A stretch of 64,000 bases of DNA from Mobula hypostoma (lineage: Eukaryota). The notes beneath the pieces are model-generated. The model saw nothing but the letters and a program-made list of their open reading frames with translations, searched no databases and had not been told where the DNA came from. Location: positions 69,504,001 to 69,568,000 of the forward strand of contig NC_086108.1 of NCBI RefSeq assembly GCF_963921235.1, read 5' to 3'. Of the stretch, positions 1 to 64,000 are shown piece by piece. How positions within the stretch are numbered: the stretch's first letter is position 1; every line of letters starts with the position of its first letter. Position numbers and translations under genes: made by a program.

Positions 1-650
1 TTCCATTTGAAGTTCAGTTCTTTGTTTGTATAGCTCCTCAGAAGGAGCCATAACATATTTCTTATCAATTTCTTTAATCTTGTCCACAATTACCATCTCC
101 TCCTGCTTCTGTTTCTTCCTCAAAGCAACGGAATACGAAATAATCTGACCCCGAATATAGGCTTTAAAAGTGTCCCAAAGAGTGTTAACCGAAATATCTT
201 CTGTATGGTTAATTGTAAAAAAAAGCTCAATCTGTTCATTCATAAAATTAACAAAGTCCGAGTCCTGAAGCAACAGCGAATTAAAACGCCATTGTCTATT
301 GTTTGATATATTGGCCATAATTTTAATAGAAAGCTTAAGTGGAGCATGATCCGAAATGGTTATAGAATCATAATCACATTTAATCACTGAAGGAATGAGA
401 CGAGAATCAATGAAAAAATAATCAATTCTTGAATAGGAATGATGAACATGTGAAAAGAAGGAAAAATCTTTTTCCTGAGGATGCAGAAAACGCCAAATGT
501 CCGTCGACCCAGAATCAGAAAGGAAAAAATTAATCAAATTTGCAGATTTATTAGGTAAAGTCCGTAAAGGAGCCGAACGGTCCAAAGCTGGAGATAAACA
601 GGTATTAAGATCTCCGCCCCAAATCAATGAAAACTCGTTCAAATTCGGAA
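1..650 (-). mobile_element. L1-clade LINE ORF2 fragment (AP endonuclease region), 5'-truncated, continues beyond window start
   Basis: Minus strand reads LIWGGDLN, FSFFSHVHHSYSRIDYF, ITISDHAPL and WRFNSLLL, collinear with the ORF2 at 33372-37997. Confidence 0.88.
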
Positions 651-1010
651 ACTGATCAAACCTTCAGTCCTGTATTCATCACCTTTTTGATTTTGCCCCC
701 ATGTTACACTTCAACTCATCCCACTAGCTGCAATTTTGCCCTATCACTCTGGTTCCCATTCCCCTGCCAAATGAGTTTAAACCCTCCCCAACAGCTCTGG
801 CAAATCTGCCCACAAGGATTTTGGTCCTACTCAGGTTCAGGTTAACCTGTCCCCTTTGTACAGGTAATACCTTCTCCAGAAGAGATCCCAATGATACAGA
901 AACCTGAAACCCTGCCCCTTTTTTGCACCACTTCCTCAACCACGCATTCATCAGTACCTTCATCTTATTCCTGCCTTGATTAGCACATGGCACTGGGAGT
1001 AATTCAGAGT
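651..1010 (-). mobile_element. CR1-type LINE fragment, ORF1 SGNH-esterase C-terminus
   Basis: Frameshifted peptide MNAWLRKWC...LNLSRTKILVGRFARAVGEGLN typical of CR1 ORF1. Confidence 0.7.
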
Positions 1011-1124
1011 CTATGACTTTGGAGCATCCAAGTTGAAGTGAATGGACACCATGGATGTCTAAAGTGACTTTCCCCATCTACTCAAATGCTTTAACATGTA
1101 CGGTATCAAGCCTATTGCATACAG

Positions 1125-1812
1125 AAAGGTTGATGTTTGTGTTCTTGGATTTTCAGAAGGCCTTTGACAAGGTGCCACACGAAGCTGCGAGCTACGAGCC
1201 CATGGTATTACAAGAAAGATTCTGGCATGGATAAAGCAGTGGCTGATTGGCAGGAGGTAAAGAGTGGGAATACAGGGAGCCTCTCCTGGCAAGTTGCTGA
1301 TGAATATTGGTGTTCCACAGGGGTCTGTGTTGGAACCGTTTCTTTTTATGTTATATGTCAATGATTTGGATGATAGAATTGATGGCTTTGTTGCAAAGTT
1401 TGCAGACGATATGAAGATAGATAGAGGGGTCACACCCTTTGGTAGAAGAAGTGAAAGGGTTGACAAGTTTTTAAACGGAGAGAAAATACAAAAAAACTGA
1501 GGTACAAAGGGAGTTGGGAGTCCTTGTGCAGAATTTCCCCAAAAGGTTAATTTGCAGGTTGAGTTTGTGGTGAGGAAGGCAAATGCAACGTTCACATTCA
1601 TTTCAAGAGGACTAGAATATAAAAGCAAGGCTGTAATATTGAGACTTTATAAAGCACTGGTGAAGCCTCACTTGGAGTATTGTGAGCAGGGTTTATCTTA
1701 GAAAAGATGTGCTGAAAGAGGCGAGGATTCAATGGAGGTTCACAAAAATGATTCCAGAATTGAATGGCTTGACATTTGAAGTGTGCTTGATGGCTTTGGG
1801 TCTGTATTGACT
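1125..1812 (+). mobile_element. CR1-type LINE reverse transcriptase fragment (decayed)
   Basis: FLDFQKAFDKVPH, GVPQGSVLEP, YVNDLD and KFADD motifs across frames. Confidence 0.88.
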
Positions 1813-2400
1813 ATTGTAACATTGCCCTTTTGGCATGAATTTTCTATCTCCTATTGTAACTTGTAGGCCACATCCTTACTACTGTTTGGGGGGGGGGGGC
1901 GGTCTGCATGCAACTCCCATCAGGATGTTTTTACCCTTGCAATTCCTTGGCTCTATCCACAATGGTTCAATACCTTCCACCCCTATGTCACCTCTTTCTA
2001 ATGGTCCTATTTTTGTTTTACCAACAGAGCCACACGGCCCCTTCTGCCTTCCTGCCTGTCCATTCAATACAATGTGTATCCTTAGACATTAAGCTCCCAG
2101 CTGTAATCTTCTTTCGGCCATGATTCAGTGATGCCTACAACATCATACCTGCCAATCTGCAACTGTGCTGCAAGTTCATCTACCTTATTCCATATTCTGC
2201 GGGCATTCAAAAAAAAAAACACCTTCAGACCTGTGTTCATCCTTTTCGATTTTGTCTACCTTTATGTTGCAACTCATCCTGTTGACCGCAATTTTGCCCA
2301 ATCAACAGCCTCTCTTCACTACACATTGCCTCCGTTTGTAAATTAGCTACCTCATCTTAGCACAATGCTCAACCTTTTGATTCCTAACTTTGTCTGAGGT
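1813..2400 (-). mobile_element. CR1-type LINE fragments (endonuclease region)
   Basis: Minus-strand EPLWIEPRNCKGKNILMGVACRPP resembles the CR1 APE motif; boundaries approximate. Confidence 0.6.
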
Positions 2401-2459
2401 CTTACCAGGCTCTACCTCCACAACCTCTCCATGAACTGTTGTGGCACTCTGGTTCCAAG

Positions 2460-3088
2460 GAGAGAGAGGGAAATGGGAATGGGGAATGGTGAAGGAGAAG
2501 GTAGGGAGTGGACAATTACCAGAAGTTCGAGAGTACCCACAGTAGAGGTGGCTATGGATTGCTGTGTTGAGACCACACTCAGGTTGGAGGAACAACACCT
2601 TACATTCCATCTGGGCTGCCTCCGACCTGATGGCATGAACATTGATTTAGTTGAACTTCCGGTAATTGCTTCCCCCACCTCTCCTTCAGCATTCCCCATT
2701 CCCATTTCCTTCTCTCACTTTAGCTCCTTACCTGCCCATCACCTCCCTCTGGTGCTCCTCCCCCTTCCCTTTCTTCGATGGCTTTCCATCCTCTCCTACA
2801 GATTCCCCCTTCTCCAGCCCTTTATCTCTTTCACCAATTGACTTCCCAGCTCTTTATTTCACCCTTCCCCTCTCCCAGTTTCACTGATCACCTAGTATTT
2901 CTTGTTCTCCTTCCCCTACCTTCTTACTCTGACTTCCAAATTTCTCCCCCCCCAGTTCTGCTGAAAGGACTTGGACCGAAATGACGACTGTTTACTCTTT
3001 CCCTATAGATGCTGCTTGGCTTGCTGAGTTCTTCTAGCATTTTGTGTGAGTTGCTCGGATTTCCAGTATCTGCGATTTTCTCGTTTGC
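2460..3088 (+). mobile_element. Penelope-like element 3' fragment with inverted 5' arm and a degenerate hammerhead motif (~2953-2990)
   Basis: GIY-YIG C-terminal peptide LRLEEQHLTFHLGCLRPDGMNID; ~2460-2530 is an inverted copy of ~2650-2717; 3' end shared with 22131-22842. Confidence 0.75.
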
Positions 3089-3887
3089 AACTTCTTTTGT
3101 AGTTATAATTCCAGCTACCAAGTCAAACTGTTTTCTTTTTAATCACCAATCAACTATTAATACAGCTTTTGTGAACAACGTTGATTTTGTAGATTTTTTG
3201 TGAGCAAGATAATTATAAGGAGTCAATGTGTTTCAAAAGAATTAGTTTGCGAAATTTCTGAGGCACATGATAAAGTTTTATTTAATTGTTTTCAGGCTAA
3301 GTTACGGCACTCTCCATATGCAGCTTGCAATCTCTGTATGTAAAAGAAAAGCTTAACCTATATTACTCTCAAATTGTTACAATCATTGTTCAGCCTCTAT
3401 AACAGAAAAATCTCTAGGGTGTACAGGAGTTAAGAGGCAGAAGCAACTGAGGAATGTGATCAAGGATAAAAGAAGCCAATTTTATGTTTATATTCTACAT
3501 TTGACTTGTCCTATTCTTTATTCAGCACTTATAAGACCTTTAGTATTAAGTTATTTTCACAAATTATTCAAAAGGATATGTTCATTCCTAACAAAGCACA
3601 GCTAGGAATTTTTTAGAATGCTGTATTAGAATGAGTCTCTAACTTGTTACAACATTAATTTGAGAGTTTTTCTAAATATAAATTATTTCATGATTATTAA
3701 TGTTGTAGTTCTTAAATAAGATAGGCTACTGAAAGTATAATATTTAATTAAAAATACTTCAAGTGTGAACAGAAAGGGAATTTACTACTATCTATTAAAC
3801 TTATTCAACATTCTATCCAGCCAATTTTCTGAATCTTAAAGGATTTAAAATAAGTACTAACATGTTCCATGATATATTCACAATTAC

Positions 3888-3964
3888 CTGTGATAGTGTA
3901 TTAAAATTTGCAAATCCACTTCCAAATGAATCATTTCCAAACACTGAGACAAAAGGATCAGTAA
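3888..3964 (-). CDS. EPS15: EPS15 coding exon (77 nt): (V)TDPFVSVFGNDSFGSGFANFNTLSQ
   Basis: tgtttcag|TT acceptor, CAG|gtaatt donor, phase 1-0; similar to human TDPFASVFGNESFGGGFADFSTLSK. Later exons lie beyond the window start. Confidence 0.95.
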
Positions 3965-5564
3965 CTGAAACACAGAAAGGATGTGATATCAGTATCATTA
4001 CAAAAACAATTCTTTTGATGCCCATTTCAGATAACTAATGTCAATCATAGCAGCTACGTTGAACTGCAATCACATTAGCAAACATAGTCTAGAACACAGT
4101 GCAAACTATTCTCAAAAGATTTCTGACAGGCGCCTCAAATGTGGGAAAATATTGGATATGTGCTCACTGATAAAATATAAAAAGGCAAATGGGACTCAAG
4201 CCATGTTGTACTTAATTCACAGGAAATCACATACTTCCATGAGCATATGTTATGGCACTATTATATATTTAAATGTACATGGGGAGAAGTACACAAGAAA
4301 GATATTTTTGACGTTCAGAGTATACTTGGATGCACAATCTCTTAAGGTGCATTAACATTAATATAGGTAAATTGTTTTGCAATGTTGCTGCAGTTACGGT
4401 AAAGACTATTTGCAAAGAATTTCACTGCTTACAAAATGTTTTCAAATGCCCAAAGGGTGCTAAAACTGCAATGTATATATGAAATCATTTTGCACTTGGG
4501 CTAGGAAATAGGAAGAGCATGGCAAAGAAGGAGGGAAGGCCTGCTTGCCAGGAGCAACAATGGATGGGATTTTGCGTAGCTTATTTCATACGGCTGTCAT
4601 TAACATTATTTAGCCACATATTCTAACCTTCATAGAAAGTAACTTCTACACAATAAAGATAAACGCAATTAATTTGGTTGTGGTTAATGAGAGATCTACC
4701 AGCATGTTGTGAAACTCTCCTCTGTTTTTAAATCAATAAGAGTGACAGAAGGAAAATCCATTGGTCCAGTTAGTTTATCTCATGTAGAGGTGATGACCCA
4801 TGCATCACAGAACAGACACTCCCCGTTCTGCTGAGAGATAAAAAAGATGAAAACCAGGTAGAGCGCTTACAATCTGGAAAACTCATCTCCAACCTCATCA
4901 CGTGATCAAGAGCAGCTCAAGGTGTCTCACCTACCTCAATTTACAAGACATCTTGAGCTTCTACCAGCAGCAACAAACAAGTTGAGTCTTCACTTGAATT
5001 CTGGCCTCTTGAACATCTTTTATGTTTTTCAAAGCCATACCCAAGTGCCAAGGCTCAAACCTTGAAACACTTCTCCAAACTTTGCACTGGTCAACCTCTT
5101 CAATTCAAAATCTCTCTCTTTGGCCAATTCTTTGGCTATCTGGCTCATAGCAGAAGCCCCTTAACTTGTACTACGGGTATACTGTTAAAACCGTCCATTA
5201 ATATACAATTTTGTTTTAATCTTGCATAAGCTGTACGTATGACAGAGGACCAGGGGACATGAACTAAGATAACTTCCTCACACATTCAGAAACTAGCTTT
5301 TCAATTACTTCACAAACAATTTTCTAAGGTTCTTGCTTTTTTAAAACCATAGAGAAGTCCCCACCCATACATATAAGTTTCAGTTTGAGAAATATCTATG
5401 TAACATACTCTGCCCACTTTTCGAAATCTCAATATCCTCATATGCAAGGACCACAGTTTAGTAACTTGGGGTTATTTAATGTCTTGCACAAGGACAAAAT
5501 AGTTGGCTTTGTTTTGCAGTGGATTGTTCCTATGAACAAAACCAAGAACTTTATTGCTTAGATA

Positions 5565-5820
5565 GCAACCATGTGGCAGTACCTCATCTTCTGGCAGTTC
5601 ATTCCACTCGTCTGCCACTCTCTAATGAGTAATATCACCCCACAGGTTCTCTTTAAATCTTTCCCCTCTCACCTTAAACCTTCTAATCTTAAACTTTCCT
5701 TATCTGTGCCCCTCAGGATTTTACATACCTCTATAAGATCACCCCTCAGCCTCCTACACTCTAGGAAAAATAACGCTTGCCCACCCAATCTCTCCTTTTA
5801 ACTCAACCCCTCCAGTTCCA
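5565..5820 (-). mobile_element. Decayed CR1 3' fragment
   Basis: Similar to the 3' part of 14227-14970 (acctctataagatcacccctcagcctcctac...). Confidence 0.55.
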
Positions 5821-6696
5821 ATTACATGTGTATTCAGTTTTTGTGTGAAACATCTTATAATTATTCTTTTTAAATTCCGCGATAAAATTCAATTCACTAG
5901 ATGTGGGGTGCTAATTAGTCACATATGGCTAATAGTCAATATAATAGACAACAGTGCATTATGGGGAAAAGATTGGGCAGGCACATTGTTTACGTGCCCA
6001 ACACCAGACTCCCAAAACCAACACTCTAGTCTAATTCTACCTGAGAAAAGTTTGCCAGGTAGACAAGGATTTTCTCAAAATCTCCTTGGAAAAACTGTAA
6101 TATTTCTCCCCAATTCCTGGAAAAACTGTCTAGAATATCTAAAGAGGAACATTCGGGAGAGGAACCTCAAATCCATAGTCATAGTCATACTTTATTGATC
6201 CCGGGGGAAATTGGTTTTCGTTACAGTTGCACCATAAATAATTAAATAGTAATAAAACCATAAATAGTTAAATAGTAATATGTAAATTATGCCAGGAATT
6301 TATATTAGGAGACCAAGAAAGCCCAAGGAAGGTACACACCATTTCATAAACTACCCACCCCATCACCCTTGCATCTCCTGCTCGGAGGAAGATAACAAAA
6401 TTTTCACATTAGCATCATCAGAACCCACAGAACATGAGTAGAAGCAGGCATCCTTGGTCCTGAGTGAGTGCTTATGAAAGACAGTGGGAATTGGTTTACA
6501 GAAAATTTGGGACAACTCATGGAAAGGCTAGAGATACAGATAAACTGGAAAGGTGGAGCACTAAAAAGGGCAGTAACAGTGAGTGCAAAGGAATGGCGAC
6601 ATGTGAATGACAACATGAATACCTAATTAGCTAATTTCTGTAAACAACAGAAGGCTGACATAACAGTATTAATCATTGTTAACTTAAATTTCTCAC

Positions 6697-6766
6697 CTGC
6701 ATCAGCAGTGGATGAGACTGTACCACCACCAGGAACAAATGGATCATTGGCATTTATTGCTTCTGT
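6697..6766 (-). CDS. EPS15: EPS15 coding exon (70 nt): TEAINANDPFVPGGGTVSSTADA
   Basis: ttttag|ACA acceptor, CAG|gtgaga donor, phase 0-1; similar to human NDPFAPGGTVV. Confidence 0.92.
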
Positions 6767-7324
6767 CTAAAATCAAATGTATATAAACGTAACTCTAAAC
6801 TTTGTTTTATATACAGTGAAAATTCAGAAAACTGAAAAATCAGATGTTTTATATTGATGTATATATTGCTATGTAAAAGAAATCCCAATTTGTTCGGGAT
6901 ACGCAGAATCAAGACATTGGAACTTAGTCCATAAAAATATTTAATAGCCATGGTGCACACCTTCAGACACCCAGCCCAAAGACATAAGGCAAAGGTCAAT
7001 TGATTCCAAACAATTGGATTATTGATCATTATAGAATGTCTCTCTGATTCTATTTATTATAAATTATTATAAATTACTATGATCGCACATTTAGACAAAT
7101 GTAAAGATTTTTACTCCTCATGTATGTGAAGGATATAAGAAATGAAGTCAATTCAATTTAATTCCACCCCCTTCCCCTATTTCCAGCCATGATTTCCCTC
7201 TCCCTGCCCCATTTCCACTCTCAGTTCACAATAGAGACCCACATCAGAATCAGGTTTATGATCACTCATATGTCATGAAATCTTTTTTTGAGGCAACAGT
7301 ACAGTGCAATACATAAAATTACTA

Positions 7325-7391
7325 CAGTACTGTGCAAAACTCTTAGGCACCTTAGCTATATATATGTGCCCAAGATTTTTGCACAGTACTG
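7325..7391. mobile_element. 67-bp Tc1/mariner-type hairpin MITE
   Basis: TA|CAGTACTGTGCAAAACTCTTAGGCAC ... GTGCCCAAGATTTTTGCACAGTACTG|TA: ~26-bp imperfect TIRs, TA TSD, 15-nt spacer. Confidence 0.8.
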
Positions 7392-8537
7392 TACCAATTA
7401 TCACAAAACATCCAAAGAGGGATTTCAGATATCTCCCAAAAGTAAGGAAGTTTTACAAACAAAGGAAAACAGAAGTTCCTCTTGGATTCTTGATACCATT
7501 CAAAAAGTGCCGCTGAGTTGAACCGATGATCTTATAATTTATGTTCCTGTTGTATGTACGGCCCTGCCTGTGATGAGTTAGCGGATATCCGGGAAAACCA
7601 ATGACACTGTATCAATCCTAGTTATTTTTTCTAAATATAATACACACTAAATTTGTGGACTGAGCATGGAAGACAAAAATTTCCAGGAGAAAGATTACTC
7701 CATTGAAGATCTTACCATTCAATAGCACGTATCCAAAAAATTTCAGTGCTCTTTTAATTTTGGCTCAAATCAAGAGTTCATGGGTCATGCAATTCAGAGG
7801 AAACATTGTCAAGGCAAAGTATTGAAGTAAATGATACTTTTGTAACTGTATTGAATCACCTATTGATCTCAAGGACATAAAATGTGATGTACTTTTGAGC
7901 TTGTTTTGATGAATAAAGACTTCTATATCACCAGGTTCAGTGTTTCTCCAGTGACTTTGACCACAGACTCAACAGCTCCAAACAGACCTCAGCCTGGGGT
8001 TGGGAACCTTGCTCAGGTAGATGCCTTTGCTCACCTCTTTACAGCGGACTTCCACGCATCAATCTAATTTCCTGCCTCCTCATTCCAATTTGACTTTGGC
8101 TGAGGCTGTGAATTAACCATCACCTTCTTAGACCTGGCGCCAAGTCCTAGGGTTGCCTTTGTATGCTTGGTAATAGGTCAGCATGCAAAAGGAAGTGTGC
8201 AAGGGCCACTCTTTGTCCAGGCCTCAGGCCTCAGGCCTCACTGAATTTTGCAACAACAGACTCTCAAAATGAACAATATTCCTGAAACAAATTTCTAGGC
8301 CATGTTCTACAGAACTGTTTCAAAACGTATTCATTTTCAGGATGTGGCATTTGTTGTTAAAAACAATTAATGCCCATCGCTAATTGCCCTTGAGCAAAAC
8401 AGTTTGCTCTGTTAGGTCTGCTTTGAAGTCACAAGGATCAGTCTTGGTAAGGACAGCAGCTTTCTTTCCCCAAGGAATATTGATCAACCAGTTAGTTTTT
8501 AAAATGTGTGTGTGTGGGGGGGGGGGGCAGAGTTATG

Positions 8538-9350
8538 ATGGCACTAGTCAGCGACGACTTTGAGCTCTCTGCAGAAACATTAATTTCTACATTTAATGTC
8601 TCTTTTTTTCCCTTTTCAAGGTGGATGGGGTTCTGTCAAAGACTCTGACCTGGAGCTACACTCAATCTTCGGTTCTTTATAATGTTGGTTCCTGCTCTCG
8701 GCTGTTTTATCATATCGCAAGGACAGGGCCTAGAAGATGAGTATGCCTTCAGGGTTCCGAGACTTTGCGGCCCTGGGAACAAGTTGATTATAAGCCAGGA
8801 ACACCAATTGAAACGTCACTGGATTAAACAGAATATCAGGAACAGTGGATCAGCTTTGGGGGCTCTCTACTTGGATCACTCTCTCTCTTTCTCTTGTTGG
8901 TGGGGAAGAGCTTGTTACTCGGGGAAATAAAGCAATTCGGCAGACATTAACATCGTAAATCAGCGAGTTGTTTTGTTTCTGTCTCCTCTCTCGCTGTGTA
9001 ACACCTCTGTGCCCCTTTATCAGGAAGAGAGAGCCTGTGGCATGTTGAATTGTTGGGTGAACAATTAGTTTTTGTTGTATTGCAGATCATGGTTTCTCTT
9101 GGGGGCTTTGCTATTGCTTCTTGGTGGGTGGAGGCTGCTGCTGTGTTATGCTGAATGGGGTGGGGGAGGGGGAGGGGTCGGTGCTTTGCCGCTGCTTGTA
9201 CATGGGAGGAGGAGTGGGGGGGCTTTGGGGTTCTAACATTGTTATTGTTACTTATTCTTTGGGGTACTCTTCTGTTTTTTGTGGATGTCTGCGAAGAACA
9301 AGAATTTCGGGCTGTATGTTATATATATTCTCTGATATTACATGGAACGA
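8538..9350 (+). mobile_element. Non-autonomous non-LTR repeat, copy 1 (homologous to 20510-21310)
   Basis: Shared blocks gtaaatcagcgagttg..., gagagcctgtgg.atgttgaattgt, gggggctttgctattgctt and gaagaacaagaatttc; no long ORF. Confidence 0.7.
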
Positions 9351-9747
9351 TTGAACTACTGATCCAGTGGCTTCTGGGCTAATATTATTGACTCAAGGTT
9401 ACATCAACTAAATTCAAATGCCCCAGTTTTGGCAACAACATCTAAACTCTCAGTTCTTCCGGCAATTGATAGTCCCGTAATGTAATCAATAAGTAACCCC
9501 TTGGATTTAAGACTTAGATCCAGCTTTTTTTTTAAAGACACTGTATTATGGGTGGAACTTACTCTGATAAAGATTATTCTGCTCTTCTATTTCATTATTA
9601 ACTGGAACTTACAGCCCAGCAAGGTTTGCAGTGGTAATCACTTCATTCCATACTATTATGCTGGCTGCCTTATCAGCTTTAGATTGGTTTCTTTGTATTT
9701 TGTTTAACAATAATGGCAACTGAATACATAATATGTCCCATACTTAC

Positions 9748-9893
9748 TGATTCCACATTAGTATTGGTTAATGTATTATTGAAAAGATCACCCTCTGTGG
9801 CTGTAAACGGGTCATTTGCAGACTGCTGAAAGAAGTTATCAGAGGCATCAGCAAAAGGGTCTGTGCCTTTAAAAGGATCACCTCCAAAAGGAT
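9748..9893 (-). CDS. EPS15: EPS15 coding exon (146 nt), DPF repeats: (D)PFGGDPFKGTDPFADASDNFFQQSANDPFTATEGDLFNNTLTNTNVES
   Basis: tttgcag|AT acceptor, TCA|gtaagt donor, phase 1-0; similar to human DPFGGDPFKGSDPFASDCFFRQSTDPF. Confidence 0.96.
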
Positions 9894-11899
9894 CTGCAAA
9901 ACACCATAACAAAAATTATAGCACAATCAAAAAACAAGTTATAGCAGAGATGATGCCTACTGTAATTATCAGTTAGCTCTGAGCTCACTAGAAATAATTA
10001 TTAAGCCCAGATATGCAAGACAAAATTCCTCCAAATGTAGGCTAAATGTATTCAAACAAATAGCTTCATGACATTCTGGTTCAGGGTCTATGATCAGAGA
10101 TATTCTCTCAGCTTCTCTTTAAACAGGTCCTTTAAACCGACTGAGTGTTCCCAGCCGTTTCTGGTTTTAATTTCATATTTTCAGTATGTACAGTTTTTGG
10201 ATTTTCAAGCTTCCTGTTGTAACTAAGAGAGCTCAGGAAAAATTGCAAACATTTATACCCAGTGAGCAGGTTCCACCCATTTGAATGTCATAACCTGTAG
10301 TTGTCCAAGTTCCAAGTGGAACACCAGTAAGAGTTTTTGAGAGGATCAGGGGCTGTTTATACTGCAAAAAATCCACCACAGAATGAATGAAGTTTCACAA
10401 ACAAGAAAAAGTAGTTCTTAAAAATTCAGTTTGAACAATTTTATCCTCCTTTGAGAACATCACCTTTTAAAGTTATGAAAGCCAGTAATTTTTTTTAATT
10501 TCCAGATTACATCAAATTACTAGCATAACATTTCATAGCTAGATTTGCAGATGAACTGGTAAGTTCTTAAACTGGCAAGCTGTTAAACTAGAATGATTAC
10601 TCTCCCATCCTTGTCTCCTGCACTTTTGCTTTCCCTCCTTAGTTTAATAAACACTGTAATAATAAACATTATTTACTTGCGCAGCACATTGGCATTTCTT
10701 TCCACAGCAGATGTGGCCATTGCATGATGTGTAAATGAGACACACAGGGAATACAATGAATCACTTTTACTATAAGGTTAAAATATGAATATGAATTGAC
10801 AGGCACCAATATTTCCGACACAAATTTCGAATACTGGCTACAGAATGAGACTTAAAAATGGTGGAGATAGAGCAGGAAATTCCTCACTGTTCTCTCTCAA
10901 TTTTTTATTAGTTCATGATATGTGAAGTTTGATATGATGTTTTTGTATACAGCGAGTACCTGATTAGCTCACTCCAATGGAGATCTAAGCAAATATCAGG
11001 TCTTTCCTCCTAAGTAATGCACATGACACATACCTAACCTTTCATTCCCTTGAGTGTAGAAGAGCGCTGACAGCATTTACATTATTTCTATGCAATGCTA
11101 ATTCAGGCTGGCCTTCACATGCTTATATGCTCATCCTGTTCACCAGTCACTGAATATCTGCTGATCTATAACGGTTTCTCTGCAGTAACTCAGTTTTAAA
11201 ATTGTTACGCTTACATTCTACTTTCTCTGTGCTGTCATTTCTTCCTGCCTTTGTACTCTCCTCCCGTCCCAATAGCTTTGAGGTATCTGTGCAGTTCAAA
11301 TACTGGCATCATTTGCAGCTTAATTTTAATTACTCCACCACCTGTGCTGGTGCCTTCACTTGCCAGGGCCCCATGATCTGAAGTCTCTACCCTAAATCAC
11401 TCCACCAGTCTACCCATTTCTCATCATTTAAGGTGCTCCTTAAAGCCTAGCCCATGGCCAGGTTTTGGTCACCTGTCCTGAATTTTCATGTGTGGCTTGA
11501 ATCAATATTCTTCTCTAAAGTGCCCTAGGAGCTTTTGCTCCATCAAAAATGTGTATAGGGCTGGTGTAGCAGAAATTTAACATTTGAATTTTCCTGACAA
11601 ATGTGTCATCATGATTGTAAGTAATAAAAATCAGAACATTATATACTTGAACTGATCTTATTGTAAGAATAGATAAGCAGTTTGATGCCAATAAACATCA
11701 CGTTAAGCATTAAATAAAATTGCCATGCCTCAACTAAAACTGTTTATCTCTCATTACACCATGCATGACCCCACAACAAAAGCTCTGCTATCTTTTAAAA
11801 ACTGTCTCACCTTATTTAGAGTTGAGAGAAAGAATCGGCTTTATATTCAGTCCCATTCCATCCCCATTATTTTCTTGCAAGGCATTGTACTGTCTTATT

Positions 11900-12130
11900 T
11901 CTCATAGATCTATCAATTACCCTTTGATTCTTTTTGGCACTTTAGACTAAGGAGAAATTTATGGTAGCCTACAGCAAATCTTTGGGAAGTGAGAGGAAAC
12001 TAGAGCAACTACCGGAAACCTTGCCCTCACAGGGAGAAATTGAGCACTGCACACAAGAACAAAGCACCTGAGATCAGGATCAAACCTGGGAGCTTCAAGG
12101 CAGCAATGCTAACTGCAATGTCACGTTGTC
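11900..12130 (-). mobile_element. tRNA-derived SINE (V-SINE/HE1-like), decayed
   Basis: Minus strand: gttagcattgctgcc...ccaggtttgatcc (box A/B-like) then tttcctctcacttcccaaaga. Related copies at ~30720-30900 (-), ~46290-46450 (-) and ~54838-55060 (+). Confidence 0.6.
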
Positions 12131-12195
12131 TGTCCTAGTGCACATTCAGTGAAACAGCTTCAGGTGGAAGTAACTTGCAATTTTTTTTTCCTTAC

Positions 12196-12240
12196 CTGCA
12201 ATGTCAACCTTCCCAAATAGATCATCCTTAAAGGGATCAT
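12196..12240 (-). CDS. EPS15: EPS15 small coding exon (45 nt): (N)DPFKDDLFGKVDIA
   Basis: tttttccctag|AT acceptor, CAG|gtaagg donor, phase 1-1; similar to human SDPFKDDPFGKI. Confidence 0.93.
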
Positions 12241-12566
12241 CTAGGGAAAAAAATAATTAAATTAAATGATGTTTAAAGAATAACTTTTTCAAGAATAGAT
12301 CAACAACAATTACACAGGGACATGTGTGTTTTATTGTGCAATCATGTTCCTTATCTGAAAACTATTGCTGCTTTTTTGTGTATTATATAGTTAATATTTA
12401 ATATTTTCTTTACTTTAGCAAAGAATGTGAAATGACTGATTCTGAATTGGGAAAGGAGTGAAAAGGAAAGATAAGGCAAGGTGGAAGGGTAGGGCTTGTG
12501 GAGAGGGTAAAGGAAGAGAAAGGAGAAAGTGAAAAATGGAGGGGATGGAGACAATTGTCGGAGGAA

Positions 12567-12591
12567 AGAGAGAGAGAGAGAGAGAGAGAGA
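12567..12591. repeat. (AG)n microsatellite
   Basis: About 12 perfect AG units, seen directly. Confidence 0.95.
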
Positions 12592-14226
12592 TTAAGGGGA
12601 GCGCATACGAAGCAAGGCAGATGAGCAGAAATACTGGATACTGGCAATGAGATCGCAAGTTGAATTTTGTTTTGAGAGTGTGAACTGTTGCGCACTCAGT
12701 GTTATGCACTCTAATTGGGTTCAGGTTCCTCAGTGCTTTTGACACTTGCAATCAGGTTTTGTGCCAAAAGATTGCTCACAGCAGGTAAACTGTACCTTCT
12801 GAAAGGAGGTTACAGCAGCGTTGCCATAGGTGCTATTTGAAATGCACATTGTGGAAGTACTAACAGAGCTTACAAGCTTAGTTGATTGCTGAACAGCTCC
12901 TTATGAACAATGAACAATGGTTCCTTGTCATATGTATTGAGTTAGTGTGATTATCAAATATGATACACCTTTTATTCAGAGTGGCCATCTGAAAGGGTTG
13001 TATTACATTGCTGGAGTATCTATGTACATATGAACATTCACATAAAGCTGTTTCATTCAGTTTATTTATTAGTCACATTATAGAAGATTTATCTATCTTA
13101 TTTCTCTGGCAACTTCTATCTTACTGTTTTATCATTTCTACACTATCATTGCCTTGCAGTACCTTAGAGCTATTTTGCAAGTCATGTTTCCTTATCATGT
13201 GCCAAAACAGTGACCACTATATTACAAGTTTGGTGGGGGTGGGGGGGGAGGGGGGAGGTTATTGGATTCCTCAGTCTGTGTCATTATTTCCGTAACACAC
13301 AGTAGCAGCATCAATGCATGGGTCAAGTATGTGCAGGAAAAAAATAATTTTGTATTGATTTGTAACATATATTCAGTGAAAGTGAATTTTATTCAATAGG
13401 TCAAATTCTTGGGGGATCATTTGTGAATTCTGTGAGGGAAAGTTTCATAACCCAAATGTGAAGCACAGGTCAACTATGATTGGGGATTTTGAATTACTGG
13501 AGAAAATCAAAATGGTAGAACTACATAATTTACGATATAGTCCTCCAGAGCAAACTCCACATGACAGCAATAAAGACTAGGGCTTATGACTGTCTATTAA
13601 CCGCCTCTTAACTCTGAGAAGATGTTCAGTATCAAAAGTAAAGTGGGGGAGAAAAAGTGTCAGGACCTTGCAGCAAGAGAATCCACCACGCACAATGGGT
13701 AAAATACACGTTTTTTTTCACCAAGTTGTTATAAATCTTTTTGGCTTGAAAAAGATTGGAATTACTTTTAATACTGACATGAATTGAATTTCAATATATG
13801 AGCTGAAAATTTTAAATTCAAGTAATCAATTAAGCCTAATCAGTTACATTGGCCATGAAACTACCGGACTGTTACGATTATTTGGTTCAATTATGTCAGA
13901 GGAAGAAATATGCCAGAATTCCCAACTGAGATCCATACACGAAACCAGATCTACATAATGTACTTAACTCTAATTGTCTTTTGAAGTGGTTCAGTGGGCC
14001 ATTAGTAATGTTCAATAAACATTGGTCTTGCCTATATCATAAACAGCCAACGAACGAATTATAAAAATCATTAAGTTAGGATGGTCTCAAGTGCTTTGAA
14101 ACTAATTGATTGGTGAAATATAATTGCATCCTAAGTCAATAAATAAATGATTATTAACTATCTTAAGCACCAATTATTTTGGAATCTGTAGTAGTATGTT
14201 TAATTGGAAATTCAAAATGCAAGCTT

Positions 14227-14970
14227 TAGAAACAAAGAAAACCTACAGCACAATACAGGCCCTTTGGCCCACAAAGCTGTGCCGAACACGTCCTTACCTT
14301 AGAAATTACCTAGGGTTACCCATAGTCCTCTATTTTTCTTAGCTCCATGTATGTATCCAGAAGACCCTATCGTATCCACCTCCACCGCCATTACTGGCAG
14401 CCCATTCCATGCACTCACCACTCCCTGCGTAAAAAAAACTTACCCCTGACATCTCCTCTGTACCTACTTCCAAGCACCTTAAAACTGTCCCCTTTCATGC
14501 TAGGCATTTCAGCCCTGGGAAAAAGCCTCTGACTATCCACACGATCAATGCTTCTCATCATCTTGTACACCTCTATCAGGTCAACTCTCATCCTCCATCG
14601 CTCCAAGGAGAAAAGGCCGAGTTCACTCAACCTATTCTCATAAGGCATGCTCCCCAGTCCAGGCAACATCCTTGTAAATCTCCTCTGCAACCTTTCGATA
14701 GTTTCCACATTCTTCCTGTAGTGAGGCAACCAGAACTGAGCACAGTACTCCAAGAGGGGTCTGACCAGGGTCCTATATAGCTGCAACATTACCTCTGGGC
14801 TCCTAAACTCAATCCCACAATTGATGAAGGCCAGTGCACCATATGCCTTCTTAACCACACAGTCAACCTGCGCAACAGCTTTGAGTGTCCTATGGATTCG
14901 GACCCCAAGATCCCTCTGATCCTCCACACTGCCAAGAGTCTTACCATTAATACTATATTCTTCCATCATA
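14227..14970 (-). mobile_element. CR1 LINE 3' end, 5'-truncated
   Basis: ORF 14415-15005 has QRDLGV, LYRTLVRPLLEYCAQFWLPHY and LERWRMRVDLIEVYKMM; short TTCTA-type tail. Confidence 0.92.
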
Positions 14971-15177
14971 TTTGACCTCTTTAGCACTGGTTTATTTTGC
15001 AGCATTTTGTACTACAACAAATGAAATTCTATTTTAATTTCTCTTTTATTAGAAGTTTGATTTGGCCATGGTGCAGGAAGCTCAGATGTTTTTATTTCAT
15101 ACATCTGCTGAAAAATGTCCCAGCTCTATGTAAAGAAAATATTAAGTTTCAAAAGGAGATCAAAAAAGTGAACTTAC

Positions 15178-15268
15178 TTCCAGTGAACGGATCTGTTTGA
15201 AAGAAGTCTAGGTTGGGGTCTGTGATATTGTTGGGGTATTCACTACGTTTCATATCAAAAGGATCTTC
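15178..15268 (-). CDS. EPS15: EPS15 coding exon (91 nt), DPF region: EDPFDMKRSEYPNNITDPNLDFFQTDPFTG
   Basis: tttgtag|GAA acceptor, GAA|gtaagt donor, phase 0-1; similar to human EDPF...DTNLDFFQSDPFVG. Confidence 0.95.
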
Positions 15269-16002
15269 CTACAAAAATTAAAAATATGTATTTATGTATA
15301 AGAGTACATACTGGTTAAATTTTGGATATTTCTTTCCAGATATATATGCTTCTGATTGCAAAGACACCTTTATCAGATGACTATCAAACATTTAAGCCAA
15401 ATATTCTCAGTAGAAATCGACAATATTCAAAACATTTTAAAAGCAATTTTGATGAATAAAAAATACTTCAAAATTAAAAACCAAATTGCATCAACTATAT
15501 TAAAGCTAAGCAATAAAAAATTCAGAGAATTTTCATATTCCCAATTTAATTTCAGCTAAATAATATGCCTTGACCATCTGAAACATGTTTGTAAAAGTAT
15601 AAAAGGAAACAACCTTTCCTAAAATTGTTGGTGTTCAACTATATATCAGTGCGTGGCATTACAGTGTTTAACTGACAATAAAGTGTTGGCTTGCATCTCG
15701 ATTTCTTTCAAATCCCTTTCAAATTCAACCAGTACTTCCAAACTGTATAAAATTTATCAGAACTGCAAGACATAGCACTTAGCAAAATCAAATATTTCAA
15801 ATGACTATATAGGAATATGAGTGAGAGCTAAATTAAGAACTAAACTGATACTTCTGTCCGAAAGCAAAACTTACATTTAATGATTGAATCAAGCCTGGAG
15901 AGAGAGACAATTCCAACAATCACACCCCAGCCCAAAAACCTAAACAGTAATTTTAATCAACATTCATGCACTATGCAAGAAAATGTCCATAACCAAACTC
16001 AC

Positions 16003-16095
16003 CTTTTCTGCAAGACTGGGTTGCTGAATTTCAGTCTGTTCTGTCTTCATCATCGGTGTTGTGCTAAGGGTGGGTTCAGCAATGCTGTTGTTGAC
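16003..16095 (-). CDS. EPS15: EPS15 coding exon (93 nt), low-conservation linker: VNNSIAEPTLSTTPMMKTEQTEIQQPSLAEK
   Basis: tttccag|GTC acceptor, AAG|gtgagt consensus donor, phase 0-0, stop-free, in the position expected for the linker exon; peptide similarity is weak. Confidence 0.78.
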
Positions 16096-18325
16096 CTGGA
16101 AACAATATTCACACAAATGCATTGCTGAAAACTGAAAAGGCTCAATGAAAATAAATGGATAAATACCCATCATATAAAGAGTGTTAAGTGCATATGTAGT
16201 ACTATCATCAACAACTACTTGATTGCAAAGGGGGAAGTTTAACCAGGCATGAGGAAAAAGATCTACAAAATAAACAAGGCACAAATAACTCATTGTAAGC
16301 ACCAAATTGAAATGCATTACGGCTCCAACTTCCTGAATTATAACATTAATAGCTAGGATGAACAAACATAGCCAATAGACTTCAATTGAATTGATTTTAA
16401 TCATTTGATTTTCAATTATTGTTCAAGTCAGTGCCACTTGTCTTCTAGAAACTGTTCTCCAGTGGGATTTCTATCAGTATCTTTTACTTGGCTGACCCTC
16501 AATGGTTTCAGTTTCCTTCCTTGTTTTCAATAAGGTGTTGATCAAAACATGCTTCCATTGCCACATCTCTTTCCTTAGCTGATGTCATAACTATTAAATA
16601 GATGGCTCTGAAAGCATTTGTGACATACACAATTTTGCTCCTTACAATTACAAACAAGGATACTTCTTGTGTTCTCTCTCTCTCTGGAACTTAAACACAC
16701 TTTTCTCACTTCTCCAGTTCTGATAAAGGGTCACTTTCCTGAAATGTTAATGCTGTTTCCCTCTCCACAGAATGTGCCAGATTTGCAAATTAATTGCAAC
16801 ACCTTTTTATTTTTATATGGGAAATGGAGAGATGGGACGAGGATATTTTGTTCCCATTTCTGTTAAACACTGTTTATGGAATTCTGAAGCATTAATCAAG
16901 TTGGGATTCTGGCAAATTAGAAGCAAATCTCAAAATCCGAAAATAACTTAAGTGTCCCACCTGGGATATGTGGTTCAGTTCCCAGAGCCCCTGGACCTAG
17001 GACAACCAGCTAGGAATTGATCAGCCTATCAACATTATTTTGTGTGACAAGTAAGGTTGCAAGATAAAGTTTGTGAACCCTTTGGAATTACCAGGTTCCC
17101 TGCCCTATAAATAAAAAGACACACAAAGTCGGGTTACAGACAGAGCCTGCTCTTCTCAAGAAAGATCTGTTTATGTACACCATGCCTCAATCACAACAAC
17201 TTTCAGAGGACCCTAGGACCACCGTAGAGATGCATGAAGCTAGAAAAGGCTACAATAACACTCCTAAAAGACCTGAGTATTTATCAGTACACAGTAAGAG
17301 AAATTGTCTACAAATGGAAGAAATTCAGTACTACTCTCCCTAGAAGTGGGCATCCTGCAAAAAACACACCAAGAGCACAATGTGCAATGCTGAAGGAGGA
17401 GAAAAAGAATCCAAAGGCAACAGTAAGGGACCTGCAGAAATCTCAAGAACTTCTCTGAAGTCTCTGTTCATGTGTCCACTATAAGAAAAATACTGAATAA
17501 GAATGGTGTTCATGGAAGGACACCACGGAGGAAACCACCCCTCTCCAAAAAAAATAGCTTGCACGTCTCAAGTTTGCAAAAGACTACCTGGATGTTCAAC
17601 AACGCTTCCGGGACAATGCTCTGTGGATACATGAGACAAAAGCTGAACTTCTTGGCAGAAATGCATACCACTATGTTTGGAGAAAAAAGGGCACTGCACA
17701 CCAACACCAAAACTTCATTCCAACTGTGAAGCATGGTGGAAGAAGCATCATGGTTGGAGGCTGCTTTGCTGCCTCAGGGCCTGGACAGCTTGCAAACGTT
17801 GAGGGAACAATGAATTCAATATTGCATCAGGATATTTTACAGGAAAATGTCCGGGTAGCGGTCCATCACGTGATGCTTAATAGAAGTTGGAAGAAGCAAC
17901 AAATCGATGATCCGAAACACAAGAGTAAATCAATTACAGGATGGTTGAAAAAAGAAGAAAATGTGTGTTTTGGAATGGCCAAATCAGAATCCAGACCTTG
18001 ACCCAATTGAGATGCTGTGGCATGATCTAAAGAGGGCTGCTCATGCAAGGTATTCCAGAAATATTGATGAACTGAAACAGTTTTATATGAAAGAATGGTC
18101 TAAAATTCCTCCTTGCCATTGTGCAAGTCTGATCAGTGGCTACAGGAAATGCTTGTGGAGGTTATTACTGCTAACGGAGGTTCTACCAGCTATTAAATAC
18201 AAGGATTCACATACTTTTTCCAGCCTACACTGTGAGTGATTAAACAATGTGTTCAACAAAGACATGAAAACTTTGTGTGTTATTAGTTTAGGCAGACTGT
18301 GTTTGTCTGTTATTGTGACTTAGAT

Positions 18326-19060
18326 CGGGGTCCCCAACCTTTTTTGCACCGCAGACCGGTTTAATACTGACAATATTCTTGTGGAACGGCCAACGGGGGG
18401 GTGTTCAAGTAGGGTTAAACTCACCTCAAAATGTCTTTTACAGATAGGGTTGCCAACTTTCTCAGTCCCAAATAAGGGACAAAAGAAGCAGTCAAATCCT
18501 GGGACACTTTACCACAAAAAGACTACCATGACCATGAAGCCTTGCGTATCTGCGTATGTGCCGATTTTTTTCCCCAAATCGGTTTTGCCTTCATCTTCCC
18601 GACTACACTGTATATACATTACTTTTACTTTATATAGGCTGTGTATTTATCATATCATTCCTGCTTTTACTATATGTTAGTGTTATTTTTGTTTTATGTG
18701 TTATTTGGTAGGTTATTTTTTGGGTCTGGGAACGCTCAAAAATTTTTCCCATATAAGTTAATGGTACAGTAATCGCTTCTGCGCTTTACGCCATTTCAGC
18801 ATGAAAGGTTTCACAGGAACGCTCTACCTTAGCGGGGGAAATATGGGACAAGGGCAGTCCTGTATGGGACAAACCAATTTAGCCCAATATACAGGATGTT
18901 CTGGCTAATACAGGACAGTTGGCAACCCTACGTTCATGTTCAATGGTGCGTGACAGGGAGTGAGGAAAGGTGCAGCTGACTCATATCGTTTCCTCACGGC
19001 CCGGTAGCACATGCTTTGTGGCCCGGTACCAGTCCGCGGTACAGTGGTTGGGGACCGCTG
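18326..19060. mobile_element. hAT (Charlie-like) MITE inserted in the Tc1
   Basis: TIRs cggggtccccaacc / ggttggggaccgctg; perfect 8-bp TSD ACTTAGAT at 18318-18325 and 19061-19068. Confidence 0.9.
18445..18930. mobile_element. hAT-type MITE (TAGGGTTGCCAACT ends) nested in the Charlie-like MITE
   Basis: 14-bp TIRs; inverted homolog of 24444-24962; no TSD visible at this copy. Confidence 0.85.
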
Positions 19061-19392
19061 ACTTAGATGAAGATCAGACCACATTTTATGAGTGTTTAAT
19101 GCAGAGAACCAAGTAATTGCAAAGGGACACAAACCTTTTCTTACAATGCATACTGTGCAGACTATCATTTGCAACCATGTGATTTCTTTCAAAGTTAAGT
19201 TTTCCACTCCAATTTTTAACTCCTTGATGTAGAGAGCAGAAAATAAACTTGACTGGCCTTTGAAATGTCACTTATTGGTTGTACTAACTGCTTGAAACTG
19301 AAGGCCAGGGAATTCACGAAATAGTGCAGTTTATATTTATGAACAAAATTATTTCAAATACAGCTGATTTGAAGTGATTGAAAATGTCTTAC

Positions 19393-19593
19393 CACAGGCT
19401 CAATAATGGTCTCTTCTTTCTCCAACGGACTTTGCCTCTCTGTATTTTCCTTCTGCTCACTGGACTCGCCAACACTGTTGTTCAGATCACAGTGCTCAGC
19501 ACTGCCATTGACAAGAGGTGGCAGTTGACTCTGCCACCTGAGTTGATTGTTTGTGCTTTCCTCGTTGTGCAACTCAGACAACTTGGACTTCGC
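19393..19593 (-). CDS. EPS15: EPS15 coding exon (201 nt): AKSKLSELHNEESTNNQLRWQSQLPPLVNGSAEHCDLNNSVGESSEQKENTERQSPLEKEETIIEPV
   Basis: tgaaag|GCG acceptor, GTG|gtaaga donor, phase 0-0; QLxW...LVNG..xxC pattern as in human EPS15. Confidence 0.9.
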
Positions 19594-20509
19594 CTTTCAA
19601 ATACAAAACTCAAGGAATTATTTAACATGCTTAAAATACCTAGATGACAGGTAGACAATCTGAAATGCTTATAAATACTAAGACAACCAGTGTTCAATGT
19701 GTAAGTGACATTAATGTGGCATGGGGAAAATGGAGCTTAGCGCCCCACCCCTTCATCACATTCCACCTATAATCTATTAGCCCTCGTCTCACCCTTTCCT
19801 CTCAATTTTACATACTAGCCAACCTCCCTTTAAATATTCAGTCTGATAGCGTTGACCCAAAATCTTGACAGTCCCTTTGCCTTCACAGATGCTAATTGAC
19901 CCATCAGTTCTTCCAGTAGATTTTTATTGCTCCAGCTTCTATCATCTGCAGTCTCTTGTATTTCCAATAACCAAAAGCAGTTCAGACATGTATGCACACA
20001 ATCCCTTAACAAGCTTTGCTTATTTTAGAGCATAGCTAGCTATTTTCAGCAAGGCACACATAATACATTCGGGCTTCTTTGGCTGCCAGTTGTTAAGGTG
20101 CCATTCTAGTTCACTTGTGCAGCCTATGATTGTAGACGATTAAGCCAGCTGATATCCACACAAGTTGACAGCTAGGATGTCTCTGAGCTGACTTGCACCA
20201 CGATCCTGGTTAACATCATGTCTAATTTCAAATTATAACACTCATTTTCAAACCTTTTCATGTCTCACTGTTCCACCTTTCTGTAATCACTTCTAGCTTT
20301 TGCAGCCCTAATATCTGCACTCTCCGACTCTCCATTCCCTGCAAATTTGATAGGTTTATCTTCAAGGACCTTGCAATCTGGCACTCCATAAGAAAGCTCC
20401 CTCTTTTTACGCTTTTGAAAGCTAGCTTTCTCGATACTTTTTTATGGTCATGGACCTCCAGGCAGAATACACTCCATCTACTACCATTCTCTCTTCTATG
20501 GCTAGGCGA

Positions 20510-21310
20510 ATGGTGCTCAATAGTAACTCCTTCGAGTTCATCAATGAAAACAGCTCATTTTCTACCTTTGAGGTCCCTCTTTTTCCTTTTCATGGTAAAT
20601 AGGGTTCAGTTGGCCTGGAGTTACACTCAGACACAGTTCTTTGTAGTGGTGGGACCTGCTCCTGGGGCCTCACAACCGGATACTTTTCATGGTCTAGAAG
20701 ATGAGCGCGCCTTAGGGGTTCTGAGGCTTTGCTGCCCTGTGGATTGGCTGATTCTAAGCCGGTGCCACCAAATGAAATGTCACAGGAGAGAACAGTACAT
20801 TGGGAACAGCAGATCAGCTGTCAGATGCTCTGAACTAGGAAAATCACATGCTCTCTCTCTTGTTGGTGGGGAGTTTGTTGCCAATTCTCTGGTTGGAGAA
20901 CTTGAAAGAAAAAAAGTGGCATGACAGACTTTAACACTGTAAATCAGCGAGTTGTTTCGTTATGTCTCCCCTCTCGCTGTTGTTAGAGAGAGAGAGAGAG
21001 AGCCTGTGGTATGTTGAATTGTCAGGTGATCGATTAGTTTCTGTTTTACTACAGATCATGGTCTTTCTTGGGGGCTTTGCTATTGCTTGCTTGGCGGGTG
21101 GAGGGGGCTGATGCTTTCTTGCAGGAGTAAGTGGGGGGGGGTCGTTGCTTTGTTGCTGCTTGTGTGTGGGAGAAGGAAGTGGGGGGGCTTTGGGGTTCTT
21201 ACATTTAACTGTCACTTATTCTTTAGGGCACTCTTCTGTTTTCATGGACATCTGTGAAGAACAAGAATTTCAGGAAGTATATTGTACATATTTCTCTGAT
21301 ATTGAATGGA
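20510..21310 (+). mobile_element. Non-autonomous non-LTR repeat, copy 2 (homologous to 8538-9350)
   Basis: Collinear similarity with 8538-9350 along its whole length. Confidence 0.7.
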
Positions 21311-21642
21311 CTACTGAGCTCTTATAAGCCATTTCTGAAGCCATGCAGCCAAGTTTCCCTGAATCGCATGTCTAAATTTCTGAACCTCGTCTAACATCTT
21401 ACTAAAATCCATATACATTACTTCCACTGCTCTAATTTCATCAATTTGTTTTGTCACTTCCTTCCTCAAAGAATTCAATCAGGATTGTGAGACATAGCCT
21501 GCCCCACTACAAAGCCCTATCCCTAAGTTTTACTTTAATGGAAAATCTCGCAATTTACTGATGCAATAATCTCACGCAAAAACCATAAATTGCCAATTCA
21601 AGAAATATCAGTAATCAAGTCCATAAGCAATGGTCAATTTAC

Positions 21643-21840
21643 CTGATTAATATCCTGATGGGATGCCCAAAGAGATTGCTGTATAGGTTCCAGCTGGGCC
21701 TGACTCGCCTCCATTCGCTCTTCCAGCTCGGCTGTCTCCTGATGCAGTCGCTCCAGTTCTTCCTGTGCTCGTATCAGCTCCTCCTTATAAGATGATATCT
21801 GGGTTTCCTGACTTGAAATCTCAGTCTGTAGTGATGAGAT
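21643..21840 (-). CDS. EPS15: EPS15 coding exon (198 nt), coiled coil: ISSLQTEISSQETQISSYKEELIRAQEELERLHQETAELEERMEASQAQLEPIQQSLWASHQDINQ
   Basis: tttcag|ATC acceptor, CAG|gtaaat donor, phase 0-0; similar to human ISSLKAELTSQESQISTYEEELAKAREELSRLQQETAELEE... Confidence 0.96.
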
Positions 21841-22130
21841 CTGAAACCAAGGTGAGTAATGAGAAATATTTATTTGGACAATTCCAAATATTTGATGTGG
21901 TGGAATGATTACCAAGCCTGCTTTTTATGTGAAAGAAAAATTAGATAGTATATGATGTATTCCAGGAGTTGTAGTAAGAGTTATGACAGTATAGCTGTTA
22001 TGTTACTATGAATAATTCAAAGGACTTTTGCAAAGGCACGAATTCAAATTCAATCATGTAGGAATTTTAATTCATATAATTGAATACATTTTTATTTTCA
22101 TTATCTGTTCACAGTAAGTGGATACTACTG

Positions 22131-22842
22131 ACAACACACTGGAGGAACTCAGCAGGTCGGGCAGCATCCATGGAAAAGATCAGTCAATGTTTCGGGCTGG
22201 AACCCTTCATCAGGACTGAAGAGGGAAGGGGCAGAGGCCCTATAAAGAAGGTGGGGGGAGGGTGGGAAGGAGAAGGCTGGTAGGTTCCAGGTGGAAAACC
22301 AGAATGGTTCCCATTCGGATATGTCCATACATGGCTTCCTCTACTGCCATGATGAGGCTAAACCCAAGTTGGAGAAGCAACACCTCATATACCGTCTGGG
22401 TAGTCTCCAGCCCCTTGGTATGAACATAGAATTCTCCAACTTCCAGTAATTGTCTCCCCCTCCCTTCCCCTATCCCTATTTCACTCTGCCCCCTCCCCCA
22501 GCTGCCTATCACCTCCCTCATGGTTCCGCCTCCTTCTACTACCCATTGTGTTTTCCCCTATTCCTTCTTCACCTTTCCTGCCTATCCCCTCCCTGCTTCC
22601 TCTTCCCCACCTCTTTATCTTTCCCTTTACTGGTTTTTCACCTGGAACCTACCAGCCTTCTCCTTCCCACCCTCCCCCCACCTTCTTTATAGGGCCTCTG
22701 CCCCTTCCCTCTACAGTCCTGACGAAGGGTTCCGGCCCGAAACCTTGACTGATCGTTTCCAAGGATGCTGCCCGACCTGCTGAGTTCCTCCAGCCTGTTG
22801 TGAGTGTTGCTTTGACCCCAGCATCTGCAGAGTACTTTGTGT
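22131..22842 (+). mobile_element. Penelope-like fold-back element (inverted pLTR arm, GIY-YIG end, pLTR, tail) with 14-bp TSD
   Basis: TSD AGTGGATACTACTG at 22117-22130 and 22843-22856; 22131-22302 is an inverted copy of ~22630-22810; peptide SHSDMSIHGFLYCHDEAKPKLEKQHLIYRLGSLQPLGMNIEFSNF. Confidence 0.9.
22714..22751 (+). ncRNA. Minimal type I hammerhead ribozyme motif, stem III/cleavage site degenerate
   Basis: CAGTC-CTGACGA-A-GGG-TTCCGG-CCC-GAAA-CC-TT-GACTG; inverted partner at 22181-22218. Confidence 0.65.
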
Positions 22843-23631
22843 AGTGGATACTACTGGTAATCTGTCATTTATTATCCTTCATTAATTATTCTGAAACCAA
22901 GCAGGCAGTTGCGAATCACATACAAACAACACCAGATAATAATGGCAGATTGCCTCCCCTGCGCCTTGTCATCCTTGTCCAGTCAGCCTCACACTGGTGA
23001 GAGTGGATCTCAAAGTCCTTAACAGGACAGCTGACTCCATAAATCATATAAATTAAGTTAGAAATGAGCAACCAAATCTCTTCAGATTCCCTGCTGCCTC
23101 CACCCCACAACCTCAGCAGAGTACCTGCGCCTTAGTCTCTTCCACGTTTTCATTTTAATTACCCTTCCCCAGCTTTAGCACAAGTTTATGTTGTCTGTGG
23201 CATAGTCCACCATGCCACCTAAGCTACCGGCTGCCTTTGCAAAACAACAACAGACCCCAAGGGATTATGATTTCACTGTCATCATTACTTGCAATTCATT
23301 TTCTTTCCTAGCTGTCAGATTCGGGGAGCTACCTGCTGAGGCTGATTCAGGCCTAACATTGCACAGATATGTTGGCCCTATTGAAAAGTGGATTCAAACA
23401 ATTCCAGGAGTAGAAATTACATAGATTTAATCTGATTAATGTAGATGTACTTAATTATTTTTAATAAAGTACAGTACATTTTAGTTTTTTTTTTGAGAAA
23501 CGTTTTTAAATATTACTTTTATCTTTACGTGGTGTTTCTGAATTTCAAAAATCAATCTGAGCCCAAAGGTAACAAAGTTGCATCCCTCCCACATTTTTAT
23601 TCTGGCATCTCCCCCACCCTCCATTCCTTTT

Positions 23632-23669
23632 CAGTCCTGATGAAGGGTCTCAGCCTGAAATGTCGACTG
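23632..23669 (+). ncRNA. Minimal type I hammerhead ribozyme motif in a Penelope pLTR fragment (~23595-23770)
   Basis: CAGTC-CTGATGA-AGG-GTCTCAG-CCT-GAAA-TG-TC-GACTG: intact core, 5-bp stem I, 3-bp stem II, GUC triplet. Confidence 0.72.
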
Positions 23670-24443
23670 TTTATTTTTTCCCCATAAAGTCTGCCTGACC
23701 TGCTGAGTTCCTCCAGCATTTTGTGTGTTTTGCTTTGGATCTCCAGCATCTGCAGATTTTCTTGTGTTTGACCATTTGTTTAATTCCAAAATGACCCTAT
23801 ACGATATTACTACCTGTCTGGTAGTCGTGAAGCACAGCGACAATCATTTGGCAACAAACACAACTACTAACTACTTTATTGATTACGCATTTTCTCAAAA
23901 CGATCACTGCAATCAATAGCCTATAACTTCCCTATCAGAGCTGAACTTCTGAGCTGCCTGTATGTCCTGTCATTTTTGCAGTGTGAACTTAAGCCTCGAA
24001 GGTGCAAAATGGCTGCAGCATGGTGAATACAAGCCAAATCAAGGCGCCGGGGCCCAAGCCCAAGAACGGAGAATGAGCCAATGTTTGGCCATTGCTGGAG
24101 AGGACTTGGGGGCAATTAGAATCAGCAGACCTGAGGCAAGTTAGAGTCGGCGGGGCCTGGGCCTGAGAGTGAGGTACAAGCTAATGTTTGATTAAGCTCA
24201 GGGCCAGATTGAAAAGGATGGGTATGGGCCAAATCGAGGCAGCAGGTCCCAGGCCTGAGAGTGTATTCAAGCGGCAGGGCCTGGGTCTGAGAGTGAGGGA
24301 CAACTCACTGTTCAGCTCACTGCTTGTGAGGGTTACTCGCCTCTGCACTGAACTGAGGCTGTGGTCTGTGACTAAGGGGCTCCTGCATCAGCTGTGACTA
24401 GCTTTGTGGCTATGGACTCACTTTCATAAAATTCAGTTCTGAA

Positions 24444-24962
24444 TAGGGTTGCCAACTGTCCTGTATTAGCCGGGACATCCCGTATATTGGGCTAAATTGG
24501 TTTGCCCCATACGGAACCGCCCTTGTCCCGTATTTCCCCCGCTAAGGTAGAGCGTTCCGATGAAACCGTTCGTAAGCCGAAATGGCATAAAGCGCAAAAG
24601 CAATTACCATTAATTTATATGGGAAAAATTTTTGAGCATTCCCAGACCCAAAAAATAACCTACCAAATCATACCAATAACACATAAAACCTAAAATAACA
24701 CTAACATATAGTAAAAGAAGGAATGATATGATAAATACACAGCCTATATAAAGTAGAAATAATGTACGTACAGTGTATCAGAATCAGGAAGGTTAAGCCA
24801 AAGCCAATTTGTAGAAAAAAATTGGCACGTACACGCATGTGCACACAGCTGCCCACGCAAGGCTTCATGGTCATGGTAGTCTTTCTCGGGGTAAACACAA
24901 ATGTCCCATATTTGACTGCTACTTTTGTCCCTTATTTGGGAATGAGAAAGTTGGCAACCCTA
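24444..24962. mobile_element. hAT MITE with 8-bp TSD
   Basis: TIRs TAGGGTTGCCAACT / AGTTGGCAACCCTA; TSD GTTCTGAA at 24436-24443 and 24963-24970. Confidence 0.92.
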
Positions 24963-25530
24963 GTTCTGAATGTCATTTGCTTACTTTTATCATTCGCATG
25001 ATTTGTTTTTCCCCCTGAATATTGGATGTTTGACAGTCTTCTTTAAATGGGTTCTACTGTGTTTCTTTGTTTTGTGGCTGCCTATAAGGAGACAAATCTT
25101 AAGGTGTATACAGTATACATACTTTGATAATAAATATACTTCGAACTTTGAGCATCTCTTTTGTGGATAAAAATACAGTTTAAATTTAAATTGTCAGGCT
25201 ATTTTAAAACAAAAGTTCTTTATAACCCTATTCGTTTTAAGTTTCCCCTGTGAGAAAAAGAGCCAGTCCAAATAATACCAAAATTTTCCTGATCTTGTGG
25301 TTTAATGCAGTCTTTGCAATCACATTTGAACAGTTTCATTTCTAGCCAGCAGTTCCTTATGGCAAAATACATAATTGAACAGGATACCCAGATCTAAATG
25401 TTAAGAGTATTTAGCTCAAATAACCATTTTATGATTGTGTGGATTTCAGTCCAAAGATGAACTCTTGGACAAAGATTCATGTAGTGATCAATTGCTGACT
25501 TGATTATGTTGAGAATTAACTAGAACTTAC

Positions 25531-25692
25531 CAACTGTGTCTCCTCTATGCATTTCTGCCTGATGTCATTTAACTGCTCCTCCAGTTTGTTCTTCTGTTGA
25601 TCCAAGTCATTGAGCACATCCTGTACTTCTTGCCTCTGCTCCTGTAATTTTTGTAGGTTTGTGCTTTCCTTATTGACTTCATCTTGGAGATC
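25531..25692 (-). CDS. EPS15: EPS15 coding exon (162 nt), coiled coil: DLQDEVNKESTNLQKLQEQRQEVQDVLNDLDQQKNKLEEQLNDIRQKCIEETQL
   Basis: ttgcag|GAT acceptor, TTG|gtaagt donor, phase 0-0; heptad-rich and similar to human DLQDEVQRENTNLQKLQAQKQQVQ... Confidence 0.96.
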
Positions 25693-26829
25693 CTGCAATC
25701 AAGACAGTCACTTAAATATAAGAACGCACTTGATCAACAGAAGTGTTAAAATATACACACTTCCTATAATATCCACAACAGAAAATGAAGCCACTGCCCA
25801 GAGCACTAATCTACAAGATATAATACAACTACTGATTGAGTGGATTACTTCTGTGGTGCTTGATATACAGAAATTACATTTCTCAGCCTCAGAACTGCTG
25901 CTGGCATACTTATAATTAGAATATATAAATCAGTACAGTTTTATTTAACTGAGCATTGCTTCAATTTAATTTAATACCAATTAATTTAACTGAACCATTT
26001 ATGACTCATACTCAAGGACCCAGTAGGTCCTTGTCATGTTTTAAATATGAAGTATTACATTATTCTGGCTATTTATGCTCAAACTACAACCTACAGACAT
26101 TACCTTCTTGGGAATCATTACAGTCAAAACATCCAGGCCATTCAGTCACCTCACAATGTCTGTTTCCCACAACACACTGTATTGCCAAGGTGGGGGGGAT
26201 GCTGTACATGCCCGTTCACCTCCTCCCTGCTGGAGGTACAAATCTTCAAATTTTCCCTCCCATTGGACTCTGCGCAAATGGTTTGATCATTTTGCTGACC
26301 ATGTTCCTTCAGACCATAAGCATGATCCTGCGCAACCATATACTTGCTATTTTAATTACTGCTCCCAGTCCGATTATGCTCAATTCTCAACACTATTCCT
26401 TGGAAGCTCATTGTCAGCCTGGGAAAAAGGCACTACCTTCCATCGTTGAGTTTAATTTTGGATCATAAGCACTTCTCCCATTTTTTTGGTTCACCAGATG
26501 CTGGCCATGATCCTACTGTCCATCAACTACCTCGTGCCTCAATTGACACATTTTTGCCTTGCATTACCATATTATTTATCAATTTTGTATGATAGCAAAT
26601 ACTCTTGCTAACCTCTACAGATGTATCGTTGAAAGTATCCTGACTGGTTGCATTCCAGCCTGGTATGACAATTCCAACGCAGAGGAACGCAAAAGGCTGA
26701 AAAGAGTCGTGAACACAGCCCGGTCCATAATGGGTATGGTTGCCCTTTCGCCCCACCAGTGACCAGCACCAACAGCAGGTGCTACCCTAAGGCGGTGGCA
26801 TCTGTTGTCAAGAATCCCCACCACCCGGT

Positions 26830-28630
26830 TTATTATCATTGACTTATGTTGTAAAATTTATTGTTTTGCAGCAGCAAAGTGCCATACATATACATTACTA
26901 TAATTTGTAATAAGAATATATAAAAATAAATAAATAGTGCAAAAACACATCTACAATGATGAATTGCTTTGAGAGGTTGGTCATGACTAGACTGAACTCC
27001 TGCCTCAGCAAGGACCTGGACCCCTGCAATTTGCCTACTGCCACAATAGGTCAATGGCAGATGCAATCTCCATGGCTCTCCATGCAGCTTCAGACCACCT
27101 GGACAACACACACACCTATGTCAGGATGCTGTTCATCGACTATAGCTCAGCATTTAATACCATCATTCCCACAATCCTGATTGAGAAGTTTCAGAACCTG
27201 GGCCTCTGTACCTCCCTCTGCAATTGGATCCTCGACTTCCTGACCAGAAGATCACAATCTGTGTGGATTGGTGATAACATCTCCTCCTCGCTGACAATCA
27301 ACACTGGCGCACCTCAGGGGTGTGTGCTTAGCCCACTGCTCTACTCTCCATAGACCCATGACTGTGTGGCTAGGCATAGCTCAAATACCATCTATAAATT
27401 TGCTACTGATTCAACCATTGTTGGTAGAATCTCAGATGGTGACGAGAGTGTGTACAGGAGCAAGATATTCCAACTAGTGGAGTGGTGTCGCAGCAACAAC
27501 CTGGCACTCAACGTCAGTAAGATGAAATAGGTGACTGTGGACTTCTAGAAGGGTAAGATGAAGGAACACATACCAATCCTCATAGAGGAATCAGAAGTGG
27601 AGAGAGTGAGCAGTTTCAGGTTCCTGGGTGTCATGATCTCAGGATCTAACCTGGTTCCAACATATCAATGTAGTTATAAAGAAGGCAAGACAGCGACTAT
27701 ACTTCATTAGGAGTTTGAAGAGATTTGATATGTCAACAAATACTCTCAAAAACCTCTATAGATGTACCGTGGAGAAAGTTCTGACAGGCTGCATAACTGT
27801 CTGGTATGGCGGTGGGGGGGGGGGGGGGTACTGCACAGGACCAAAAGCTGCAGAGGGGTGTAAATTTAGTTGCCTCCATCTTGGGTACTAGCCTACAAAG
27901 TACCCAGGACATCTTCACGGAACGGTGTCTCAGAAAGGCAGCATCCATTATTAAGGACTTCCAGCACCCAGGGTATGCCCTTTTCTCACTATTACCATCA
28001 GGTAGGAGGTACAGAAGCCTGAAGGCACACACTCAGCGATTCAGGAATAGCTTCTTCCCCTCTGCCATCTGATTCCTAAATAGACATTGAACACTACCTC
28101 ACTTTTTTAAGAAAATTCTTTTGGTTTTTGCATGATTTTTAATCTATTCAATATATGTATACTGTAATTTATTATTTCTCTTCTATATTACGTATTGCAT
28201 TGAACTGCTGCTGCTAAGTTAATAAATTCCACGACACGTGCCGGTGATAATAAACCTGATTCTGATTCTGAAAAAGAGTAATTTGTTCATGGACCATTTA
28301 GAAATCTGATGGCAGAGGGGAAGAAGCTGTTCCTAAGATGTTAAGTGTGCATCTTCAGGCTCTTGCACTTCCTTATTGATGGGAGTAATGCAACGGGGCA
28401 GGTGCTGGATGGTGATGGATGCCACCGTGCTTTGCCTTTTGAAGATGTCCTTGCCGGTGGGGAGGCTGGTGCCCATGAAGAAGCTGGCTGGGTTTACAAC
28501 CTTCTGCAGCTTTTTCTGATCCTGTGCATTGGTACCCTCGTATCAGACAGTGAATCAATCAGGCAGAATGCTCTCCATGGCACATCTGTAGAAATTTGTT
28601 AGAGTTTTTGGTGACATATCAAATCTCAAG
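26830..28630 (-). mobile_element. Older minus-strand Rex-Babar 3' fragment split by the 26946-28270 insertion
   Basis: 26830-26945 and 28271-28630 join into a sequence collinear with the uninterrupted minus copies at ~49958-50240 and ~61778-62125. Confidence 0.7.
26946..28270 (+). mobile_element. Rex1/Babar-type LINE, 5'-truncated RT and 3' end
   Basis: [47 protein letters not shown] and TQRFRNSFFPSAI; tail aataaa(cctgatt)(ctgatt)ctga. Confidence 0.9.
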
Positions 28631-30067
28631 CTTGAAATATAACCGCAGGCATGTTATGCCCTCTTCTCGTTACCTTCAGGCTGAAGGTACAAGTGGTACA
28701 ACATTGGCAGGCTCCGGAACAGCTACCTTCCCACCACCATCAGAACTTGAACCTATCTGCACAACCCTAACCCTGATTCAGCAAAAGAACATCACGGACA
28801 AGCTCTTGCACTACCATGGACTTGCCTGGTTTTTGCAGTCTTTTTCCTTCCATCGTAAGATATAATTTTGTGTATAATTTATATTCTGTGTGTTGATTGC
28901 AAGTTTTTCATTCTATCTGTACTTCACTGTACTTATGCACACGTTAAACTTTACTGTACTCACATTTCTTCCCCTTAATTTCTTTTATTCTCTCCCCATT
29001 TCCCTGCCTTTTATCTGATAAATCTCATTAAAATTCTAAACAGTTTGCAGCAAAGGTCAATGAACTGAAATATTAACTCCAGTTCTCCACAGATGCTGCC
29101 ATAACTACTAAATACTACATTTTCTACTTTTATTGCAGCTTTCCAGAAAGAGTAGAATTTGGCTTTAATTGTACTGCTAATAAATATTATCTATTTTAAA
29201 AGAATGAACATCCAGTTAACTTAGTTTATTGTACTGCTGCATGTTTTTCTTCTCAGCTTCACCAGCATCGTAATTATAAGTGTGCTTCTTGCTTCCAGCT
29301 CCCCAAAGGCACCTAAAAGCTATTTTTTACACAAGTTTATGTACTCTGTGCTGACTTTACTGTAATATAACCCAAGGACTGCAGTATCTTCAGAACCTGA
29401 GGTACAATTCAGTAAATTAACCAGTGTTTTTCTCTCCCTATCACCAATTGTTTATCTTAAAAGTCACTTTTAACAAGATAATAGGAAAATATTTTATGTG
29501 AATTGGATCAGGCTGTGCTGAATTAGTCCTTTACCATTAATTGCAAGAAAAACTGCCAACATCCAAACTGAACCCAGCTGAATGCAGGTTTTGATTGCTG
29601 GCCTTTCACATTCCTTAGTCTTGCAACATGATCTGTACAGCAGCAATGTTTTGGGACATGCAAGAGAGGACCTTGTGATTTTGGCTCAGCCTCTCTCTCT
29701 CTCTACTGGTATAACCTGACCTGCTGGGCATATCCCACAACCTTGTCATTGACAATAAATGCTTAATACAGACAAAGAAGCATAATTTGCCACATTTACT
29801 CATTCCTGACAGCTCGCAAGGCTGAAGGGCAGGACCTTGCTAGCTGTGAAAACTTGCACTGATGGGAACAACTTTTATGTCTCGAACGTTTGAATTTTAA
29901 AAATCTGAAAATGTAAATGAAAACCAGATAACTAGTTAAACATGTCAAAGCAAAATAAAATGTACTTTTCTAAGATGGTAATATTCATTCCCCCTTTCCT
30001 CCTAAACATTCATCCTACAATCCGTATTGAAATCTATGGGGTGTTGGGATGGCAGTTCCACCTACTG

Positions 30068-30202
30068 AGTCCTGACGAAGGGTCTCGACCTGAATCATCG
30101 ACTGTACCTCTTCCTAGAGATGCTGCCTGGCCTGCTGTGTTCACCAGCAACTTTGATGTGTGCTGCTTGAAGTTCCAGCATCTGCAGAATTCCTGTTGTT
30201 TG
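30068..30202 (+). mobile_element. 135-bp Penelope-derived mini-element (hammerhead motif plus tail) with 11-bp TSD
   Basis: TSD TCCACCTACTG at 30057-30067 and 30203-30213; begins AGTC-CTGACGA-AGG-GTCTCGA-CCT-GAAT-CA-TC-GACT. Confidence 0.85.
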
Positions 30203-30984
30203 TCCACCTACTGGGTTCCATTTGTCAACACTATCCCAGATATCAGCATTTCACAGAGCACACGTTAAATATCAGTATCTCAGCAGCAATGGCCGAATTC
30301 CATTGATTCTGCCTGTAAAGCTCAGCATATTCCAGCCCATCCTTAAATTTCAGAGACTTAGACCAAAGATACAAGAACCTTGAAGTACAATTATATTCCA
30401 AATTCAGTGATAGATAATTAATGTTAAATCATTAAAAACTCATATACTGTTAAAAAACAAACTCCCAGGACCCAAACAGTGAAACTTCTTTGAAACTAGT
30501 ACCTTGCCTTCAGTGCTCATGATGTTCTCCTTTACACAGCAGAAATCAAATGTGGTAGCTTTATGGAGAACCTGCATTCATTCTGCAGGAGTGACCCTAA
30601 GCTTGCCTGCTACTTTAATTATGGAGTCATAAAAGGCCCTCTGTGCTGACCATCAATTACCAATTTATACTAATTCATTTCCCCCCTATTAATTTAATTT
30701 TTCACACATTCTTATCTACCACACACCTACACAATCTAAATAGCAAATTAACCTAACAACCTACGTCTTTGAGGTGTCAGAGGAAACACACTGAAGTGAC
30801 ATGAGAAAATGGAAAATGCAGAGACAATACCCGACGCCAGAACTGAACCCAGATCTCTGGCATTGAGGGAGAGATTCAATAAGCTGAGCACTGCACTGCC
30901 CAGATTTATCCCACCCTGACCTGTCTAACTCCTACGCTGTTACAATAAAGCATGCTGTTAGCCACATATAATACAAAGAATCAT

Positions 30985-31240
30985 AACAGAGTCAGAGAAG
31001 TACACCATAGAAAAGCCCTTCAGCTCATCTAGTCCATGACAAAACCACTTAAAATGCCTACTCCCAACTACCCGTACTGGGACCATAACCCTCCATATCC
31101 CTACTATCCATGTACCTGTCCAAATTTCTTTTAATTGTTGAAATCAAGCTCACATGGATCACTTGTGCTGGCAGCTCATTCCACACTCTCACGATCCTCC
31201 GAATGAAAAAATTACTCCTCATGTTCCCCTGAAACTTCTC
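30985..31240 (-). mobile_element. CR1 3' end fragment
   Basis: Minus peptide MRSNFFIRRIVRVWNELPAQV...KRNLDRYMD. Confidence 0.75.
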
Positions 31241-31334
31241 TGTAATTTTCCACATTCAATCATTTGGTTTCACCTCATCAGTTATATATCATGTTTTTCT
31301 CTCAATTCATTTTTCACAAGATGCTGGAAGTCCA

Positions 31335-31437
31335 AAGTAACACATACAAAATGCTGGAGGAATTTAGCAGGTCACACAGCATCTATGGAGAGGTAATAAA
31401 GAGTCGGCGCTTTGGCCCGAGGCCCTTCATCAGGACA
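31335..31437 (-). mobile_element. Penelope pLTR fragment with broken hammerhead motif
   Basis: Minus strand gtcctgatgaagggcctcgggccaaagcgccgactc...; the GAAA core is lost. Confidence 0.7.
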
Positions 31438-31791
31438 GTTTCTCAGCCTCTCTACAACTGAAACTAACTTGTTTTCTATGTTTCCCTGTTCTGGTAAAGA
31501 TGTATACATTAACTTGGTTTCTCTTTCCACAGAGACTGCCTAACCTGCTGAAAGTTTCCAACAATTGCCAATTTTATTCCAGATTTCCAGCAGTGGTTAT
31601 TTTGGTTTTCAAGTTAAATGTTGGCCTTTTCAAAGAGGGAATTTGAAGGGGGCGTCACGTGATGACGTGGGATTGAGACGTGTAAATTCAGCGCTCCCGC
31701 AACAAATCAGTAAAGTATCGTTTAAATAAAACAAAGTTGGTAAATATTTTTTGAAAACTATTTATAAACTTTGTTTAGACTACTTTACGGT

Positions 31792-32895
31792 ATGTCTCCT
31801 AAACCGCAACAAAAGAAGTCTGCTGTTGCGAAGCAGCCGCGAGACGGGAAGAAAAAAGGGCCTACTGCAACGATGGAGCCTCGGACTCAGGTTGGATCTC
31901 CTTCGGTAGAACAGGGAGCAATGGCGGTGGCAGAGGTTGCTCCGAAGAAGACAACGGAATTGCGCATGCGCAAATCGACACAACGCAAACTACAAGAACT
32001 GACACCCACTGCAATTGAAAATGACTCAGAGTCAGAACTGGATTCTGCAGAGAACACAGATGAAGAAGAGGAGGAAGAATTGGAAACGAGTGGAAGTAAA
32101 GGAGATGATAGAGACATAAGGGAGGCTGTATTGCGATCAACGGCTGAATTAAGGAAAGTAAGAGAAGAGCTTAGAGATACGAAGAGATGCTATAATAAAG
32201 TTATGGAAAGACAGGACAAAATGGAAAAGAAGCTTCAGAAGATGGAAAGAGAAATGGGGCTTATGAATGATAGAGTGGAAAAAACAGAAAATAATTTGCT
32301 TGTCTGGAACTCGGAAAGAAACCGACTCTTGGAGAAAGTGGACATGTTGGAAAACTTCAGTAGACGTAATAATATAAAAATTGTTGGTCTTACAGAAGGT
32401 ATGGAAGGAGAAAAGCCAATAGAATTTTTTCAAAGATGGATCCCGGAGGTTTTGCAAATGGGAGAGGAGGCTCGATCAATTGAAATTGAGCGGGCACACA
32501 GAGCTTTAAGACCAAAACCAAAAGATGACCAATATCCACGATCGATTTTAATAAAATTCTTAAGATTTCAAGACAAGGAAAGGATTCTACAGGCGGCTGT
32601 TCGAGCTGCCAAAGATAGAAAAGGGCCATTGATAATTAAAGGGAAAAGAGTTTTTTTCTACCCTGATATAAGTTACGAACTTTTGAAGAAAAGGAAGAAG
32701 TTTAATCCAGTGAAAAAAACCCTATGGGAGCATGGTTATCAATTTATACTGCGTTATCCTGCAACTTTGAAGATTTTTTTGTCTGGTGGAGAAAAAAGAT
32801 TTTTTGATGACTACCAGAAAGCAGAGCAGTTTGTGCAAGATTCTCTGAATATTCACCAGATACAAGAACAAACTCAGGAGAGCAAGATAGATTGA
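31792..32895 (+). CDS. L1 ORF1p (367 aa from ATG; acidic region, coiled coil, RRM, CTD)
   Basis: Intact ORF with LENFSRRNNIKIVGLTEG, IEIERAHR, PRSILIKF and YPATLKI motifs of the L1 ORF1/Transposase_22 family. Confidence 0.92.
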   Translation: MSPKPQQKKSAVAKQPRDGKKKGPTATMEPRTQVGSPSVEQGAMAVAEVAPKKTTELRMRKSTQRKLQELTPTAIENDSESELDSAENTDEEEEEELETSGSKGDDRDIREAVLRSTAELRKVREELRDTKRCYNKVMERQDKMEKKLQKMEREMGLMNDRVEKTENNLLVWNSERNRLLEKVDMLENFSRRNNIKIVGLTEGMEGEKPIEFFQRWIPEVLQMGEEARSIEIERAHRALRPKPKDDQYPRSILIKFLRFQDKERILQAAVRAAKDRKGPLIIKGKRVFFYPDISYELLKKRKKFNPVKKTLWEHGYQFILRYPATLKIFLSGGEKRFFDDYQKAEQFVQDSLNIHQIQEQTQESKID

Positions 32896-33371
32896 AGATG
32901 AAGATTGGGTTTAAGAATGGATTTGTTGGATTTTTGAAGCTGGATGAATGTATAAATATAGTATTAATTATATGGTTATGGTTATATGGTTAATACTGGA
33001 GGAAATTAGCTGGGAATAATAATACTAATTTTGTTTATATATATATATATATATATAAAACTTTTTTTGTTGCGGGGGAGCTGGAAGAAGCACTGATCGA
33101 TTGCTACGTTAATCATGTGTGCAAGCGTGGCTTTTGCCGCGACCCGTAAAATGGAGGGGGGTAGTGTTGTGTATCTTTTCATTCACAACATTAGTGGGGG
33201 GGTATTTTGTTTTTTCTTTTTTTTCCTATCTTTTTTTCTCTTTTTGCCTGGAAGGTTGGGGGGGGGGGGGGACACATAGCATCATGGTGAAGTTTAAAGT
33301 GATTCCCCAAGGAACTATGAGAGTTGAGAAGATAAGTAATGTTTTAGATTGGAGTAACTTTGTTAAGAATA

Positions 33372-36300
33372 ATGACTAATTTATTGAATTTTTTGAGTTT
33401 TAATGTTAATGGGCTTAATGGACCAGTGAAAAGAAAAAGAATTTTAACATATATTTAAAAAATGAAGATAGATTTAGCTTTTTTAGAGGAAACGCACCTA
33501 ACAGAAACAGAACATCAGAAACTAAAGAGAGATTGGGTGGGTAATGTTGTTGCGGCCTCATTTAATTCAAAAGCGAGGGGAGTAGCAATTTTGATCAATA
33601 AAATGTTACCAATCAGGATACAAAAAGTAATAACTGATTCTGCGGGGAGATATGTGATTATACATTGTCAACTTTTTTCCGAACTATGGACTTTTATGAA
33701 TATTTATGCACCAAATGAAAATGATGCAAAATTCATACAAGAAACTTTTTTGAATTTGGCGGATGCACATGAAAAAATATTAATTGGAGGCGACTTCAAT
33801 TTTTGCTTAGACCCAGTCTTAGATAGATCAACCAAGGCTGTTATAAAATCAAAGGTAGTAAATCTAACCTTATCATTGATGAAAGATTTAAATTTGATTG
33901 ATATATGGAGAAGAATCAATCCTAAAGAAAGAGGCTATTCGTTCTACTCCCATCGACATAAAACTTATTCAAGGATAGATTTTTTTCTATTATCAATGCA
34001 TATTCAACACAGAGTGAAAAATATGGAATATAAAGCAAGAATATTATCAGATCATTCTCCTTTATTAATGACAATAATAATGGCTGATAAGGAAGAAGTG
34101 GCTTATAGATGGAGATTTAATTCAATATTATTAAAATGTCAAGATTTTTGTGATTTTATGAAAAAGCAGATTCAATTTTTTTTGGATACAAATTTTCATT
34201 CAGTGGAGGATAAATTTATATTATGGGATGCGATGAAAGCATATCTTAGGGGACAGATAATAAGTTATACGTCTAAAATTAAGAAAGAATATATGGCAGA
34301 ACCAGATCTATTGGAAAAAGAGATTACAAGAATAGAAAAAGAATCACAAAGATATATGTCAGAAGAAAAACGAAGACAACTTGTCAATAAGAAGTTACAA
34401 TATAATACACTTCAGACATATAGAACGGAAAAAGCAATTATAAGATCTAAACAAAGGTATTATGAATTAGGTGAGAGAGCACATAAAATTCTTGCCTGGC
34501 AGTTGAAAACAGAACAAGCTTCCAAAACAATAAATGCAATTAGAACAAGGGCAAATAAAATATCTTATAAACCTCTTGAAATAAATGAAACCTTTAAAAA
34601 TTTTTATTCTGAATTATATCAATCAGAATCCCAAAACGATGTTAATGAGATAGAAAGGTTTTTATCACAAGTTTCTCTTCCAAAATTGAATTTGGAAGAA
34701 CAGAGGGGATTAGATACGCCTTTTACATTAAAAGAAGTTGAAGAAGCTTTAGGATCACTTCAAAGTAATAAATCTCCAGGAGAAGATGGTTTTCCACCTG
34801 AATTTTATAAAAAATTTAAAGATTTATTATTTCCTCTTTTTATGGAACTAATACGTCAAGCAGAAAAAATACATAAACTTCCAGAATCTTTTTCAACAGC
34901 GATTGTAATAGTATTGCCAAAAAAGGACAGAGATCCTATGAAACCAACATCATACAGGCCTATTTCTTTATTGAATACGGATTATAAAATAATAGCAAAA
35001 ATTTTATCGAATAGATTATCTAAATATTTACCAAAATTAATACATATGGATCAAACAGGATTTATTAAAAATAGACAACTGGCAGATAATGTAACTCGGC
35101 TACTCAGTATAATTCATTTGGCACAAAAAAGGGATGAGAAGAGTATAGTAGTAGCTTTGGATGCAGAAAAAGCATTTGATAGATTAGAATGGGATTTTTT
35201 ATTTAAAGTATTAGAAAAATATGGGTTAGGAACATCTTTTATAAATTGGATTAAAACTTTAAATTCTAACCCTAAAGCTAAAGTAGTGACAAACTCTCAA
35301 ATTTCAACACCATTTCAGCTAAAAAGGTCAACTAGACAAGGTTGTCCACTATCACCTGCTCTATTTGTATTGGCGATAGAGCCATTAGCAGAACTAATTA
35401 GATTGGATCCAGATATTATGGGTTTTAGAGTTAACCAAGAGGAATATAAAATTAATCTTTTTGCCGATGATGTTTTGATCTATTTAACAAACCCACAACA
35501 TTCGTTACATAAATTATCTTCTAGATTGGATGAATATGGGAAGGTATCAGGTTACAAAATAAACTGGGATAAAAGTGAAATTTTGTCTCTTACTAAAGGA
35601 GACTATACTCAATGTCGATTAGTAACCCAATTTAGATGGCCAGTAAATGGTATAAAGTATTTAGGTATAAGACTTGATAGTGATGTAAAGAATTTATATA
35701 AATTTAATTATTTACCACTATTGGAAAAAAATTCAAGAAGATCTTGACAAATGGATGATACTACCAATAACATTAGTAGGTAGAGTTAATGTTGTAAAAA
35801 TGAATATATTTCCGAGATTACAGTATTTGTTTCAAACATTACCAATACAATTGCCACAGAAATTTTTTCAAGAGTTAAATAAATCTGTGAGAAAATTGCT
35901 TTGGAAAGGTAAAATGTCAAGAATATCATTGGAAAAACTGACATGTAAATTTAGGTTAGGAGGGTTACAACTTCCAAACTTTAAAAATTACTATTGTGAC
36001 GAGAATACACATAAAATTAAGATGTTTGCTGGCCTGGGCTAGCATCAGTGGCATCAGCAGTTGGTCTGCCACCTGCCCTCAGGGGAAGGAGAGATAAGGA
36101 ACAATGGAGCAGCGTCTGGAGATGTGTAATGAAGGGACGTGGGAGAGAGAGAGCTGTCTGGAGCGGCTCCCCCTTTGAACCCTGAACTGTTTGAAGTGAT
36201 GGACAGGCGATACCCCAGCAGGGGGATAAAAAGGGACAGGTTCGCTAAGACAGACACACACGCCACCCGAGGTAACGAGACCCTGGAAGCGGTGCGCCTC

Positions 36301-37997
36301 TCACGAGTGGGTGAGAAGTACCAGACAACGACCAGGGTGGAAAGGTACGATCAGCGGGAACCCGGTGTGTGTCCGCCCTTGCCTGGGTGCCGGGTTCACT
36401 GCAGAGGATCGACCACATCTGGAGGAGGGGTCACAGTCGGTGACATCACCAAGGACCCACCCAAAAGTTGCTTGTGAGCAATCTCGTCGGTCTGTGAGTG
36501 AAGCCGTTCTGAATGATCAGTTGTTCCTGTTCTATCTCTCTCTTCCCCCACGTTGTCCATCGCCATGGCAACGATTACTGCGAACTGAACTGGACTGAAC
36601 TTTGAGTCATTTTGAAATTTGGTCATTTACCCCTAGACAACGATAGAGCTTGATTGATGCTGTTATCTTAATTCTGTGCACATGTGTGTTTATCATCGCT
36701 GAACTGTTGCATTTATTATCCTTTCGATTACTGTGTTGCTTGTTTCTTTAATAAAACTTTCTTAGTTCTAGTACTCCAGACTCCAACTGAGTGATCCATT
36801 TCTGCTGGTTTGGCAACCCAGTTACAGGGTACGTAACATTATAAAGCAAATCAACTTAGATTTATTGCATCTTTTTTCGATGATCAAAAACCAGCATGGA
36901 TTAAAATAGAACTAGACAAGATAGGAGAAAATAAACCTGAAGATTTTATATATAAATGGGAATCTAAATGGATACTGGAAAAGAAAGAATCTCCTATATT
37001 AACACACTTGATTGATCTATGGAATAAGATAAATGTTGATAAGGAAACACAGAAATCTCTATTAGCAAGGAGACCTTTGTTTCAAAACAGACTTATTCCT
37101 TTTACAATGGACAATCAACTTTTATATAATTGGTACCAAAAAGGGATTAAATTTATAGGAGATTGTTTTGAGCGAGGTATATTGATGTCATTTGAACAAT
37201 TAAAGGATAAATATAAAATATCTAATAATACTTTCTTTTGCTACTTTCAGTTAAGGGCTTATTTAATAGGTAAGCTGGGTCAAACAATGTTTTTGCCAAA
37301 AGCTAATGAAATTGAAATTTTAATTCAAAAAGGGAAAATTAAAAAATTTATTTCTTGTATGTATAATTTGATTCAAGAACAGACAATTAAACAAGGAACC
37401 CATAAGTCAAAGCAAAAATGGGAAACAGATCTGAATATTAATATTGATGAAATAAATTGGTCAAGACTTTGTCTGGACAGTATGACAAATACAATAAATG
37501 TTCGACTTAGATTAGTACAATATAATTTTTTACACCAATTATATATTACACCACAAAAAAAAAATAGATTAAATTCAAATCTATCTGATAAATGTTTTCG
37601 GTGTAATCAAGAAATTGGTACTTTTTTACATTCTACTTGGTCTTGTTTTAAAATTCAACCCTTTTGGATAAATTTAAGAGTCTTATTGGAACAAATTACT
37701 GGAATTCAACTTCCACATAACCCTGTATTATTTCTATTAGGTGATATTGAAGGGATAAAACCGAAACTTAAATTGAATAAATATCAGAAAGAATTTATAA
37801 AAATTGCATTGGCAGTAGCTAAGAAGACTATAGCAGTTACTTGGAAATCTGATTCGTATTTAAGTATGGATCGTTGGAATAATGAAATGGCGAGTTCTAT
37901 TCCACTTGAAAAAATTACTTATAATTTAAGAGATAATTATCTAACATTCTTGAATATTTGGCGCCCTTATTTACAAAAGATAGGATGTCATATTTAA
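33372..37997 (+). pseudogene. L1 ORF2p (APE, RT, CCHC knuckle), disrupted
   Basis: ATG 33372 (SFNVNGLN); in-frame TAA at 33456-33458; GGDFN, SDH, YRPISLLN, RQGCPLSP, LFADD; +1 frameshift in the A-run ~35725-35731; LTR insertion 35995-36838; CFRC...H...C; stop at 37997. Confidence 0.95.
35995..36838 (+). mobile_element. Solo LTR (844 bp) inserted in L1 ORF2
   Basis: TGTGACG...CGTAACA termini; 4-bp TSD CTAT/TTAT (1 mismatch); AATAAA ~36750; removal restores the L1 frame KNYY|KANQLRF. Confidence 0.92.
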
Positions 37998-38929
37998 GTG
38001 CTCCGACAAAGAATTTGGTTACTTGGGGAAAATAACGAATAATTATACCAAATTTATTTTGAATCCCATGGAGCATGTGGAAACCTTCCAATATCCAGGC
38101 GGCTCTTCTTTCTTTCTTTTTTTTTCCCCTCTTTTTTTCTTTTAGGTAGGACTATATACATGGGGGGGGAGGGTTAAGGGGAGGGGGGGTGGGTAGATTT
38201 TATCTTTTCATGTATTCTTTTTGAAAATTTAATAAAAATTATATAAAAAAAGAGGGGATTTGATACACAACTATGAAAGTCCATAGTGAAACCTTACTTG
38301 CCATGTTGTGAACTTACTGGAAGGATAAGAGAGTAAACGTCAATGTCCTTGGATAAGTGATCCATAGGCAGTGAACTCTCCAAGGTTATCGTGTACTTCA
38401 AATACATGGCATTCACTTGCCTGACACCAGAATCCCTAATACGCACTCTATTCAAAGTTCTGTCATGGGAAGAGATCACCAAATGGGCAGAGGAAAAGAT
38501 TTTTGTTTGTGCTCAAAGTTTTCTTGACCAACACTATTAACTCTTCAGAATATCTGGCCAATGAGCACTCAAAATGTTGAGGAAGCACCTAGGATCGTAT
38601 TGAGAATCTTAAGGATATACAGTCAGGAGCAGACAAAGGACCTGGACAAGCAATAAAAATCATGGCTGACACCACAAACTACTCATCCACGTGCTCTCTC
38701 ACCTTGCTGCTTATATGCAAGATATGCCATTCTTACACAGGCCTCATTCACCACTACAGAACCTACAAAACTGAAGTAAGTATACCCCTCCCCCCAACCC
38801 CACCAACCCTGAGGGGCTGCCTGTAACATGTCAGGTGCGATTCTTGTTTCCACACCATAAATTGTATACATTTTCAAGAAAGGGATGCAGCAAAGATTCA
38901 TCAAATTGCTTCCTGGATGGTAGGTCCGT

Positions 38930-39295
38930 CAAACAAGGAGAGACTGAGTGGGCTAAACCTCTATTCTCTAGGAGGCGCAAGACTATTCAGCACCTCAAAT
39001 CCCACCAAGGTAGTCTACAACCCAGTAACATGAGCACTGGATTCCCCGATTTCAGCTAACCTGCTTCCCATCTTCGCCTCTCTCATTTTCATGATCTACC
39101 TAGCTCCTCTTACACTCACCACACCCCTTCACAGACTCCATCACCATTTCTTTCCCCTTTTTTCTCTCTTCTACCCACCCCATCTGCCATCACCCATGAA
39201 ATCTGCCCACTGAGTCCCCCCCCCCCATGGCCCACTCTACCACCTTTATTTGCTTCTGTGTTCCACCCTCCTTTCCTATCAGATTCCATCATCTG
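38930..39295 (+). mobile_element. Old Penelope 3' fragment
   Basis: cagcacctc...ggtagtctacaacccagtaacatgagcactggattc followed by a C/T-rich pLTR-like tract, as in 22303-22700. Confidence 0.5.
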
Positions 39296-40684
39296 CAGAA
39301 AAGAAATAATCAACTGGACAAGCTAAACACATTTTTATTTGTCCAACCATTGCCTACTAAACTCTGACTGAACAAACAAATAATTTGCTGCAAGACTCAC
39401 AAAGATAATGAAAAGCAGTTGTCCCATCCTCCATTTTCATGTAACAGTTCTGTTTATTTTTGCTTTAATGTTTTCCACTGATCTGGCAGACTTAAACTCA
39501 CTATCAAATTAGTCTTTGAACTTGTCAGACTGTATTTCCCCTTGCCCATATTAATAAGCTATGATTATTGGCTATCCTGAATTACTCTTAAAATCTACAT
39601 TTCAAAAAAGAAAACAAATTTTAATTTGTGCTGTAAACAATTACATTACCACACAGAAGGAACTATTGATATTAATTTGTGAAAATTGTACAAGGTACAG
39701 AGTTTCTGACCACAAAATCTTACACCTCATCACATTCTTGAGTCAACATTTCCATTACAGATTGTGATGTTTATCTATACTAGAACGACCCTCATCCATT
39801 ATGGCATGAACTTTACAGGCAGCACAAGATCTTCACGGAATACTATTATAGTGTGCTCAGACCAATTATATAATGGTGACTTGGGACAGATGAGAGGTTC
39901 TTAAGCATTTTAGAAGTCAGTGTCTCAAGTGATATATGGTGAAAATTAAGTGTTAAAAGCTGTGGCATTTCCAGTTTCACACTCTCCAGGTAGTGGAGCT
40001 CCAAAAGAAAAGGACTACTTCCATTTCAACCTCACAAGGACTGAATGCACAAATGTTTCAAGTCTCTAAAGAATAATGTATTTTTTACTGATATGCTGTT
40101 CTGCATTTCATTTTGCGTTGTTCTGTGCGAGCTGCTTGTTTTCTGCTATGTTTGGGTTACTGTTGAAGATAAGAGATAGGAGAATTGTGTGCCATCCAAT
40201 TAGGATGGTCGGATTAAGGGGAGGTTTCTCTGGTGAGGGACATTAAGGTTGGGCTTGGGGCTTTTGTGAGAGGGAGATGAAGAGAGAAGATGCCAGAGAA
40301 AAGAGGTCGTAGGATTCGACCCCGAGTGGGGCTGTGATATGACAAAGTCCGGGGTAATCAGTGGAGGATCGGAGACGGGGAAACAGTGAGCACCAATTAT
40401 TGCACATTAGACTGTTTCATTAAAATGGGTCCTTTTCTTTTTTCTGTTCTTTCCTTACTAACCCTTTAGTCAAATTACGAACTATCAAGCTAATTCTTCT
40501 AATTGTATGTGTTGTGCTGCCTGTTATTTCATGGCACTCATTTGTAACAGGGGAACGAATTACACAGCATCCACACAAACATGGAGTCTTGGGGTGGGCT
40601 CACTCCTCAATCTCACACATGCGGCAGGGCTGGAGATTCTCTTCCCTAGAGTTACACAGCCGAGGAAACCAGAGTGTTTCATTG

Positions 40685-40702
40685 TGGGGGTTCATCCAGG
40701 AT
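40685..40702 (+). other. Primer-binding site complementary to tRNA-Pro 3' end
   Basis: TGGGGGTTCATCCAGGAT vs canonical PBS-Pro TGGGGGCTCGTCCGGGAT: 15/18 match, all differences are transitions; 3 nt after the 5' LTR CA. Confidence 0.82.
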
Positions 40703-40811
40703 ATATTTCGTTGGATGCTGTGTGATTGCCCTGAGCATTGATCCAGTGGGTTGTGTATTTAAGTCTGTGCTAAACTATTGTCCGGTAAAGTGATTACAAT
40801 ACGTGGTTGTG

Positions 40812-41780
40812 GATGCTGCCGGGGTTGAGCGGTGGTGCAAATCCATGTGGTTACTGGTAACGAATGCGTGTGTGTTGAGTGGGGTAGACATTCGTATCCA
40901 TGATCAATTATTAATTCGAACCTTGATGCTGTTAAAGCAGTAGGAACAGTTACAATTGTGGAGCGGAGGTTTGATAAAATGGTGGACAAAGACTTTGTTT
41001 TAGTCCAGACTAGCGCTGACGTAACAGCAGTGGAACTGCCTGGTACTATTGGGGGCCCCAGGAGAGGGGGGGCCATGGGCTGTCCACGCTTTCCGGGAGG
41101 AGGAGAGTGTAGCAGAGCGGGCCAAATCGCAAGCCGAGTCTCTCATAGCTGGGGCCAGAAACTTCAAAGACTGGTTGCTCCCGTTTCTGCAGAGCAAAGG
41201 GAAGGAGTGGTCTGATTTGGAATGTCTAATGAGTCCCCAATTTATTTGCCAGGGAGGTGAAGAGTGGGACTTCTGAGTTGGTATTCACCCTTACCTCCCA
41301 GTGCCCAGGCAGAGGATCCTGGCTATTCTCTGGAGAGAAGCCCACCCCCGAGGGGGAAGAAGAGTATGAGTTTTGGGCAGAGCAGGCCTCTCAGTTGTTA
41401 GATGAGTGGCAGTGATTTGATGATGTAAAAAGACAGCGATTGGTTGAGCATCTGAGAGGCCGGGCTGCTGACGTGGTGAGAGCTGTAAAGACACAGAACC
41501 CCTTTGCCACCTCTGCGGCCTACATCCAAGCACTAGAAAAGGTGTTTGGCACGACGGGAAGCCCAATGGAGCTTATGACAGGGTTTCAGAACATGTGTCA
41601 GGAGAAGAGGTCTGCCTACATTTTTCAGCTGGGAGGCAGCTAAATTGCTTGCGGCCTAGAGGGGTCATTCAGATGGCTGAAGTGGATCAGTTAAGAATGG
41701 ACCAAATAGCAAAAGGCACCCAGTCCCAGGATCTGACCGCTTGGGGTCTTCGACTGTCTCATAAGATTCGCCCCCCCTTG
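40812..41780 (+). pseudogene. PNMA-like Gag remnant
   Basis: VERWCKSMWLLVTNACVLSGVD, SGEKPTPEGEEEYEFWAEQASQLLDEWQ, KRQRLVEHLRGRAADVVRAVK and YIQALEKVFG, with stops and frameshifts. Confidence 0.8.
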
Positions 41781-41899
41781 GGGAAGAAAGAGGAGACAAA
41801 AGGAGAGGATGGTAAAGATTATCTTAGCCCTTTGGAGCCTTTTGGAGCGAGATGGGATGCGAAATGTGAAGAAAAAGAAGAAATGTAAAGAAATGTGAA

Positions 41900-44284
41900 G
41901 TGCCTGTGCTGGCTTTTGCAGACCCCCAACTGCCGTATGTACTACATACGAATGCCAACAGAGGGGGCTTGGGGGTGTCCTGTATCAGGATCAGGGCACT
42001 GGGTTGAGACCTGTTGCGTTTGTCAGCCGGAGTCTGTTGCCCTCCGAGAAAAACTATCCCACACACAAGTTGCTGGCATTGAAATGGGCTGTGGTGGATA
42101 AGTTTAGTGACTACCTCTATGGTGCCAAATTTGAGCTGAGGACGGACAACAATCCCCTAACTTATATCCCGACCTCGGTGAAATTGGATGCCACAAGCCA
42201 TCAATGGTTGGTGGCATTGTCTGCCTATGATTTCAGCCTGAAGTAACGGCTGGGAATTAGGAATACTGATGCCAACGTTTTGTCCTGACGTGCTCATGAA
42301 GGGCTAGGCAGGGACAAAGAGTGGGAGAGCGGTTCCTGCCCCGGGAGTGAAAGCTAGGTGCCAGTTTTCCATCACGGTGAAGGCAGAGGGAAGGCAAGGG
42401 CAGGATTGAGCGGTAGGTCAATTGGGAGCCTCAGATGGCACAATTCCACAAGCTTTCTCTAACCTGACTGCTCTGAAGACAAACCAGCTGCCAGAATTGA
42501 GCCTTGGGGAAGTGGCAGCTGCCCAGCGAGATGACCATTTGGTCAGCGGTCGAAAAGGAGACATGGCTCAAGCGGAGAGGACAAAACATACTGTGGTGTC
42601 TCAGTTACTGAATGGTCCAGATTGGAGTTGAGGAACCAGATCCTATACCGGGTCACGACGTCTTCCGACCGACCTCGGCGTTCCCAGCTGGTTCTGCCTG
42701 AGAAGTATCGGAGGAATGTGCTGAAGTCACTTCATGATGATTCTGGCCATTTGGGGGTGGAAAAGACTTATGGATTGCTCAGCGATTGGTTCTACTGGCC
42801 CCGAATGAAGCTAGAGGTCGAAGAGTACCCCAACTCGTGCATTCGATGTATACGGAGGAAGACGCTGACTACGAGGGCCGCTCCGTTGTTCCACTTGCAG
42901 AGTGCGGTGTGTATGGATTTGACCTGGTGTGTATGGATTTCCTGTCAATAGAGGCAGATGCCAGCAACATGGCACTGTCTTGGTCATTATGGATCACTAC
43001 ACCAGATATGCATAAGCCTTCCCTACCAAGGACCAGAGGGCGTCCATGGTGGTCGAAGTGTTATGGGAGAAGCACTTCATTTATTATGGCCTCCCCAGGG
43101 GGATACATAGGGATCAGGGACGGGATTTCGAGAGTAGGCTCATACATGAGTTACTGAGCATGCTTGGAGTAGAGAAGTCTAGGAGTATGCCTCATCACCC
43201 ACAGGGTGATTCCCAGCCCAAAAGGTTTAATCAGACCTTGCTAGACATGCTCAGAACCTTGGAGATCAGCAAAAAGAACAAGTGGAGTCAACATATTGGA
43301 CATCTGGTCCACTGCTACAACTGTAGACAAAATGAAGCTACTGGGTACTCACCATATTATCTGATGTTTGGTTTTGAGGTGAGGTTGCCCATCAACCTTT
43401 GTTTTGGGACTGACGAGGATGACCTACCACCAAAGATTTATCAGAAGAACGTGTCTGATATGAGAAGGGAGCTGAAAAAGGCTTATGAATTAGCTGAGGT
43501 CACGGCTGCCAAGCAGAATCAAGGAAATAAGAGGAGGTATGATCAAAAGGTGAGGTTCTCCCAACTCATGCCGAGAGACCGAGTCCTCATAAGGAATTTG
43601 GGGCTACCTGGGAAGTATTAGTTGGCTGACCGCTGGGCAGCTACACCCTATGTAGTGGAGAGTCAGATGCCAAACATACCAGTTTTCTGGGTGAAAGCAG
43701 AGGATGGGACTGGGCCTGTCAAGATTCTCCATCAGAACCACCTTCTACCTCTGGGACAAGAGGTGCGTGTCGACCCAGAGCCTGACCTGGACCGTATACC
43801 TAGTAGGAGGACTCTGCGGTGACACGGAGAGACTGAAGGACCAGCAGCAGGGAGACAGTAGACGGACCCCGCCGCTGAAAGGGATACGGAGGATCCGAAA
43901 ATGGGGGTGTGGTATATGCTGCCTTTTGCTAACTCCCCACTGACTGAGGAAGAGATTCCTAACCCTTCTCACACTGAGGCAGATGAAAACTGTGGACAGG
44001 CCAGGTTTCAGCGGGACCAGGAAGAGGATGAAGCAGAACTCAGCCCAGTGGTAGAAGGATCCGAGTTGCAGGAGGGCATGAATGATAGACCAGGGGAGGC
44101 CTCGCCAGACAGACCAGCAGTATTCCATGGAGTGTCGGAACCTGTAGAAGTAGATAATGGGGTAAAAAGATCTCAAAGAATCAGGAGACCCCCAGATAGG
44201 CTGGCCTATGTAGCATTGGGCAAACAGAGTGCTATGGATATCCCCCTAGTGAGATATGTCACTACCAAATACAAACATTTGTAG
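41900..44284 (+). pseudogene. Gypsy pol remnant: RNase H, integrase HHCC and core
   Basis: RPVAFVSRSLLPSEKNYPTHKL..ALKWAV..RTDNNPL; HDDSGHLG...YWP...SCIRC; IHRDQGRDFES, HPQGDSQPKRFNQTL, TGYSPYYLMFG. Confidence 0.9.
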
Positions 44285-44380
44285 AGTGGAGGTTCTGACA
44301 TCACGAAATTCCTTTGAAAATGGTGTTATTAGTGACGGCATGACAAATTATTTCAATCATGAGGACATGGCTATTTTGGT

Positions 44381-44389
44381 GGGGGAGAA
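44381..44389 (+). other. Polypurine tract of the Gypsy element
   Basis: GGGGGAGAA immediately before the TGTAAT start of the 3' LTR. Confidence 0.8.
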
Positions 44390-45034
44390 TGTAATGCGCT
44401 GGTACTTATATTTTGCTGTTATGTTGTTCTGCATTTCATTTTGTGTTGTTCTGTGCGAGCTGCTTGTTTGGGTTACTGTTGAAGATAAGAGCTAGGAGAA
44501 TTTTGCGCCATCCAATTAGGATGGTCGGATTAAGGGGAGGTTTCTCTGGTGAGGGACACTAAGGATGGGTTTGGGGCTTTTGTGAGAGGGAGATGAAGAA
44601 AGAAGATGCTGGTGAGAAGAAGTTGTAGGATTCGACCCAGAGCAGGGCTGTGATTTGACAAAGTCCGGGGTAATCACTGTAGGGTCAGAGACGGGGAAAA
44701 CCCTGAGCTCCAATTTGTGCACGTTAGACTGTTTTTTTAAAATGGGCCCTTTCCTCTTTTTGCTGGTTAGTCAAATTACGAACTATAAAGCTAATTCTTT
44801 TAAATGTATGCGTTGTACTGCCTGTTATTTCGTGGCACTCATTTGTAACAGGGGAACAAATTACACAGCATCCACACAAACATGGAGTTTTGGGGTGGGC
44901 TCACTCCTCAAACTCACACGTGTGGCAGGGCCGGAGATTGTCTTCCCTAGACTTACACAGTCGAGGAGACCAGAGTGTTTCCATAAGGACAATTGATATA
45001 CAAGTCACCAAGTCACTACTTACACAGAAATAAC

Positions 45035-45625
45035 AAGGGATTGAGTTTAACAGCCATAAGATAATGTTACAGCTCTACAAGACCCCACTTGGAGTACTGT
45101 GCTCAGTTCTGGTCACCTCACTACAGGAAGGATGTCGATACTATAGAGAGAGTGCACAGGAGATTTACAAGGATATTGCTTGGATTGGGGAGCATGCCCG
45201 ATGAGAATAGGTTGAGTGAACTTGGCCTTTTCTCCTTGGAGCAACATAGGATGAGAGGGGACTTGATACAGGTATACAAGATGATAAGAGGCATTGATCA
45301 TGTGGACAGCCAGAGGCTTTTTCCTGGGGCTGAAGTGGCTAACATGAAAGGGCATAGTTTTAAGGTGCTTGGAAATGGGTACGGTTGGGGGGGGCGGGGG
45401 GAATGTCAGAGATAAGTTTTTCACAGAGTGGTGGGCGCATGCCAGTGACAGTGGTAGAGGCGGATACAACAGGGTCTTTTAAGAGACTCTTAGATAGGTA
45501 CATGGAGCTTAGAAAAATAGAGGGATATGCACTAGGGAAATTCTAGGCAGTTTCTAGAGTAGGTTGCATGGTCAGCATAACATTGTGGGCCGAAGGGCCT
45601 GTAATGTGCTGTAGATTTCTATGTT
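45035..45625 (+). mobile_element. CR1 LINE 3' end (same family as 14227-14970)
   Basis: LEYCAQFWSPHYRKD...RGDLIQVYKMIRG; ends ...gggcctgtaatgtgctgtagatttctatg. Confidence 0.9.
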
Positions 45626-46824
45626 AACCCTAATCCTACTTGAAAATGCAAACCTCAAGAAATCCAGAGTATGAAGAGCTGGCAAAAAAAAAAAACAACT
45701 GAAGCTAGAAAGATGGGCATAGGGAATCCTAGCAATGATTGGATTGTACATCATAGAATTATAGAGTCATACCGCACAGCACAGCACTGAAACAATCTCT
45801 TTAGCTGAGTCCATGTCAGCCATCAAGTACTCACAGGGTGAATGTACAAACTGAACAATTCTGACAATATCAGAAGTCTGGATGAAAACTGTTGTGAACC
45901 ACCAAGCTGGTTTTGCTCAGTACTTAACAAGAGCTCTGCAGTTTGAATTACAAATCTGCCCAACCTATGGACTCTGGCACAACCAGACTACTGTACACTT
46001 GAGAAGATTTCAACTAAAATTTGGAGCCAGATTTGTTGATTCTACCAAGAAAGATGGGTAATCAAGTCATGAGGATAGAGGAAGCCTGCATGGGAACATA
46101 GGTGGATTAAGGAGTAGGCAAGAAGTTGAGAGATGTAATTTAACATGGGAAAATATAAGATCTTTACGGCAAGTACCTTGAAAAGCTTGTACTTAGAAAT
46201 TCTGGACTTTACTACAAGGGATAATGGGTATAAAACTAGGGAGGGCCTGACCAAGAAGTAATACATGTAGTTTTGGCTTCTATAGTTAACGTACACTCAC
46301 AGACACAATTTAAATAGCCAATTAACCTAACCAACCCCGTCTTCGGGGTATCAGAGGAAAACAAGAGCACATGGAGGTCACAGGAGAAAATGGAAACACT
46401 CAAAGAGAAACAGGTAACTGGCATTGTGAGGCAGAGATTCAACAAATGTTCATCAAATGCTTACATTGGTAGCAATCCAGTTGGAAGCTAGAACTAAAAG
46501 GTTGATCAACGATGAAGATTAGGCCTAAACTCACTGGAGTTTAACTGAATGAAAGGTAATCTTATTTATACACAAACTCTAAAGGGAAATGGCAGTATGG
46601 ACTCTTCCTGTAGGAATGGTAGCTAGAAGCATAAGGCATAGTTTCGGAGTAAGAGGTCACCCATTTCAGATAATGGATATCCTCTTGCTCTGTGAATTTC
46701 TTCCCTCGCATTCATGGCTCTTTGGAATTCTCCACCTTAGACAGCTGTGGAGGCAGAATAACTATCAATTGCCACATCGACTATTCATACATTTATTGTA
46801 GAAGGGAGTCATGGCATGGGGAGA

Positions 46825-47353
46825 ACATAAGAACATAAGAAGTAGGAGCAGCAGTAGGCCATTTGGCCTGTCAAACCTGCTCTGCCATTCAGTAAGATCA
46901 TGGTTGATCTGGCCATCCTTTACCATTTAAATAATCATCTGATCTTCCATTTTTCCTTCCAAAGTGGATGACCTCGCATTTACCAACATTGTACTCCATC
47001 TGCCAGACCCTTGCCCACTCACTTAATCTATCTATCTCTCTCTGCACGATCTCCTTATCTTCTGCATAATTTGCTTTTCCACTCACTTTAGTGTCATCAG
47101 CAAACTTGGACACACTGCACTTGGTCCCCTCTTCCAGATCGTTAAGGTATATTGTGAACAGTTGCAGGCCCAGCACCGACCCCTGTAGCACACCGCTCAC
47201 CACTGATTGCCAACCGGAGAAACACCCAACTATCCCAACTCTCTACTTTCTATTGGTTAACCAATCTTCTACCCATGCAAATACATCAGCTCCGACTCCA
47301 TGCATCCTTATCTTACAGATATCCTTTATGTGGCACCTTATCGAACACCTTCA
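46825..47353 (-). mobile_element. CR1 RT fragment joined to a 3' tail (internal deletion)
   Basis: SGVLQGSVLG..FTIYLNDL..SKFADDTK..WQMEYNVGKCEVIHFG; (ttcttatg)n tail at ~46825-46840. Confidence 0.85.
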
Positions 47354-47473
47354 GGAGAGCACAGGAAACTGATGTTGAGGCAAGGGTGACTCAGGCATAA
47401 TGTTACTGAATGGTAGAACAGGCTTGAAAGCCTAAATAGTTTACTCCCGCCCTGTTTCAAATGTGTTCATGCA

Positions 47474-49066
47474 TAGTGCCTATAAAGAGTATTCATCACC
47501 CTTGGAAGTTTTCATGTTTTACAACATTGAATCAGTGGATTTAATTTGGCTTTTTTTGACACTGATCAACAGAAAAAGGCTCTTCATGTCAAAGTGAAAA
47601 CAGATCTCTACAAAGTGATCTAAATTAATTACAAACATAAAATACAAAATAATTGATATGCATAAGTATTCACCCCCTTTAATATGACACACCAAATCAT
47701 CACTGGTGCAGCTAATTGGCTTTAGAAGTCACATGATTAGTTAAATGGAGATCACCTCTCGGCAGTCAAAGTGTTTTAATCGATTATAGTAAAAATACAC
47801 CTGTATCTGGAAGGTTCAGTGGGTGGTGAGTCATTATCCTGGCAAAAACTACACCATTAAATCAAAAGAACACTCCAAGCAATTCTTCACAAAGGTTATT
47901 GAAAAGCACAAGTCAGGAGATCGATACAAGAAAATTTCCAAGTCACTGAATATCCCTTGGGAGTACAGTTAAATCAATCATCAAGAAATGGAAAGAATTT
48001 GGCACAGCTGTAGTTCTGCCAAGAGCTGCCCGCCCTCAAAAACTGAGTGACCATGGAAGAAAGGGACTAGTGAGGGAGGCCACCAAGAGACCTATGATGA
48101 CTCTGGAGGAGTTACAAGCTTCAGTGGCTGAGAAGGGAGAGACTGCACATACAACAACTGTTGCCCGGATGCTTCACCAGTAGCAGCTTTACGGGAGAGT
48201 GGCAAAGAGAAAGCCAGTAGTGAAAAAACACTCACCTGAAATCTCAGCTAGCGTTCACCAGAAGGCGTCTGGGAGACTCTGAAGTCAGCTGGAAGAAGGT
48301 CCTAAGGTCTCATGAAACCAAAATTGAGCTATTTGACCTTCAGACTAAATGTTCTGTTTGGTGTAACCAAACACCACATATCATCAAAAACACGCCATCC
48401 CTACTGTGAAGCATGGTGATGGCTGCATCATGCTGTGGGGATGCTTCACTTCAGCAGGCCCTGGAAGGCTTTTGAAGGCAAAGGGTAAAATGAATGCGGC
48501 AAAATACAAGGAAATCCTGGAAGAAAACCAGATGCAATCTGCAACTTTTCCTGTAAAACAATGACTCCAAGCATAAAGCCAAAGCTACACAGGAATGGCT
48601 TAAAAACAACTAAGTTAATGTCTTGGTGTGGCCAAGTCAGAGCCCAGACCTCAATCCAATTGAGAATTTGTGGCTGGACTTGAAAAGGGCTGTTCACTCA
48701 CAATTTCCATGCAACCTGACAGAGCTTGAGCAGTTTTGTAAAGAAGAATGGAGAAAAATTGCAGTGTTCAGATGTGCACAGCCAATAGAGACCTATCCAC
48801 ACAGACTTAAGGCTGTAATTGCTGCCAAAAGTGCATCCACTAAATACTAACTTGAAGGGTGTGAATACTTATGCAATTATTTGGTGTTTTATGGTTGTAA
48901 CTAACTTAGATCATTTTGTAGAGATCTGTTTTCACTTTGACACGAAAGAGTCTTTTTTTGTTGATTAGCGTCATAAAAGCCAAATTAAATCCACTGTGGT
49001 TCAACTTTGTAAAACAATAAACCATGAAAACTTCTGGGGGGGGGGGGTATATTTCTATAGGCACTG
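47474..49066 (+). mobile_element. Tc1-like DNA transposon with ~200-bp TIRs and decayed transposase (~47858-48850)
   Basis: TIRs tagtgcctataaa.../...tataggcactg|TA; ETKIELF, VKHGDGCIMLWGCF, WPSQSPDLNPIENLW and RLKAVIAAKSASTKY* motifs. Confidence 0.92.
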
Positions 49067-50302
49067 TAAGATAAGCTTGTGAAATTGTAAATTTTAATGT
49101 ACAACTGCTTCTTGAATCCTGTTATTCAATGCTCAATTTAAAATAGTTTATTAACCACCCTTCTATCTCCCTTGGTAACTCTTTTCTTCTACTCCTCCTC
49201 CTTGATATCCTCAATATTCTATCAATAAGATAGCCAAGTAAAATGCCCCAGCACACAGTAATGATATTGTTGGACTTGTAACCAAGGTATCTGGATTAAT
49301 GATCCAGAAACAAGAGTTCAAATCGTGGAAGTAATTATTTGGTATAGAAGACTGTTATTAGTGACTATGAACCTTCCCACTTGATCTTAAAATCCCATCT
49401 AGCTCTTTAATGCCCTGTAGGATAAGAAATTTGTTAACTACACCTGATTTGGCTTATGTGATTCCAAGCAATGTAATTAATTCTTGTGCATTGTGGGAAG
49501 GCTGGTAAAATATTTAATTCAAGGGTAATTAAGAATGGGCAATAAATGGGATATTAATTTCTTGTGGAAGGATAAAAATATAATGGTGTTTGCACCATAA
49601 TGCAAATTATCTTTCTAATTAAACATTAGATAAAATAGCCAGCATTTTTACAACAGAGACGTCTCTACCATCCTGCTCCAAACTAAACAGTTTTATCACA
49701 TTTCAAGATAACCAAATATTTCTTAAACAGGATGTTTTTTAGTCTTATGTCTTTCCCCCCTTTCCAGTGTCCAACCACGACATTCAGATTTAGTTAAAAT
49801 TTAACTTGAAGCTTATGGAAGATCTGCACTTAAAGGTGCTGGACTTCCTTTACAGTCACAGAAGCACTGAAGTGGCAAACAGGACACGTTATATTGGGTT
49901 TCTTAAAATTTATCTATTTTACACACATCATCCTAACCACATTATATTACAAATGCTTCAGAATCAGGTTTAATATCACTTGCATACGTTGTGATATTTG
50001 TTGTTATGTGGCAGCCGTACTTTGCAATAAATAATAATTGTAAATTACAGTAAATATATATTTAAAGTTAAATTAAATTAGTGCAAAAAGAGGGAAAAAA
50101 GGAGCGAGTTAATGTTCATGGGTTTAATGTCCATTTAGAAATCCAATGGCAGAGGGGAAAAATTATCCATTCCAAAATTATTGAGTGTATGCTTTCAGGC
50201 TCCTGTACTCCCCCCTAATGTTAACAATGAGAAGAGACCATGAGCTTTAATTACTAATTCATCTCTCTTTGCTTTTTTTCCCCCCACACTAAAAACTGAA
50301 TA

Positions 50303-51671
50303 CAGTGGATTCTGGTTAATTGGGCAACCTTCTTATGAGGAAACTCTTAAAAAACAAAAACTAATCAAGAAAATAGCCGGGATTCCTTTCGTTTACTTAG
50401 GACTTTCGTTTACTTGGCTACGGGGATCAGGGGGTATGGAGGGAAGGCTGGTGCAGGGTTCTGAGTTGGATGATCAGCCATGATCATAATAAATGGCGGT
50501 GCAGGCTTGAAGGGCCGAATGGCCTACTCCTGCACCTATTTTCTATGTTTCTATGACTCTATATCACTTAATTGGGGCAGGGGACTGTTGCCAAAAATTT
50601 TCTAACTAGTGTCACACGTCTGCAGTTGTGTGGCGTTAAGACACTACATTGTGCTTGAAGCGAACAGTTTTTAAACAGCGCCAGTTGTGTGTGCTTCTTC
50701 TTTAAAAAAAACAATAATTTTGTCACTGACAGTTGGCAAGAAATAAGCAGTAAGACAATTCTGAACTGTTTTTCTCACTGCAGTTTCAAGCATTCAGGCT
50801 TGGAGATGTTGGACATAGTCGGGAATGAAAATGAAACTATTTCACTACTTCATTAAGTTAGGAACTTTTGAAAAATTTAAAGATACCTTGAATGTTGCAA
50901 TGTAAGTAGAGATTTGGAGGATGCAATCTTTGCAAAATTGTATGAAGCCAGTCCATTATCTGCACTAGGTGTCTTTGCTGCTTTGTTCACTTATAGTAAA
51001 TCTAAAGAACACCGCAGCATAAACTCAGCTCTCACCTGTACTGCAAAGAGCTGTTGCATACAACAGCGGGCACACCCCAGTACATCACTTCGACAGGTGG
51101 GCTAAGTCAGGTGAGGGGAGCTGGCAGGTTTTTTATCCTGGTGGGATAGGGACATTGCTTATCCTAGCATGCAAAGTCTGCTCTGGCAGACTGGGCGGAT
51201 GAAACCTATCCAATGGCCAGGAAGGGGGTTCTGCAAAGCTTTGTAGAGAGTGAAGAGCATAACAAGGCACAATCATAGTCAACCACTGCAACCAAGGAAC
51301 AGCAGTTGTGACAACCTTCATACAATTGAACCCGGACTTCCAAGGTTCGTAAGTGGAAATGCCCCAGTACAACGGCATTTCCCCACTTGAAAAACTTTCC
51401 CACCCAGGTTTCCTGTCATCGTCAGGTACAACAGACAACCACCAAACCAATTATTAGGACCTAATGCACAGTTTTATAGTACTGTAGTAGTATTAATAAT
51501 GTTCAAATTTGTTCTGCATTTCATTTAAATACATAATTTGTTACTCAGTTAAATGGTAGTTTGTGATTTTTTTTCATACCTTTTTAATTAATTTTCAGCT
51601 AATTGGGGCAGCCACTTAAATGGGCTAAAATGTATTGATCCTAATGTGTCCCAATTAACTGGGATCCACAG
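50303..51671. mobile_element. Tc1/mariner (Tigger/pogo-like) MITE carrying a CR1 3' end (~50420-50555) and an unexplained ~430-bp insert (~51021-51450)
   Basis: TA|CAGTGGATTCTGGTTAATTGGG ... CCCAATTAACTGGGATCCACAG|TA inverted ends. Confidence 0.75.
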
Positions 51672-52539
51672 TATACGGAGTACTGAATATATAGTATATA
51701 GAAGCATCTCTTCTTTTTGAGGAAGATACAACTAACCCAAGGTGACAGAGGTCCATAGTGTCTGTTACCATGTGTTATGGTGGTGGTACTGTTCTCACCG
51801 TATACTAAAGCTGTACTCAACATTCTGATACAACCTCTGAACCACATTTATGAATGAAATACCCGGGTACTCGATAGTCAACTAGTGAGCTGAGTGGAAT
51901 AAAGTCCATGAAGGAATAGCGAAAAGTCACTGAATCAAGGCTGTTTACCTGCAACAAAGTAAAGAAATTCAGGAGGTAGTGACCTAGCATTATAAAATAG
52001 CCCGATGCTGAGGAGATGGAATCCCTTTCAATTGGGAAAGATGCTCATCTGGTAATGCAGGCAATGTCAGTGCAGTCTATGGTATCTAACCTGAAAATGA
52101 CGTGCAGGGAGAGCCTGATTTATTGTGTTTCTTGTCCATTTGGGAAAGTACTTTAGCAGTTCCTCCTGGAAAGAGAATTTCAGAAATCTCCACCATGCAA
52201 CGGTTGCAACTGTGAGAAGTTGCTCATATCAAAGCTGAAGTCGGAAATGAGTACATCTCACTCAAGACATCATTTAATCAATATCATCCAGTGAAGAGTA
52301 AATTACATTGGAAAGGCGGTTCTTTCTCAGAAGGATATTAGAGAAGCAACAGGGGCTTCACAAGGATCCTATGCTTTCACTATTAATGAAAATAGCCATA
52401 TTTTAAAATTCCATTTTTATTTGATTACATAAATTTAAATTCCCTGCTGATATAGTGGGATTCAAATTCATGTCTTAGGATTAAGAGCTCAGACCTCCTG
52501 CTTGTTACCACTCCGTCACTAGAAACTCTCCTGATCATC

Positions 52540-53040
52540 AACTTCCATCCCACCAGATTCCACATTCAATTGCTCATCCTTTCACTATTTCCATCACCGC
52601 CAAAGAGATCCCCACCATCAGATATTTTTCCCATTCATCCTCTTTCAAAACTCTTAAGGGGCCATCCATTTGTAATTCCCCGATCCGCTCATCAACCTTT
52701 CCCTTACTCAAGCTGCTTTCCATGCAATCTGATGCTTTGGCCCTCTACTTTCCACCATCCAGAGACCCATACCGTCACGACAGAGAAGATGTCATTCATC
52801 TGCAATCCTTCCAATCAAGTGTACAGCTTTTCATGATGCATTCTCCTCTACATTGCAGATAAAAAAGACTAGGTGCAGTATACAGAGGTGAACCTGATCT
52901 TCTAGTTGCCAACACCTGAATTTTCCATCCCACTCCTACTCTAACCTCTTGTACTGCAGGTCACCAATCTGTCATATTAACTCAGTTTTACCCTCCACAC
53001 AAATATGTCGAGACTTACTGAGCACTTCCTAAGCTTTGCA
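52540..53040 (+). mobile_element. Highly decayed Penelope RT-end/GIY-YIG fragment
   Basis: Remnants such as ttcatctgcaatccttccaat..gtgtac, ctctacattgcaga and gttgccaacac.tgaattttccatcccactcc, consistent with GIY-YIG coding sequence. Confidence 0.45.
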
Positions 53041-53734
53041 TTATATATTTCTTTTAATACATGTCAATTAGTTTGTGTCATTCTCTAACTACTCTCACTA
53101 AACTGCAACTAGGTTTCATCAACAGCTTATGATCATGCCTAACCTGACCTTCCCTATCAGATATTCCCTTTGCCCTAATGGAAGTCTTCAGCTTGAAAGA
53201 TTATTTTTATTTCTCTTTTCACAAAAGCTGTCTGACTTGCTGAGTTTCCAGCATTTTCTGTTTTTAATAATGGTACTACTTTTTATAACTATATTTATAT
53301 AACACATTAATAAATTCAGATCTGAAATTATTCCATACTTGTGAAACCCCCTTTTACTGGGCATCTCAGAAATGCGGCTCGTTAGCCCCTAACAGCCGCT
53401 GGACTCCGTGGCGAGAAACCCCAGGCTTCATATGTCTAGGGTGTATACAACTTCAGCTCCGCCAAATCCCTGAAGTTGGGATGCCTCACCCACCCAAACC
53501 CAAGTTTGCGTGACTGCTGTGTGATTTACTGCCCCTGCAATAAATAGCCCGTCGGCAAAAAAAAACCAGCTTGTACACTGCATACAATTATAAAGAAGTA
53601 TACTTAAGAATGTTAACTTAAGCAAACAGTTAATGGAAAGAAAGATAAAAAAACAAAAAGGGCCCATTATTCTTGTCGTTCACTCATGCGCTGGACCCTC
53701 AGTCTGTGCGAAAGCACACACCACCTTTTGAAAG

Positions 53735-54101
53735 CAAACAACAGGAATTCTGCAGATGCTGGAAATTCAAGCAACACACATCAAAGTTGCCGGTGAACGC
53801 AGCAGGCCAGGCAGCATCTGTAGGAAGAGGTGCAGTCGATGTTTCAGGCCGAGACCCTTCGTCCCATGATCCTCTCGTATCCCCTTTTGCCTATCACCTG
53901 TCCAGTTCTTGGCTCTATCCCTCCCCCTCCTGTCTTCTCCTATCATTTTGGATCTCCCCCTCCCCCTCCAACTTTCAAATCCCTTACTCACTCTTCCTCC
54001 AGTTAGTCCTGACGAAGGGTCTCGGCCTGAAACGTCGACTGCACCTCTTCCTACAGATGCTGCCTGGCCTGCTGCGTTCACCAGCAACTTTGATGTGTGT
54101 T
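53735..54101. mobile_element. Penelope-like fold-back element with 15-bp TSD
   Basis: TSD ACCACCTTTTGAAAG at 53720-53734 and 54102-54116; 53773-53863 is an inverted copy of 54011-54101. Confidence 0.92.
54005..54040 (+). ncRNA. Minimal type I hammerhead ribozyme motif, core intact, predicted cleavage after C54036
   Basis: AGTC-CTGACGA-AGG-GTCTCGG-CCT-GAAA-CG-TC-GACT: stem I AGUC/GACU, CUGANGA, stem II AGG/CCU, GAAA, palindromic ACGU stem III, GUC triplet. Confidence 0.82.
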
Positions 54102-54519
54102 ACCACCTTTTGAAAGTTGCTCGAAATCCATCTTGAACAAACAGATCTCCCATGGGAGTATTGGTCCTTCCTCCTTGAACCCATTCATCTGCACAAAGCA
54201 CCTTGTGCAACAGGGACAGAATCCTCAGCTATCTTCCCCACTGTGTTCTCCCAGCTCCCGCCAAAAAAAACCTCTCCACACCACTGTTCACCAGAACCTT
54301 CTCCCAATTCCACCATCCTGATTGGCTGACACCACATTCCTAAGGTGTACAACAAAGCCTCTTACCTCAGCTCAAACCCAAACAGGGTGAAAGCAGGCAG
54401 ACTGCTGTTACAGAACTGCTAAAATTATACCCACAGCATAGCAGTAAAAACTCTAATCAGGGCGTTACATTTGCTTTACCTTGATGATTCATTGATTCAG
54501 CAGAAATGGAGATATCTGT

Positions 54520-55515
54520 CAGGTCCTCACTCATCAAGGGATCAGTGGTGTTATCATTTCAGAGGACCTGTCCTGGGACCAACATGCAAGTGCAACTACA
54601 AAGAAAGAATAGCAACCCCTCTACTTTCTTAGGAGTTTGTGAAAATTCAGCATGACATCTATAACTTTAACTAAACTTCTAGGTGTGCAGTGGAGAGTAT
54701 ATTCACCGGCTGTATCGAAGCCTGGTATGGAAATGAAAATGCCCTTGAACAGAAAATCCTACAAGAATAATGGTTTTGGCGGACTCCATCAAAGCTAAAG
54801 CCCTCCCCACCACTGAGCACATCTACACGGAGCGTTATACATGGATTCCCACTGCTACCTGTAAGGAGTTTGCATATTCTCTTTGTAACTGCATGGGTTT
54901 CCTCCCATAGTCCAAAGATATACTTTTTGGTAGGTTAATTGGTCATTGTAAATTGCCCCGTAATTAGCCTAGGTTTAAATCAGGGGATTATTGAGTGGTG
55001 CAGCTTGAAGGGCTGGAAGGGCCTTTTCCAGGCTGTATCTCAATAAAATAAAAAAAATATATAAAGCAGCATCCATCACCAGGGCCCCCACCACCCAGGT
55101 CTTGCTTTCCTCTCGCTGCTGCCATCAGGGAAGTGGTACAGGAGCCTTAGAACTCACACCACCTGGTTCAGGAATAGTTCTTACCCCTCAATCATCAGGC
55201 TCCTGAACCAGAGGGGATAACTTCACTTATCCCATCACTGGACTGTTTCCACAACCTATGGACTCACTTTGAAGGACACTTTATCTCATGTTCTCAATAA
55301 TTAACGCTTATTTATTATTATTATTTCTTTTTTTCATTTTTGTATTTGCAGTTTGTTACCTTTTGCACACTGGTTTGTCCACCCCTGTTGGTGAGGTCTT
55401 TCATAGATTCCATTATGGTTATTGGATTTATTGAGTATGCCCACAAGTAAATGAATCTCCGGGTTGTGCAGTATATGGTGACATTTATATACTTTGATAA
55501 TAAAATTTACTTTGA
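54520..55515 (+). mobile_element. Rex-Babar 3' fragment interrupted by a SINE (~54838-55060)
   Basis: VESIFTGCIEAWYG ... KAASI..GPHHPGLAFLSLLPSGKWYRSLRTHTTWFRNSSYP; the coding text is split by an A-tailed SINE. Confidence 0.75.
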
Positions 55516-58500
55516 TTACTTCTTTGTTAGCTGCAATTCTGAACTGCTTGTCTCATCACCCCACCCAAGGGAGCTGAAAAACTCCAAATACAGAAAGCAT
55601 CCAAACCCAACATAACCAACATTTAATGGTTACATTAGCACTGCCGCAAAGTAACACTGCCTAGAAATTCTTTAGAATGTGCAGTTCTTTGCCTAAACTG
55701 TCAAAGCCAATTATTTTTGACAATGTGATTAAAGTGGCTATCAATAAATCCTCCACCCATGAACTTAATACAAGACATATGTGTTTCTATGCAAAGAAAT
55801 CCTGAATTCCAACAAACATATTCATCCACTTGCACACAATTTGTGGCTTACAAGTCTGATTACCAGGCTATGGGGATCAATCACAGGGATTACCAGGTCT
55901 TTATAGATAGTGATGCTGCTGCAAAGTAACCTTATCATTAACCACGTGCATACATGTAATTGCGCACAGGATAATAAAGTCGATTTTTTGACTTTTGATG
56001 TTACTCGTTTCAACAGCCATATTCTCTCAAATTAACCAATTTTCAAAAAAGGAAAAGCAGGGAGAAGAGCATGCAATTAGGATGTGAATTAGAACCATGT
56101 GCCAGTGCACGTCATCAGTACAGTGAAATGACTAATAACTTTGGTTTACGGCAAACTTGACTCAGTAGAGATGCATTGCCTCATCTACATTACATTTCTC
56201 TCCAGTTCTCATTTTAGACATGAAAGTTTAACCAATCTAAAGCCAACAGAATGAAACATCACACAAATAAAGAATGTTAACAATGAATTGCATCAATCAT
56301 ACAGAAGGATTGTGTCAAAACCTGGCTAGCCAGAATCAAGAAATGTTTTAAAGATGGACAAGGGCCAAAGTGTTACAGATGTTACACTTGCAGATGTAGG
56401 GCTCAAAGATCTGAATTCACAGAAAAGGATCAACAATTAAATAGTTCACCAGGCTAGGCCAGATTTAATTGGATTTCTACTTTTAATATAACTGATCTGA
56501 GGGAGGTGATTGCATTCCCAGAAAATGATCTGTACTATAATTTCCCGTAACATGAAGCCAAATCATCAGTGCATGAGTCAAGAATTAGGAGTTTAAAAAA
56601 AAATAAATTTTTGTGTTGATTTGATCAGACATAAGCATTGTACCAAACTCAGGCCATCAAGAAACAAGAGATGTTTTAAACATGGACAAGAACCAGGTGG
56701 ATCTTATGTCTTGAGAAGTTGGGAAGATTGTAGCCAATTCCTCAAATTCCCTGACTTCCCTCAGCAACAAAACATTTTGAATTCTCCTCTCAAGGCTTGA
56801 ATGTACTAGGATTGTGAATGGCCAGTCACTGAGTATATTAAAGGCTAAATCTGATAAGATTTATGGACACTGTAATCAAGGGATATGACTAAAGGCATAC
56901 TATCGGCCATGACATTACCGAAAAGTGGAGGAACTTTGAAGTGCCATGTGGCTCATTCCCCTTTCATCTCTTTTGTTAATCCTGAGAAGTTTCAGCTGCT
57001 CCTCTTAGAGTGCTTAAAACATTAGCTCAACCTTTCTGCATCTTTCTTGTCATCGGCAGCTTTCACTTAATAACTACGTCCATTGTTGCCTCAAGCCCGA
57101 TTGTGTGAAGAAACTGGAATTTCAAGCCAACTTGCTAGCTTTTGGAATGAAACCTTCAATAGGATTTAGTCTTAGCTCAGTTATCACTTTGGAATAAATA
57201 GGTAGTAGATGGCCATTCAAAAGCTTGTTACACGTTTTTGTTTAAATTCAGTGCCACATAGGAAATATCATACTACCACAGTTTTTATCAGAACCATTCA
57301 TTTAAAGAGTCATCAATGCTTTCAGGTGAACACAAGTATCACACATTACCACTTAAAAACGAGCTGCTTTTCCAGTGCCTCGATCATGTTATCCTTCAAC
57401 CACTATCATTAACACAAATAATTCTTTCAGTTATGACAATGTACATGACACTTCAATGTGTGAAAACTGGTGCTGAATTTCATTACATCACATCAATGAG
57501 CAGCTCACTGACTGCAAATTACTTTGAGATGATGTTGGTATATTTTTAAAAAGGGTATATGAAAGGGAACAATGTCCATAACTGATACAGATAGTGCACA
57601 GCATTTCCCTCTTGCACTATTATAAATTATACTGTAATGCACGTCCATCAGAGTAAAGGCCACAATTTAAAGTTCACATGGAAAGCAAACTTTATTTCAA
57701 GAAAAACAACGCTGGCCAGCTTAAAATGTATGAACAATTTACTAATTTGTAAATGAAATCAGTTATCGTCATAAATAGCTGCATCTATCCGGATTCCCAG
57801 GAAGAATAATTCAGCAGTTACCTCAAAAGGTGACAATTTAGTTCAGTGGGTGAACGTCAGAACTATCATCTGGAGTCCAAATTATGCAACAGCAACACAG
57901 CTTTGTATGAGAATTTCTCACCTTCCACGTGACTCTGCACTATACACCTCCTCCACTAAGACGGTGGTTAAGCAACATATTGGAAGTCCTTTTCTCAATC
58001 CATTTTGAAATCTGGCATCAAATGCACAAATGTAATCTGGGACTATTTTTTTCCCCCACCCATATTGTGTAAAAACCTCCAGACTCCCGTTTCATAACTC
58101 TCCATTATAGTGTGATGAAAACAGAAGTGTTAAATGCATTCAGACAACCTCGCATTTGACTATCAAAATGCATTTCCCTTCTGAAGTAACCAAATATTAT
58201 TCAAAATCAAACAAATTTAATAATTTATCTAAATTACACAGTATCTTGAAAATCTGCAGTATCCACTCAATAAAAACAGACCCTGTAGCACTGGCAAATG
58301 GTGTTTTTACTGCCTGCTGTACTCAGCAATTCCGTTTTTGAAAACTGAAGCAAAATTTTTATATATATCAGAATTGCAATAATTTACAGTATTTAAAGGT
58401 ATTAAGAGTAGACATTCTCAAGCTGGTATGATGATGCTGCTAAATATAACCAAGGTAAACGGAAACAGAAGAATGAGTGGGAGGGCTCATGAAAGAATAT

Positions 58501-59427
58501 CAAATTGTACAGATTATAATATTTTGCCAAAAACCTCAAAAGACATATTAAGCAAAAATATTAGATTTGCTCTTATAATTCTCTTAGGAAGCTTTCATAA
58601 ATGTAATACAATCATTCATTTTGAATTGAATTCTACCACACAATAACAATGCAGCTACATTTCTCTGAGCTATCCTAGCTGCGTCATGCAATTGAAATCT
58701 GGTATGATGTTTAATGAAAGAATTTCACTTTGGAGCTGGTCATGATATGGAAATCCTAATGACGTTTTATCATTCATAACCAACAATAAAAAAGGTAATG
58801 TTTGCCCCTTACTATCCCCTCTTCAACTATGCTACCATCTCCATTAATGACATCTTAGTAGCTGGGGTAAACAGAACTTAATTTTAAGAAACGGCCTCCT
58901 AAACTGTTTATTGATTAACTAATGTTGATTGCTGCAAGTATCCTTAGAGCTGAGAATAATTCGATGCTCACAGGGAATCTGACAAACTGTATTAGACTCT
59001 TAAATATCAATGTGCTTGTTGATGCCTCAAGCAAAAATATTAAGCAAAAAGCTCTTGTACAAATTTTGTTCAAGCTAAAAAGTCACTGTACTTGAACAAT
59101 TAGAAAATATGCATTTGATACAACAGATTCACTATTTAGGTAATTTTTCAAATTTTTCATCTGTCTTAATAGGTATATTTGAAAATTATAAAACTTATTT
59201 TTCACCAACAGTAATCCGTATTTTTCATCTTGAAAAACAGCTACTGCTTGGCTTCAGTGAAAATTCTGCATGACCTACCTGACAGTTATCCTAACTAAAA
59301 CCCTTCACGGACAGTAAAATCAGCAAAATCTCAGCATCTGAAAAACAGTCTGAAAATCCAGCAAGGACAGCATGACTTTGCAGATGCTGATCACTTAACT
59401 TAAACAAGTGGTGCAATTAATACTTGC

Positions 59428-59500
59428 CTGGACCTCACTCGTTCGCTGCTTGACCGCTTCTTCCTTTTCTTTGATTTCCACTTCAACAGTGCTTTTCTCC
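59428..59500 (-). CDS. EPS15: EPS15 coding exon (73 nt), start of coiled coil: (R)EKSTVEVEIKEKEEAVKQRTSEVQ
   Basis: Acceptor ...ggtcttctag|G, starting in phase 2; donor CAG|gcaagt (GC donor). Peptide resembles human EPS15 REKNNVEQDLKEKEDTIKQRTSEVQ (recalled). Confidence 0.93.
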
Positions 59501-59598
59501 CTAGAAGACCAGCAAACAAGGCAAGTATACTTAAGGACATCAGCTACAGCAGGAACAGCTAACCAGCTCCCAAATCCTGACTCGCCCTTCAAATGCAT
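59428..59598 (-). CDS. EPS15: Eps15b-type alternative first coding exon: MHLKGESGFGSWLAVPAVADVLKYTCLVCWSS + REKST...SEVQ
   Basis: ATG at 59598-59596 opens 57 stop-free codons that read through the exon acceptor in frame. The first 32 aa resemble the recalled human Eps15b N-terminus MYLKSDSGLGGWITIPAVADVLKYSCIVCWSS. Confidence 0.85.
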
Positions 59599-61777
59599 CG
59601 TCTTACAGTGAGCTAGTGCTTGAAAGGAAACTGGGAAGGTTATCAATAACCTTTTAAACTACGAATGAAATGCCTGATTTCAGTGAGGAATGAAAATGCC
59701 TGATATCTGAAAGGGTTCTGTGAAATACAGAGTCGAAAATCAATGAGACTATTTTTCATCACAAATGTCACTGTTGCTATGGAGCTGTTGGCTAATCAAA
59801 GCTAGAGTTTATAGGAAGAGGAGGAGCTAAAAGCATCATCCCACCATTAAACTATATTTTATACAAAACTAAATTTTAAACTACCAATACACAAATATTT
59901 TGATTAGTATTAAAACAATAGATATTCAAAGCACGTTTGTAAAAATATTGTACTTTAATTTATAGATTACATTTTTAAAAGAATTTTCAGAATATAACAG
60001 AAATATTATTCTTTTCTGTTTAAAGATTTTGTCTGCAAAACAGGAATGTTGTTAAATCTTACAACATACACGAATTGTGGCCTTCTTATATATTTTAATT
60101 ACTTCATTTGTATTCTCAATTTAACATTGCATCACATTAATGGCATGAAAATGTTTGCAAAATTTTAATCGAGTATGAAGTCACCACTAATGAGAATCTG
60201 ACAGTGCACAGACATGGCTGACAATTTTATTTTGATCTGTCAATTGTCTTTTGAACCTCATAACACATACCTCTCTTCTCCCCACCCCCCAACCCCTGAT
60301 AATTTTCAGACTCACCGGTCATCGGGTGAAGAGCGGTGCCGTGGAGATTTTAAACAATCTCTTACCACTCGCATCATCTTTGCGGTGCATTCTAACTTGG
60401 CACTCAGCTCAGCTTCAGAAGTGTGGAGTTTAAGATCAAATGCATATCAATTGAATGTCATGAGTGAATCCTATGACTGCATACCTGCATGATATAATCA
60501 GCAGAGGCTGATGTTCTCCAACAATTGTAAGCCTGCCCTCTCTCACCACATACGCAGACAAGGGTTTCAGATTCTACAGAATCCCTTCAGAAACCAGGAA
60601 ATAATAGTCACGTGGAAAGCAACCTAGCCCGGGAGACATGCCACACTGCATAGTCATTCATTTAATTTCATGTGGTGAGCTTTGTGGAAAGGTGGGGGGG
60701 GGAAGAGAGGAATAATGAAGAGGATACAAAACAGGTTTCCTGAATTGCCCTAATGATATTTGATTGTGATATTTTTTTTAAAAAGAGAGTTGCCTGGTAT
60801 GTACAATTGTTTAACTACACCGTAGCAGCAGCTTGCTAAGGGAATCGTTATATAAATAGAAGGTGGTTACCAAGCCTGTGAGCCAGATGAAGTAATTTAC
60901 AGTGGTGAAGACAGCAGTGGCAGGGAGATAACAGGTCATCTGAAGTAAGCTGGCAGTCGATAACAATAGACCAAAAGGTAGTTTATTAAGAAAAGGCTAT
61001 GAAATGATAGCACAAATATTAAATTATGGTTTTATTCTTTAAATACAAAATTAATATATCATTGCTCATTTGCAGATTTGTCGAGCGCATCATGCATCTG
61101 CAAATATTGAACTAGAAATCATTTATTTCTTCAAATAAAGCTCTTGAGAATTTTTTCCAAGTTTTAAACAGCTGATGCATTAGGTTTTAACTGAGGTTCT
61201 AAATATTATTGATGATGGCAACCCAAGAATTTTTAAAGACAAATTGCTTGCTCGTTCTCACCAAAATGTGGAAGGTATTTATTATGCAAATGCCTCACAA
61301 TTTATTTATCATTGAATAAGACAACCAGGACCTGATTTAGCTTAAAAAAAACAGAATGTCACCAAATGTATCCAAGATAAAACAAGTTGCTACATACATC
61401 AAAAGAACTAGCTCAAATACATGTTCTTATGTTAATAAATGACTTATTAGCAAGTGTGAGTCTGCAAATCTAGGCCCAAATGTCAATCGTGAAGGACTAG
61501 AGGCCCAGAGTCCTGGGGTTGGATGCCTGTGCGAGTGAGAGGAATGGGAAAAAGAGCTTATTTTGGTGCTGTTGTTGTTGATGCTGTTTGTGTGTTCTGT
61601 GGAACACTGTGGGCATGCTGTTTTTGCCGGAATGTGCGACAGCACTTGCAGGCTGCCCTCAGCACATCCTTGGGGGCACTGGTTGTTATTGCAAATGATG
61701 CATTTCTATATTTTGATCCATATGCGATAAAGAAATCGGAATCGGATTCAGAACCTGTAATCTGAATTTGAAGTGAG

Positions 61778-62125
61778 TCAGAATCAAAATTAACATCATT
61801 GGCATATGTCATGAAATTTGTTAAACTTGCGGCAGCATTATTATTCAGAAATAACTGAATTACAATAATTATATGTTTATTAAATAGTTAAGTTAAAATA
61901 CGTAGTGTAAAAACAGAACACCAGAGGTGGTGTTCACGGGTTCAATGCCCGTTTAGAAATCAGATGGCAGAGGGGAAGAAGCTGTTCCTGAATCACTGAG
62001 TGTATGCCTTCAGGCTCCTGTACCTCCTTTCCTGATGGTAACAATGAGAAGAGGGCATGTCCTGGGTGGTGGGGGGTCCTTAATGATGGACGCTGCCTTC
62101 CTGAGGCACCGCTCCTTGAAGACGT
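61778..62125 (-). mobile_element. Rex-Babar 3' fragment
   Basis: Minus peptide DVFKERCLRKAASIIKDPP...; same family as 27900-28270. Confidence 0.8.
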
Positions 62126-62292
62126 CTGCAGACAGCAAGTAACATGTGTGCCTCAAAAATAAATATGTACAAAAATGAATTTTAACATATCCCAACATTT
62201 TAATGTTGCCGAGTCCCACTATAAGTATCCTAAAGGTCACGTTGACCAGGAATTCAACTTGACCAACCACATAGCAACACTATGCCCACAAG

Positions 62293-62404
62293 CTTAGAAA
62301 AATAGAGGGCTATGGGTAACCCCAGGTAATTTCTAAAGTAAGTACATGTTCGGCACAGCATCATGGGCCGAAGGGCCTGTATTGTGCTGTAGGTTTTCTA
62401 TGCT
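62293..62404 (+). mobile_element. CR1 3' tip
   Basis: gcttagaaaaatagagggctatgggtaaccc...gggcctgtattgtgctgtaggttttctatg, near-identical to the reverse complement of 14227-14345. Confidence 0.85.
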
Positions 62405-63150
62405 TGTAGTGGAGACTAGAAGATTGGAATCCCACCACTGGAAATTCATCTCCTGACACCCCCAAGCTTTTATACCATCTACAAGGCACATGTCAGGAAT
62501 GTAATGGAGCATCTTCTACTTGACTGGATAACTCCAATAACACTCAAGAAGCTCAATACTATTCAGGACACAGGCACACATCAGCTATAGTATACCACTG
62601 AAAAAATCAATTACAGTGCCTCATGTGAGCTACTCCAACAACAGGTCCCCAACTCATGAACACCAAGACCAGCGGAGCATTTGAATACCATGCCCTACCT
62701 TGTAAGTACTGTACATCACTGGTCTGTCATCAGTGCTAGGTCTGCATCCTGGAACTCACTACTGTGAGATTTGTTTCAACACAATGAATGCAGCTGTTCA
62801 AAAAAGCTGTCTTCTCAATGCCTATTAGGAATGAGCAGTAAATGGTGGCCTTGCCAGTAAAGCACATATCTCAAAAAGTGTCAAAAACAAAATTATTTTG
62901 TAAGCCAGTTTTATTGTCAGCTATATCAATAAGTAGTTTTAGGCTATCTGACCTAAGGAGACATCAGGTCTTATCTGACAATTCTGCACACATAAACATT
63001 AATAAGTGAGCTAAGGCTAATGACCAAAAATAGGAATCATGGCTCCTATTTGAAACATATTTAAATTTACATTACACCATTTTCAGATCATCGGTAGATA
63101 GAGGGAATTGAATCCAATGGTTACTTTGTTCATTAGACAAAGCAACAGTT

Positions 63151-63210
63151 GTGGTCTCCTCTTCAAAGAAAGTTTTGCCTGTGGTCTCCTCTTTAAAGAA
63201 AGTTTTGCCA
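63151..63210. repeat. 30-bp tandem duplication
   Basis: gtggtctcctcttcaaagaaagttttgcct / gtggtctcctctttaaagaaagttttgcca (28/30 identical). Confidence 0.92.
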
Positions 63211-64000
63211 GTTAACATAAATATTTCCCCTGAATCTTTCCTTCTGCCAAATACAACCTGCACGGAAGAGAACAAGTGGGTGATCAACTGTTCAGGAGTC
63301 AAAAGTGTTGCTTAGAGAGAGAAACCAATTGTTACAAACTCTGCATTCTACATCTAACAAAGCATAATATTCCAATACAAATTACAATGGGAACTGAAAA
63401 CACAAATTAGGGCAATTTAAAACAGTTTTGTATGTAGGATAAAGTAGGAAGTAGAAAAGATTAGGGGGAAGAAGCACAGAGTATAAATACATTTAAAGTG
63501 AATGCTCTGCTCCCTAGAGAAATGTGAGTGCGCAATTAACTGAAATCAGCAGAGCAGAGATGGGACTGAAAACTGGTGTGAACAGCAAACAAAGTGTGTT
63601 TGGCAGAGGGATTCATGATTAAAGGTAAGATTCTTATTTATAAATTAAGGCACTGGAAAACAGGGTAAGTGAAGATTACTTAGTCATAAATAAACATGCA
63701 CAGCAGAATCTAATATGTTGGAATTTGTGTGGGATGCATCTAGATGTTGAATAAGTTATTTCTGTTTAATAAAAAATTCAGGTGGTGTTGAGAGAAAGAC
63801 TTCCAAGGTAACAGAAGTGTAAAGGAGTCAATTTACCAATATCCAAAGACAAATAATTTGGATACCAGGTCTGCATTCATAGATGAAACCAATAGCTTCA
63901 GAACACCACATTAATAACTAGGTTACTATCATCATATAAAACATTCAAACTATCAATCTGGAAAACAAGATGCTTCATTGTTATTTTTGGGAGGTTTGTT

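Follow-up and report, generated by a model that had tools for sequence, protein, structure and literature searches.

The hammerhead motif at 54005..54040 of the window, a 64,000-nt stretch of the Mobula hypostoma genome analysed as a whole, very probably belongs to a young, 5'-truncated copy of a Penelope-like element (PLE), which carries an intact hammerhead in its 3' end, lies antisense in an intron of EPS15 as a head-to-head pair with a target-site duplication, and is likely inert. The boundaries of the insertion, its duplication, parent element, strand and copy number are established by direct observation (Table 1). Minimal hammerheads in Penelope elements are already published, and the present copy is an ordinary one. 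The locus itself matters little: its orientation is wrong, and identical passengers number in the tens of thousands. The family, on the other hand, offers a convenient test bed, with one young lineage of a single defined sequence, partial tandems and enormous copy numbers, for asking whether PLE hammerheads cleave in vivo and what this costs the host.

Table 1. Positions in the window of the insertion, its hammerhead and the surrounding intron
Feature	Position	Strand	Remarks
EPS15 intron hosting the insertion	25705..59427	-	about 33.7 kb with approximate ends; placed by tblastn with ray EPS15 proteins
Left target-site duplication copy, 15 bp	53720..53734	+	identical to 54102-54116
Optional 38-nt tail of the Penelope-like element	53735..53772	-	left arm only; matches the longer 3' end class
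Inverted pLTR arm	53773..53863	-	sense to EPS15; 91 bp, 97.8% identical to 54011-54101
Right arm	53861..54101	+	final 241 nt, non-coding (3' end/pLTR), from a 5'-truncated PLE assigned to the Neptune type
Minimal type I hammerhead motif	54005..54040	+	predicted cut after C54036; 32,886 exact genome copies
Hammerhead stem I; core; extra A	54005-54008/54037-54040; 54009-54015; 54016	+
Hammerhead stem II; GAAA; ACGU	54017-54020/54025-54028; 54029-54032; 54032-54035	+
Right target-site duplication copy, 15 bp	54102..54116	+	identical to 53720-53734

Anatomy of the insertion and its parent element

The insertion spans 367 bp (53735-54101), is flanked by an identical 15-bp target-site duplication, and consists of two head-to-head 3' ends of one Neptune-type Penelope-like retroelement. 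Its right arm is 96-98% identical to the 3' ends of the long copies L045-L047 and begins about 150 nt past the stop of the open reading frame (ORF). The left arm starts at G5 of the hammerhead, lacking the 5' strand of stem I, C3 and U4; it carries ACAU in place of ACGU and tests negative for the core. An independent DNA contig from organism A carries the right junction unchanged. The insertion interrupts an older repeat, paralogues of which, in public DNA contigs, continue into sequence resembling the right flank. Aligned to the reference with the insert, an orthologous 162-nt contig from organism B ends its match at 53719; with the insert taken out, the match runs to 53732. Judging by this stopping point, the site is probably empty in organism B.

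The surroundings of close copies are alike over as much as 3.57 kb, with an identity of about 96%. The frame of locus L047 is a single ORF of 614 aa with reverse transcriptase (RT) motifs, a CX4CxxC linker and, at its C terminus, a GIY-YIG domain. Pfam matches to this parent ORF fall below the curated cut-offs, both for RVT_1 (E=2e-4, 21.4 bits against 29.6) and for GIY-YIG (E=5e-4, 20.7 bits against 22.6); RVT_1 was matched in four of five scanned frames and GIY-YIG in one of five, all under the cut-offs. Locus L042 is a partial tandem whose directly repeated hammerheads are separated by 3,489 bp. Most of the 3' ends in 56 young copies belong to one of two classes, and the tail lies on exactly one arm in 9/9 inverted units of the genome sample (120 evenly spaced 10-kb stretches, 1.2 Mb). 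Partial tandem pLTRs, an inverted 5'-truncated arm, a one-sided tail of 30-40 nt and a target-site duplication, the features of Neptune-type elements, are thus all present.

The available descriptions of Neptune-type elements (PMC8557442, PMC3846280) report the layout with an inverted pLTR and a one-sided tail, and tie the Cys linker to Neptune/Nematis. Because both the layout and the linker match, we assign the parent to the Neptune type on the basis of ORF features and layout. The likeness extends to the single ORF, the RT, the DKG motif, a CX2-5CxxC linker and the C-terminal GIY-YIG, as well as to the partial tandems, the inverted truncated arm, the 30-40 nt tail on one end and the duplication; against these descriptions no structural difference was found in the ray element. 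The sequence-only reading had proposed a Penelope pLTR origin and a minimal type I hammerhead of the kind that acts as a dimer, and the RT and GIY-YIG parent and the pLTR location bear this out. Poseidon PAc of Anolis carolinensis (Frangieh et al. 2024, PMC11167929), as far as its available text goes, shares two discrete 3' ends defining the tail, which are explained there by two RT start sites, a pLTR hammerhead, and copying apparently from uncut RNA. PAc belongs to a different clade, whereas the ray element has the Cys linker, and the first ATG of the ray long frame lies about 185 nt past the motif start (judged by eye) instead of at stem II as in PAc. Non-LTR retrozymes, in the accessible part of their account (bioRxiv 10.64898/2026.07.22.740005), likewise carry a type I hammerhead derived from PLE pLTRs; they are built of short head-to-tail units, whereas the ray insert is one head-to-head insertion and shows no such tandem. 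A literature search, with most subscription papers outside it, returned no paper on Penelope elements in Mobula or on Penelope with a hammerhead ribozyme in shark genomes; the element itself may already be catalogued in Repbase or Dfam.

The 5' ends of young copies, taken as BLAST ends and therefore uncertain by a few bases, lie within -4..+7 of the motif start in 16/56 copies and near the cut site in 1/56, and the left arm of the insert starts at +6. Since copies begin at the motif's front edge and not at the cut site, most of the RNA that serves as template is apparently uncut. On the plus strand the hammerhead has a pyrimidine tract with a terminal CAG on either side (53982-54006 and 54042-54056), and the AG of stem I forms an additional acceptor-like site. 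An intron of Drosophila Penelope is described as ending at helix I (PMC4209133, available text), and the tracts beside the ray hammerhead are possibly those of a pLTR intron or a cryptic acceptor.

The hammerhead motif and its family

The letters given by the sequence-only reading for the motif are exact: the window reads AGUC/GACU in the 4-bp stem I, a full core with CUGACGA and GAAA, the ACGU palindrome as stem III, and a GUC triplet with C17 at 54036. CUGANGA, GAAA and an NUH triplet, a stem III reduced to a loopless palindrome at 15.2-16.2, and a stem I of 4 bp plus a possible U.G pair are the marks of min-HHRs, the minimal hammerheads of metazoan PLE pLTRs. The 3-bp stem II AGG/CCU of the same reading fared worse, with a ViennaRNA probability of about 0.02, against 0.86-0.95 for a register with an unpaired A followed by G.U, G-C, G-C and U.G and a CUCG loop. 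This register is the sole one possible in the older CCC copies, and stem II is probably better read as 4 bp closed by G.U next to an unpaired extra A. In copies of the 14-nt class the closing pair beside the extra A was A-U in 25, G.U in 38, G-C in 1 and A.C in 3 of 67 rows, tallied by hand with the inner pairs fixed by the search pattern.

The available text on min-HHRs (Cervera and de la Pena 2014, PMC4209133) describes the same type I architecture without loop III and with the palindrome at 15.2-16.2, the extra nucleotide between A9 and stem II, a stem I of 4-5 bp, the pLTR location, and mostly dispersed single copies of truncated elements with opposite-strand pairs 100-700 bp apart. Their usual closing pair is G10.1-C11.1, whereas the ray motif has G.U in a 4-bp stem II. 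The G.U recurs in 38/49 young copies, while the old-lineage majority carries G-C; as G10.1-C11.1 is a reported trend outside the published search descriptor, we treat G.U as lineage variation and not as grounds for exclusion. An origin of the CCU of stem II by CpG decay of this copy was rejected because CCU is the young-lineage majority. The Rfam search that the sequence-only reading had called for, run on the window and on 53950-54110, gave no match to a hammerhead family at E<=10.

The exact 36-mer has 16,386 + 16,500 matches in the 3.48-Gb genome, against 0 for the reversed pattern, and a pattern leaving N7 and the inner stem II free has 61,094 intact-core matches genome-wide. In the 1.2-Mb sample a structure descriptor found 41 core-plus-stem matches (reversed control 0), and a profile search at E<=0.001 detected 256 copies, young and old (reversed control none), extrapolating to a total of roughly 0.5-0.7 million copies, a rough figure from a sample that over-represents exact copies 1.4-fold; the young lineage makes up 2.46% of the sample. 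A chance origin of the motif, considered as an alternative, is ruled out by the exact and descriptor counts. The window holds 10 profile matches at E<=0.001 and 12 at E<=0.01, of which 54005-54040 is the sole fully intact one, and the bare CTGANGA..GAAA pattern is mildly and weakly enriched there (14 matches against 7.2 expected). The large, abundant hammerhead family with at least seven copies in 64 kb, claimed from the sequence alone, is thereby confirmed. The ray numbers lie far above the min-HHR counts of about 4,000 in coelacanth and 9,000 in Xenopus tropicalis (PMC4209133), obtained by different methods; cartilaginous fish are not named in the available text of that paper.

Other copies in the window include a 135-bp young-family copy at 30068-30202 (+) that starts exactly at the hammerhead, with a tail and a mutated GAAA, and an older head-to-head pair at 22127-22805 of a sister subfamily with a UCCG loop II, whose arms are 94% identical over 176 bp and both have a damaged stem III.

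Preferential conservation of the core among inserted copies was not found in the young copies, the older copies or the genome-wide single mutants. In 49 young copies picked by their flanks, with 10 shared variable sites set aside (none in the core), non-CpG differences affect 10/486 core positions (2.1%) and 47/2445 positions of the 3' flank (1.9%; p=0.86). The corresponding figures in 91 older copies are 119/903 in the core and 246/1624 outside it (p=0.19), and genome-wide single mutants number 179 at U16.1 and 203 at the loop II U (p=0.24). The core thus decays at the background rate, so that nothing singles out the copy at 54005-54040: its motif is intact because the insertion is young, and not because it has been kept.

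Between lineages the picture differs from that among inserted copies. All 12 core positions are equal in the old and young lineage majorities, which differ only at N7 and 11.1, both outside the core, and the motif at 54005-54040 is identical to the young majority. None of the 10 shared lineage-level changes falls in the core, a figure not significant alone (P=0.27). In the older 14-nt class A1.1 occurs in 9/16 rows with U2.1 and in 18/81 rows with C, 17 of these 18 being CpG-type changes, and the U-A form is counted in 7/16 U rows against 1/81 C rows; this stem I tally was made by hand on the first 100 of 179 matches, 3 rows with other letters left out. The compensatory stem I pair between lineages is one event, not many, and in the main 13-nt class neutral and CpG decay drown any covariation. 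The refutation that the sequence-only reading set for itself is thus half borne out: the core is not preferentially conserved among inserted copies, but between lineages the core is unchanged and stem I has changed once in a compensatory way.

This constancy of the core between lineages, the compensatory stem I pair of the older lineage and the A-U or G.U closing pairs found with the extra A in 63/67 rows (a pattern-constrained count) all run counter to the notion that the ray-family hammerhead is non-catalytic even in donor elements and its sequence kept as an RNA start, a protein-binding or a splice signal. We consider this rather unlikely, although the most successful lineage has swapped G10.1-C11.1 for G.U and changed N7 to C, strengthening a decoy helix, copies do not begin at the cut site, a pyrimidine tract and AG motifs flank the hammerhead (53982-54002, 54042-54056), and PLE clades without hammerheads are described as amplifying well (PMC8557442, available text).

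Predicted folding and prospects for cleavage

ViennaRNA, which models secondary structure and leaves the hammerhead tertiary fold and co-transcriptional folding outside, predicts for the plus strand of the whole insert a 91-bp fold-back of -204.7 kcal/mol with a probability of 0.0 for hammerhead stems I and II. On the strand of the EPS15 pre-mRNA the left arm is predicted to pair with the complement of the right arm (-213.9 kcal/mol). Both strands of the insertion would thus fold into the 91-bp duplex, and no hammerhead would form. The self-cleavage that the sequence-only reading considered possible for this copy is not supported, the motif being antisense, without an intact direct-repeat partner in the gene and predicted to be fully paired by the inverted arm. 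On these predictions the hammerhead is likely inert at its site.

Within a donor element that forms a partial tandem, the pLTR hammerheads, some 3.5 kb from each other, may dimerise by their ACGU palindromes and cleave slowly after C17, probably assisted by the protein of the element, and the RNA that gets copied would be mostly uncut. The accessible parts of published accounts report inactive monomers and weak dimers for min-HHRs (PMC4209133), and protein-assisted cleavage of the Anolis-element hammerhead with uncut RNA as the main template in vitro (PMC11167929). Two pairs of exact hammerheads on the same strand, found among the first 100 of the exact matches (C1:5927971/5928431, 460 bp apart, and C1:6075474/6077334, 1,860 bp apart), would be natural substrates for an assay of dimer cleavage.

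Removal of the left arm (53864-54101, 53990-54101) leaves the predicted probability of the hammerhead stems at <=0.002. On its own, the 36-mer is predicted to favour the decoy helix GACG/CGUC (0.96-0.98), a kind of trap discussed for viroid hammerheads (PMC1636495, available text), and the double-hammerhead dimer, at -11.1 kcal/mol, lies 19 kcal/mol above the best dimer (-30.3 kcal/mol) at the level of secondary structure. These predictions, and the cleavage of one in nine Xenopus retrozyme dimers (bioRxiv 10.64898/2026.07.22.740005, accessible part), make it quite improbable that a transcript of the motif's own strand with its start in the insert avoids the fold-back and, together with another pLTR RNA or the protein of the element, cleaves in trans. 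Such a transcript would have the young-lineage majority sequence and tens of thousands of identical partners in the genome; an RNA may begin where the 5' ends of copies cluster, at the motif's front edge, and the related Anolis motif is reported to cleave once protein is added (PMC11167929, available text).

EPS15 and the orientation of intronic copies

The insertion lies between EPS15 exons at 59502-59428 and 25704-25528. All 23 listed exon matches of each of two ray EPS15 proteins (P0009 and P0015) fall in minus-strand frames by tblastn, and the intact hammerhead is antisense to EPS15 because the gene is on the minus strand. The placement in an EPS15 intron made from the sequence alone therefore stands as to the intron, and fails as to the strand. 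The EH2 exon, which lies downstream of the window, has matches among solved structures of EPS15, and the nearest named proteins are those of rays, 98% identical over 46 aa to Mobula birostris and Narcine. EPS15 pre-mRNA would carry only the reverse complement of the motif and the core-less left arm.

A role as a regulatory ribozyme that cuts EPS15 pre-mRNA from within the intron, as a complete core there might suggest, is contradicted by the strand of EPS15 and hardly tenable, the sense arm moreover lacking C3/U4 and stem I, none of the 23 profile matches in the EPS15 coding span being an intact sense copy, and the site being probably empty in the related organism B. The amniote intronic hammerheads HH9 and HH10 are conserved, single-locus, canonical monomers. 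The ray motif shares with them a core inside a host intron, whereas it is a young insertion in antisense orientation with tens of thousands of fellow copies; with this strand and a probably empty site in organism B it lacks the marks of a host-adopted ribozyme.

The reading of the insertion as an antisense passenger can be set beside the strands of other intronic copies. Across the mapped spans of EPS15 (109 kb, window -7324..102042) and EPS15L1 (195 kb, G000:C73:3380123-3575093), 18 copies are sense and 36 antisense. Copies without head-to-head pairs are divided 4 to 22 (p=0.0005), against 18 to 22 for LINE-like fragments and 133 to 132 for a random sample. By gene, the unpaired copies are 0:11 in EPS15, where the pattern was first noticed, and 4:11 in EPS15L1, which alone is not significant (p=0.12). 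Intact copies in the two genes are balanced (3 sense, 4 antisense), and EPS15L1 introns tolerate three sense copies with an intact core, of which two belong to inverted pairs. The antisense excess is a hint that sense copies may at times do harm; cleavage would account for it no better than would cryptic splice acceptors next to the motif or a bias of insertion.

The strand test covers two genes, a third region (C22, 160 kb) having been dropped with only one intersectin-like exon match. This match (C22:28679770-28680012, L231) is an intersectin-1-like EH stretch 88% identical to ray ITSN1; no further exon match lies within the next 155 kb, and it is possibly a pseudogene or a fragment.

We regard as improbable a more far-reaching reading, in which, among more than 60,000 intact-core hammerheads, sense intronic copies without a locking arm cut the host pre-mRNA, as trans-dimers or with the protein of the element, and are purged over time. 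If true, purging would explain the 4:22 ratio, and head-to-head insertion would act as a built-in safety catch. An antisense excess that is genome-wide and tracks core integrity would constitute indirect in vivo evidence of cleavage; a literature search returned no report of an antisense excess used as such evidence for PLE hammerheads.

Further repeats lie in and around EPS15. A near-perfect palindrome of 1,060 bp (97%; L037:9051-10000 + L036:1-110, about window -10950..-9890) lies 3.5 kb beyond the final coding exon of EPS15 and carries two exact hammerheads; its sense hammerhead is intact and lies beyond several AATAAA/ATTAAA sites. A long element at 31768-37997 (+), antisense to EPS15, has an ORF1 and a broken endonuclease/RT ORF2, and we take it from its motifs to be LINE-1-like. 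Direct repeats of about 600 bp (86% identical) surround broken frames at 40079-44981 (+), presumably a decayed LTR retrotransposon with integrase-like frames, to judge again by motifs.

Follow-up and report, generated by a model that had tools for sequence, protein, structure and literature searches.

Introduction

Eps15b is a known isoform of EPS15 that lacks the EH domains and begins with 32 unique residues encoded by the 3′ end of intron 12 (Roxrud et al., 2008; PMC2373575). The data given there are for human, macaque, mouse, cow and chicken, and the abstract speaks of "conservation across vertebrate species". Human Eps15b is located on early endosomes, co-precipitates with Hrs, shows little AP-2 binding and is required for EGFR degradation (PMC2373575). 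According to the same source, the two isoforms bind Hrs equally in vitro, Eps15 deprived of its EH domains is cytosolic and the endosomal site of Eps15b was termed unanticipated; its authors found no known motif in the 32 residues, and offered the oligomer state as the cause of the poor AP-2 binding. In the literature accessible to us Eps15b has been little followed up, and one later study failed to detect it reliably. A search of the literature that included PMC2373575, PMC4181756, PMC2767346 and PMC6912373, and in which subscription journals were thinly covered, yielded no paper dealing with Eps15b in fishes or with its acylation.

The DNA analyzed here is a 64,000-nucleotide stretch from Mobula hypostoma, a myliobatiform ray and thus a cartilaginous fish (hereafter, the window). 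On its minus strand, a segment at the end of EPS15 intron 12 is, judging from sequence comparison, very probably the ray orthologue of the alternative first coding segment of Eps15b.

Results

The EPS15 Gene in the Window

Upon tblastn of Mobula EPS15, ten exons of the window (59502 to 3888) were found to match cartilaginous-fish EPS15. The best of 12 ray and skate proteins was that of Mobula hypostoma, XP_062920410.1 (929 aa), identical at 391 of 401 residues (97.5%) over the ten exons; identity to sharks is 72–79%, and to amniotes 43–60%. Matches to proteins named EPS15 identify the gene as EPS15 and not EPS15L1, and the exon 12 junction at 59502 places the segment at the intron 12/exon 13 boundary. 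Exon numbers are those of human EPS15, transferred by homology; exon 12 is outside the window. The following exons were located:

59428..59500, minus strand: EPS15 exon 13 (73 nt), where the coiled coil begins; its donor is GC (all 25 residues agree with ray EPS15 383–407; loose ends of X3 and X5 contigs at 59427)
25531..25692, minus strand: EPS15 exon 14, coiled coil, 33.7 kb 3′ of exon 13 (homology, contig junction)
21643..21840, minus strand: EPS15 exon 15, coiled coil (homology)
within 3888..19596, minus strand: seven more EPS15 exons, at about 19596–19384, 16095–16003, 15268–15176, 12250–12197, 9897–9748, 6766–6698 and 3968–3888 (tblastn of Mobula EPS15)

The DPF-rich region is encoded within the last seven. 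The UIM exons had no match in the window by tblastn of Mobula EPS15; inspected by eye, the ray full-length proteins end in a UIM-like tail. Searches with the protein of exon 14 returned generic coiled-coil matches only.

Contigs from 4 of 18 sequencing runs were aligned to the window (X1, X3, X5 and X12, from organisms A, B, C and D, respectively); their RNA status is a guess, none being on record as RNA. The loose ends of the X3 and X5 contigs at 59427 match exon 14 exactly from its first base, 25692, and define the exon 13–14 junction. The GC donor of exon 13 (59427–59426, minus strand), which opens a 33.7-kb intron, is hence backed by contigs from organisms B and C, whereas the one other locus that was read, L001, has GT at this place. 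Teleost and amniote read-through ORFs continue with Val after exon 13, which implies a GT donor.

The locus is repeat-rich, except for approximately 6.5 kb around exon 13 (55200–61770) in which no repeat common to the rest of the window was detected (56001–64000 tested). Within intron 13, the plus strand carries at 31768–37997 an element antisense to EPS15, with ORFs of 375, 762 and 386 aa, the second of them with a broken frame, and an insertion near 36000–36800; we take it to be a LINE-1-like retrotransposon. A fragmented plus-strand element of the same intron (40400–45000), with similar ends near 40424–40741 and 44728–45033, is presumably a Gypsy-like LTR element, and we assume that 17077–18239 and 47950–48850 are broken Tc1-like transposase fragments.

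A Reading Frame That Overlaps the Exon 13 Acceptor

Three features overlap or adjoin at the end of intron 12:

59503..59598, minus strand: Eps15b-specific coding segment (32 codons from the ATG), also the 3′ end of EPS15 intron 12 (translation, homology)
59501..59502, minus strand: acceptor AG of exon 13, serving full-length EPS15; in Eps15b, bases 1 and 2 of the Arg33 codon, AG plus G (loose end of an X1 contig at 59502)
59503..59543, minus strand: pentamer resembling a branch point (A at 59540, −40), together with a pyrimidine-rich tract, over codons 19–32 (pattern scan)

Translation of the minus strand between 59428 and 59598 gives 57 stop-free residues, namely the 32-residue peptide and exon 13. 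The peptide ATG, at 59598 and with A at −3, lies 98 nt 5′ of the first base of exon 13 (59500), and codon 32 ends at 59503. A preliminary description of this DNA had proposed an ATG 98 nt before the acceptor in frame with exon 13, and it had also claimed that the peptide doubles as the 3′ splice region of full-length EPS15. Both proposals hold: no stop interrupts the 32 codons, and the loose end of the X1 contig at 59502 translates to the exon 12 end of ray EPS15 proteins. The pentamer with A at 59540, the sole YTNAY match within 59560–59501, is the putative branch point. An open frame of this kind is commonplace: an in-frame ATG at least 25 codons upstream, with the frame open, precedes 30 of the 255 acceptor-like sites that the window has on its minus strand; the case for the peptide therefore rests on homology.

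Homology to Amniote Eps15b

A search with the chimaera protein provided the amniote sequences for comparison. Among the 120 matches listed (of 277), at least 8 carry the Cys-Trp motif, and in six of these it belongs to the N-terminus of an EH-less protein of 528–585 residues. The six Eps15b-type proteins belong to turkey, cormorant, woodpecker, Dromiciops, beaver and bank vole. Their 32-mers were compared with the window: the first 32 residues of all six (6/6) map exactly to 59598–59503 with E values of about 1e-15 (1.7e-16 to 9.9e-15 against the window), 22–23 of 32 residues being identical to the ray (69–72%) without gaps, while the next-best match in the window has an E value of 0.004 or worse. 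Ray and amniote peptides share the same Met, the same length and 20 columns that are invariant in all seven sequences. The mammalian 32-mer cited in the preliminary description proved identical, at every residue, to the N-terminus of the beaver entry P0069.

Turkey and vole share 27 of the 32 residues, equal to the 84% of the bird–mammal alignment of Roxrud et al. (2008; PMC2373575). The qPCR primer specific to human Eps15b that these authors give matches the window at 17 of 18 bases (59525–59508; next best, 13/18); the amniote set includes no entry named human. In the same six comparisons, the constitutive exons from exon 14 onward are 34–75% identical, vs. 69–72% for the peptide. No EH match was found in the named Eps15b-type protein P0062, vs. 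three in full-length P0198. In the ray, the peptide joins at residue 383 of EPS15, which predicts a short form without the three EH domains and with the coiled coil and the DPF exons.

Range Among Vertebrates and Age

A phmmer search against 1.84 billion representatives gave 37 matches, 36 of them consisting of this peptide followed by EPS15 exon 13; the top match, P0002, is a repeat protein and was dropped. Named matches are from Callorhinchus (C. milii), Neolamprologus, Xiphophorus and Paramormyrops; most of the remainder are read-through ORFs of genomic-type contigs, to which a teleost origin is assigned from their likeness to the named models. A teleost-centred search found the peptide in 17 of the 120 matches listed (of 226). 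Carriers of the peptide are thus ray, chimaera, teleosts, birds, a marsupial and rodents. As it is common to ray, chimaera, teleosts and amniotes, the peptide predates the split between cartilaginous and bony fishes, and its presence in the last common ancestor of living jawed vertebrates is supported by the sequences compared. That ancestor lived about 450 million years ago. The Eps15b isoform itself probably dates from the first jawed vertebrates, in agreement with the preliminary description. The range refers to jawed vertebrates, the named matches being without lamprey, hagfish, amphibians, lungfish, coelacanth and EPS15L1.

The peptide is absent from all 73 other EPS15 entries of cartilaginous fishes that were compared (one cluster of 50 being listed in part), so that the isoform was passed over when these genes were annotated; it is probably lacking from the annotations of sharks and rays. 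Three chimaera models hold the last ~15 residues of the peptide. The models P0025, P0032, P0036, P0073, P0236–P0248 and P0255, in which part of the peptide stands in full-length EPS15 in place of exon 12, are probably annotation artefacts.

In Paramormyrops kingsleyae (P0033, P0047–P0060; XP_023674771-8), all 15 listed members of a 19-member cluster are 617–649 aa long. Fourteen of these 15 start with the Eps15b-type N-terminus, and P0049 has another first exon; the two members that were scanned gave no EH match, and a UIM-like tail was seen by eye in none of those listed. This EH-less locus may be a gene duplicate in which the short form alone survives. P0038 is a divergent copy resembling these proteins.

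Other searches with the peptide added little. A word-index search with residues 1–40 returned no match, a failure of sensitivity given the many relatives found with phmmer and the chimaera protein; the ESM Atlas gave no usable match, and Pfam and PDB gave nothing. A scan of metagenomes yielded, among 597 pattern matches, one locus, which ends inside exon 13.

Coding Selection and Splice Constraint

Conservation of the segment could stem from splice signals or from a non-coding regulatory element, the frame being incidental. Codons 19–32 do overlap the branch-point-like site and the pyrimidine tract, and residue 32 is limited to S, P, F or Y among the matches, all of which can end in a pyrimidine before AG; this variation at residue 32 is, from the sequences, a real trace of splice constraint. 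In organism D, moreover, the segment has 9 differences in 154 positions, no lower than some flanks (4/156 to 21/224). Against such an explanation stand the codons 5′ of the branch-point region: codons 1–18 are identical at 11/18 and 10/18 positions to the amniote-type sequences P0003 and P0004, respectively. The ten differences from each have a mean BLOSUM62 of 1.4 and 0.8, whereas a null in which mutation is blind to codons and proceeds to the same difference count averages −0.76. About half of 5000 runs met a stop; of the stop-free ones, 0/2485 and 8/2463 reached the observed values with kappa 2, and 0/2494 and 7/2560 with kappa 4. The claim that the peptide is under selection thus finds support in changes far more conservative than those expected without regard to codons.

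Further evidence comes from the fishes. Teleost peptides vary in length by in-frame changes, and yet the Met, Trp and Cys motifs stay in one frame; the matches having been chosen by protein similarity, loci with frameshifts or a lost Cys would escape. The Trp codon inside the pyrimidine tract is kept in 33 of the 36 phmmer matches. Of 13 fish sequences whose upstream residues are visible, 12 retain the homologous Met (P0030 has Ile), after removal by eye of five non-homologous internal Met, one of them following a pyrimidine-first codon, and with 13 Paramormyrops repeats counted as one. All 12 have a purine-first codon before the Met and Val after it, a Kozak-like pattern to be read against a background of 36% purine-first and 23% ambiguous codons and among sequences that are related and not independent. 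For human Eps15b a cDNA, ESTs and a 120-kDa protein have been published (PMC2373575). We consider an incidental frame extremely improbable; protein-level purifying selection on the predicted peptide across jawed vertebrates is supported.

Transcripts and Start Site

Beginning at 59918 or 59862, contigs of organisms A, B and C extend across the ATG and the acceptor to 59473–59474, with 0, 2 and 10 differences and no gaps, and a contig of organism D covers 59510–59663 with 9 differences and no gaps; as these were counted without positions inside the 96 nt, stops are possible in organisms B to D. The contigs with the peptide overlap exon 13 by 27–28 bases, under the 31-base rule, and no single record bridges the peptide, exon 13 and exon 14. 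X1 and X12 (organisms A and D) cover both flanking introns, as expected of DNA or pre-mRNA. X3 and X5 (organisms B and C) cover in pieces the region from 59474 to about 61400–61750, ~2 kb upstream, which is compatible with an RNA retaining intron 12 as well as with a separate first exon. In both runs the end of intron 12 is covered and the first 1.85 kb of intron 13 is not; this would fit a spliced Eps15b-type RNA, a weak hint which, being a blank in contigs, was not counted as evidence.

Upstream of the ATG we mark a single, weak candidate:

59599..59918, minus strand: putative 5′ leader and promoter for the short isoform (AT-rich; TATAAA-like hexamers near 59813 and 59964)

A start site at 59918, where contigs of X1 and X5 end 46 bases below a TATAAA-like hexamer, was not called, as no DNA run was compared and the stretch is very AT-rich.

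The peptide might be coding and orthologous but reached otherwise, through an RNA retaining intron 12 or a start more than 2 kb upstream, or be made only in rare tissues. The piecewise coverage by X3 and X5 up to about 61400–61750 agrees with a distant start, as does the result that 54000–64000 contains no CpG island (observed/expected at most 0.51). Contigs, however, cannot show starts and may merge several RNAs; the five ATGs within 59990–59599 would hinder scanning from a distant cap; and the human start lies 245 nt above the acceptor (PMC2373575), an alternative exon whose length in the ray would reach about 59745. We therefore regard such an indirect route as unlikely.

About 850–1000 nt above the acceptor, the non-coding stretch 60347–60502 has 4/156 differences in organism D, vs. 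5–9% elsewhere. It may be a regulatory element.

Discussion

Proposed Function of the Peptide

For full-length mRNA, the last 98 nt of intron 12 are removed by splicing and provide the exon 13 acceptor; the same nucleotides contain a conserved ATG and 32 codons that continue in frame into exon 13. By analogy with human Eps15b, an RNA starting inside intron 12, or keeping its 3′ end, would be translated from the ATG at 59598. The predicted product of ~580 residues would comprise the 32 residues and residues 383–929 of Mobula EPS15, with coiled coil, DPF repeats and UIMs and no EH domains, and could act at endosomes with Hrs in the sorting of ubiquitinated receptors, as its human counterpart suggests. 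Equal Hrs binding in vitro and the cytosolic location of EH-deleted Eps15 imply that a positive endosomal signal is missing from the account, and we infer that the conserved peptide is the obvious candidate. We tentatively propose that it anchors the protein to membranes, as a hydrophobic helix that closes with two Cys and a Trp and is probably S-acylated. Located where the dimeric coiled coil begins, it would take the place of the polar segment of full-length EPS15. Mean hydropathy of residues 12–30 is 1.29–1.40 in ray, turkey, beaver and three fish sequences, vs. 0.0 for the corresponding residues of full-length EPS15.

A helix that binds other proteins or prolongs the coiled coil, setting the oligomer state or the choice of partner (Hrs/STAM vs. 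AP-2) with no lipid involved, is a real but somewhat doubtful possibility. It agrees with the published suggestion that oligomer state underlies poor AP-2 binding (PMC2373575) and with an AlphaFold model in which a single helix spans residues 16–45 into the coiled coil, a model of low confidence (mean pLDDT 55.6) that is too weak to decide between functions. Most teleost versions (23 of 38 distinct 14-mers), however, have a Pro just before the coiled coil that breaks the continuity of the helix, and the equal Hrs binding of both isoforms in vitro, reported in the same source, does not favour a role in partner choice. In our opinion it is quite improbable that the CxxC motifs of both chains in a parallel dimer coordinate zinc, or act as a redox clasp, at the tip of the coiled coil. 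Zinc hooks provide the analogy for this idea. CxxC spacing is found in ray, chimaera, amniotes and most teleosts, and His replaces one Cys in two single-Cys variants (P0030, P0037), but Arg does so in P0019 and P0034, and the spacing is CxC in P0006, P0008, P0009 and P0011. Among the 36 phmmer matches, all have at least one Cys, four keep one only, which may be either of the two, three gain a third and four have a shorter spacing; these were counted there and not among the 38 14-mers, whose filter required Cys (P0049 having a different first exon). Such a pattern of loss, spacing and gain suggests, at the sequence level, S-acylation rather than a fixed zinc site.

Carried further, the membrane-anchor reading becomes a scenario that we consider speculative and, taken as a whole, doubtful: the peptide would be an ancient S-acylated anchor that has shared its DNA with a constitutive splice acceptor since the jawed-vertebrate ancestor and supplies the missing endosomal signal, and after the teleost genome duplication one EPS15 copy would, in certain fishes (Paramormyrops), have lost the EH domains and kept only the short form.

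Comparison With Known Systems

The isoform, its origin in intron 12 and its conservation between birds and mammals were already published (PMC2373575). What is new is the range (ray, chimaera and teleosts), the evidence that selection for coding acts where a splice acceptor also lies and a hypothesis of endosomal targeting at the level of residues; the result widens the range of a known isoform and is not a new system. From ray to mammal the 32 residues are conserved to the same degree as the constitutive exons next to them, which argues for the importance of the isoform and of this peptide, and W12, P17, Y24, C26, C29 and W30 are singled out for the question left open in 2008, that of Eps15b targeting to endosomes.

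Several database models, namely Callorhinchus milii UniRef A0A4W3IEP6, teleost UniRef models, Paramormyrops XP_023674771-8 and goodeid models, have the same motif directly before exon 13; in most of them a portion of the peptide replaces exon 12 within a protein that has EH domains, and none is named Eps15b. Full-length ray EPS15 has three EH domains and the polar segment of exon 12, where Eps15b has the hydrophobic peptide. With respect to published Eps15b, the ray form shares the origin in intron 12, the ATG in frame with exon 13, the length of the unique N-terminus (32 residues, 22–23 of them identical to named amniote entries), the predicted lack of EH domains and the size (~580 residues predicted vs. 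582); it differs in the GC donor of exon 13, where L001 has GT, and in belonging to a lineage outside the published species.
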